Assembly: GCA_964187785.1 (NCBI GenBank)
Contig: OZ076414.1
Span: 27,838,001-27,902,000, forward strand
Source: Amphiscolops sp. MND2022
Lineage: Eukaryota
Length of the DNA: 64,000 nucleotides
Direction of reading: 5' to 3'
Shown here: positions 1-64,000 of the stretch, in pieces
Layout: the number at the start of each line of letters is the position of its first letter
How positions within the stretch are numbered: the first letter of the stretch is position 1
Notes under the pieces: model-generated
What the model saw: the letters and a program-made list of their open reading frames with translations, nothing else
Told to the model about the DNA's origin: nothing
Database searches by the model: none
Made by a program: the position numbers and the translations under genes

Positions 1-46
1 AGCGAGCTGTTGCTTAGACCAGGCTGCCAGCTCTATCTTCAACTAT

Positions 47-3000
47 GTGAAAGCCGCTACTCCCATTGAAGATAACCTGAATCAGTTTGCGGTTAACGTG
101 GCGACTGACCAAACTAATGTTATCGACAACGCCATCGTGCCGTCACTTCAGCAACTACTGAACTTTAACTCCGAAACCATGACAGAACTGCGACCTAACG
201 TCTTTCCTTCTACTGCCATCTACGCTTCGCATCCGCAACAACGTCCTAATTTTTGTGGACTGTCTTCGCTTCTGACTAATTCGTACGGTCCGAAACTGTC
301 TCTTTGGGTGAATAACCATGTAACCGCTACGACGTCGACGCCTATTACAACCACGCGGCAGTCATTTTTTACTGCTTGTACAAACACGAACGTCGTGTCA
401 ACACCTGCGGTAAATCGGCCGCCACGTGCACATGGTTCTGTTCATTATGGGAGCTCGCCTTTTCCTACACAAACGCTTGTATTACCGAATACGGGGCCAA
501 TAGCCGCACCAATAGGTCATCTTACTCCTTTTGCTGCCTCAACATTTAACGTCTCTCAGCCGAGTCACAATCCAAAACTTAGTCGAAGCCTTGAAATCGA
601 ACCGCAAGGGACCACTCCCCGAGAGGACACTATCCAAGTTTGACGGAGAACTTTTGTCAAGGCATGAGTGGTCGGATCAATTCAAGAGTGCGACCGACTC
701 GGCTAATTTGACGGACGACGAGAAACGCAGCTATTTGGAAACTTTGGTGACTGGTAAAACCAAAGTAGCAATCGCTGACGTTGCGTACACTGGACGGTTT
801 TATAGAGACAGTTTGAAAACGTTTGAACGCAAATTTGGTCAGCCAAAAGTAATCGTTGGTGCCTATTTTGATAAGTTAGCTAGTTACACCCCTGTCAAAA
901 TACATAGCTCCGAACAAATAATTGATTTCGCGAATTTCATTGCAAGCATTATAGATGTTTTTTTTTCACTGAACTACGAGAATGACTTGCGAGTAGCTGG
1001 TATGTTGAATCAAACTGTTTACAAACTACCACCGAAACTTTGCGAGCAATGGTCCATCCACACAGTAGTAAAAGACATGCTGCGACCTACGCTTATTGAT
1101 TTTAACGATTGGCTCAAACAAAAAGCAAAAGTCCATGAGCGAATGAATGTCTCAGGAGCCAACAAGCCGAAAGTCAAAAAAAGCAAAGGCAAAACTAACA
1201 GTAAGTCTCTTTCCGCCACAGCAGCGGCTACAGGGTCCACTTTGTCCACTACTCCCCGGCATGCGCGAAGGACCAACCCGGAAAGTAAATTTTTGCCCTG
1301 TCCATGTTGCAAAGGCAAATACCCATTGTGGAAGTGTGATGCATTCAAACGCATAACAATTTCTGCTTTTGATGCATGAATGGTGTATGAGCCAGTGAAT
1401 GCGACAAAAACATACAATGTACATCTCCAGACCGTTAAATCCACGGCAGCGTAATACTTTGTTGCACGGCGCAAGTCGCATCTTTCCATTGCGTCAGAAA
1501 AAGTCTTCGGATACACCGAAGTCGAATAATCCAGCTACCGCTACTGTCTTGAGCGGCAGTAAGTCTACCTGTAATTATACCGCAACGGATATTGACACTA
1601 GGGGTCTCATACCTGTCGTTTTGGTGAAAGTCTCCATTCTTTATGGATCAGCGGAAGTCTTAGCTTTGTGTGACACCGGAAGCGTTCACTCTTGGGCATC
1701 TGACGGGCTAGCCAAAACATTGTCTCTCACCGGCTCTCCCGCGAAAGTCGCTCCTAGTGGCATTTTATCCAATCAAGAAGTCATGACTGAACGTGTTGAA
1801 AATGTAGTTTCGTCTCTGCATGCTGATCCTCCCTTTTCATTTGACCTGAAACCATTCACTAAGTCATCGACAATCGGAAAGGAGCTCATTGATAAACCGG
1901 AACTACAAAGGCAACATCCCCATCCGGCTCCCATCCCTCCCATCGTTTATTATTATTCGGATGTTCAGCTCATTATTGGTCAAGACGCGTATTATGCCAT
2001 TCACCCAATTATTTGCCTTTAAGAGTGACCCCATGACCGAACCGTGGGCTGTTCAGCTGCCATTAGGATGGGGGGCTCTATATGGTGCAACACCTAAGCG
2101 AACGTCCCCTTCGTTTGTCTCCACGTGTTTTAAGGCAACTGTTGAAGACCTCTTGTTACCGGAGCAGGTGAAAGCGTGATATCACCTGGAATCTTATGGT
2201 TCCTGCGTTCAAGCCGATCATCGCTCAGCTGCAGACAAGCGTGCCAACAAAATCCTCGAGACAACCACAGTGCAATATGGAGAGCGATACTCAGTCGGCA
2301 TGCTGTGGGCAACAGACAACGTAACGCTGCCTAACAATTACTACGCTTCACTGGTCCAGCTGAAATCACTTGAACGGAGATTGGAAAAGGACCCAGAGCT
2401 CAAATCAAATTATATCAAATTTGTAAACGATGATCTTCGAAAGGGTTATGTGATCCCCGTTGGTGAGTTCAACTCCGAACACCGTTCCTCACGAAATTTG
2501 TATTTGCCACATCACCCCGTGGTAAAACCGAACAACCGGGGAAAGTTCGGCAGGCGCTATACGGGGCGTCAAAGTTTCATAGGAAGTCGCTGAATAGTTG
2601 TCTGTTAACAAGCCCTGATCTCTTGCAAGTCCTGCTACGGCGTTTTTCGCTTCCGGCAGTATCAGTATGCAGTTTCTGCAGATTTTGAAGGAATGTTCCT
2701 TCAGAATGTTGTGGCTTCCCCAGATCAAACATGTTTGCGTTTTTTGTGTCGGGAGGACCCCATACAGAATGTGGAGACACTCCAGTACACGATACACATT
2801 TTTCGAGCAAGAGACTCGCAGACGTGCGCTAACTTTGAGCTTCAACAAACAGCTAGAGACAACGAAGCCACCTATCTTTTTGCCGCAAAACCCGTCGAAC
2901 AGAAGTTCTATACGGACGAAAACCGCGTTTCTGTTGAGAATCCCGAAACCGCTTCAAAACTGAGTCAACAGCAAATTGAAATTTACTCAAACAAGTAGCT

Positions 3001-5490
3001 TCAAGTTAACAAACTTCATTCGTAACGTAAACAATTTATCTGAAACACTTGAGCCGTCCGTTCCTGTCCCATAAATTAAAGGAATAATTCAACACCCAAC
3101 GATCACGTCGCATGTTTTAGGTCTCAAATGGGATCACAAAGCTGACACTTTGAATGTGAGCTGAGGCGTCAAATTAAAGGACAATCGACCCAACACACAA
3201 CGCACAGTGTTGAGCACGGTGTCTGCCGTTTTCGATCCAAAGGGAATTGTTGCACCTTTTACCGTCGTTGCTGGCGTGCTCTTGAAAAATATTTGGAAAA
3301 TCAAAGGGCACCAGTTGGACGATCCACTGCCCGAAGACCTCTCTCATTGATTTGATGATTGGTGTTCCGGACTACCGTTGCTTCAAGACTTGACAATCCC
3401 TCGCGCATATTTCTCTAACCCAGTCGAAGAAATTGAGCTGCATATGTTTGGTGACTGCTCCAAGGACATCTGCGCGGTAGAATTCCTTCGAGCTAAGTGT
3501 CAAGGCTCAAACATTGCGCATTTGTCATTCGTATTAGGCAAAGCACGTGTTGCGCCTATGAAATCAATATTAATTCCTGAACTCGAGTTGCACTCTTACG
3601 TCAGAAAACTTTGATGTGCCACAGACTTTCATGTGGACTGATAGCAGCACAGATCTTCAATGGCTTGCTTCAGCAAATAAACAGCCTGTTTTTGTTGCGA
3701 ACCGCGTAGCGGAAAATTTGGAAATCAGAACAATCGACCAATGATTTCACGTTCCTACTGCTAATAAACCATCAGACGCTGGAAGGCGAGGGGCTCGCTG
3801 CAGCAGATCTTCCATGTTGTTGCTGGGTTAAAAGGCCTAATTTCCTTCGAACATCCGACTGGCGGTTTGAACCGAAACCATCTGCCATCTACACTATTAA
3901 ACCAACAGAAACGTGTGCAACTGACGAATTACAGTCCAACTCGCTGCCAGCGGCGTCGCCGCCTAACTCCCCCGTCATAGTTTGGAGTAAGTATAGCTCT
4001 TATCTCAAACTCATCCGAATTGTCGCTTACCTTCTTCGGCGTTCGCCTCGTATCCGCATTTTTCGTTCCATTAAAGGCAAAATCGAGGATCCAAGCGAGT
4101 TGGAGAATACCGAAAAGAAACTACTCTACTTGTCGCAAGTAGACTCTTTTCCTAACGATCTTCTTGCCGCTAAAGGTCAAAAGTCGGGCAAACTCCGTCT
4201 CCTGTCATTTTCCCCTTTCACTGGGCCTGATAAGTTGTTACGCTCACAGAGCCGACTGCGGCGTCTTTCAGACGTTGGATACGACACCAAACACCCCGTA
4301 ATTTTTGATGGCAACCATCCCTTCATCAAGTTAATGCTGACACATCTGCATCAAAGTTACCATCACCTGGGCTTTGACTATGTAAGTGCCTAAGTGGGCC
4401 ATAAATACATCATTCTGAAGATCCGCTCCATCCTTCGAACCATCCGCTACCAATGAATTCCTTCTCGAAAACGTTACGCCGTAATCGTAAACCCCATGAT
4501 GGCCGACTAACCGAAAGAAAGGCTTGGCTATCTTGAGCCAGCCTTCAGTAACTGCGGGGTGGAATACTTTGGCCCCTTCATTATTTCCATTCGGCGCAGC
4601 TCGGAGAAAAGATGGGTGTTCCTGTTTACGTGACTCACCACCCGAGCAATACACCTGTAAATATCTAGTTTTTTGGACACCAGTGCGTGCGTTGTTGGAA
4701 TTGACCGCTTTATAGCTGGGCGAGGAATGCCCAATGTAAAATGGTCCGACAATGGAACTAAGTGTGTCGGGGCCGCGAAAGAGCTCCTCGAGGTCACCCT
4801 TCGCGGGAATGACTACGCGCCCGCCGCACTCGTTTGCAAGGGTATTCGGTGGAAGATTAGGTTCATCTTGAAGCGGTGAAGCGCCCGCTTCAAGGTGGGC
4901 CCTGGGAAATAATGGTCCGTAGTTGCAAGAGAGTCTTCTACAGTATCCGCGGGAACCGCAGAATGACAGATGAAACTCTGAGCACCTCTATTTCCCTGGT
5001 CGAACAAGCACTGCATAATCGCCCGCTGACGCCCGTTAGTGACGACCTGAATGAATTGGAAGCGTTAGCGCCTAGTCACTTCCTTTTAGGCCGACCATTC
5101 CAGGCATTACCAAGTCTAGTTCCGGGAGATGAACCAGATATCCGTCGACGGTACACTAAAGCTCAAGCCTATGCCAACCCAATATGGGTTAGGTGGATGA
5201 AAGAATACGTACCATCGTTGCATAAGCCTGGTAAGTGGAACAAGCACTCTGATGTCAGCCTGAAAGCTCCCCCTTGTGTGGGTTGTCGGTTGTGCAAACC
5301 CACGAGGTTGGTATCCACTCGCTCGCATAACCTCGTTGCGTTATGGGGCCGGTTCCGTATCCCACTCCGCCAAGTTACGAACTTCTACTGGCTCACTTGT
5401 TCGCCCGCTGGTCAAATTTGCTCCTGTCTTCGGGCAACCATCTTCGTTGCGGGGCGGAGGATGTTGTTGGCAAACATCATAAGCAAGTGA
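47..5490 (+). pseudogene. gag-pol pseudogene of the first BEL/Pao element
   Basis: ORF-track fragments 47-643, 531-1379, 1399-2022, 2270-2593, 2667-2998, 3378-3614, 4100-4393, 4876-5490 each carry consecutive BEL domain pieces in alternating frames. Confidence 0.9.
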
Positions 5491-5655
5491 CAACTAACTA
5501 TTGACAATTCTTTTAGAACATGAAACCCCTAAAACTGAAATGATTGACAACAACTTTTGTCCTCTTACATAACAAGCTGGTGTTTTCGAGTCTGGTTCGG
5601 ACTTTGTTCAATAATAAAGCTCTTAAAAATCTTTCACTTGAAGTTATAAAACTCA
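5451..5655 (+). repeat. Polypurine tract and 3' LTR of the first BEL element (3' end uncertain)
   Basis: GGGGCGGAGGA (5451-5461) immediately followed by TGTTG (5462); AATAAA at 5613-5618; candidate CA ends at ~5636 or 5655. The partner LTR is outside the window. Confidence 0.6.
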
Positions 5656-6286
5656 TGTGCAGTAGAGCCATTCATGTAAACGATTGCTATTTCATTTGAT
5701 TTCACCACATCTTGAAATTAACTCTTCGTCACTAAAAGGAAATGTGTTCTTTTAGTCTATGAGGTAATTTGGTCTCTTGTGGAGCTTCCTTCATGCTTCT
5801 AGTTGGTAAAAAATCTTTCTTAGCATCAAACGTTGCTCTTCGGCTTTTTCAACATAAATGGTTTCACTGAAGCAATATTTCTGTGGAAGGATCAAAAAGG
5901 CTTCCAAATAATTGTACTTTAAGTCAGGATTATCAATAGCTGTATGCTACTGTGTCGAAATCACTATAGGCAAAGTGATTTCTGGCACAAATTTGGAGCG
6001 AAAAAGAACAAAAAATTCCGGCACAAACTTTCCTAGCTGCCAGTTTTTCGTATTTATGACAACAGTTTTTCAAGAAATTTGGCTTGGAACTTTGCCATTT
6101 CAAGCAAGGAGTCGTTTTAAAATTTTCCGACCCCAGATTTTATAAATGGGGGAGGAAAATCATGATCTGTGACGCGTTTTTTTCCAAATTTTGCCAAATC
6201 TCCACAATCTCCACCTTTTGATTACTTGACTATTTTATAAAGCTACTAGTAACTAAAATAGTCAAGTAACTAAAATAGCATATAGC

Positions 6287-6385
6287 GGGAATAAAATCTA
6301 AAGTCGAAAAAGGGAATAAGATCTAAAGGGAATAAGATCTAAAGGCAATAAGATCTTGAATTTCAGGGCGGGAATAAGATCTAAA
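6287..6385 (+). repeat. Array of five copies of the 16-mer GGGAATAAGATCTAAA
   Basis: Copies at 6287, 6311, 6327, 6343 and 6370; the same 16-mer recurs at 41628-41643. Confidence 0.85.
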
Positions 6386-6551
6386 AGGAATATCCTCCCA
6401 AAATAGCTATGGCTCAGTTGGTGAAGGCGAACAGGGCGGAAAATATCCCGGTGTTTAGCGGGCGTCTTGTTTTAGAACGCAGCTGTAATGACGTGATGTA
6501 TGGTGGCATGTTTAGAGGCAGTCAGTAGAATATTCCATGTTTATGTTTCAG

Positions 6552-6697
6552 CGTTCACTGGAGTGGCTCTTCTGTTCATCAGTGCGGTGTACTCTACCAC
6601 CTACGGGGCCTCCCTGGTGTGCATTGTAGCCGCACTCGCCCTCTCTGGGGTGTCAGCAGCTGGGTTCCTCCCTAACCACATCGACATCGCTCCTCAG
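6552..6697 (+). CDS. SLC17-family (sialin/VGLUT-like) anion transporter, internal coding exon
   Basis: TTCAG acceptor ending 6551 and GTTAG donor at 6698; encodes AFTGVALLFISAVYSTTYGASLVCIVAALALSGVSAAGFLPNHIDIAPQ, carrying the SLC17 NH(L/I)DIAP signature. Confidence 0.9.
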
Positions 6698-7170
6698 GTT
6701 AGCAGACTTGTCGGGTCTTTTCTGTTCTATCAAAGCCCCCCTTCTATCAACCCTAAGTGGACTAGTAAAATTCCGGATTTATCCAAAAATAGGATGCTTA
6801 AACTATAAACCGCATATCTCCTAAAGTATTCAAGCCCGACAAACGATTGAGAGCGCGTTCGAAAGAAGAGAGTCAGGGCTTTCGAATCAATTTTTGAATT
6901 GTATGGCTTCGCCGCACAGGCTCCGGACTTTGCGCCAAAACTTTGCACGCCTCGTGTCTCCGGCTGCATTTCACCATGTTTCAAAACATGCTAGGGCCAC
7001 ACTGGCCCAATCTCGATACCAGTGAAATATATATGCCACAAATAAAAACAGGAAAAACTGAATATCTGCGCGCAATTTTTTTACTCAAGACTTGATTTCG
7101 GAGACAACATGTCAATATTCCGTGAAAAGGCATGCAATGCTATGTAATATTGTCTGAAAATCTGGAAGGC

Positions 7171-7286
7171 GGAAATTTCATCGCCAGAAATTTCGTCGTC
7201 AGAAATTTCGTCGTAGGAAATTTTGTCGTAATAACAAATCCAGAAATTTCGTCGTCAAAAAGATCGTCGTCGGAAATTTCGTCGTA
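7171..7286 (+). repeat. Seven-copy 15-bp minisatellite (consensus RGAAATTTCGTCGTM)
   Basis: Units at 7171, 7186, 7201, 7216, 7242, 7257 and 7272. Confidence 0.85.
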
Positions 7287-8550
7287 TTGATTAGAATTAA
7301 CAGCATTCACCAGAGGAAACCATTTCAATTATTCAATTATTTAAATGAGTTCTTGAGAACAAGTTTCTTTTTGACGCCAAAATTGAGTCAAAAAGATTAT
7401 TGCATTCAATCAACTCATCAAGACTCTTATCAAGATCTATTTTACTGGTCTGCGTTCATTTCACCCCAAGATCATTTCGTAGAACCATAAAAAACAGAAC
7501 GCATGAAAAAGTTTTGTTTTTCAAAATCGTAATATTTATACACAAGGCGCTGATATTGTATTTTTTTTGTCAATCATTCAAAATGGAGCTCTCTTTTGCA
7601 TTAAAATTGGGGCTTCAGCATACAGTTTGAGATAGTTCCAGTGGTGAATTTTTGCAGAAAAGAACCGTTTTGTCAAACATGAATTGAGCATGAAATAATG
7701 ATTTCTACAATTTCAAAGGTATGCGCAGTATTCTTTATCTCAAGGAACTTTCTATTTGCCCAAAATGCTGGTTATTTTATTGGCAAACTGTCCCTTTTAT
7801 TCTTCAGTCATTCATTTCGTTTTGTTCAACACAGTTTGATGATGAAATTTGGCAACCTGCTGTACAGTTCACGTGACAACTTTTGTTTACCTACAATATG
7901 ACCTTTGAGTTGTCATCACTGAATATACCATGCAAATTCATCAATATTACACCATCTCAATAATGATGTTTGATAGAAATGAACCAAAGTCTCAAGACTT
8001 ATCGTATTAGAAGTGGAATATTTAGGACTAATTATAGCTGGGAAACTCATTGCAACACATGTCGGTACAGATCTGACGACGTCATATTGCAAAATCGACC
8101 TTCAAGTTATTAGTTCTCGCATTCAAATTTGAAGGTACATCAATGTGAGAAAAGCTTTAAAGCCGTGCAGGAGTTTTTGAATCAAGCTTTGTAGTGAATC
8201 AATTGATTGAAAAAAAATCAAATGTTTTCTTGTTGAATTTTTTGTACTTTTGCAGGTTCTTTAAATTTCCAGCAACATTTATTTTTTATATGTATAATTT
8301 TTGACTTTCTTAAGTTAAAGCGGAATTGTTTTTTGGCTTTTCTCTTCGACTTTTATCATCGGAAGCTTAGTGAATTTTTTTTAGTTTTATAAAAAAAATA
8401 TTCTGTAAACAGGCCTGCAGGGTGGAAAATGTTCCTGCAGCCTTGACCAGGGATGTAAAAATTATATTGAAAATGAATAATTATCTTTACTTCTGTACAA
8501 TATAATTGTTCCAGTGTATTTATTTTTTGATATATTTTAATTTTGATGTA

Positions 8551-8650
8551 ATATTGTAATATATTGTAATATTAATGCTAGCAAGTATCAACAAAATGTA
8601 ATATTGTAATATATTGTAATATTAATGTTAGCAAGTATCAACAAAATGTA
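8551..8650 (+). repeat. 50-bp tandem duplication
   Basis: 8551-8600 and 8601-8650 are identical except for one substitution (GCT/GTT). Confidence 0.95.
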
Positions 8651-8836
8651 CTGTCATCCACATTGCAAGCTGACTTTGACTCTACGTTAAAACTACAAGG
8701 TGATTGAAGTTGATTTGTATTAAAATGGCGGTAAAACTGATATTCTCAGTTGCATTTAAAAATAGAACTATCCTTAGTCGAGATTGCTTGAACTTTTTAA
8801 ATGCTGCATGGATACATGCAGGCTATTTTTGTTTAC

Positions 8837-9234
8837 AAAACATGGAAAATTCACGGACCATACGTGAAAACATTTTGTAGGATTACAATGCAGCTTCCTC
8901 TATTTTAACTAATACAGAAAACATTTCCACTTCTTCACCGCCGCGATCACTTTGTTTTAACGCTGAAGTTTCTCGAGATCACACCTTATGTAATCACCGT
9001 TGGTCAACTATTAATGCATCTAAATAATTACTGCTTTTAATCATTAATAATTACTGCTTAATGAAACATGCAAAACCGGCTCAGAATTGCCGCCAGATTT
9101 AAGATTCATCTTAAAGGCGACTTGATAACAATAAATTGAATCAGTGAAAATTTATTGAATGGAAATTTATAAAATCATGAAAGCTTAGCTTGGTAACCTA
9201 CAAAAACATGTAAAAAGTCCTAGGAATTTCAACC
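8837..9234 (+). repeat. Diverged dispersed repeat, copy 1 (copy 2 at 17765-18244)
   Basis: Collinear shared blocks AAAACATGGAAAATTCA, ACATTTCCACTTCTTCACC, CTCAGAATTGCCGCCA and TTAGCTTGGTAACCTACAAAAAC in both copies. Confidence 0.85.
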
Positions 9235-9796
9235 AGGGATTGCTTATTGAAATTCCTAAAACTTCATGGCTCCGAAGTGATCCAAATTTAGGATAAATTT
9301 CTTTGGCAGCTTGGTAAGTTTATTGAATTGGTCAAATTTCAGTGCATAGAAGCTTACGTGTGAGTTCATAGATTCATGATGAATTAGCTTGAAAACTTAC
9401 AAAAACATATGAAAAGATCAAGCAGTTTCAACCTGTGTGATTTGGATGATACACGCGAAATACACAAAACTCAACTTAATTTATTGGCCAACTGTTATGA
9501 AGCATTACTATTCGTGTAGGAAAAATCAATTCAAAAAGTTTTGTAAAATTCTTGATGGTTACAATTGCAGTCCAAGAAGTGTTCAAACAAAATCTTTGTT
9601 CAAACAATATCTTTTTTTCGTCACACAATAAGTACACAATTTTTAATAAAACTTTTAACTGCAATATTTTACATCCCCTCGTCTCGACTAGGGTTTTCAT
9701 TTTGGTATGAACTTACCAACAAAGCGAATAGACAAACAAATTTGTAACTGAAAGTTTAGGCACAAAATACAACCAGAAAACTCAAAAATTGTCCAT

Positions 9797-10052
9797 ATAA
9801 TGATAATTTAGGTTTTTCTTACACCAGCTAAAATGTCAGTCAGAAATCTGATTGGGAGAACAAAATGAAAATCAAAACGTCTCTTCATCAAAGCTTTTAA
9901 AATTTTGTAGTAAAAATTATAACAGTTCAAAATTCCGGAATTTTTTTCTCCAGAGTTTTAAATACTTGGATGAAGAGACGTTTTGAATTTTATTTTGTTC
10001 TCCCTCTTAGATTTTTGACCGGCATTTTTGGAAAAACCTAAATAATCATTAT
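9797..10052. mobile_element. 256-bp fold-back MITE-like element
   Basis: About 100-bp imperfect inverted arms, e.g. GGGAGAACAAAAT...CAAAACGTCTCTTCATC on the left versus GATGAAGAGACGTTTTG...ATTTTGTTCTCCC on the right; outer ends TAATGATAATTTAGG / CCTAAATAATCATTA. Confidence 0.75.
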
Positions 10053-11979
10053 CTAAACTATTTATTCTCAGAAAATTCCGTCGCTTCATTTGCTCAAATA
10101 TTGTCCACTTGATAGTTTTCTAACAAAAAGTATGAATTGGAATGTTTTCACCAGTATAGTGGGGGTTTTATTTTATGTAGCATCAAATAGAAACGCTAAA
10201 TTGCTTTCCCTAGATGGTTAGTGAAAGTCGAATTATATTTTCAAGTCGAAAGCCCTTGAAATTGCAATCGAGCTTGCGAAAATTTTGGGAGAACTTGGGC
10301 GGGATTTGAACAAGAATGATTAACTCCCACGCCCTGTGCAAGCGTCCCAGATACCTTGAACATGGCTAATTAGACAAACCCTGGTTTCGCCTTGAATATT
10401 TGATTTGCGTCTAGAAAAAGTGCTAAGCTAGATTGGTAACTCAAAACACCTGGTGTTAAGTAACACCTAATTACTCCACTCCACACTTTAAGTCGGTGAC
10501 TGCCCCCAAAGTGTTTTCATGCGTCTTTGTTTTCATACCCTCAGTCTGGTATTTTTTCCACGAGATAGATAAAAAGTTTATCAAGATTATAATAATAGGA
10601 CCGTATAGGTAGATACTATATATACTTGGAAATTATTGCGCAACGTAATGTAAAATGGCATGTGCTTGCGAAACAGAGCCGATGTAGTGGAAATACCCCC
10701 ACGCATGGAAAAATGGGAATTAGTCCGTCCCATCAGAAATAATCTCGTCCTCATGGGAAATGGTTGGGTTAAATCATCCTGGCTTAACCTTCCTGTTGCA
10801 AGGAAAAGGCATAAATGACAAATGAATCCTTGGGATAACGCAAGCTCCGTCGAACATTTTGTGAACTTGGACAAACCACATATTTCATGTAAATTACATC
10901 TACTTCAAATGAATTCCCTTATTTACTGTTACAGCTCAGTACCCAAGCCCTTGATTCCCCAGAGTGATTGAATCTTCAGAAGTTAAATTTTGCAATTCAT
11001 TAAGCTGGGAAAGGTTTCCATAGAATACGTAAGAAGGAAATGTAACGTTGCCTCAAATATCGGAATCTGTTCACATTTGGGCCTTTTTAGAGTCGTGCTC
11101 AAAAGAAAATATGCTCAAAAGTCAAAGTTTTTCAGTCCTTATATCAAAATCATATGAATGTATGTCAGTTGGCAAAAGCCAGAACGAGTATTTTACTTGC
11201 ATAGATTTCCAAAAATTTCTTGAATTAGATATGTAACTAGGGTAGATTTAAATTTTCATTACAAAATATTTGACGGATCCTGGTGGTCACAAATACTAGA
11301 ACGCATTTCCAAAAAAAATCAAATTTCTTTTTAAAAGACTTGCCACAAAAACCGACTGTGCTGGTGCTAAAATCGGGGTTAGGTTCGTTTAATTCCCACC
11401 AAATTAGCCAATTCTTTTCGTGTACAGAAAAAGCGTCATTTCTATAGTCATAAACGCCTAAGTCAAAAGCATCGCAATATAATGTTCGAGTTTAAATGTT
11501 CCGCCTCTAATGGAACTTAATTGAAGGCGCTGAAAGAATATGATGCCTCAACGGTAATTCCCAGTTTAGCATTTTCAAACTAACCAATTCCCCATTGAAA
11601 ACCAGCTAAACCGTTAATTTTGGCAGTTCAGAAAAAGTATATTTCGAATTAAAGAAGCAAGTTGTAACAAGTTATAAACCCATCGTGTAAGAAAAATTGA
11701 TAATTATTCAGATGGAGCTTTAATTTGTGGTGGGAAAAAATTAAACGGTCAGTATACTCGGGGCGATTTTGACTGAGTAATGCATTTTTTAAAAACCGGC
11801 TTCTTTCCAAGAATGATTTGACTCGTTCATAGAAAAAAACAGTGAACATTTCTTTATTTTACTAAAAGAACAGGACCTCTATCAATAACAACTGATTCAT
11901 GAAAAAACAACCATAAACAACCATTTGTAAAAAAACGCCTTGACTACAGTTTTTGGTTTTCACTGAGTCACAAAACATT

Positions 11980-14900
11980 TGCGGTTTATACGCATTGGCG
12001 TTAACATAGAGAGTCTTTTATACAGCCGTTCTAACTTTGACCCCTCTGTTCTTTCTCTCACTAATATCGTCGAGTCTATATCCTCCTCGAAATCTGACAA
12101 ACCGAAGGCTACCTTGGTATCTGTCTCTGAAACACTTTTGATTCGTTGCTTTTTACCGTGTTAGGTTGCCGCACGTACATTTTTTCGAAGGGAGATTTTC
12201 CATCCTACTTTTTACCCATTCTTAATGCATCAAATATTTCTGACAAAACGGACTCATCTCTTTTAGGACGATGTTTTTATTGGTTCTCAACGCTCGTTTA
12301 TGGTTCGGATTATCCTCTCGATTTTGCCGTTTCCCCGGTGGTTGCGTACTGGGCGGGTTATGTGTTTTATCTGGACCTGACTGCAAAATATTTTGAATTC
12401 TTCACTAATAAAGAATAACCGTTTCTTCACGATGAATCTTAGGCCACCAAGTATCCGAGATAAAACGCAGCATGGTGTCCCGGTCGCAGTGGCCATAATG
12501 GATAGAACTCTGATGTAATGCGCGTAAATCAACAGGGAATAAGAGCCTTTCGTCCATATAACGGAAATTTCGGCGGACTACGCTAAAAGAAATAAATTTT
12601 TCTCGCAACAGTGCTGGCAGTCACAAACTTTTTGCTCCGTCTCTTGTCTTTTTAAAAGCTATAATGTTTTGTAGTTTCGTTCGATTTCTCGAGGACTCAA
12701 TTTTAACATATTTTTAAAAGACTTGTCTTTCTGTTTGCGTTCCCGTACTTTACTTTCTAGCGATTTGATAGGTTGATTACCTGCATGCTCTGTCGCCTCT
12801 TTTGACTGTCGACTTTCTGTTCATTTTCCACTCGTGGTACCGAGTTCAGCGCGCTCGGTGATTTCGTCAAATTGGTCAATTCCGACAGTGTTGTCTCTTC
12901 CTCTGAAACTGCATGAATTTTGTGTCATCGTATTTACCGTAAACCAATCAATCCAGAATTTCTCCGCAGTTACTGAACTTCCTTTTATTTCGCTGGGGTG
13001 TCTAGATAGGCAGTCTCTAACACCTAACACTGCCGGTGATTGAGCTATTTCATATCCAAATGGAAGTTTTGTTCCCTATGTTCGGTTTCAGTATTGATGC
13101 TAACAATAAGTGATTGTTGAAAAAACTAGTTGAAAGTTTACCCCGTTCACATGAATTTCAAAATGCAAAATCGCCCATACTACTGCCAATAACTCTAAAT
13201 CTTCCATTCAGTGTTTGGCTTCAAAGTCTCTCAAATATCTTGACACAAAAGACAGTGGTTTCGGTTCTTGGTTATCTTGCTGTTGTTCGAGCACCGTCCC
13301 TTATCCTTTTTTACTGGCGTCGCATGTTAGTCTCACTTTGTGGTTTCGTTTAAAATGTGTCAGTTCCCTGATTCTTTTAACTTCTCCGTTATCTTTTGAA
13401 AAGGCCTTTTCGTGTCCGTGAGTCCATTTCCACTCTGCTTCCCCCTTCTTGATTGATCCAAACAGTGCGCAAAAGTTTGCTAACACCGGGACGGTTCTTC
13501 TCAAATAGTTGGCTACTCTTAAGATTGACCTCAATTCTTTCATAATGCTTGATATGAATTTTATTTGGTAATTCGCAGTCCTTCTCCACTTACTCGGGCA
13601 ATCCCTTGTCCTTACAATTCGCACCCCAGCCATTCAATTTTTCTACGTGCTTTTTCACACAAATCCGCTCTCAATTACAATATGCCTCTAATCAACACTG
13701 ATAAGACCACCAGGATTTTTTTGCACATGTAACTCTTTTCACCTTTTGTAATGATTAAAATAACGTCTAAATACACAAATGTACGATCGATATTTACAAA
13801 AGCTAAGTCCATTTGCTACTCAAACTCAGTTGGCAATACTGTTAACCAGTAGTGTTCCGTTACAAAACGGAAGGTCCGTTTGTTTTTCGGAGAATAATTT
13901 GAAACTTACCATGTGTTGCCAGGCTTTCATCTAATGGAAGTTGTCCGTAGGCGTAATTCAGATCTACCGATGAATATAGTACTTGCCTTTTTTTCCGTCG
14001 GTTTATTCTGCAATTATTTCCATTAGATTATCAACATTGGGCATTTGATTCTTATCTTTTTGCAATTGAGTTTTTAGGGCAAGCAACTTTAGAGCTAAGT
14101 TTTATCGATTGGTTGTTTTTCACTGTCATTACAATTGGTAGTATAAAACGTCATCTTTTATGGTGTTTCTTTTTCAACGTGTCCTTGCTCCAATAGATTT
14201 TGAAATTCTTTATCTACGTGCTCTTGCCGTTGTATTGGAATTCTACGACCTTTCGGCTGAGATACGCGCATACCGTCTTTCACTTCAAATTTAGTTTTGT
14301 ACTTTTTTACTCACTCTACCGCGTCTCTTGAATTGGTTCGGAAACAATTTGTTTCGCGTCCGGACATAGATCTAAGTTGTGCCCAAATAAAAGCTAACTC
14401 TTGGACAAATCTGTTCAATGGCTTGACTACTCTTAACAATGGTCCTAATTTTTTCAGATCGTTTGGTGTCAATCATTCGGTACTTCCCTCTACTTTACCC
14501 CCGCCATTTCTTCGGGCATTGCCTTCTCCTGACAATTAGCACCACATCCATTCACTTTTTGTACATGCAATTTCACATTTATCCGCTCTCAATCGCAATA
14601 TGCCTTCATCTAACACTTCTAATACCTCACGAACTTAATGCATAGGTACATTGTTTTTCTCATTTTGTAACAAGTAATATATCGTCTTTATACAAAAATA
14701 TAAAATTCATATATACAAATGTAAATTTCATTAGCTTTTGATGTTCGGTTGGCGTTATTGTTAACCCGTAGTGCCTCGTAACAAATCAGTAGGTAATTGA
14801 TTAGGTTTTGCCGTGCTTTAATCTATTGGGAGTTGTCCGTAGGCGTACTTTAGATCTACTAATGAACACATGACTTTACCTTTTTTTCCGTCCATTTTTT

Positions 14901-16526
14901 TCGCAATCATTTCCAACAGATTATCAAGATTTGGCATTTGATACTTTCATTTTGCAAATGAGTTGATTAGTGCGAGCAGGTCTCGAGCTAAGTCTACCGA
15001 TTGGTCGTTTTTCACTGTTATTATAATTGGTTGTACAAAAACGTATTGTTTGTGGTGTTTACTTCTTCAATAAGGCTTTGCGCCAATTGGATTTATAAAT
15101 TTCTTATCTACTAGCTCTCGTAGTAGTATTGAAACTCTACGTCCTTTCTGCTGAGTTACTCGCGCAACTATTTCACTTCAACTTTAATTTGTTTACTTGT
15201 TTACTCTAACGCGTCTCTTGAATTGGTTTGGAAACTCTTTAACTAATTGTTCCGCTTCCGGATTTACCTTATTCTCGGATTCTTCACTTTCGCGGGACAT
15301 GCCATTTTTTGTTTTTTCAACTTTTGAGTTGGTTGCTCACTTTTACAATTCAGTGCTGTAAGCCTTGTCTTTCCCACTTGCACACTGACAAATAATATAC
15401 CAACAGAGGTAGATGTCGTCGGTTAAAATCTACGTACGTCTGGTTATCAATCATTTCCCTGACTAAAACCTAGTGTTCTCCGATGATCTTCTTCAACTAG
15501 TCAATTGCAAAAAAGAGACGGCGACCCCGTATCGATGATTGTCTTGAATTTGTTTCCACACAAGAACTATTTCACTCCGCACCCCTCCACTTGCAGCACC
15601 ATCTCGTCATTGTCTAAATCTTCTGCATCTTCTGATTCGTGATTCACTTTTAGCGGGCGGTCCTTTTTGTCTGTTCTGTGTTTTTTGCTTTATCTTCTTT
15701 TTCCTTTTGGTGCACTTTTCAATGAAGCATCATTCCATAATATCGCACTACTCGCATTTATGGCGGCAGAACTTTTCTTCATTTGCTCAATTGTAAATTT
15801 TCCTGCGACGCACCGAAAGCACTGTCTTTTGTTTTTTCTGTCTACAGCAAATACTGGTTCGCCTTTTATTGCCGCTTTCTAACCATTTGCCACTCCCATG
15901 CCCATTGACTTCTGCCCCATGATGCCTTCTTCATAGGAAATGGCATGTTGAAGTGCGTCTTGATGATTCTTGTAAGGCGCTAGACACGGCTTCCTCAGAA
16001 CCTTTCTATTGTTCATGTTAAGTATGAACACCCCATGCACTAATGTTTGAGCAATTTCCACCATTTCGCATCTGGAGTCCAAGCCATTTAGCGCACGCCA
16101 AAACTGCCGCACCGCTTCGTTTGCCTCTTGCTTTCTTGACAGGAATTTATGACTATTTTGGGCAATGAGAAAGCAATTTACGAACCTTTCTATAATGTCC
16201 TGAGCTCGAAATGTCCAGACCGATAATTCCGGATATTTGTCTTTGAACATTTTCCTCGCAGATTCTCCCAATGAAAGGACTAGCAAGGTTACCACTTTCT
16301 TCTCCGCCGCTTCTCCGGCTATATCCCCGAATAGGGCTTTCACCCTGAGATTGTCAGCATCCACGGTTTTCGTATTTGGCCATGACGACCACAGCAAAAA
16401 GATCAAACCTTCAATCCCATTCCATTGCTGGGGTTTCCGTGGCATCAGAACAGAATAAAGGTAGTCCTGGCAGTATTGAAGGGTGTTTTTCCCTCTGTGG
16501 AGAGCAGTATTGGCACGCAGCGCCAT
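11980..16526 (-). mobile_element. Decayed Ty3/Gypsy LTR retrotransposon internal region (LTRs not identified; left boundary approximate)
   Basis: gag-like ORF 15879-16526 (LGESARKMF, FLSRKQEANE), protease IIDTGS (15522-15533), RT, RNase H (RLTCDASKKG; DCLSRHP), integrase HHCC region (HYGHCDRDTMLRFISDTWWPKIH) and core (HRGNGKIERIIRTI). Order PR-RT-RH-INT. Confidence 0.9.
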
Positions 16527-17764
16527 GTTGATGGTTTAATTTAGCAGAAAGCAGAAATGGATAGGAATTCGAAGAATGGATTGCATCTGTATATCAATGT
16601 AAAGGCAACAGCAAATGACTAAATGAACTGGATTTCCATCTAGCGTTATTGGCAGGTGTTAGTATTCAATAATGTTCTCACGTACAAGTTTTTATCTAGC
16701 GCCAAGGTTAATCTCTAAGTGTCGGTCTATCACAAGAAGCTATCTGAAATTTTTAAAGCTTACAAAAAATTTACGGTTTCCACGCATTGGGCTGAACCAT
16801 GAGGCATTGGAAGATCTGGATTGGTCAATAATTGGTATTATTTGGTTTGACGGCAAACAATCAATGAACATTTCTTCAGTCATTACTTTAGTGGGTGATA
16901 GTAATCAGCTAATTGCTTTGATCGACATTTCTTCAAACTTTTTTATAAAAATTTCAACAGATAAAATAGACACTTCTACAAGATAGCTGAGAATAGAAAT
17001 TTTTCTTTGCTTTTGCTAATTGATATGGAACTTTTTCGCGCTCCAGTGAGCTCCTTGAACGTGTTTTATTCTCTAGAAAAGTTCTTAAGTTGGAAACCAT
17101 AAGAGTTATTCCGCTTTCGGTTGATTCCCTGGCATAAACGGTCTCCTTCAGCTACAGGAAAAGCTGAAATTCAATTAAATTTCCAGACTTTTCCATCAAT
17201 TTGCTGTGACATTATTCCATTTGCCGCAAAATTCTTCCCGAGAGAAAACCAAAGAGCTACTTAAAGCATTAATTCACGCGCTAACAAATTTCTACCCAGG
17301 AATCAAATGAAAGAAAGAACTGAATGCAAAAAATTCTCTTCAGAAGTGGTTGACGAAAAAATGACTTAACAATTTTACCCGGAACATGTGAAAAAATTTC
17401 GATTTTCTTTGAACTTTCAAGGAGGTTTGCAGACCAAACTATTAAAGAAAATATGAGTAAATTTGGCATCAAATGTTCATCTAGAAATTATTTTTCCATA
17501 TGTCCCCATGTGGTTGAAATCAAAAAAAGTCGGACAATGTGTCAATGGAATCCAAAGAAAGTCTTTGATCTCAAGTAATTCCATGGATGTGGCATATAGA
17601 GAATAGAGGTCGAAACCTCCCACAAACTATTATGGCCATTTTATTAGACTGGTACCCAATTTAATCAGTGTATGCTGTCAGTGTATGCGAAGATCAGTTT
17701 ACCCTAGTCCAAGTTGCCGCGAAGTTTTACAGGCACCTTCAAAGAATGCCAGCTAATTTTTTAT

Positions 17765-18244
17765 AAAACATGGAAAATTCAGGGACCATGCATGGAAACA
17801 TTTTGTAGGATTACTATGCAGCTTTCACTATTTGAGTTAAACTGAAAACATTTCCACTTCTTCACCACCGCGATCACTTTGTTTTCACGCGTAAGTTTCT
17901 CAAGTATGTACCTTGCGTAAACACCGTTAGCCAAATAGCACGCTGAATATGACGCTACTTTGAAACTTATAATGTGACTGAGGTTTATTTGCATTGAAAT
18001 TGCGGTAAAAATGACGAAGGTCTCAGCTGCTTTCAAAATTAGAACGGCGTCTTTATGAAAACTGTAAAACTCCGGGGCTCAGAATTGCCGCCAAATTTAG
18101 GATGCATCTTATAGGCAGCTTGATAAATTCAAATTGCACCAGTGAAGTTTTAATGCATGGAGGTTTCCTTGAGAATTTTATAAAATCCTGAAAAATTAGC
18201 TTGGTAACCTACAAAAACTTGTAAAAAGTTCAAGCAGTTCCAAC
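17765..18244 (+). repeat. Diverged dispersed repeat, copy 2 (copy 1 at 8837-9234)
   Basis: Same collinear blocks as 8837-9234. Confidence 0.85.
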
Positions 18245-18435
18245 AAGGGTAGAGGAGCTACCATTTAGGTAGATTACTAAGGTACTGATGAGATATGCTA
18301 CATTTTTGATTAAGCGTTAGTCATAACGCGACAATACTTTATATTTTCGGCAACTCAACATTTTAAATTGTCGTATTTTCTTTTAAACCTTTAGATTAAT
18401 AAAATACACTAGTAGATAATCAAACAATTGAACTA

Positions 18436-19234
18436 CCCAGTGACACGAATCTTGGCACGCTTGCCAAGATGCATGGGTATGCTTGCCAAGATCTTGGCAA
18501 GATCTTGCCAAGATCTTACCAAGGCTACCATGATCATGCAAGATCATGGCAAGGCTGACCATGCGTCTTACCAAGCGTACCAAGATTTTCCATGTATCTT
18601 ACCAAGCTTTTCCATGTGTCTTGCCAAGCATACCAAGATTTTTCTATCCATCTTGCCAATCCAACCAGGATTTTTTCATGCATTTTGCAAAGCATTCCAA
18701 GATTCAGTAATTAGAACCCGTTACCTCAATAGATCAGGTAATAGCATGATTTGCATAATTTTAAACAAATCATCGCTAGAAAAGTTGGTTTTCACACCGA
18801 TATCGCAAACCCGCAAGTTGCAATAACTTGATTCGGAGTTTGCTTGGTATGATAAGTCATGTTAGTAGTAACAATGCCGTGCTCTCAAGTAACAAAACTC
18901 GGTCAATAGGTGCAGCGAATTATTGAGCAAATTTTGGATAATTTTCAATTAAAAACTATTTTCAATCAATAAATATTATGTCCAAAGTTATTACAATGGC
19001 TAATTCAAAAATTGCAGACGACAAAGAATTTTTGCGAAAAGAATAAATTATGCACAATTAATACCAGCTTACATGTCTTACCATGGTTATCTTGTCAAGA
19101 TCTTGCCATGATCTTGCCATGATCTTGGCAAGCGTTCCATGCATCATGTTTTTCCATGCGTCTTGGTAAGCCTACCATGCGTTTCCATGTTTTTCCAAGA
19201 TCTTGGCAAGGCTACCAAGATTCGTGTCACTGGG
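18436..19234. mobile_element. 799-bp non-autonomous DNA transposon (MITE) with CCCAG termini
   Basis: Perfect 20-bp TIR CCCAGTGACACGAATCTTGG, TA on both flanks (18434-35, 19235-36), subterminal clusters of CTTGCCAAG/CTTGGCAAG/CTTACCAAG units. Confidence 0.9.
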
Positions 19235-19576
19235 TACTCAAAGTGAAAGCATTTTGGTTTTATTACTCTTCAGACGTTTGACTGGAAGATGAAATAGTCA
19301 TCTGAAAAAAACTTACCATTATGAAAGTCGGGCACTTTTCTTACAAAAAGAACCGAGTAAAACATTATCATTTTTCTCTTTTGTTGAAAAAGTCGGCAAT
19401 CAACAACATATCGAAGTTGTTTGTAAGCCAATAAGTTTTAAATTTTCCAATACGTTTTTCATAACCGCCTTTCACTTCAATCATACGTGCGTTTGAATGA
19501 ATGCTTTGCAGACTAAAACATGTTATCCGAGTTTCATCGATTATCTCTAGTGGTATAGCAGTCGTCGAACGTCTGA

Positions 19577-19851
19577 AGTGGCATAGATCTCATCGAACAT
19601 CAGAAGGGTTTCTTTTGTCAAAAGGCATGTTCTAAAACTTTTCACTACTGATTACCGCTCTTGAACAAAGGTTCTGCAATTTCTGCCGCTTGCTGCTTGC
19701 TTCGTTAATCCAATTGGATTAACGAAGCAAGCAGCAAGCGGCAGAAATTGCAAAACCATTGTTCAAGCGCGGTAATCAGTAGTGAAAAGTTTTAGAACAC
19801 TCCTTTTGACAAAAAGAAACCCTTCTGACGTTCGATGAGACCTATGCCACT
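19577..19851. repeat. 275-bp spacer-less palindrome
   Basis: Centre between 19713 and 19714 (CCAA|TTGG); arms of 137/138 bp with 7 substitutions and 1 indel; innermost 39 bp of each arm perfect. Confidence 0.97.
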
Positions 19852-20215
19852 ACGTTAACGAAGGCCCTTTGTGTCTCGGCATTTTCAGGTTCTACCATGT
19901 GATTATGCTCCCCCACAAGTTTTCCAGATGGGTTGGTATAAATGTTTGCAAGCCGAAAGCGCATTTCGTTGTGTTAGAGAATTAACAACACTAAAACATT
20001 GTGATACCAGTTTGTGTTTCGAGATTGTACTCTACTGTTGGCGAATGACAATTTGGCACCTGCCGTGGTTGCTTATTGAAAAAGTGAATGGAGTTCATTT
20101 AGCATTGATGCTAGAAGTTGCGCGCGGTTATTGTTTATTCAAATGACCGTGTGCGTATGATAATTGCTCAGATACACAGTGATTTCGTCCTCAAGTGGGG
20201 ACAGTGATTTTTTCG

Positions 20216-21291
20216 CAGTCAATAAAAAATTGCCGAACACATATTACCTATAGGAAAACGAAAATTTATGTTCCTTATCGACAATACATTGGACTAACTG
20301 GGGTGTTGTTATTTGTGTCACTATAATTTTTTCCGAACCACCGACAGAAAAGCAACAGGCAAAACGCAGACAGGGAGACGACCCAAAGCTAATGAAAGAT
20401 CGATTCGAAATTTGTTTAGGATGTCAACTATTTCCCATGCCCCCGTTTTTCGGCCTGACAACAGAAAATTGATTGGACAGATGGTCATCTGTATACAGTG
20501 GATGTCGTACGAAAAGCTAGGAATAAATATGGTTTGAACAGACGCGTAGCTCTAAAGAAAATCAATGTCACGGCAATACATCGCCTTTTAAGAAAAAAGT
20601 GGTGTAGGCAGATGTTCAAAAACGTACCCACAGATTTTTCAAAATGGGTCGCAACCGACGAATCAACGTTTGAGCTGGGTCCTAGACGGCAGGAGTTTGT
20701 TTGGCGACCGAAAGGACCCGCTGGTTTTAGTCACCGCTGACAGTTCTTAGCTAGATGTACCAACACTAGGAGCCCAAAGTTGATGGTCTGGGGATAATTT
20801 GGATCTTGTTAGAATCCGCAATTCTTTAGATGGACCAGCGTACCAAGCACTCCTCAACGAGAATTTGTTACCAGTTTGGTACGAAGACTTCTTACTGCTC
20901 CAAGACAACGCGCCTCCTCATAAACCAGCTTCAACAGTGTCATTTTTGGAAGAAAACGGAATAATGGTAGTTAACGACTGGCCACCTCACTCACCCGACG
21001 TGAATGTCATTGAAAGCGTATGGAAATTGCTCGGTGACAAGCAGGAGGGCAAAGAATTTACAAATTTGAACGATTTGAAGAAAGAATTTTATTCCATTCT
21101 GGACAGCTACATTCAAAAGTTATTTGAATTGATCCCTTGACGGATTCGGGCCGTTCTCAAACATCGGGGCTATCCCACTAAATACTGACTTTCTTTTTGT
21201 TTATGTCATCAGCTTCTAAAAAGTCTTTAGCGCTAACCTTTTTATTATAACTACAAAAAACTCTTTGTTTCGATTTGTTTTCTAGTGACTG
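20216..21291 (+). mobile_element. Decayed IS630/Tc1/mariner element with DD35E spacing (boundaries tentative)
   Basis: Fragments GRRPKANERSIR, WVATDESTF, KLMVWG, QDNAPPH...WPPHSPDVNVIESVW, RGYPTKY; short TIR candidates CAGTCAATAAAAAA (20216) and ...CTAGTGACTG followed by TA (21291). Confidence 0.85.
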
Positions 21292-21919
21292 TAGTAACAC
21301 AGTAGGTCACTATTGAAACTTTAACGCATATGGAAGTTTTTTCAATGAAGCTATGAGTTCGACCCGTTTTTTGTCAATTTTTGTCAATTTTTCAACTTCT
21401 CGGTGTATTATCGAGGATACAAACAGCTGAGTCCTCTTGATAAACGCTTTGTTTGTGCGAAGAAAATCTGCGAAGAAAATCTGAACCAATTTTAGAAACT
21501 ATTGATGTTAACACTTTTTACTTACGCAATAAGCAGAAACTAAAAGAGCGCGGCGTTTAATTGAACGTCTATATTGGTGACGGCAGAATTTGCGGCCACC
21601 ATGAATTCTAAGTGACCGAAAGCATGAAACAATATTATTTTGTTTGCAAAAATCTATTCCCTGAATGAATTGATATGGTGTTTTGTCATAACATTCACGT
21701 ATACCATAAAGACGTTTACATGTTCAAGGGGCTGTACGAAATCCCAAGCTCCCATTGAGGAGCTCAAGAGAAGTTCTGACCTTCATTAAGTGAACTCGGT
21801 GATGTAACTTGATAAGTATATCATCTACAGCTCTCTGAAATTTTCTGAAAGAAATAAACTTTCTTTTTGTTTAAAAGCATGTAGACCCTTGTTTCCTTAT
21901 GTAATTTTTTGTGTTCCAG

Positions 21920-22012
21920 TACGCAAGCATTCTAATGGGACTGACTAACACGGCCGCCACTATTCCAGGAATTGTGAGTCCAATCGTCACGGGGATCATC
22001 GTCAAAACAGGA
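21920..22012 (+). CDS. SLC17-family transporter, penultimate coding exon
   Basis: TTCCAG acceptor, GTTAGT donor at 22013; 93 nt encoding YASILMGLTNTAATIPGIVSPIVTGIIVKTG, which joins in phase to ...NHIDIAPQ as in SLC17 proteins. Not listed in the ORF track. Confidence 0.9.
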
Positions 22013-23367
22013 GTTAGTATTTAATACAGTGTACGTGCGTATTTAAATCAAATTCTGAAATCGAAAAATTGAAACTACTCAAGGTAAGTTATCAATTTTA
22101 CTCGAGACCAGACTCCATTTGCGCGATAAAAAATCCAATGCAAGGCCTCTTTGTCAAATTTGTTCATGCGTTCCTCTGAAAAAGACTTCGGAAGGTGAAA
22201 CCATTAGTTCTGAGCTCTCAACCGACGTAGTTATTCTTTAGGATGTATACTGAAATTTATTCTTAGCCTTCTGATTTTATTGATTTTATTTCCTCTAAAC
22301 ATTCTTTCTCTAATTCTTATTTCTTATTTTCTCTAAACAACACAGCTTCTAACCCCTTCAAAAAGCAATGACCAAAAAATTAAAGCTTTTTGTTTTTTTT
22401 TGAAGATTTCTAACGGCATCTCTGGGATCAAAATGACAATTTCTTAATTGGCAGTTCATCTAATTAAACCTCCTTTAGCCGAACTTTTCCTCAACGCCGT
22501 CTATTCAAAATCAGCAGGTATGAAATTCATTTTGTGTTATGTAGATTAAATGCATGGCTTCATTTTGACTGAATTTTTCTTGTTTCAGGAAACCAGCTAA
22601 TAAAATGCTGATAAAACATTATAAGAATTATATAAAAATCTAACCTGCTTCTGTTCTTAACAGTAAAATTAAAACACTATAGGCGTAAAATGTAAAAACA
22701 AAGATTGTGCGCCATGAGATCAAAAAAATCAAATTTATGACTCATCGCCAGTGAAGATTTGTCATTTCTTACAATTCGAAACCTTATTTTTGAAACTATA
22801 ACTGCTTTGAATGGCACAGTTATACATGATCATGGGACGGTTTACATGAACATGTCAAAACATGCAAACTTTTCCATGATGGTTGTAAATACTCGTTATT
22901 AGACATGATAAACGCTGCCCCTTAAGAACAATTTTCCATAGATTATCATAATACTTTTGATAGACTATTTCCATATACTTTCCCATTCAGTTTTCCTTTC
23001 AGTGTTTCCATTCAGTTTTCCATAGACTGTCATAATACCAAGAATCCTAGTTGTTAGGTACTTTTGCAAAAATGACAAGATCTTGGGTTGTCGTGCATTT
23101 CGTGTCAAGGTTATTTCGGAATCCTTTTAATGACTACTGTTTGCGATGGTATTATTTTCAAGATTATGGACCATATGGCAGGTACTACATGAGTGCGAAT
23201 AGAAATTCCAAGTTTTTCATGATCATGGCAAAACGGATTGAATATTTTCAAGGGTAGTTGCTGTTTTGGACCCACAAATACCAAGTTTCTATTCATTTTG
23301 GGATTCATATCAAGATGTTTGCAATGTTTTCTTTTTCATGTTTTCTTAGTTTTTCCTTGTTTTGCAG

Positions 23368-23565
23368 TCATCAGAGGAATGGCAGATGGTATTCTACATT
23401 GCAGCCATCATCTACGTGTTCGGAGCCATCGTGTACGGCACTTTCGCTAGTTCGGAGACCCAACAGTGGTCCCTGGATAACGACCACGAGGACGACTACA
23501 TCGAGGGACGAGAGAGTCAGATCCAGGCACGCACTTCTAATATTACTGCAACAGCTCTAAGCTAA
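23368..23565 (+). CDS. SLC17-family transporter, terminal coding exon
   Basis: Polypyrimidine tract plus TTTGCAG acceptor; [34 protein letters not shown]...ATALS-stop matches the SLC17 final TM helix (EW.xVF...FASGExQxW); AATAAA at 23856. Confidence 0.9.
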
Positions 23566-24109
23566 ATGAAAACATTCAAAATTCATGATATCAAAATCTG
23601 ATATTTTTTTTCATTTTTTTTTCAAATTTTTTTTCACAAATTCAAATCTTCAATAGATGTTTTTATAGATCTGTTTAGGTAAACTTTTGAAGAATAAGTC
23701 TACATTTTTGAGTGCCTTTAATTTGTTTCTGATGAAATGACGGTTGCATTAGGTTGCGTCTCGAACAAAAACATTAAATATTTCGGAATCTTTGCAAAAA
23801 AGCCAAAAACAAAAACTTTTAGATAACATCAAATTGGTGGACGATGCAAATTACAAATAAATTTTCAACTTATTCTATCACTGTCACGTTAAAACCTAGT
23901 ATCAACTTGATGGTTTTTAATTTCGGTGTGTCAACTCAATAGGACGGTGTTTAAGGCTTACCATTTGAAACTCGTTATTAGAAATTGCAACTTTCCATAA
24001 CATATTTCCCATTTCAAACAAAAACTTTATTTGTTTCATAACATCATTTGTCTATTCTTCTTTTCTTTTTGGGAATCATTCCATTATTTCATTATAATTT
24101 AAAAACCAA

Positions 24110-24260
24110 TGAATGTGGCGCGTGGATTTAGGACCCCTGACCTGACGTCACGGCCCGAAACGACTGACGACTCACGACACGTGATCAGAGCAGACACGAC
24201 AACGGCAACCATATTGATGACGTCATCCGGACTACTTCTGAATAATCAACAAATGTCAGC
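24110..24260. promoter_or_regulatory. CpG-rich patch with two perfect CRE sites and an E-box (putative regulatory element)
   Basis: TGACGTCA at 24143-24150 and 24218-24225 (the latter inside the 12-bp palindrome GATGACGTCATC); CACGTG at 24178-24183. Confidence 0.4.
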
Positions 24261-25125
24261 ATTATTAGCAAATGTCAATCAACCAGTCTTATCAATTCAA
24301 ATCTTCGCAATCTCAGTTTTTTTAGTTTTTTTTAACACAGTGCGACCTTGAAAATATATGGGAATGAGCACCGACTCCTCGAATAAAGCAGAATTGCTTC
24401 CGTCTTTTTGAACTTGATTACTTTTTCAAACTAGAAGGTACTCAAGAAAATTTCACTTTCGTTTCTGGAAATTTTCTTCAAAATTTGTTTATTGTATTAA
24501 GAGCCCCTTTTTGAGTACTTTACTCATTTGCAATAATACAGAAGTGAAAATAACCCAAAGCATCTTGAGTTTTCTTAGTATATCGAGCTTCTTAGAAATT
24601 TTCTCTAGAACAGTTGTTCAGCTATTTTGTAAAACCCAGAGTCTTGAATGAAGCTTTACTGATTGAAGTTTGTTTACTAGCTTGTTCAAATTGGCGTCCA
24701 ACCAATCAAATTCCCTAGTCATACAAGATTGGATTAATTCGAAGGTCCTCCAAGAAATTTCTTCATGAACCTTTGAAAATCAAGCATTATCCCTCAAAAG
24801 ACCTTGGAAGGGCCTTCAAAGGTTTCCATTGACCTTCAAAGATCTTCAAAGATTTCTTTGGACCTTCAATGTTTTTCATTCAAATCGCATGATGTGTGCT
24901 GTAACAAAATATTTTTTTGATGACTCCGACGTGCAGACTTGTTCTTTGTGCTAGAATTTAACAGCTATGGCTATTTTCGTTCCCCCGTGATCTCCTCAAC
25001 CTGTACAAAAAGTATGGGGTCTGGTTTACACGTCTTTTTATAAGCTCAGTAAAAATACGATTCCGTACATATTATAATTGTTGATGCGTTTGCTTTATTC
25101 GTTCAATTCCGGAAATTATTTCTCC

Positions 25126-25639
25126 ATTTTTGGTCGGCGCTTTTCTTAAGAAAAGAGTCGACTATAGTCATGGCTTTTCGTCAGAGTCTTTATTCAATTA
25201 TTTTTGTCGATACACCCGAAGTGACGAAAATAGTTCTACCCAAAGTTCTACAAATTTTAGGAAGACGCAAAATTGTACTTGTTGGCCCAAGGAACTCAAC
25301 CAAAAAGATTTTCCTTTTTTTTCCGCGTAACATACAATACCGGGCGAGAACAAAGGGTCCCCCGCCTTCAGTTTTTTGCGGCATTGCGAGACTTTTTTCG
25401 GAAACAAAGATTCCCCAAAAGGTCCCCCTTTCAATTTTGTTTTGAGTTTTGCGACAAAATGGATGTTGAAAACCCCCAAAGGGCCCTCCCCTTCGTTTTT
25501 TTCGACATTGTGAGACTTATTTCTCAATTTTTTTCTCATAAAAGGATCCCCAACTCACCAATACTTTGACATATTGAAGTCTTTTTGCTATTTTTTGAAC
25601 CTCAGATATGGCGCCGACTTGGGCCAGTCCCGGCTTGTT
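25126..25639 (+). mobile_element. DINE-1/HINE-like non-autonomous repeat, member 1
   Basis: 5' GTCGGCGCTTTT...AAAAGAGTCGAC hairpin, internal AAGGGTCCCC subrepeats, 3' inverted GCGCCGACT (25611), GC-rich stem and CTTGTT end. Confidence 0.7.
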
Positions 25640-27919
25640 ACTGTATGATTGCGTTATCAAAACTTTACGACCTCTTCTAAGGAAAAACTTTTTTTGATTT
25701 TCTTTGAAATCTTTTTTTGACAAAGTCAATGCTAGCAGTACAAGAAAGAGCAAATTGATTAACTTATTTAACAAAATCCAGAGACAATATACCCTCTTAG
25801 CATCATTTGACCATACCTGGCGTACACTAATTTTCTTCGAACAATTAGTCATTTCCTGTTTTTTGCAACAAAAGCGTTTTAGGAAGTCGACATACGTCGA
25901 CATTTCGTCAAAATTCGTCATCTCCTTATTGTTAACTTGATATTAGTCATCAACCGTGCTCATATCATTTCGTTGCGGCGCCATTACATTTCCTCAAAGT
26001 TGGGAATGGGATTTGACTTCGTCTCAGCACACCGGAAGTACTTCTCGTCTTTTCATCGAGTTTCCCCGAGCTTTGCTTGAAAAAGAGGGAAATTGGACGC
26101 GGAGCTAACGCTGGTGTGAACAACAAATACCTGATTTTGACATTCAACTGGGGAAAATAATGACTAACTCCAGAAAAATGTACAGTTGTTTGATGCTAGA
26201 AAAGCGAAAATCCATCTTGACTGTCAAGCGTTAAGTATTGAATTCAGTTAGGTTTGCAGCCATTACCGTGTTATTTAACAAATTATCTATGATAAAAGGT
26301 AACAGGGCAAGAACGGCAATTATCAAAGAAAAGCGTCAGTGAACGACATGTTAACATTCATCAACAACTATTGTACACCTGTTGAAACCAAGTCAAAGAT
26401 TGCGTAAATATTGCGAGCGAACTTTGAACAAAATAATTAGCAACGTCTATCAGAAAAAATATCGAGACAAAACATTAACATGCAAATGTATCAATCGTCA
26501 TTAAATGTCAATGTTTTTTCGACGTATAATATATGAAAATGTTAAATTAGTAACAAACAGGTCAAAGTGGATGTTTTTAACTCAATCGTAATCTAGGGCT
26601 TTTCTTTCAAATTCCCAAAGGCACTTTAGCAATATTTCTCCCGACAAAAACAGTCCTAAATCCGTATTCCTTACGGTTCTAACCTTGGTCGACGTAAACG
26701 TGACGTAGAAAAGCAGCACTTACTTGACGCAAATTCAAGAAAAGTTTTATCTGGTAAAATTCTACTAAAAGAGCCTCATTTTAGACTTTAATTTTGACTA
26801 GAATGCGTAATTTCATAATTTTGCGACGCAGTGTTGACGTAAATTCTGATGCCTGGTCCAACTAGCCGCCTTGGTTGACGTAATCAGGGCTGAACTCAAA
26901 CTAGCTGACATAGCTGTGACGTAGTGTTGCGTAAATTTCGTATCCTCTAACTATGCTTCGACGGGGTTGTGAGGTCACGACTTTATTCTCTGAATCTGTC
27001 TAGCTACATTGCTGTGACGTCACGCGTATAAAAGTTATAGCCGCGTTGCTATATTTGTTTTTTAACAACATAACAACGTTCTAAAACTCAAAAATTGCTT
27101 TTCAAAGCTGCAATGAAGCTCTCTTCAGCATCACTCAGAAGAACAAAGAAATCCAAAAAAAGTCACTAGAGACGACTCAACCTATTTTGACATTCAGTGA
27201 CTTTACTTCAAAACACCAAGATCCAAAAAATTCCTTGGCAAATATTCCTGTGAATTCCGATTTTTGCTTTCGAGACCTTTTTATACCACTACAGTTCCTT
27301 TTAAAGAATAAATTGATTTGGTAACCGTAAAAATATTGAAGTTTTGGATTGTTACAGTGCGTATTCTAGTACTGGCACGTTTATATTTTCAAGATTGGAG
27401 TTTCCAGGTACTTTACTATCAAGCCAAAACTTTCCTACTTTTTGCCCCAATAAGAACCATTCTTCGTCAAACTTCAGTTGAAAAAAAATTTAATATTTCA
27501 TGTCAAAATGTTTAGGAAAACTACTTTTTCCAAAGAAATACTAAGGGAGACTACTGAGCTTCAGTCGTACTAATGGATACAACGGAACAAATAGCAAAGC
27601 AAAATGAAACCTTTAATAAGAAATATCTGACTGAACAATTTTTTCTTATTCAAATGTTTTCCTTTCATTCTCGAAGACATTCTATTGGAAATTTCCTTTT
27701 TTGTTAAAAGGTGTGCAGAAATTACACGTGGAGGAACGTGGAATTTAGTCTAGCAGGTAACATAGTAAGTTAGGTTTCAAAACTTACAGGTTGTCCCAAA
27801 AAGTGAAATGAAAAGAAACGTTTACTATAACCAAACAAATTGAAAAAGAACGTTGAACCAATAAACAATTGTGAACAACTGCGTTCCATTACTCATCATT
27901 CCTATCATTTTGACATCAA

Positions 27920-28125
27920 TTGTAACTACATGAAAACTAAGTTTACAGTTTTTGAGAAAAGATCAACTAAACATTCAAACATAGTAATTGGCGACCTTGA
28001 AATTTCCTCTTGTGAAAAAGACAAATACCTGGTCTTACATCTCGACAAAACACTCAATTTTGTGACACAGATCGAAAAACTTGTCTCTAAGCTAGCGCAA
28101 CATTGCGGCACACTGTACGGCAAAC
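27920..28125 (+). mobile_element. Non-LTR retrotransposon (CR1/L2-type) RT C-terminal fragment
   Basis: NYMKTKFTVF...IGDLEISSCEKDKYLVLHLDKTLNF...KLAQHCGTLY matches the LINE RT LNxxKTxxMxF / KYLGxxLD / L.F..HI pattern. Confidence 0.75.
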
Positions 28126-30145
28126 TTTATTGGAGTTGAATTACTATTCGGAAGAACAGAGTTGTCTACGTTTTGAACAGCGTTAGTTTTTCGTACTGCT
28201 GGAGTTATCAGTTCTAACATTTGTTTCTGATTTTCGGCTAATATTTTAGTGAAATCAGCCATTATTTATCTTCTTAAGCACGTTTGTATCTCGTCGAGAG
28301 TTTCAGTTTGAACCGTAGGAGATTTACTCGTGCTAGCTACGCAATTCTCTACCGGATGAGTCTCAGTAGAGTGCGTCTCAAGCTCTCCTGATGCCACTTC
28401 GGTTGCAGCTTTCCCTTTCTGGGCTTCTTGTAGTCATTTTTCACAGATGAAAATTAGAATCTTCGGAAACATTTGAATTCTTCAAAGAAAATTTTACGTT
28501 GTGACAACGGGAGCTTAGTTTACGAACAACAAAGGATTAACTGAACTTTTACATTTTTTCTAGATATATATAGTTTCCTAGCATCACTTGTTCCTCACCT
28601 AAAAATTCCTAGGTATCACAAAAATCGGGTTTGTTCTCAAAAAGTCCATAATGATTCAAATTGTTTCAGTCAGTCCCGCATCATAAAATCAGGTATCAAA
28701 ATTCCTAGTTGCGTCGTTATTCCGCAATACTTGCTAAAATCATTTTTGTTTAGGCAATTTCCTTTCCTGTCTAAGCCTCAAAACTGCGGCAAAATAAAAG
28801 TCTAGCAAACATTTTTCATTGGAGAAGGTACGTTGGCGTGATCAATCAGTCAATTCCTAACTCGGAAGTTAAGATTCGAAGCAAAAGTATGACGCGCAAA
28901 AAATTTTGACGTAGTAAGGACGGAATATGGATATTTTGAAAGTGAATGTTCTTAAGTATTGGTAAAGGGAACTAATGATGCTGAAACAACGTACACTGGT
29001 TACTGATGAATGCCTTACATTTACCGGTAAAATTAAATGTACAGTACATGATTGTCATGTCTATAACACAAATTCCAAATTAACGGAAGCCTTTCGGCCA
29101 ACAAAAACTGCTACATATCAAACAGCAAGCAATATTTTACATATAAACTATGCACTTCGTCAAAACAGAGGTTGGTAAGGAAACACCTTGAGGAACACTC
29201 TTTCAACAAAAGGATTAGCAGAGATAGGTTATATGTAATATTTGCGCCTTAAAGGTAACTTACAACGTGATTTACACATTGCAAGTACACTATCGATTTA
29301 AACATTCATTATCCGCAACATGATTTTCTACTTCTCCCTTACAGTACCGTTTTGTAATTTTAGATCGTATTCTCAAAGTACGCTGTTTTCTTGTGAAACT
29401 ATCTTTGGAATTAGCATCGGACTTCTTTTCACGTTCATCATTTTACAACCCGTACTGTGAGCGCTCCGTACGTATTAAGATTAAGTAGAACCTTACAATT
29501 TTACAAATTGCTCCGTAAGCTCTCCGTACGTATTAAGATTAGGTATAGCTGAATGAAGGCTGACATAGATATAGCGGATTCATTCTCTTTCTCTCAGATG
29601 AGCGGCGCCATACGTAAAGGTGACGTTCTTATTGGACTGAGCTCAAATAACTTGGCTAAGGGACGACGCTATTGGTCCGTACAATTGAAATACCGGTTAC
29701 TGGTTTATTTGAGCGACGCAGTCATAACGTTGTAAATATTTGCTTAATCTACTTCATTGTGATTTAAATGAATTCTAACAACTATTTTTGGTACTGAAAA
29801 ACACTGCACTATCCTAATTTGTATATCCTTTTTATTTTAGATTTTATGGTTTCCGTTGGGATTACGAATTATATATCAGTTTCAATGTTTCTTTTCAGGT
29901 TGTCAAAGATGAAATGATCGGTTTTCAAAACTTTGTTCATGTTTTGTTATCTAGATCAGTATGAGATATCAGAAGACAAAATCGGAAATGAAATATTCAC
30001 GCGTGAAACGGCCAGGTCGGAAATTTTAGTTGGTTTAAATTCGTTTCCCGAGGATATTCCGTAACATGTACGTTTAAACTTGTAGTTCAGAAATTTGTTC
30101 GCTCATCAAACACACAACTGTACTGTGAGTAGAATTAGTTACCAA

Positions 30146-31357
30146 CACGGATGAGCATAAATATGCGCTTGAAGCAAAACTTTGAAAAGGCTAAAACAAG
30201 AAGCTGAAAAACTAAACTTTTCACGCCACCATGAAAGTTTTGAATTCAATTCAAAAACTTTATCACGTTTTAAAGTTGCAGTCACAAAAAATGGTCAGTT
30301 TTTCGTGTTAAAAAAGAAGCGAAATGATCAAGCAAACAAGTTTTGTGCAACTTTTGACCACGTTTCTGCAAAATACGGAACAGTTAAGAACACTTGGCAA
30401 CGCTATTTATCTACCGGATCAGTTCGAGATATTCACAGACCGGGACGACCAAAGGTTTTCTCAGTGCGAAGCGAAAGACGAATTGTTAGAAAACATAAAG
30501 AAAACCCATTTTTGACAGCGATTGAGTCCGGCGACCAATGGGCCGTTAGCAGGTTTACTGTTGGCAAAATACTCAAAAAGTATGGTCTGCAATGCAGAAA
30601 ACCCCACAAAGTGCCAGTAATTTTTCAACAGAACAAAAATATGCGACGCATTTTTGCAGACAAAACTAGAAGCTGGAATCAACAATGGAAACAAGTATTA
30701 TGGTCAGATGAGAGTACGTTTTGCTTGCACCAGCATGATGGTCGGATCAAAATCTATCGTCAACCAAAACCCGATATGCAAAAAAGAAATCAACTGCAGT
30801 TTGATCGCTGGAAAATCGGAGGAATATTGGTTTGGGTCGGAATTTCTTACAACTGTCATACCAATTTAGTTTTTATAGAAGGTCCAATAACCGCTCAAAG
30901 ATACATTGACGAAGTCCTAGTACGCGAAGTAGTCCCGTTCTTGCAATCCTACCCAGAAGTTTGGATCTTCCAACAGGATAATGCGTCTCCGCATTCTGCT
31001 GAGATCACCAACCAATTCTTGGCACAAAACGATATACGCACCCTTCCCTGGACACCAACTTCGCCTGATTTGTCGCCCATTGAGCATGTATGGGATCAAC
31101 TTAAACAGTTCTTGCGAAAAACGGAACCCTTGCCCAGAAGTACAACCGAGCTTAAAGACGTGCTAAACTATCTTTGGCTAATCTACCCACAAAGTTCAAT
31201 AAGAAAGCTTATTGATTCCATGCCAAGACGAATTATGCTATGTATCCGAAAAAGAGGTGGACCGACCAGCTATTAGACTCAGTCTTCGACATTGTTGTGT
31301 TTTATTACACTTAAATCTGTTATTTGATATTCAAGCGCATATTTTTGCTCAGCAGTA
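30146..31357 (+). mobile_element. Tc1 (DD34E) DNA transposon, copy 1
   Basis: 28-bp imperfect TIRs CACGGATGAGCATAAATATGCGCTTGAA (30146-30173) and TTCAAGCGCATATTTTTGCTCAGCAGTA (31330-31357, followed by TA) flank the transposase. Confidence 0.9.
30182..31276 (+). pseudogene. Tc1 transposase (DD34E), open frame but lacking an in-frame N-terminal ATG
   Basis: GRPK linker, WSDES, QQDNASPH, SPDLSPIEHVW (34 residues between D and E), RGGPTSY end. First in-frame ATG is at 30641, downstream of the HTH; upstream ATGs at 30291 and 30324 are out of frame. Confidence 0.85.
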
Positions 31358-32136
31358 TAGTTTTGTTAGTTTAAAGTTTGTTTTAAAATACTTAATGGAT
31401 CCATGTCGTCTGCCCTGGGCGAATGCTGGGATACCGAAACAGCAAGCGAAATTGCGACCGGGAGCGGGTCGCATCACTTTTCAGGGTTCGTTTGAAGAAT
31501 AACAAACGAAGCGAAATTTTTGTGCGCAAAATGTGCTCTCAGAGTCATCCCAATTCAAAAACTCTCAAAAATCTAAAAAGTGCTCAAGATAAAACAAAGC
31601 AGCGTGTCAAGAATGTTGCGATGAAAAAATGCAGTTATAAAGCTGAAGAAGTGAGCAGTCGTTTTAGAAAAACTCATGTTCACTGAACCATAGTACATGC
31701 ATTTTTCGCCTTTGAAGTTGCATATCAGTCAGTTTTCGGGTTCGATAGAAAGTTTAGGTTTAAGTTTTGACTTGTCATTGACGTTTCAATCACGTTTTTC
31801 GAACAACATATCAATTAGCAGATCTTCGTTTTTCTTTGCGAAACCAAAGAAATTTTTGAAAATGCACCCCCTGAAACTAATAGCATGAAGTTTTCCGATG
31901 AAAGTTACATCTACTTTCTCTTTCAAAAAGCAATTGGTAAGCTGAATTTTTTTCTTCTTCAAACTAATTAGTCAGAGTAAGAAGCTGTAACGAGTCGATC
32001 CGCTGTTTTGAACAACCTATCCCCTGTTTTTAACGTTGTTTGAGCGTGGATTTCTAAATGGAGTCTATCCATTTCAATGGATGTATCGTTAACGTTTCCA
32101 ACAGGATTTACGAGAGGTCCTTTTTCTCCACCTTAA

Positions 32137-33292
32137 CCCGGGTTGGAAATCAACCGCAGTCCACCGGTGGTCGGAGGTGTTCCACCGAAGCCCCACCGGT
32201 GGACCACTGCGGTGGCATCCGCAGATTTTGCGGTGGCCACCGGTGGACCACCGGTGGACCCCCGGTGGAGGTACTCACAGTCCCACCGGTGGCCCACCGA
32301 AGATTCCACCGGTGGTCACCGTAGTTCCACCGGTGGTCACCGATTGTTCTACCGAAGGTACAAGGATGATGCAGGTCCAGTAAAAATCGGCAGAAGTTTA
32401 ACAGAATTATAGAGCAAAAATTAACGAATTATCAGCCAAAAACACCTTAAAAGAGCGCAAATTTTGTGGAAATCATAGGATTCAAATCTATTAGTGAATA
32501 CAATTCATATCACTATATTTGGATACACTAAAATCAATGAATTATGAAAATAATACTCCTATAAAATCTAGTTTTTGGGTGGAAAAATTAACGAAATATC
32601 ATCTAAAAATGGCATCAAAAAAGCCTAAAAAGAGCGCAAATTTTGCGAAAACCATGGGATTCAAAGCTACTCATGAATACAATTGAGATCTATATTTCGA
32701 TACACTAAAATCAATGAATTATGAAAGTAATACTCCTATAAAATCTAGTTTTCGGGTGGAAAAATTAACGAAATATCACCCCTGAAAAGGCAACAAAAAA
32801 GCCTAAAAAGAGCGCAATTTTTGCGAAAACCATGGGATTCAAATCTACTCTTGAGTACAATTGAGATCTATATTTGGATACACCAAAATCAATAAATTAT
32901 CAAAATAATTTGACTACAAAATCTAGTTTTCGGGTGGAAAAATTAACAAAAATACCCCCAAAAATGGTGAAAATCCTACCTATCTTGCGGCTGCAGGATA
33001 CGCGGTGCCGAAAAGCGCCCTTAATGCTACCCGGGCCATTAAGGTAAACCTCAGAAATCAATAAGTAACAATATAACAGTAAAAACATGCATGAAACCCA
33101 AAAGAGAATGACAGTCAAAATTTGACGCGCCGAAATTTGAATTAATAATTTGAATTCGAATTTTTCAAAAAAAAAGTTTCACCGGTGGCCACCGGTGGAA
33201 TTACGGATCGAAACTTATGAACGTCTTCCACCGGTGGCCACCGGTGATACACCGGTGGTCACCGGTGGGTTGCGGTGGGTTTCCAGTACGGG
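32137..33292. mobile_element. Non-autonomous DNA transposon with CCACCGGTGG subterminal arrays and internal ~177-bp repeats, copy 1
   Basis: Imperfect TIR CCCG(GGT/TAC)TGGAAA..ACCGCA..CCACCGGTG; TAA on both flanks (32134-36, 33293-95); palindromic decamer clusters at both ends. Confidence 0.8.
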
Positions 33293-34182
33293 TAAGTACA
33301 TCGAGTATCTCCCTTTGGAATCGAATTGAAAGTTTTCGGATCTCTGAAGTTATAATCTCTTCTTTCAAAGATGCTCTGTGTCCTCGCTATTTGCGACACT
33401 TGGTTATCTATAATTCAGCGGGGTAATGGCGATTTCGTACTTGAAAAAATTTTAACTTCTACGGGAATATCTGCAGTGGGACAAATAGTTTTCTTTTCCT
33501 GGACAGCTTTCCATTTCTGACAACTGGTTTTGGGGAAATGAATATCAGATAGTTCGGATTGTCCAATGGTATTACGTCACAATTCACATATTTCTTCAAT
33601 TGGAAGAAACTGACTAATATCATTATGATGAATGTTGGTAATCAAATGTAAACAATTACATTTGACATTAATTTTTCTTCTGTGGATTCTACCTAAGGGA
33701 CGACGCTATTGGTCCGTACAATTGAAATACCGGTTACTGGTTTATTTGAGCGATGCAGTCATAACGTTGTAATTATTTGCCTAATCTGCTTCATTGTGAT
33801 TTAAGTGAATTCTAACAACTATTTTTGCTACTGAAAAACACTGCAATATCATAATTTGTATATCCTTTGTATTTTAGATTTTATGGTTTCCGTTGGGATT
33901 ACGAATTATATATCAGTTTCAATGTTTCTTTTCAGGTTGTCAAAGATGAAATGATCGGTTTTCAAAACTTTGTTCATGTTTTGTTATCTAGATCAGTATG
34001 AGATATCAGAAGACAAAATCGGAAATGAAATATTCACGCGTGAAACGGCCAGGTCGGAAATTTTAGTTGGTTTAAATTCGTTTCCCGAGGATATTCCGTA
34101 ACATGTACGTTTAAATTTGTAGTTCAGAAATTTGTTCGCTCATCAAACACACAACTGTACTGTGAGTAGAATTAGTTACTAA

Positions 34183-35393
34183 CACGGGTGAGCATAAATA
34201 TGCGCTTGAAGCAAAATTTTGAAAAGGCTAAAACAAAAAGCTGAAAAACTAAACTTTTCACGCCACCATGAAAGTTTTGAATTCAATTCAAAAACTTTAT
34301 CACGTTTTAAAGTTGCAGTCACAAAAAATGGTCAGTTTTTCGTGTTAAAAAAGAAGCGAAATGATCAAGCAAACAAGTTTTGTGCAACTTTTGACTACGT
34401 TTCTGCAAAATACGGAACAGTTAGGAACACTTGGCAACGCTATTTATCTACCGGATCAGTTCGAGATATTCACAGACCGGGACGACCAAAGGTTTTCTCA
34501 GTGCGAAGCGAAAGACGAATTGTTAGAAAACATAAAGAAAACCCATTTTTGACAGCGATTGAGTCCGGCGACCAATGGGCCGTTAGCAGGTTTACTGTTG
34601 GCAGAATACTCAAAAAGTATGGTCTGCAATGCAGAAAACCCCACAAAGTGCCAGTAATTTTTCAACAGAACAAAAATATGCGACGCATTTTTGCAGACAA
34701 AACTAGAAGCTGGAATCAACAATGGAAACAAGTATTATGGTCAGATGAGAGTACGTTTTGCTTGCACCAGCATGATGGTCGGATCAAAATCTATCGTCAA
34801 CCAAAACCGGATATGCAAAAAAGAAATCAACTGCAGTTTGATCGCTGGAAAATCGGAGGAATATTGGTTTGGGTCGGAATTTCTTACAACTGTCATACCA
34901 ATTTAGTTTTTATAGAAGGTCCAATAACCGCTCAACGATACATTGACGAAGTCCTAGTACGCGAAGTAGTCCCGTTCTTGCAATCCTACCCAGAAGTTTG
35001 GATCTTCCAACAGGATAATGCGTCTCCGCATTCTGCTGAGATCACCAACCAATTCTTGGCACAAGACTATATACGCACCCTTCCCTGGACACCAACTTCG
35101 CCTGATTTGTCGCCCATTGAGCATGTATGGGATCAACTTAAACAGTTCTTGCGAAAAACGGAACCCTTGCCCAGAAGTACAACCGAGCTTAAAGACGTGC
35201 TAAACTATCTTTGGCTAATCTACCCACAAAGTTCAATAAGAAAGCTTATTGAACCATGCCAAGACGAATTATGCTATGTATCCGAAAAAGAGGTGGACCG
35301 ACCAGCTATTAGACTCAGTCTTCGACATTGTTGTGTTTTATTACACTTAAATCTGTTAATTGATATTCAAGCGCATATTATTGCTCAGCAGTA
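34183..35393 (+). mobile_element. Tc1 (DD34E) DNA transposon, copy 2, with C-terminal frameshift
   Basis: Same TIRs offset by 4037 bp; ATTGATTCCATG became ATTGAACCATG (net -1), extending the ORF to 35538. Confidence 0.9.
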
Positions 35394-36172
35394 TAGTTTT
35401 GTTAGTTTAAAGTTAGTTTTAAAATACTTAATGGATCCATGTCGTCTGCCCTGGGCGAATGCTGGGATACCGAAACAGCAAGCCAAATTGCGACCGGGAG
35501 CGGGTCGCGACACTTTTCAGGGTTCGTTTGAAGAATAACAAACGAAGCGAAATTTTTGTGCGCAAAATGTGCTCTCAGAATCATCCCAATTCAAAAACTC
35601 TCAAAAATCTAAAAGGTGCTCAAGATAAAACAAAGCAGCGGGTCAAGAATGTTGCGATGAAAAAATGCAGCCATAAAGCTGAAGAAGTGAGCAGTCGTTT
35701 TAGAAAAACTCATGTTCACTAAACCATAGTACATGCATTTTTCGCCTTTGAAGTTGCATATCAGTCAGTTTTCGGGTTCAATAGAAAGTTTAGGTTTAAG
35801 TTTTGACTTGTCATTGACGTTTTAATCACGTTTTTCGAACAACATATCAATTAGCAGATCTTCGTTTTTCTTTGCGAAACCAAAGAAATTTTTGAAAATG
35901 CACCCCCTGAAACTAATAGCATGAAGTTTTCCGATGAAAGTTACATCTACTTTCTCTTTCAAAAAGCAATTGGTAAGCTGAATTTTTTTCTTCTTCAAAC
36001 TAATTAGTCAGAGTAAGAAGCTGTAACGAGTCGATCCGCTGTTTTGAACAACCTATCCCCTGTTTTTAACGTTGTTTGAGCGTGGATTTCTAAATGGAGT
36101 CTATCCATTTCAATGGATGTATCGTTAACGTTTCTAACAGGATTTACGAGAGGTCCTTTTTCTCCACCTTTG

Positions 36173-37380
36173 CCCGGGTTGGAAATCAACCGCAGTCCAC
36201 CGGTGGTCGGAGGTGTTCCACCGAAGCCCCACCGGTGGACCACTGCGGTGGCATCCGCAGATTTTGCGGTGGCCACCGGTGGACCACCGGCGGAGGTACT
36301 CACAGTCCCATCGGTGGCCCACCGAAGATTCCACCGGTGGTCACCGTAGTTCCACCGGTGGTCACCGTAGTTCCACCGGTGGTCACCGTAGTTCCACCGG
36401 TGGTCACCGATTGTTCTACCGATGGTACAAGGATGATGCAGGTCCAGTAAAAATCGGCAGAAGTTTAACAGAATTATAGAGCAAAAATTAACGAATTATC
36501 AGCCAAAAACACCTTAAAAGAGCGCAAATTTTGTGGAAATCATAGGATTCAAATCTATTAGTGATTACAATTCATATCACTATATTTGGATTCACTAAAA
36601 TCAATGAATTATGAAAATAATACTCCTTTAAAATCTAGTTTTTGGGTGGAAAAATTAACGAAATATCATCTAAAAATGGCATCAAAAAAGCCTAAAAAGA
36701 GCGCAAATTTTGCGAAAACCATGGGATTCAAAGCTACTCATGAATACAATTGAGATCTATATTTCGATACACTAAAATCAATGAATTATGAAAGTAATAC
36801 TCCTATAAAATCTAGTTTTCGGGTGGAAAAATTAACGAAATATCACCCCTGAAAAGGCAACAAAAAAGCCTAAAAAGAGCGCAAATTTTGCGAAAACCAT
36901 GGGATTCAAATCTACTCTTGAGTACAATTGAGATCTATATTTGGATACACCAAAATCAATAAATTATCAAAATAATTTGACTACAAAATCTAGTTTTCGG
37001 GTGGAAAAATTAACAAAAATACCCCCAAAAATGGTGAAAATCCTACCTATCTTGCGGCTGCAGGATACGCGGTGCCGAAAAGCGCCCTTAATGCTACCCG
37101 GGCCATTAAGGTAAACCTCAGAAATCAATAAGTAACAATATAACAGTAAAAACATGCATGAAACCCAAAAGAGAATGACAGTCAAAATTTGACGCGCCGA
37201 AATTTGAATTAATAATTTGAATTCGAATTTTTCAAAAAAAAAGTTTCACCGGTGGCCACCGATGGATCACCGGTGGCCACCGGTGGAATTACGGATCGAA
37301 ACTTATGAACGTCTTCCACCGGTGGCCACCGGTGATACACCGGTGGTCACCGGTGGGTTGCGGTGGGTTTCCAGTACGGG
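36173..37380. mobile_element. CCACCGGTGG-array element, copy 2
   Basis: Same termini as 32137-33292; extra 21-bp subrepeats (GTAGTTCCACCGGTGGTCACC in three copies) make it 52 bp longer. Confidence 0.8.
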
Positions 37381-38777
37381 TAAGTACATCGAGTATCTCC
37401 CTTTGGAATCGAATTGTAAGTTTTCGGATCTCTGAAGTTATAATCTCTTCTTTCAAAGATGCTCTGTGTCCTCGCTATTTGCGACACTTGGTTATCTATA
37501 ATTCAGCGGGGTAATGGCGATTTCGTACTTGAAAAAAATTTTAACTTCTACTGGAATATCTGCAGTGGGACAAATAGTTTTCTTTTCCTGGACAGCTTTC
37601 CATTTTTGACAACTGGTTTTGGGGAAATGAATATCAGATAGTTCGAATTGTCCAATGGTAGTACGTGACAATTCACATATTTTTTCAATTGGAAGAAACC
37701 GACTAATATCATTATGATGAATGTTGGTAATCAAATGTAAACAATTACATTTGACATTAGTTTTTCTTCTGTGGATTCTACCAATTCCTAGTTGAATTAA
37801 GAATTTTAATCGAATGGTATTGAGATCCTATAACCATCTCCCGAATATACTAGGATGATTTACCTATAGAAAGTCTTAACATGGTGTTTATGTATTACAA
37901 TCAAGATAGGATATTCTACCTGGTGTTAAGTATTCCGTGTACAGACAAAAGCGCCCCAGACAAAGGCGCCCCAGATAAACGCGCCCCTATGCAAAACGTT
38001 TTTACTAATTTTTGAGTTGATTTCACTACCTCTAATTAGGCTTAATTGAAGGTGTTCAAAGACAAAGTTAACTCAATGGTAATGCCAGATTTCACATTCT
38101 CACACTTTAAAAAACTCAATTGGTTATCATGCGACACTTGGTTATCTATAATTCAGCGGGGTAATGGCGATTTCGTACTTGAAAAAAATTTTAACTTCTA
38201 CGGGAATATCTGCAGTGGGACAAATAGTTTTCTTTTCCTGGACAGCTTTCCATTTTTGACAACTGGTTTTGGGGAAATGAATATCAGATAGTTCGAATTG
38301 TCCAATGGTAGTACGTGACAATTCACATATTTTTTCAATTGGAAGAAACCGACTAATATCATTATGATGAACGTTGGTAATCAAATGTAAACAATTACAT
38401 TTGACATTAGTTTTTCTTCTGTGGATTCTACCAATTCCTAGTTGAATTAAGAATTTTAATTGAATGGTATTGAGATCCTATTACCCTCTCCCGAATATAC
38501 TAGGATGATTTACCAATAGAAAGTTTTAACATGGTGTTTATGTATTACAATCAAGATAGGATATTCTACCTGGTGTTAAGTATTCCGTGTACAGACAAAA
38601 GCGCCCCAGACAAAGGCGCCCCAGACAAACGCGCCCCTATGCAAAACGTTTTAACTAATTTTTGAGTTGATTTCACTACCTCTAATTAGGCTTAATTGAA
38701 GGTGTTCAAAGACAAAGTTAACTCAATGGTAATGCCAGATTTCACATTCTCACACTTTACAAAACTCAATTGGTTAT

Positions 38778-40508
38778 TGTCGCAGGCTGCCGCCTGTGAT
38801 GGCACTTTAATAACGACTTCAGCAGCCAGTCAAGAGATAATTCCCGGAACCCTACCAACATTTTGAACAGGTTTACGCTAAACTCTAAAAACTCACTCCC
38901 AATATTTATGTTTGCCTAGATCAATTACATTTTTATTATGATACAATGCGTATTAGTCTGTTAATAATACATTAGACAAGTGAAGTTGCAAGTTGTAAAA
39001 TAACAATGCTCAATGTAAATTATAGTTCAACGCAAGCTACTAAACAGCTTAAAGGAAATGAGTTCGAGTGTATGTAGCTTTCAGTCCGAAAGCGTCACTT
39101 GAGCCTAATGTACCAACCAATCATATTCGAGTATTTCATGGTGCTATGCTGCTTTAATCAATTGGCCGGATATGGCCGTTTGTCTTAATGGTGCATTAAT
39201 TAGTTGGAATACTAGGCAGATGGCCGGATTAGGCTTTTCTTTGGTCATTGTTGCAACTTATTGTATTAATAATGTTGTAGTGCTCAATAGTCATGTAAGC
39301 TCTCTCTTTACACCTGAAGTTAATAATTAGTGCCTTTACGTTCTTTGAAACAAATAGTACCCCCATACCAACCCAATTATTAGTACCAATCTTTTGGACT
39401 AACTAGGTTATTCGCTCTGAATGAATTAAAGTCCAATGGCCGATTTAGGACATGTTGTGTTTTGTTTCGTGATTGACGCTAAAGCTACTCGTTTGTTGCA
39501 ACGGCCGACGTTCGTAGGCACGTGGCAGCATTCCGTGATGAACATTCCTTAGATAGTTGTGTTATGTTATTTGTTTGATGTTTGTTGCCGATGATACTCA
39601 ACTATGATGACGTATAGTAATATCGTTGATGTTTTCAAATGGAAAGATATAATCTCGTGACCCTAACAAGTATGAATTCCTAGAGTTCTTTGATAAGGTG
39701 CTAACCGCCTCATTTTAACCGTTGTTGTGCCCTAACCTTGTGACTTAAGGAATTTGTAAATTGCGGGTATTATATCAAAATGTGTAAATTCCATTCTCTC
39801 GGAAGTATATATACCTACCCGTTCCGAGAGGTGGACACAATTGCCTTTATGATACTCAAACTTAGTTTGTTTCGCTTTTATAGATTGCAAACCTAGACCA
39901 CCAATAAACTATTCATTCTCGAGTTCTTAATGCCTACTACGATAAGACAAAAGAAGGCTAGAAAGTCAAGAGGAATAGAAATGCTATCTGACATAGAAAA
40001 CCTCGACATTATGTTAGGGGAAAACCATTTTGGTAGAAATGGGAGAGATGAAAGTGTTAGCAGTAATTTTGGCAGAAGGCCTGGTAGTACATCTGCAGAC
40101 GAATTAGAGAATAATGGTGAGAATAGAAACTCAGCCACAAGAGACCTGATAACAATGCCGATTATGGCCAGATTTCAACTGGAGGTAATTCTAGTGCTGA
40201 GATTAACAAGTTGTCTAGTGAGTTGAACTCGAGATTGTCGAGGGAGTTAGATGATATGATGTGTAGTGTCAATTCCCAGATTCAAAGGGCGATTAGTGAT
40301 GCAATCAGCAATCAGATATTGCCCCAGATCCAGTCCGCCTTAAGTGCCGGATCGGGACACTCGACTCAGAGTAGATGGAACGTTTCGTCCGAGAGACCGG
40401 AAGTATATTCCGAAGGACTGCAAAACAGTAACCCTAAGGACAGTTCAACTAGTAAGCCTAATTGTAATCACCAAAATGATGGCGTAGTAGAGTCTAATGC
40501 TTACGACA
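38778..40508 (+). mobile_element. Solo LTR, 1731 bp
   Basis: TGTCG...CGACA inverted termini, perfect 5-bp TSD GTTAT (38773-77, 40509-13), AATAAA at 39903; no internal gag-pol. Confidence 0.9.
39930..40508 (+). pseudogene. LTR-encoded ORF (~193 codons, one frameshift) running out of the LTR 3' end
   Basis: ORFs 39930-40226 and 40211-40537 join with one frameshift downstream of 40126: MPTTIRQKKARKSR...SSELNSRLSRELDDMMCSVNSQIQRAISDAIS...ESNAYD. Confidence 0.7.
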
Positions 40509-41580
40509 GTTATCATGCGACACTTGGTTATCTATAATTCAGCGGGGTAATGGCGATTTCGTACTTGAAAAAAATTTTAACTTCTACGGGAATATCTGCA
40601 GTGGGACAAATAGTTTTCTTTTCCTGGACAGCTTTCCATTTTTGACAACTGGTTTTGGGGAAATGAATATCAGATAGTTCGGATTGTCCAATGGTAGTAC
40701 GTGACAATTCACATATTTTTTCAATTGGAAGAAACCGACTAATATCATTATGATGAATGTTGGTAATCAAATGTAAACAATTACATTTGACATTAGTTTT
40801 TCTTCTGTGGATTCTACCAATTCCTAGTTGAATTAGGAATTTTAATCGAATGGTATTGAGATCCTATAACCATCTCCCGAATATACTAGGATGATTTACC
40901 TATAGAAAGTCTTAACATGGTGTTTATGTATTACAATCAAGATAGGATATTCTACCTGGTGTTAAGTATTCCGTGTACAGACAAAAGCGCCCCAGACAAA
41001 GGCGCCCCAGACAAACGCGCCCCTATGCAAAACGTTTTTACTAATTTTTGAGTTGATTTCACTACCTCTAATTAGGCTTAATTGAAGGTGTTCAAAGACA
41101 AAGTTAACTCAATGGTAATGCCAAATTTCACATTCTCACACTTTACAAAACTCAATTGAAAACGACTTAAACTGCTAATTTTGTTGCACTATTTTATTAA
41201 TGAACTGCATTATTTTATTAATGAATCAATTCGTCAATACATTAAATACTAATCATTATTTAATTGGAGTGAGGAACTTGAAATTATTGATGGAAAAGAA
41301 TTAGCAAATCCTCTGTAGTTGTAACGATAAGCGCTGGCGCTTGAACCGCAACTTAGAGTGGAGGAACTAGAACAGCGAATATAATCTGGGACCTAGATCT
41401 CCGCGGCCCTAGCTCGTTTTCCCTCCGAAGGAGCCAGTCCCAAGGTGGGGGAACCGTCTTGTAGGACGCTCTCTGGCCTGGTCCCAGTCTGTAACTGCTG
41501 AGAATAACGGGCATCCGTCTCGGCCCTTTGCCTGGGACCACCGTTTAGACAGCCTTTAAAAACAATGCCAAGTATAAACA

Positions 41581-43360
41581 GTGTAAATTTCCATCTTCCA
41601 CCTGATATCGGAAAAATATCTAAAATGGGGAATAAGATCTAAAATTGCACAAACCAGCGCTGGCGCTAGTTCAAACGGCTAAATCCAGCAGAAATACATC
41701 AAAGCACACATCGGAATGGCAAACCACACAGCTAAAAAGCTGGGGCGCAGGGGCTCCAAGCACCAAACAAGGACAATTAAGCGAAAAGACTCATTTTACC
41801 GGTTTCTGCTACATAGGGTAGCATAATGCTGAAAATCGATAAAACCGGTGTTAGCACCTCAAAAAGAGTCTATATTCGGATGTTCTTGCCGTCTCTGGCT
41901 TCTGTCATGGCGGCGCGCCCGTGTTTTTGCTCGTTCTTACTCTTTGTTGTCGAAGTACCTGCCAATTTCGTGGAAACAGCGAAAAGAGCAATCACATGCT
42001 CAGTGCCACGTCACACATCGGATTAGAATTTTTGACAAAATTTCTGAACATGTCAAAGTTGCAAAATCGGTTGATATTGCTGTACCAGAGCTTGCCGATA
42101 CAAGTCTTTGATTGGGCGCTGCTTATGACTGGGGCGCTTTTGACTGCGTATTTTGGGCGCTTTTGACTGAGGGGCTTTTGTCTGGTAACTAAGTTTTCAT
42201 TTCAACAAGAGGCAGTGTCATTGCTATGTTTTTCGCATTCCGTCACAAGACACCTTTCGGAAAAATCGAACACTTCCATACATATGAAAAAGAAAAGGTA
42301 ACAGAAACAAGTTCCTGCATATAGAATTCCACAATAGAAATTTCAAAATGAGTCTTTTTCACTGCCTCCAGCTTGGCAAAATTTAATCGGAAACGGGTTT
42401 ATGATGAATCAATTTGAAACAAGTCGGAATGGGTCCCAGTCGGCCCAGGTTTTAGGCTCCAAAAAGACAAATTCTTTTAGGAGTACCAAAAAAGAACCCA
42501 AGAGGGAATCCATGAGACTCGAAAAATTCTTCTCTGAAAAGATCAAAAAACCCGGAACTGCAGTGAAAAAATTTCACAAAACCTTTCTTTGAAGTCGCAT
42601 AGTGCGAAAGAACCGAAAAGGGACCCTCCAGGACCTCGAACGCGTTTTCCTTGCTAAACAATCAAATAAAATCAATAAAAGTTTTTGGAAAAAGAAAAAT
42701 GTTTTCGAAAGAAGTCGCACATTGCCAAATGAAAACCAAAACGGGGATCTTTTGGTCTAGTCTTCTTTTGCAAAGTTGAAAAAAAAATCAACACAGCGCG
42801 GGATTTGAATTCACTTACACCTGCTTCCTGTGCACTTCAGCATGTTCAGAATCACTCTTGAACCACTGTAACGGCACCCTCTGGTACAGCCGATTTAGCA
42901 ATTTTGACATGTTCAGAAATTTTGTCAAAAATTCTACTTCGATGTGTGACGTGGCACTGAGCATGTGATTGCTCTTTTCGCTGCTTTCGCCATTTTCAAT
43001 GCAAAACAAGGACAAGAGCAGACAGAGCGAGAACACAGAGAATGACATGGGCTGAGAGCCCAAAAAGACTGTGAAAACTCATAAAAAGACTATTTTGGTG
43101 CTTATACCCGGTTTTTATCGATGTTCAGCATTATGCTACCCTATATAGCGGGAACCGTTGAAATGAGTCTTTTCGCCTAAAGATCCTTGCTAGGTACTTG
43201 GAGTCCCTGCGTCCCAGCGTGTAGTTGTTTGGTTCGCCATTTTCATGCGTGCTTTGGTGTATTTTCACTGGTTTTATCTAGCTCAAGCGCTAGTTTTGGC
43301 AGTTTTAGTTACCATTCCTGATTTTAGATACCGATGTCACCCTGATTTGGAAATATACCC
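41581..43360. repeat. Pair of diverged ~500-bp inverted repeats (~41581-42095 and ~42880-43360)
   Basis: Shared blocks in opposite orientation, e.g. CAGCGAAAAGAGCAATCACATGCTCAGTGCCACGTCACACATCG and GGGTAGCATAATGCTGAA.ATCGATAAAA. Confidence 0.8.
42418..42800 (-). mobile_element. DINE-1/HINE-like repeat, partial member (5' boundary approximate)
   Basis: Minus strand ends GGGCCGACTGGGACCCATTCCGACTTGTT; contains an AGGGTCCC subrepeat. Confidence 0.55.
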
Positions 43361-43768
43361 TATTCTTGGTTTTGTTTTTATGTGCTAGTTAAGCGGTTTT
43401 CTTTAGAGAGTCAGAAAGATACCCGTTACTATTAGCAATTAAATACTAGGACCGGCTGGATAGTATTCGTCAAAGCACCCACGGCCCCAGGACATATTTT
43501 ACCCCTTGTGGCAAAATGGATATGTGGTAACGGGCGCCTGTCCCGAGAGATTCACCCATTTCCTCAAATTCCTCCACCTGTGAGCGCGTTAAGCGACCGA
43601 TAACAACTTGCCGTTACACACTACGTCAAATGGAATGTACTTTCCAACATTCATCTAGTAGTTTTTTTGGAAGGTGGTTTTATAATAATTATTAACAATC
43701 AATTAAAAATCAATTATATAACAGTTTGTATTTGAAATCTTTTAGTATGTTGGTTTTCATTTGATCTA

Positions 43769-44237
43769 CATTACAGTGCCAAAAGTGGGTTAGCACACTT
43801 TTGTGCTATTAAGTCACCGAAATCCACTGACGTATTATTAAACATGTATTTCACTGATTTTCAGTGGATTCCGCTGTAGCCTGTTTTGGATTCCACTAAC
43901 ATATCTAGCTAATGTACAAAAATGTGTGCACCGAAATCCACTGCTTTTCACTGCCAACTGATTGAACCAATCGCGTCAGCTTATTTAAACTTTCAGCGTT
44001 CAGTGGAATCCACGGCAGTGTTTAGTGGAATCCACTGCAAGATCCGAATGTTTAAGGTATTTGATAGTGGAATCCAATGCTTTGCAGCGAAATTCACTGC
44101 AGAAAAATCGCCAAAAGAGTGGAATCGACTGCAACGTAACAGCATTTGTTAGTGGATTACGCTGCACGCTTTCCAAAACTGCCGTCCAGCGAAAAACGCT
44201 GCAAAAATTCAAAATACCTACTTTTGGCACTTTAATG
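43769..44237. mobile_element. 469-bp MITE with GTGGAATCCAC-type subterminal repeats
   Basis: 22-bp TIR CATTA(C/A)AGTGCCAAAAGT(G/A)GGT with 2 mismatches, TA on both flanks, multiple AATCCACTG/CAGTGGA(A)TCC units. Confidence 0.85.
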
Positions 44238-44605
44238 TACTCAACGTTCGAATAAAATCTGAACATTGAAGCTGAAATTGGTGATGAAAAAAATCAATAC
44301 TTTAGAACGGCTTTCCTCAAATTTAAGACGTTGCCAAAATTAGACGTAATTTGGCTCATTGCGGAAATTATGAGGCATGACTTACTATGAGAGAAGTTCC
44401 AGGATCTTTCCAATCCAAAAAACAGACTAGAGACTTCCAACAACAGAACTGGGAACTTTCTTCGTCACCGTAGGTTAATCTACAGGATATTTACTTATAA
44501 GATCGCAAGTTCCAAAGTGAACCAATCCAGTTTTTTTTTTAAAACTGAAGCCTATTCAAGCCCCTACTCTATGCTCGTCCTTTTGAGAACTAACAGAACA
44601 CTTGC

Positions 44606-45170
44606 TGTGATAATCTTCTTCTGCACAGACTTCGTTTATAATTACAGTGTCATCTAAGTCGAGATTTTGGAATGGAAACTGTTTGAATTGGAGTTCTAAA
44701 CTCATTTGTCTCTGATGGCTTGAAAGGATTACCCTGTACGCTGTTTTCTTGATTTTCGGAATTAGATGCATTTACTTCACCGTCATCATTGCGTGTGTGT
44801 TTGGGTGTTTCTATTCTCGACGTAGTTTTTCCGTTTTTTTTCTGCTAGGAATTGATTTGGTTCATCTACTGTTTTTCACTTACCTCATCATTTTTTCTGA
44901 CTCATCATTCATCTCTTTTCTTAATTCTGCCATTTCTTAATGTGTGTTATCTGTTACTCTTTGTGTTAATACTTACATCTCATTCTCATTTTGTGTAGGA
45001 TCAGTTGAAACTGCTTCCCTGTCCCCAACTGAACTAACTTTGTCAAAATTACTAAGAGTTTCATCCATATTCTCATTACCTTGCGATGCTTCTGCTTCTG
45101 AAGCGCTCAGGTCTCTCTCAAGCGAGGGTGATTGTCCTCGTCTGGATCTCCTATTTCTTTTGTTACCCAT
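44606..45170 (-). pseudogene. LTR-encoded ORF (~188 codons, decayed) running out of the LTR 3' end
   Basis: MGNKRNRRSRR...EMAELRKEMNDESEKMM...NPFKPSETNEFRTP...NLDLDDTVIINEVCAEEDYH, reconstructed across several stops and about 2 frameshifts. Confidence 0.65.
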
Positions 45171-46136
45171 CTCAGCTTCTCAGTTAGGTTAAAATGATGT
45201 TTGTTGGAGAGAAGAATTTCAACTAAGTTAGAAGATGAAATGAAGTAGAGTTGGAAACAATGTTGAGAAAGTCATACATAATATCAGATAACTAAGATAA
45301 AATAGAGATTGTGATGAGATAAACTGCGAAAAGATACTCCCAAAGAGATAAAAAATAGTAAGTCTGATCGGTTTGAAGTTTTTTAGGGCATGACTTTTCA
45401 TGGGGTTTTCTAACTATCCTATTTATCGGGGTCTATTTTTGGTAGCGTGACTGTCGTTTTTTAGAAATCATTCCTACATCATCATTCCGTGATTTCCAAA
45501 AAATAGCGCCCCGTTATTTTACTTGTTACAAAAATAGGTTCTAACATGACATGATATTTATAAAAAGAATCATGCATGACGTAATCAACTGCCGTTTGAT
45601 TGTCTACAACATATACCGCAACGTTATCAAAACTGTTAATGAAAATGGATTTAATGTACAGTATAACGCATTACTCTAATATATCGTACAATGCTGATTG
45701 CATTGAAATGAATACATATGAGTCGTACTGCTAAAGAGTTACGTTGAAAGTATTGAAGCAATTAGATTATCCTGCATTATACTGCAAGCTTAATGCGGCA
45801 ATCAGAATAAATATTTAGGTTAGGTATGCATTTTGCTCGTACAAAGAGTGCGTATATTTATTCATTTCACTAGTAAATGAACAGAATAGCATCGTGTGCC
45901 AAGTGAATGTTTAATTTGCACTGTGTGTGTTTGCACACTGTCTAGCATCAATGGTGGGATTTACTCAGTATAAGTGTCAAACAAATTCTAACATTGCTGG
46001 TGTTTAAATATCACAAATGAATTTACATGACGTAAATTTGAAGAGACAATAAGTTTTGGTTAAGTTTCTGCCGACGGGTTGAAGTATTTGGCCCAATGTT
46101 GCATTCCGGACCCGACGCAAGCTCTTGGCTGCGACA
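44606..46136 (-). mobile_element. Solo LTR, 1531 bp (different family from 38778-40508)
   Basis: Minus strand TGTCGCAG...TATCACA, perfect 5-bp TSD CTTGC (44601-05, 46137-41). Confidence 0.9.
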
Positions 46137-46146
46137 CTTGCAACAC

Positions 46147-46429
46147 CCCTGGTAGACAATAAATGAGTTCCTTGCAAGAATCTTTCAAGACTCTTTCAAG
46201 ATTTTGCAAGATAATACATTTTTCATTCGATTTTCTGACCAAATCTTGCAAAATCCGTGCTCAAAAGGCATTCCTAGCAAAATCTATAACTTCATTTTGC
46301 AAAGATCTATCTTTTTTTGCAAAATATTGCAAGAATAACATTTACTTGCAGGATTTTTTTCAAGAAATGCAATATTTGCAATGATCTTGCAAGATCCTTG
46401 CGAAAGGCTTGCATTTTTTTCAACCAGGG
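46147..46429. mobile_element. ~283-bp MITE with TTGCAA palindrome array
   Basis: Termini CCCTGGT...ACCAGGG with further imperfect pairing; about eight TTGCAA/CTTGCAAG units; TSD not clear. Confidence 0.7.
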
Positions 46430-46974
46430 GCGGAATTAACAACGAAAACGACAAAGTTGTTATAACTGGATTGCCGAATACAGGAAAACAAGATATCGTT
46501 GACGAAATGATCGAAGAAAGAACTGTTGAAAACATCAGAGAATTTGGTGAACAAGTCCAACTGTCAAAATTCGGCAATGGGTACCGAAATATGGATATTC
46601 TTGAACAAGGGCCTAGATGCCGGAGTATACATTTAATGATTCAGAGTTTCAGACATGACGAAGTTGATGGTATAATTCTTGTAGTTGACAGCTCTCAACC
46701 CTGGTGCCCTCAAGAAACTGATGAATATACTCGTATTTTTTCGAACATTCATCTGAGGTTCAAACCAATCCTAATTTTTGCCAACAAACAAGATTTACCC
46801 GCCGCTAGGACACTGCCTGAGATTATTGAGAGTTCGGGGATGTTGTTGCAGAACCAGAGACTTTGGCATATTCAGCCATGTTCAGCCAAAACGGGAGAAG
46901 GCATCCAAGAAGGTTTCTTGGAACTGTCCAGAATGATCGGTTACCACAAAAAAATTAAAAACCCAAGTTTATAG
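46381..46974 (+). CDS. Divergent Arf/Arl-family small GTPase-like protein (uninterrupted ORF; true start uncertain)
   Basis: KVVITGLPNTGKQ (G1-like), DGIILVVDSS, PILIFANKQDL (G4), WHIQPCSAKTGEGIQEGF (G5, Arf-typical); AATAAA at 47175. The first ~16 codons lie inside a MITE. Confidence 0.85.
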   Translation: MILQDPCERLAFFSTRGGINNENDKVVITGLPNTGKQDIVDEMIEERTVENIREFGEQVQLSKFGNGYRNMDILEQGPRCRSIHLMIQSFRHDEVDGIILVVDSSQPWCPQETDEYTRIFSNIHLRFKPILIFANKQDLPAARTLPEIIESSGMLLQNQRLWHIQPCSAKTGEGIQEGFLELSRMIGYHKKIKNPSL

Positions 46975-47773
46975 ACTCCAGGGAGATGAATATAGTTTTC
47001 GATGACAAGTTTCTGTAAAGACTGCAGCCAAAAGTGTATGAGTGTATACTGGTTTGGGTAATTTAATGTAGATATCTTCGTCCTTTCTCTACCATGATAG
47101 TTTTCATATAGTAATCATACCTTTTACTTTGTCTTTTCATATGTAAAATTGTATAATTTTTAAATTCACATAACAATAAAAAACGTAAAAGGTTGGTTTT
47201 AGAAACAAAAACTCATTTAAAAAAAGACATCAAGAAATTCTAAATTGAACATTTTTCACAGAATTTTAATATTGAGGTTGATGAGGTTTTGAGCAGGATA
47301 TGAATGCTTTCCATAGGGAGAATTAGGTTGAAACTGTTTAGATCAAAACTATTTTTGTATTTGTGTTCACTGTTTTTCTCCTTGTGGAAACTTTGCACTG
47401 TTTATTTGTCAAATAGTCATAAATTTCATTGAATAAATACAAAGAGGAAATTGTACAGAGAAAGGTCAAATTGTAAAGAAAACAAAGACCAATAGTATTT
47501 CGTCGAGCTTTCAATACAACTTGTTGTGCACTTTTGGATCGGCGGCCAAACTGCTGGAATCATTTTACGTCGGTAGTTTTTGTAACCAAACATGATCGAC
47601 TTTTGGAGTGACAAGTCTCTTTTGCTTTTTAGTTAACGTTGTTTGAAGATAAAGACCCAACTATCACAGTGTTTTGATTTTTTCTCCCGTGTTAGTCTCA
47701 CGCTGATCTGTCCATTTTTTGTTCAAACTGTTTTAGCTTAGCTAGTGGTTTCATACCGTACTGGAACAAGTCT

Positions 47774-48365
47774 AACAAGGCGGGAACGTCTAAAGTCGGC
47801 GCTATATCTAAGGCTCAGAAGACGCAAAGATTTTAACATTGTAAAAGGGGGGACCCTTTAGACTTTTTCAAATCCAGTTTGTTGCAAAATATCAAAAAAA
47901 GTTGAGGGGGGACCCTTTGGAGACATTAAAAAATATTTAGAAATTTTTGAAAAAAAATTCGAAAAAAAAAACGAAAAATGAGATTTTTGAAACAGTCTCA
48001 TAGTGCCGAAAAACTGTAAAGGGGAGACCCTTTGGGCTTTTTGAAACTTCAGTTTGTTGCAAAATATCAAAACACTTGAAGGGGGACCCTTTGGCGACGA
48101 AAAAATTCGGTCGCACAGTGCCGAAAAAAAATTCAAAGGGGACCCTGTAGTCCCGTCCGGTTTTGTATCTTACGTTAAAAATTGAGTACACGAAAGGAGA
48201 CCCTTTGCTCTAACTTAGATGCGATTCCGCTTGCCGGTCTAGTACTTTAGTAGTTCTGTGAAAAGTGCCCACTACCCATAAATTCTGTGGTCTGACGAAA
48301 CAAAAAGAAAAAAACTTGCCACTGTAATAGTCGGGCTCATTTTGATAAAATGTGCCGACTGAAAA
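47774..48365 (-). mobile_element. DINE-1/HINE-like repeat, full-length member
   Basis: Minus strand starts TTTTCAGTCGGCAC...GAGCCCGACTATTACAGT, has AAGGGTCCCC subrepeats, inverted GCGCCGACT (47794-47802) and CCCGCCTTGTT end. Confidence 0.7.
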
Positions 48366-48559
48366 TAATCTAGCATGCAGTTTACAAGGCTGGACGTTAG
48401 CAAACTGGTAACCACTTCAAAGGTTTTTCTGTCCTTTGCAACTTTCAAAAATTTTCATTCTACGATTTTTCCGTTGTTTTCAGTTGAGCCTTCGGTAATC
48501 CGAATGCCTTTGTAAAAGAAATTCTCTGAGGTGAGAGAGAATTTACTCAATACCTGTGG

Positions 48560-48881
48560 AATAGTCGCAGGGTTTTTCTTTCACTTTTTAAAAAGTCTTC
48601 GGTTTAGAAAAAACCGGTCAACGAGCCTTAAGGGTCTTTTTCGGGTTTTTCGGTACTATGCGACTTTTTTTGAAAGAAAAATTTTTCATTTGAAAAACTT
48701 TATCAGAAAATTGGGTTTTCTGATAATTCCAGTTCCGAAAAAGTTATTTTCGAGTCTCAAGGGTACCCCTTCAGATATTTTCGGCACTGTATGATAATTC
48801 AAAAGTTTCACAACAGTTGTTCCTTGAATATTTCAAACACTTTGCTCTTTTTGAACCGCCTAGGGCCGTTTCCGTCGTGTT
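48560..48881 (+). mobile_element. Related DINE/HINE-like repeat, partial (5' boundary approximate)
   Basis: AAGGGTACCCCTTC subrepeat and 3' end TTTTTGAACC...GGGCCGTTTCCGTCGTGTT resembling the other members. Confidence 0.45.
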
Positions 48882-50820
48882 CTAACATTGACGAGATTCA
48901 TGATATTAATTTGGATGAAACATTTGCCAGTAATGAATTGTGTTGTTCGATTCAGAAAGAGTCACATATACACCTTTCATATATAAACTTCTTTTGTTTG
49001 AACTTCTAGATAAATCTCATGGTGCCATTTTTTCGTGTTTTTTCAGCAAATCTGCCCCATTTCCATGAAGTTTTTTCAAATACTATGTGTATTTTTCATC
49101 TAACCTCTTTCACCTGAATTTCACTGGAAAAACTTTACTTTTCTTACACTGCAAAAAGGAAAGCTCGCAAAATAGAACAAAAACTTACTTCCGCTAGTCC
49201 AAAGGCGGCAAAAAATGTATTATGTTCTTCTGATAACTTTGATCTAGGAGTTCTTCACTGGGTTGTGAAATGGGCTCGTTTGCCGAAAAGGAACAAAAAA
49301 CCATTTTTTTAAAAAATCCACCTCATTACCGACGCGATAACGATGTATTTACATTTTTTTCTCAATATTTTCTTCTCGTTTGATGTGAACACTGCTCCTC
49401 AAACATAACGCTAAATTGCTGTTTATTACGCGACTGAAGTTATTCTGGAATAGAATGGCGATTACCTTGACAGCCACTTAGATTTGCATTGAAAATTGAA
49501 ACTATTTTTTAGTGAAACCTGCAAAAACTCTAAGCTTCAAATTGCCGCACAAACATTTATGAATATTTCAGGAAGCTTTATAAAGGCCGAGTACAACAAG
49601 GAGTATTTTCACATAACTTCCGTGAGAGTTTCAGAAAACCATAGCGAACGTTGCTGGCAACAATATTGTTGTTGGCGCCTCGAAAATAACTTGAAATCAG
49701 CTATTTGAAAAGTACCCTAAAATAGCTCCTAAATGGTGACTGTAAAAAATTGAGTTTTGGAATCACACTCTAGAATGATCGGGGACCGACATATTTTTGG
49801 CCAACTAAACCATCTAGGGCAAAAAACCGGAAATCGAAGGCAATAATTTGAAAAATATTTTTTTCTGGGGCAAAACTAGACTTTTCTTCTAATATAGTTC
49901 AAATTTGGTATTTTATCGTCTTGTTTGTGTATCTTTCAAGTAGGCCCTATTTCGTTATATCTAGTCCAGGCGGAAGCCGATAGAGCTTTTGTAACCTGAT
50001 ACAAGCATTTGTGGGCAAAGAAACAAACATAATCATGAACCACAAAATCTTGTAAATCTTGGTTTTGATATACCAATATCTTTATAAACTTTATCGACTC
50101 GAAAGTGGGCTGTTTGTTAACATTGTGTATCTTTATAGAGCTTTTATGGTGCCCTTATATTTGATTGTAAACTTGACAGTTTATGTAATTTCGTGCATTG
50201 TTAACAACCCAAGTTAACTCCTTCTTGAAGAACAGACCCAAAAAGTGAGATTGAAAACGATTGACATTCCTTGTTCAAGCAACCAAGAAAGTAATTGTTC
50301 GGAACTTTATCGTTTGATTATTCAAGTTAACTTGGGATATTATAGAGCTATTTCGAACTTGTTCTTGTTTTTATACTGGATTCGAGATTCCCACAATATA
50401 TTATTATTGCATTTCTGGCAATTTTTCGCTTGAAAAGATTTTGAGACAGAAGACCTTCAACCTTTTTGGCAAAGTTATTCGACTACGATTTGTTACTCCC
50501 CATTTTCATCGACGAGTCAACGGTTTAGTGAGTTTTATGAGAAAACTCACTTCTCAAGTCAGTAATTTCTATGTTTTCTAAACAAGTCGAAAAGTGGTCA
50601 CAGATGCAGTATATGCTTACCCGACCTCGGAAATATTTTTAAACAATGGGTATTGTCCGGAACTTAAAAAGAAGGGACATTTTGAAGTTTTTGAAAGTAG
50701 TGCATTTTGCAAGTGCCTTTCTCGGAGAAACAATTCTTAGACGTGCCCGCAAATTGTCAACCAGGCCGTCGTAAAGATTGATAAGTGATTTTGTTATCAT
50801 ACCTTGCAGACGTAAAATTT

Positions 50821-50838
50821 TGGTGCCGCGACCCGGGA
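50821..50838 (+). promoter_or_regulatory. Primer-binding site, tRNA-His-like (duplicate at 54074-54091)
   Basis: TGGTGCCGCGACCCGGGA lies 3 nt after the LTR and resembles the complement of the tRNA-His 3' end (TGGTGCCGTGACTCGG) with mismatches. Confidence 0.7.
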
Positions 50839-50887
50839 AGGCTCTGTGCGGGATTCGGTCATTATTTGATTTCCAAAAGAAAATAAA

Positions 50888-52761
50888 ATGGCAGAGCCGA
50901 TTGTACGCGATTTGTGGGACCCCACATATATGACTTCAACAAAAAACGGATTTGAAAGAAAGGTCTGTTTTACTGACTGCTTGAAAAGTTCTTCAACAAT
51001 GAAGGATTGGACAGAACACGAAAAACGTGTCTCAGATCCGATTTTAATTCTCAGAAACCTAGACGCGGATTTCCAGGATCTCGATGCTCAGGGTCCAACT
51101 GTTTGGGTTGACGTTGGTAAATTTTTCTTAACTTACTCAATTTCAAAGGACAAGTTGCGCAAAGAGTTCGAAATGTATCTCCCAATGCTGAAAAATAAGT
51201 TTCAAGGCAGCCGTAAGGAGATTTTGTACAACTTGGAGTACGAACTTCAAAAATATTTTGAGAATTGGAGCAAAAAGTCCTCATATCTTGTGAGCGTGAG
51301 TAGGTTTCCATCGCGCCTGAAGAATGAAAATGACCTAATGAAGTAAATGAAACTCTGCGATCAGTTTTACGACGCCAAACGAATAATTGAAGCAGAAAAC
51401 ATGACAATCAATAAACTAATCGAGCAAAGAGCGAGGTCGAGTCATGTCAAACTGGCTATCCAGAAACTTCAAGATAACAAAGCGATTTAAGATAAAAGTC
51501 TCGATAGTAGACGCAATTGTCTCAAGCCTGATGCTTTGACAACTCTATCACACGCCGAAATAATTGTCACAGAACTGAACTCTGTCGTTCAACAGGCAAT
51601 GACTGACGCTCTGAACTATATTGATAGCTGCAATACAGCGGCAAATGATCCATTGGAAAACATAGAAACACCTGAAGTGTCTGGGTTTGAAAGTTCAGAG
51701 TTATCAAAAGACGATGAGAACCGTTCTCATCCTTTGGAAAAACCCAAGGCGAATGAAACACTTGAAAAAGGATTAAAATTGCTTAAAGAGGCAAATCAAT
51801 CAACGCTATTCCTCAGAACTAACGCCCGGTTTGATAACCCATCTTGTCAACCTCAATTGGCTACTTTTGGTTCCCAAAGAAGATTATCTTTGGCAGACTA
51901 CTCCCCTTCTAGAACATTAGCTATGAGTGAGCCAGCGAAGAAGGCCGGTTCAAAGATAGGCTCCAGTGCTTCGAAAATGAGCGAGCGAAGACGCTCGGAG
52001 ATACAAGCTGAACTGATGGATCAAACATCACAAATGGAAATAGAAAAAAGAGAACGTGAGTTGGAACTAAAGAAGACCCGTAGAGAAATGGAAATGGAGA
52101 AGAAGCTCCAAGAGTTGCAGGCAGAATCGGAAATCGCTGAATTAAAGCGCAAGAAAGCTTTTGAAAGGCAGCAAATGCGGTTGCAAAAAGAAGGCGCTGA
52201 AGGATCAATTCGTGCTTCTTCAATATGTCCTAGCCTGATGTCTCTTACTCTGGAGGAGGACAAAAACAGCGAAATCAAAAGTCGGTTGGACCAAGGCATT
52301 GAAGACTTGGATAAATGCTTCTCACATTCGAGGGAATCTAGCAGAGAAGTAGGAAATAAAGGTGAGTAAAGTTAACCGTCTCAGAAGTTCCAAACATTTG
52401 ATCACAAAAACCTACTATCGCGAACTCAAGGCCGAGGTTCGAGTAAGTCTCCCCAAAGGAAAAACACTGGAATTACCTTTCCGAAAACAAACACTCTGCT
52501 CCAGCAAGGCAATGAGAACCCAAAGCCTAAGTATGAATTCGCGGAACCTTCATTCAAAATAGAAAGTGAATTTCCTTCCTTCACACCAGCAGTTTCGGTA
52601 CAGCAACCTGTACAATTTGTTCAAACAAGCTTACCTAAATTGAAATTATCTGAATTTCATGGAGATCCATTGGAATGGCCAGAATGAACCTGCTTGTTCA
52701 CAGCCACCATCCATAATGCGCCAATTGATGACAAGCAAAAATGAGTCATTTGAAAACACTC
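50888..52761 (+). pseudogene. BEL gag 5' half, copy 1 (single frame broken by in-frame stops)
   Basis: ORFs 50888-51346 and 51536-52369 and the LPKLKL motif (52631) are all in one frame; stops at 51344, 51488, 52367, 52373 and 52685. Confidence 0.85.
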
Positions 52762-54140
52762 ATTCTGGAATAGAATGGCGATTACCTTGACAGCCACTTA
52801 GATTTGCATTGAAAATTGAAACTATTTTTTAGTGAAACCTGCAAAAACTCTAAGCTTCAAATTGCCGCACAAACATTTATGAATATTTCAGGAAGCTTTA
52901 TAAAGGCCGAGTACAACAAGGAGTATTTTCACATAACTTCCGTGAGAGTTTCAGAAAACCATAGCGAACGTTGCTGGCAACAATATTGTTGTTGGCGCCT
53001 CGAAAATAACTTGAAATCAGCTATTTGAAAAGTACCCTAAAATAGCTCCTAAATGGTGACTGTAAAAAATTGAGTTTTGGAATCACACTCTAGAATGATC
53101 GGGGACCGACATATTTTTGGCCAACTAAACCATCTAGGGCAAAAAACCGGAAATCGAAGGCAATAATTTGAAAAATATTTTTTTCTGGGGCAAAACTAGA
53201 CTTTTCTTCTAATATAGTTCAAATTTGGTATTTTATCGTCTTGTTTGTGTATTTAACCTTTCAAGTAGGCCCTTTTTCGTTATATCTAGTCCAGGCGGAA
53301 GCCGATAGAGCTTTTGTAACCTGATACAAGCATTTGTGGGCAAAGAAACAAACATAATCATGAGCCACAAAATCTTGTAAATCTTGGTTTTGATATACCA
53401 ATATCTTTATAAACTTTCTCGACTCGAAAGTGGGCAGTTTGTTAACATTGTGTATCTTTATAGAGCTTTTATGGTGCCCTTATATTTGATTGTAAACTTG
53501 ACAGTTTATGTAATTTCGTGCATTGTTAACAACCCAAGTTAACTCCTTCTTGAAGAACAGACCCAAAAAGTGAGATTGAAAACGATTGACATTCCTTGTT
53601 CAAGCAACCAAGAAAGTAATTGTTCGGAACTTTATCGTTTGATTATCGTTGAATTATTATTGCATTTCTGGCAATTTTTCGCTTGAAAAGATTTTGAGAC
53701 AGAAGACCTTCAACCTTTTTGGCAAAGTTATTCGACTACGATTTGTTACTCCCCATTTTCATCGACGAGTCAACGGTTTAGTGAGTTTTATGAGAAAACT
53801 CACTTCTCAAGTCAGTAATTTCTATGTTTTCTAAACAAGTCGAAAAGTGGTCACAGATGCAGTATATGCTTACCTGACCTCGGAAATATTTTTAAACAAT
53901 GGGTATTGTCCAGAACTTAAAAAGAAGGGACATTTTGAAGTTTTTGAAAGTAGTGCATTTTGCAAGTGCCTTTCTCGGAGAAACATTTCTTAGACGTGCC
54001 CGCAAGTTGTCAACCAGGCCGTCGTAAAGATTGATAAGTGATTTTGTTATCATACCTTGCAGACGTAAAATTTTGGTGCCGCGACCCGGGAAGGCTCTGT
54101 GCGGGATTCGGTCATTATTTGATTTCCAAAAGAAAATAAA

Positions 54141-57100
54141 ATGGCAGAGCCGATTGTACGCGATTTGTGGGACCCCACATATATGACTTCAACAAAAAAC
54201 GGATTTGAAAGAAAGGTCTGTTTTACTGACTGCTTGAAAAGTTCTTCAACAATGAAGGATTGGACAGAACACGAAAAACGTCTCTCAGATCCGATTTTAA
54301 TTCTCAGAAACCTAGACGCGGATTTCCAGGATCTCGATGCTCAGGATCCAACTGTTTGGGTTGACGTTGGTAAATTTTTCTTAACTTACTCAATTTCAAA
54401 GGACAAGTTGCGCAAAGAGTTCGAAATATATCTCCCAATGCTGAAAGATGAGTTTCAAGGCAGCCGTAAGGAGATTTTGTACAACTTGGAGTACGAACTT
54501 CAAAAATATTTTGAGAATTGGAGCAAAAAGTCCTCATATCTTGTGAGCGTGAGTAGGTTTCCATCGCGCCTGAAGAATGAAAATGACCTAATGAAGTAAA
54601 TGAAACTCTGCGATCAGTTTTACGACGCCAAAAGAATAATTGAAGCAGAAAACATGACAATCAATAAACTAATCGAGCAAAGAGCGAGGTCGAGTCATGT
54701 CAAACTGGCTATCCAGAAACTTCAAGATAACAAAGCGATTTAAGATAAAAGTCTCGATAGTAGACGCAATTGTCTCAAGCCTGATGCTTTGACAACTCTA
54801 TCACACGCCGAAATAATTGTCACAGAACTGAACTCTGTCGTTCAACAGGCAATGACTGACGCTCTGAACTATATTGATAGCTGCAATACAGCGGCAAATG
54901 ATCCATTGGAAAACATAGAAACACCTGAAGTGTCTGGGTTTGAAAGTTCAGAGTTATCAAAAGACGATGAGAACCGTTCTCATCCTTTGGAAAAACCCAA
55001 GGCGAATGAAACACTTGAAAAAGGATTAAAATTGCTTAAAGAGGCAAATCAATCAACGCTATTCCTCAGAACTAACGCCCGGTTTGATAACCCATCTTGT
55101 CAACCTCAATTGGCAACTTTTGGTTCCCAAAGAAGATTATCTTTGGCAGACTACTCCCCTTCTAGAACATTAGCTATGAGTGAGCCAGCGAAGAAGGCCG
55201 GTTCAAAGATAGGCTCCAGTGCTTCGAAAATGAGCGAGCGAAGACGCTCGGAGATACAAGCTGAACTGATGGATCAAAAATCACAAATGGAAATAGAAAA
55301 AAGAGAACGTGAGTTGGAACTAAAGAAGACCCGTAGAGAAATGGAAATGGAGAAGAAGCTCCAAGAGTTGCAGGCAGAATCGGAAATCGCTGAATTAAAG
55401 CGCAAGAAAGCTTTTGAAAGGCAGCAAATGCGGTTGCAAAAAGAAGGCGCTGAAGGATCAATTCGTGCTTCTTCAATATGTCCTAGCCTGATGTCTCTTA
55501 CTCTGGAGGAGGACAAAAACAGCGAAATCAAAAGTCGGTTGGACCAAGGCATTGAAGACTTGGATAAATGCTTCTCACATTCGAGGGAATCTAGCAGAGA
55601 AGTAGGAAATAAAGGTGAGTAAAGTTAACCGTCTCAGAAGTTCCAAACATTTGATCACAAAAACCTACTATCGCGAACTCAAGGCCGAGGTTCGAGTAAG
55701 TCTCCCCAAAGGAAAAACACTGGAATTACCTTTCCGAAAACAAACACTCTGCTCCAGCAAGGCAATGAGAACCCAAAGCCTAAGTATGAATTCGCGGAAC
55801 CTTCATTCAAAATAGAAAGTGAATTTCCTTCCTTCACACCAGCAGTTTCGGTACAGCAACCTGTACAATTTGTTCAAACAAGCTTACCTAAATTGAAATT
55901 ATCTGAATTTCATGGAGATCCATTGGAATGGCCAGAATGAACCAGCTTGTTCACAGCCAGCATCCATAATGCGCCACTTGATGACAAGCAAAAATGAGTC
56001 ATTTGAAAACACTCGTTAAAGGCAAGGCCAAGGCAGCTATTGTGGGTCTCGGATACTCAGGAGTCATGTACAGTGCAGCATGGAATGCTTTGGTTACTAA
56101 TTCCGGACGTCCACAAACCGTTGTGAATGCCCAGATGAAGCTAATCCATTTCAGTCCGTTCATCAAGTCGCATGATTCAGCGGCTATTATAAAGTACGCA
56201 CTGTTGATTACTACATGCGTTAATGTGTTGAAACGATTCGGATTCACAGGAGATTTGTATTCCGAGTCCGTCTTGAATTCAGCGTTGAGGAAGTTACCAC
56301 CTGAATTGAAAACCAAGTCGTTTTTCCTTGCGAAGAGCAAAGGCTACTACCATGCTGATCTTTGCAAATTTAGCGAATGGCTGAACGAAGTTGTTTGTGT
56401 CTACCATGAAATGACAGTGCAATTCAAGTCTCAACCAGAGAAAAAAGGCTACGCTAGTACGGAAAAAATGAAAACCTCAACATTTGCTGCTATGCTAATG
56501 AGCAGAACAAATCAACATCTGCATCAACAAAGCAATATCCATTGAAGGATGGCGACCATATTATCTGGATGTGTACGAAGTTTAAACAACAAGGAGTTAA
56601 TGAGAGATACGAAACACGTAAGTTATATAAACTTTGTGTCTGTTGTTTAAACTCACATTTGATGAAGGACTGCAAGTCGGACAGAGTTTGTGGAGTAAAT
56701 GGATGCACCAAGAAACATATCAAGCTTTTGTATTCGGATTCTCCTAAAACAGAAAAAGACAAGAAAACGGAGGAGCCCTTGGCTCATAACAGGGTCGGCG
56801 GTTCTTCAATGCTCTCAACGGGTTGCAGTGATTTCTTACAATTGATACCAATGTCAATCGGAAATGAGAAACGAAGCGATGAAACGATAGTTCTTTGTGA
56901 TACTGGATCCACAGTATCATTTATGGACAAAACTTTGGTCAACCTTTTGAAGTTGAAAGGTAAAGAAGCTGTGATGTCAATAGCTGGAGTTCATGGGCTG
57001 TCCGACTTGAAGACTGAAATTGTTACCGCTAGAATTGGTCCAAGTAAAACAGATACTGCGGGAGAAGAACTGGCCTTCTGCAGTCACCCAAACTTGAATG

Positions 57101-60100
57101 TTGGTGACAGGGTCTACAATTTTACAAAATGGAAAGAAATCCATTCCTGTTTGAACAATTTGCCGAATAAAAAAGTCTCGATGGCTGATGTCAAGGTCAT
57201 GCTTTGTCAAGATGCGTATCACCTGATCAGACCTCGTGAATATAAGTCAGGTGATAGGAATGAGCCTTGGGCGGTCAAAACTTCTTTGTGATGGACAGTG
57301 AGTGGAGCATTACCCAAAACAGAAACAAACTGTTTGGCAGCTTCGTGTAACCTCTCCGTGTCATGGGATCCTTTAGCGGACCAAATGAAAAAATGGTGGG
57401 ACATGGAGACATACGCGTCTGTGTGTGACGTCTCAAGACGTTCTAAGGAGGAAAAGAGAGCCCAAGCAATCTTGTAAAAAACTACCAAACATAACAGCGA
57501 ACGGTATGAAGTAGGACTCCTCTGAACCGATGACAACCCTAATCTGCCGAACAACTATTATTCTCCTTATCAAAAGTTTCTGTCAATAGAGAGAAGATTA
57601 AGCAATGATCCAGAGTTGAAAGAAGCTTACAAAGCTACCTTTGAGAAAGGCTCAAAAAATCATTTTCTACGAAAACTGGAACAAGACGAAGTTGTGAGTA
57701 CAGAAAATGAAATGCAATGGTTTTTACCTCGCCATCCGGTCAAGCACCCACACAAACCAGGCAAGGTCAGAAGAGTTTGTAATGCAGCTTCAAAGTTTAA
57801 AGGCGTTTCGTTGAATGACAAACTTCTCAGCGGACTTGATTTGTTGCGAAATTTAGTTGGAACTGTTGTTAGGTTTAGGGAACACCAAATAGCTATTACC
57901 GCCGATATTGAGTCCATGTTTTTGCAAGTAGCAGTTCCGAAAGGGGAAAATAAACTACTTCGTTTCTTATGGCGTGATACTCCTGAGGACAGCATCGGAA
58001 TCTTCGAGTACAACAGACACGTGTTTGGGGCAAAAAATTCTCCAACTTGTGCGAACTACGGATTTCAACAAGGAGGAAGAGACCACAAGGTTGATTTTCC
58101 TTCAGCAGCATCGACCATTGATAGAAACTTCTACATGGACGATTTAGTGAAAAGTGTTGATAGTCCTCAGGCGGCTATTACTCGTTACCAAGAGTTGGTA
58201 GAGATTCTCAAACGTAGAGGATTCGCATTGAAGAAGTGGACTAGCAACTTTCCGGAAGTTTTAAAAAAAATCCCAGTAGAAGATCGATTAGAAGCAAACG
58301 AATTAACGCAGAATCATCTGCCACCCTAGGTCTGGAGGGGATAATCGATAGAGATTGTCTGCAAGTATGTAGAGGACCTAACAAAGAATGTCCGCAAGAC
58401 ATTACTCAACGAGTAGCGTTATCTTTTGTTTCCTCAGTTTTTGAACCCATGGGACTTTTTGCTATGAGGATGCGAATGCTTTTGAAAAGTATCTGGATTC
58501 GCTTTGGCCAAACATGGGATGAAAAAATTGCGGATGATGATAAACAGGTTTTACTAGATTGGATGACAGAAATGCAAACGATAAAAAACACCCCACTTCC
58601 TCGAAATTATTTTTCCGATAATCTTAAAAACGTTCAACTTCACATCTTCAGTGATGCGTCTCTAGAAGCTATGTGCATCGTCGCTTATTTTCGAGCAGAA
58701 GTCAATGATGGAGTTGAAGTCTCTTTTGTTTTGGGCAAATGTAGAATAGCTCCCATCAAACAAATGTCTATATCTCATCTAGAGCTTCAAGCAGCGGTGT
58801 ATTTAGTAAAATTGGGAACTTTGATTGTTCAAAAAAACGACTTACGTATTGACAGTGTTGCTCATTGGACTGACTCAGTTACTGTGCTTCAATGGTTACA
58901 TTCAGCTGACAAAAAAAAACAAATTGTTTTTGTAGCTAACCGAGCAACTGAGATCTTGGAAAACTCCACAATTGACGAAAGGGAGCACGTTAAAAGTGAA
59001 AATAATCCATCCGATATTGGAAAGCGGGGAATTACTATAAAGAAACTGACAGAAAGTGATTGGCTATCTGGACAATTTGGCTCAAAGACCAGCCTAACAA
59101 TTGGCCTTTGTCTCTGCAACCAATTAACCTGGTGCCTGATGACCATGCTGCAGTTGCAGTAATTGCGAACACAAGCATGACTCAGGAGCCAACAGTTGAT
59201 TGGAGCAGATTTAGCAATTTTTCCAAATGTGTGCGTGTTATTGCATTTTCCTTACGGGTGAAGTTCAAAAGCCAATCCATCCATGCGAATTAAATTGAGC
59301 GGAAGAAATGGTTCTGAAAAAAATCCAACGAGAAACCTTTCTCGAAGTGTATGATGGGAAGCAAATGTTTTGTAAGACAAGCAAAGGTGGAGACATGGCA
59401 AAATTTTCTCCATTTTTCGATGAATTCAGTATAATTAGAATAAGAGGTCGCATCAAACATGCTAATTTGAAATTTCAACAGCGACATCCAATTCTTTTAT
59501 CCACAAAACACAATTTGGTTAGTGTAAGGTTACGTGATTTACATTTGGAAAACAACCATGAGGGAGTAGAGTATGTTAGTAGCGTAATACAACAGAAATT
59601 TTGGATTCTGTGATTACGAAATGCTTTGAGGAACATAAAAAGTAGTTGTGTATACTGCTGCAAATTACGTGCGCAGATAAAATCTCCTCTCATGGCCGAT
59701 TTACCTTCAGAGAGACTTGATGATCAGTCATCTCTTTTTACCCACGTTGGAATGGATTATTTCAGTCCATTCGAGGTTAAAATTTTACGAAGATCGATGA
59801 AACGATGGTGCTGTTTGTTTACATGTTTGACTACCAGAGCAGTACATATCGAAGTGGTTCGAAGCCTTGACACAGATTCCTGCTTGGTAACTCTCAACAG
59901 ATTTATTGTCAGACGTGGCAAGCCAACAACCATCATAAGTGATAATGGTACTAACTGTGTTGGATCCGCGAGAGAGTTAAAAGAGTACATCAACTCGTGG
60001 ACTCAGGCTCAAATTACATCAGAGTTGGCTCAAAAACATATCACATGGAAATATAACCCTCCTGGGGCACCTCATTTTGGGGGTGTTTGGGAGCGGTTGG

Positions 60101-60682
60101 TCAGAAGTTGCAAGAAAGCAATGATGGCAATTCTGGGAAATCGATCTCTGACAGATGAATCTTTGACTACAACTATGTGCTTGGTTGAACAAACATTGAA
60201 TGCGCGTCTTATTACCCCAGCAATTGATGATCCTGCTGATGTGGAGGACCTTACGCCTAATCATTCATTTCATTTTGGGACGTGCTAATGTTTGTATACC
60301 CTTTATCCCCAATGCTGAAGTTTATTCCAATCATCGCAAGATGTTTAGATCTAGTCAAGCTTATGCGGATATGATTTGGAAACGATGGGTTGCAAAATAC
60401 GTACCACAAAACAATGTCAGAACCCAATGGAGTAAACAAGAAGCCAATGTTGAAGTAGGCGACTTAGTATGGTTGGTGGATAACAATGTGAAAAGGTCTC
60501 ATTATAAGATGGCAGGAATCCAAGAAATTTATCCAGCAAAAGACGGTGTAGTGAGATCACTGCTTATCAAAACTCATGACGGTACCTTCAAACGACCTGT
60601 AGTAAAGTTGGCGCTAGTATTCAATGATCGTTTTCAGTCTGGAAACGGGGCCGGCATTGTTGGCGCCTCGAAAAGAACTTGA
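54141..60682 (+). pseudogene. BEL gag-pol pseudogene (copy 2 of gag 5' half continuing through pol)
   Basis: Consecutive fragments 54141-54599, 54789-55622, 55994-56545, 56542-57291, 57616-58329, 58449-59162, 59308-59613, 59626-60288, 60200-60682. Confidence 0.92.
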
Positions 60683-63101
60683 AACCAGGTATTTGAAAAA
60701 TACCCTGAAATAGCTCCTAAATGGTGACTGTAAAAAATTGAGTTTTGGAATCACACTCTAGAATGATCGGGGACCGACATATTTTTGGCCAACTAAACCA
60801 TCTAGGGCAAAAAACCGGAAATCGAAGGCAATAATTTGAAAAATATTTTTTTCTGGGGCAAAACTAGACTTTTCTTCTAATATAGTTCAAATTTGGTATT
60901 TTATCGTCTTGTTTGTGTATTTAACTTTTCAAGTAGGCCCTATTTCGTTATATCGAGTCCAGGCGGAAGCCGATAGAGCTTTTGTAACCTGATAGAAGCA
61001 TTTGTGGGCAAAAAAACAAACAGAATCATGAACCGCAAAATCTTGTAAATGTATGCTTCAGATGTTGATATACCAATATCTTTATAAACTTTATCGACTC
61101 GAAAGTGGGCAGTTTGTTAACATTGTGTATCTTTAGAGAGCTTTTATGGTGCCCTTATATTCGATTGTAAACTTGACAGTTTATGTAATTTCGTGCATTG
61201 TTAACAACCCAAGTTAACTCCTTCTTGAAGAACAGACCCAAAAAGTGAGATTGAAAACGATTGACATTCCTTGTTCAAGCAACCAAGAAAGTAATTGTTC
61301 GGAACTTTATCGTTTGAGTATTCAAGTTAACTTGGGCTATTATAGAGCTATTTCGAACTTGTTCTTGTTTTTATACTGGATTCGAGATTCCCACAATATA
61401 TTATTATTGCATTTCTGGCAATTTTTCGCTTGAAAAGGTTTTGAGACAGAAGACCTTCAACCTTTTGGCAAAGTTATTCGACTACGATTTGTTACTCCCC
61501 AATTTCATCGACGAGTCAACGGTTTAGTGAGTTTTATGAGAAAACTCACTTCTCAAGTCAGTAATTTCTATGTTTTCTAAACAAGTCGAAAAGTGGTCAC
61601 AGAAGCAGTAATTGCTTCACCGACCTCGGAAACTTTTTTAAACAATAGGTATTGTGCAGAACTTGAAAAGAACAGACATTTTGAAGTTATTGAAAGTAGT
61701 GCATTTTGCAAGTGCCTTTCTCGGAGAAACAATGCTTAGACGTGCCCGCAAGTTGTCAACCAGGCCGTCGTAAAGCTTGATAAGTGATTTTGTTATCATA
61801 CCTTGCAGACGTAAAAATGTGAATGCAAGATTTTCAAGCATTTTCAACAAGGATATAATCTTCCTATTACATTAAGCTTGCCAATATGAATATTCTGCAT
61901 ATGAAAAGAATGGGCTGATTCAATTGTCAAAAATCCATTTCCAATATTTTTCCATTGGTCTATTCCAAGGTGACCCCATTGGTCTACCACCCCAGTTACA
62001 TTCTAATGGCTAATCATCCATTGTAATTTTCAATACATTTGATTCATGACTCATCATTCATGATGATAGCTCTGGTGAAAATCCGCGTTTCATCCATGAA
62101 CACCCATACAGAAAGCTACATGTTTTTTAACCATGGAAGAGTATTGAAGTCTGTAATAAAATAAGCATTTCATCGAACTCTAATCGGGAGAGTAGGAATG
62201 GAACGATTTTGTTTACAAGAATTAAATCTGGGAAACTTTCAAAAAGTGTTTTGAAGTCAACTAGTTTAATCAGTTTCAGAAAGTTGTAATTATATAAAAC
62301 AAAGTTTGGTAAGAATTGACATCTCGCTTTATTTTTAGACGTTAAACTACTAATTTCAGTTCACCAATGCTCTTATTTTAGTGTTGTTTGAGAGCATCTC
62401 TTTTGCCAAAATGAATGAAAGGTAAGGCCTCTTTATGATCTTTTATTTCGTGATCATCCATGAATCATGGATATCTTTCATGATCATGCAATGACTCTTG
62501 GCAAGGCGAACCATGGTTGAATCATGGATGGAAAGCCTTTTCCTATAAACCTGGGTCCTCCTTTTCTAAAGATTGAATCTGAAGCTATATGAGTTAGAAT
62601 CGAAGGATTTTAACGGATATCATCAATTGTGGTATGTAAGATCCCCCATTTCAAGGTAAGACCTCCCCGTCAGAGTTAACAGCTATTCATGGTTTTTTTT
62701 TTAAAAAATTAATTGGCTTGTAAAACTGTAGTAGTTAAATCAAAGAAAACTGGCAATTAGTTGTAATGAAAATGAAATTTGTTGACCTAAATTCGCCGTC
62801 AGCAATTCTACTCACCAACACTTTTATTCCATATGATTTTCAGTCGTGTGTTTACCCAATACACGTTGCTAGAAAAATCTCAGTTTGAATCAACTCTACT
62901 CGAAATTTTTGATATTATACGGTAAAAGTATACTATCGAGAAATTGATGTCGCAATTTCACCTTTACTTTTACTTTTTACAGACAATATTGTTTTTTGAA
63001 TATAACATAAACCTCAGTTTTCCTTTGTTTCCTCGAACAAAAATTCGTTCAGAACGTTTCCGTGAACAAATTTTCAGTGAAATTCGGTTTGATATTGGTT
63101 G

Positions 63102-63609
63102 TTTTAGTCGGCGCTTTTATATAATAAAAGAGCCCGACAATTACAGTCACTCGTTTTTAGTTGGCGCTTTCAGAAGAAAAGAGCCTGACTATTACAGTCA
63201 CTCGTTTGTTTTAGGACAGACTCGAAGGTGACGAAATTCTAGTTCAGTTTGTTCAACTAAACGAATGCCTCGGAAACGTATCTAAGTTATAGCAAAGGGT
63301 CCCCCTTTCATTTTTTACTTTTTAAATGTAACATACAAAACCGGACTAGACTAAATGGTCTCCTTTTCAATTTTTTCGGCGCTGTGAGACTTTCTTAAGA
63401 ATATTTTTTGTCTCGAAGTCCCCCTATTGAAGTCCCCCTTCGTAATATTCGGCGCTATATCCAAAACCTTTGACGTTTAATCCAAACTATATTCGGAGGT
63501 TCGAAAACAGGAGCTTTTCATGAAAACGTTCTTCGTATAGTTTAAAAACTGCGCTTCTTGAGCCTTAGATATAGAGCCGACTTCAGACTTTCCCGTTTCC
63601 CGTCTTGTT
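63102..63609 (+). mobile_element. DINE-1/HINE-like repeat, full-length member
   Basis: 5' TTTTAGTCGGCGCTTTT...AAAAGAGCCCGAC hairpin (this block duplicated at ~49-bp spacing), AAGGGTCCCC subrepeats, GAGCCGACT (63574) and CCCGTCTTGTT end. Confidence 0.7.
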
Positions 63610-64000
63610 ACCCCGGTTTTGGCCTTGAAATTGACTAGAAGAAGCCGTTCGATGTAAGTCATTCCTGGTCCTTTATGAAAACAATATTAATTTTGGCACA
63701 TCGGGAAAAATCTAAAAGATGGATTAGGAAAGAGATTTAGGTGATGACTGAATAAGTTTGTTCGCTTTGTCTTTTACCTGGTTGTTTTAATTTCTGAGAA
63801 TATTAATTAATTTTAATTTTTGTATTTTTGAAATACATCATTATGTCCTTTTTCGAGAGCTATCACAACAAAGTATACCACACATTTTGTCTTGATCGTC
63901 CAATATACAAAAAACTTCTGGTAAAACTGTTTTTAGTTGCATTCATATTTTAGCATCACAAAAATTGCATAAAAAGTCTGAACAACGTTATTTTGTAGCA

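Follow-up and report, generated by a model that had tools for sequence, protein, structure and literature searches.

A decayed solo LTR of a Ty3/Gypsy clade in which gag very probably opens inside the LTR and an accessory frame ends in the other LTR end

In LTR retrotransposons, LTR ends and both priming sites are usually treated as non-coding. HIV nef and the integrase tail of plant CRM elements overlap the polypurine tract (PPT) and the 3′ LTR and enter U3, and the GAG gene of Ty1 starts inside the LTR, with an overlap of about a dozen codons. A section of PMC4974528 places the primer-binding site (PBS) of Saccharomyces cerevisiae Ty1 inside the GAG ORF, and the PBS segments of Ty3 outside gag, next to the 5′ UTR and within the 3′ UTR. 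In the part of PMC11011659 that deals with metaviral Gag, the domains upstream of the capsid (CA) are dissimilar between lineages, variable in length and without a canonical MA, and ARC has a predicted coiled coil upstream of CA. For plants, a portion of PMC7264820 records further ORFs in the interval from pol to the 3′ LTR.

Here we describe a solo LTR at 44606–46136 of the window, the whole 64,000-nucleotide stretch of DNA that was analysed. Sequence comparisons make it very probably a decayed member of a large Ty3/Gypsy clade whose LTRs carry the start of gag at one end and the close of an accessory frame, ORF Z, at the other.

The solo LTR and a comparison element in the window

The solo LTR lies on the minus strand and belongs to a decayed Ty3/Gypsy family, designated family B. 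As originally predicted, it spans 1531 bp and is flanked on both sides by the 5-bp target-site duplication (TSD) CTTGC (44601–44605 and 46137–46141, plus strand). It has TG...CA ends, with TGTCGCAG as its first bases and TATCACA as its last, and neither a PBS nor internal sequence is attached. The LTR is repetitive, with 45 matches of 72–100% identity among the 40 candidates scored of 631. Other copies are 72–82% identical to it over long matches, and the family is old. Of 30 fetched copies, 14 have both ends at the borders of the match; within these 14, the 5-bp TSD is perfect in 6 and the PBS is exact in 1. Copy L030 carries an exact PBS straight after the LTR, and copy L020 a degenerate one.

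The decayed start of gag occupies 44607–45170 (minus strand) and comprises the first 188 codons, for which sister copies have open orthologous frames. Translation from the ATG at 45170, which lies exactly 565 nt away from the end of the LTR, gives MGNKRNRRSRR..EMAELRKEMN..EDYH plus one base. The position and reading of this frame agree with the original prediction, but the frame is not open here, being closed by 6 in-frame stops and frameshifts. Compensating indels (−4/+4 and −1/+1) are present relative to the sister copy L176. The encoded N-terminal part of Gag has a basic N terminus, a predicted long helix and disordered linkers. The helix, predicted to be amphipathic and 47 residues long, falls at approximately 44859–44999 (minus strand), a position transferred by alignment from residues 58–104 of L176.

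Three further features are placed around this frame. The right att end, ACA, is located at 44606–44608 (minus strand), and its last A would be base 1 of an A|TG junction codon if a PBS followed. An ATG-free stretch at 45171–45274 (minus strand) precedes the gag ATG, the previous ATG being 105 nt upstream, and would correspond to a 5′ leader. The left end (46093–46136, minus strand) holds the att end TG and the last 13 codons of ORF Z (SQPRACVGSGMQH). The frame from the ATG to the LTR end is open in none of the 30 family B copies, so the coding sequence of the family is read via its sister family; in copy L027, the frame is open over the retained part. The solo LTR itself is a neutral recombination relic and makes no Gag.

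A second solo LTR in the window, of family A, serves as a comparison element. It is located at 38778–40508 (plus strand), is 1731 bp long with the TSD GTTAT, and ends in TAC GAC A. The N terminus of its gag is frameshifted (39930–40507, plus strand) and comprises 195 codons where copies are open; a TATA box stands 124 nt upstream of the gag ATG. At its left end, an ORF Z tail (38778–38866, plus strand) reads SQAAACDG...LPTF and a stop. Family A copies are 94–99% identical, and the family is young. The PBS follows straight after ACA in 11 of 30 loci, 5 of which read as one frame of 195 + 375 = 570 codons; with L030 of family B, these loci bear out the expectation that the PBS adjoins the LTR.

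Other repeats and frames occur in the window. The family A solo LTR is housed in a 650-bp tandem repeat unit with several near-identical copies (37480–38777 and 40509–41180). An intronless frame of 211 codons at 46339–46974 (plus strand) resembles Arf-family GTPases (Pfam Arf, E 3e-17); it starts about 200 bp from the left end of the family B solo LTR, points away from it, and has a divergent P-loop (GLPNTGK). Two BEL/Pao-type elements (DUF1759, Peptidase_A17, DUF5641) occupy approximately 500–5500 and 49400–61700 (plus strand), and the second contains three LTR-like copies and a 3.25-kb internal duplication. Two Tc1-type transposase frames (30173–31276 and 34210–35538, plus strand) lie in a 4-kb tandem duplication.

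The gag frame across the right LTR end

The general junction ACATGGTGWCAGGAG occurs 7465 times in the Ty3/Gypsy clade, compared with a single occurrence of the reversed control. In a sample of 70 of the 7465 junctions, all on one contig, the A|TG phase is open for at least 100 codons upstream in 52, and either other phase in none. This tabulation, which the original prediction had proposed, shows that the exit phase is not random. Where the core is open for 300 or more codons, the A|TG phase is open upstream at 35 of 37 junctions. A search for spacers between LTR and PBS gave 245 matches, and 91 of the 100 shown still had zero spacer; such spacers are rare. PBS matches without the preceding A number 290, against 59 in the control.

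A junction pattern of the family B type is found at 98 sites. The 30 that were read represent a younger sister family of B, with 68–71% nucleotide identity to the solo LTR. The A|TG phase is open for 100 or more codons upstream in 23 of these 30, and the other two phases in 0 and 0. In 8 of the 30 5′ LTRs, one frame runs from the LTR ATG through the A|TG junction and the tRNA-Leu PBS to the gag stop, and the resulting Gag includes the capsid and a zinc knuckle. The layout is thus Ty1-like, with gag opening in the LTR and the PBS inside gag. Across 23 aligned Gags, the LTR-coded part measures 103–216 codons. Tandem elements with a common LTR (LTR-internal-LTR-internal-LTR) were also observed in families A and B (L032/L041/L033, L176/L177 and G000:C7 41.62–41.66 Mb).

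The PBS is a 12–13-nt complement of the host tRNA-Leu(CAG) plus CCA. Genes for tRNA-Leu(CAG) form a tandem array with a spacing of about 220 bp (L185, L186), which is the likely primer source.

Several details of the junction read differently from the original prediction. The A+TG Met is present but not specially selected, since an att A followed by a PBS TGG forces it. A conserved Tyr-X at the LTR end is not borne out, as Tyr is penultimate at just 25 of 70 junctions; the att site ACA fixes the last LTR codon as nAC in every case. Nor is the common exit phase an independent sign of selection, because it is inherited with a continuous gag in one clade and one alternative phase hits TGA in the PBS.

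Evidence for selection comes from substitution patterns. Pairwise dN/dS in the LTR part has a median of 0.16 and a maximum of 0.40, and the core value is 0.08; these figures cover 29 of 65 pairs, the other 36 having been dropped for a dS outside 0.1–1.5, and the pairs have sequences in common and are not independent. Differences between 30 decayed family B loci and L176 number 1408, 982 and 2190 at codon positions 1, 2 and 3. These patterns indicate that the LTR-internal gag frame is under purifying selection, and the suggestion that the att site and PBS double as coding sequence holds in that the frame runs on through both. As far as sequence can establish it, the opening of gag in the LTR is real, clade-wide and selected. 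In some pairs (L080/L097, L088/L092, L091/L117, L114/L128), the LTR part shows far more synonymous divergence than the Gag core (e.g. 0.62 vs 0.06), an unevenness that suggests LTR swaps between subfamilies.

The region ahead of the LTR ATG also bears on where translation starts. The ATG-free stretch has a median length of 158 nt, compared with 21 nt at control points. A TATA box is found 120–180 nt upstream of the ATG in 16 of 31 sequences, and no other 60-nt bin holds more than 5. None of the 7 B-like sequences, the solo LTR at 44606–46136 among them, shows the peak, so support for a start site is weakest in this group. An initiator-like TTAGTT motif shows no positional conservation, and only 9 of 31 sequences have a poly(A)-like hexamer no farther than 60 nt from the ATG. 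The label "U5" used in the original prediction is a name given by position. In a comparison made with no shuffle control, the TATA box sits within an inverted repeat in several A-like LTRs (approximately 39790–39835 in the window; L097, L101, L138), and a GTGTCA motif stands ahead of the TATA box in many families.

Gag might instead start at the junction Met, with the LTR frame as a separate or occasional upstream extension, giving a short and a long Gag. The sequence MVTG that would open such a protein is invariant in 23 of 23 aligned Gags, yet it is dictated by the att A and the tRNA complement. The junction ATG is always followed by G at +4 and has a purine at −3 in the GAC/AAC families, but scanning would need to skip several in-frame ATGs between the LTR ATG and this one. 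The LTR-encoded part is mostly disordered in the structural model, which would suit such an extension; against this, the upstream frame is stop-free, has its own ATG behind an ATG-free leader and shows purifying selection. We consider a start at the junction improbable. It is less probable still, to the point of being hardly credible, that the LTR frame serves mainly to make its own short protein from solo and 3′ LTRs, as a copy-number or dominant-negative factor, with read-through incidental. Every LTR does carry the promoter-like region and the frame, and 23 of 30 family A LTRs are stop-free over their last 193 codons, many of them 3′ or solo copies. However, the LTR has no internal stop, and therefore 3′ and solo copies would end in random flanking DNA after 1–67 codons, and old solo copies decay freely, as seen in the neutral decay of family B. 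A Gag that starts at the LTR ATG and continues into the capsid is thus preferred.

The reverse transcriptase (RT) tree, a check suggested in the original prediction, places all families in one group of its 30 rows. RT identity to family A is 58–95%, with 40–74% for decayed B fragments and 26% for the outgroup. Family B RT fragments nest inside the sister family with support of 99/95, in a tree that has a midpoint root and a single outgroup and to which one family B stretch contributed no RT match. Protein searches returned only unnamed relatives, close or fragmentary. The pol order is PR-RT-RH-IN by Pfam positions in family A pol, and not the PR-IN-RT-RH of Ty1/copia. Slippery-type heptamers, A-rich or TTTAAAC, end most gags, and gag and pol overlap.

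The sister Gag of L176 was modelled with AlphaFold from a 23-sequence alignment, at a mean pLDDT of 59. The model shows disorder in residues 1–57, a helix at 58–104 (pLDDT 80–93 for residues 61–100), disorder to about residue 222, and then a helical capsid region and knuckles. Foldseek ranks the PNMA2 and dArc capsids as top matches of the capsid, with modest scores (E 3.6e-4 to 5e-3), and Pfam matches to zf-CCHC and Ty3_capsid are weak, below the cut-off. Gag thus combines a retroviral-type capsid fold with a CCHC knuckle. Most LTR-encoded N termini are basic. Heptad scores of the helix, obtained with no control, are mixed (0.12–0.90), so "coiled coil" remains a guess, and a two-copy complex prediction scored 0.02, which is evidence neither way.

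The LTR-encoded part is taken as a variable N-terminal Gag domain, which may serve in oligomerisation, in binding RNA or membranes, or in nuclear import. Sequence searches gave no match for it, and an ESM Atlas search gave a best score of 0.81 and no lead. The family A and family B LTR peptides are laid out alike, yet the profile comparison that the original prediction called for detected no homology between them, with an hhalign probability of 0.4% for profiles of 7 and 8 sequences.

ORF Z at the left LTR end

ORF Z reads in the sense direction, reaches about 390 codons at most and spans the border between internal sequence and 3′ LTR, downstream of a block of antisense ORFs. The antisense block, between pol and ORF Z, carries a zinc-finger-like C-x2-C...H motif (L071 1031–5139, L189, L193, L195). 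The left end was analysed in 29 elements, of which 24 have a junction, 2 have no 3′ LTR in the fetched stretch and 3 have unclear starts. In 22 of the 24, the longest upstream frame is in the x|TG TCN phase, read as V/L/M-S; of the two elements that deviate, one does not represent a genuine pair of LTRs. This frame reaches 100 or more codons in 17 of 24 elements. The base following TGTC varies in the manner of a Ser wobble. Both LTRs in the window share the TGTCGCAG start because ORF Z crosses into the 3′ LTR in one phase; the coding nature of this start is absent from the original prediction.

Inside the LTR, the ORF Z tail extends for 6–31 codons. Its length is fixed within groups, at 14 codons in B-like and 29–30 in A-like elements, and an S-x-x-x-x-C pattern is kept. 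Family B 3′ LTRs have the same C-F-K-N-A-G-type sequence just before them, and the solo LTR begins with SQPRACVGSGMQH; the codon right after its 13 is the ORF Z stop in relatives. As a candidate env-like frame between pol and the 3′ LTR, ORF Z has no Pfam match.

The overlap at this end could be passive, with ORF Z simply running to the first chance stop in U3 and its tail having no role. The tails are short and differ among subgroups, and the short-Gag subgroup has upstream frames of just 29–81 codons, as a passive overlap would allow. The constant phase, the fixed tail length within groups and the retained S-x-x-x-x-C speak against it, as do the differences in the LTR-internal tail, of which 60 fall at the third codon position, compared with 22 and 24 at the first and second (7 independent pairs). 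A passive overlap is unlikely, with some real weight left to it, and would be compatible with gag read-through. The preferred reading is that ORF Z is coding across the LTR border.

The plus-strand priming position falls within ORF Z. In some subgroups, it is G-rich and read as Gly codons; in family A and in the B sister family, no purine run is found beside the 3′ LTR. The purine fraction of the last 15 nt before the 3′ LTR ranges from 0.33 to 0.93.

Proposed layout and comparison with known systems

In active elements, gag would open 103–216 codons inside the LTR, and its frame would cross the att site and the tRNA-Leu PBS before reaching the capsid; the accessory frame would stop 6–31 codons inside the other LTR end. 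Both LTR ends are likely translated, and therefore the sequences that direct copying and insertion probably also encode protein. Transcription probably starts about 100 nt ahead of the LTR ATG, which would then be the first AUG of the genomic RNA. In the resulting Gag, a basic tip, a long helix and disordered linkers would precede the capsid, and the LTR-coded part is likely a fast-evolving N-terminal domain in the matrix position. A −1 frameshift at the heptamers may express pol, and first-strand strong-stop DNA would be about 650–700 nt long. In families A and B, the demands of coding for ORF Z have likely worn down the polypurine tract, and the plus-strand primer there would be non-purine.

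A stronger formulation is entertained here without being favoured. On it, these elements would be a Ty3/Gypsy lineage not described before, with all four replication signals (the two att ends, the PBS and the site of plus-strand priming) translated, each in a constant phase. The LTR would house a whole Gag domain, as long as 216 residues, that evolves together with it, and a non-purine primer would have taken the place of the polypurine tract under pressure to code. If true, this formulation would entail unusually long strong-stop DNA and altered RNase H recognition.

The clade offers thousands of copies that show LTR ends and priming sites constrained as protein code. Across this natural series, one can ask how reverse transcription copes with a PBS that is translated, a first jump of 600 or more nt and a polypurine tract that has eroded. 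Each solo or 3′ LTR also leaves behind a promoter-like region and an open-ended frame of 100–200 codons that points into host DNA, a possible source of chimeric genes. Annotation that seeks gag only past the PBS would lose a third of the protein.

Like Ty1 (Ty1/copia, Pseudoviridae) as generally described, the elements start gag from the LTR and carry the PBS in gag. They differ from Ty1 in having the Ty3/Gypsy pol order, a tRNA-Leu primer instead of initiator Met, an LTR-coded part of 103–216 codons instead of about a dozen, and a second ORF overlapping the other LTR end. They resemble Ty3/Gypsy elements (Metaviridae-type) in the order PR-RT-RH-IN, the PNMA2/dArc-like capsid fold, the 5-bp TSD and the gag-pol overlap, and their RT is similar to that of Ty3 (E 7e-25). 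Unlike in Ty3, the PBS forms part of the coding sequence, and no run of purines borders the 3′ LTR in families A and B. As with nef and CRM, an ORF between pol and the 3′ LTR reaches U3; ORF Z, however, enters by just 6–31 codons, co-occurs with gag-in-LTR and matches no Pfam family.

Like the variable N-terminal Gag domains of metaviruses and the predicted coiled coil of ARC, the domain described here precedes CA; it lies inside the LTR, where the relevant part of PMC11011659 does not place such a domain. No account of this layout for Gypsy elements came up in a literature search that used narrow phrases and did not extend to subscription journals or repeat databases, and it may still be published. 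The layout is a far longer, two-sided form of the Ty1-type layout, and its principle is known from Ty1.
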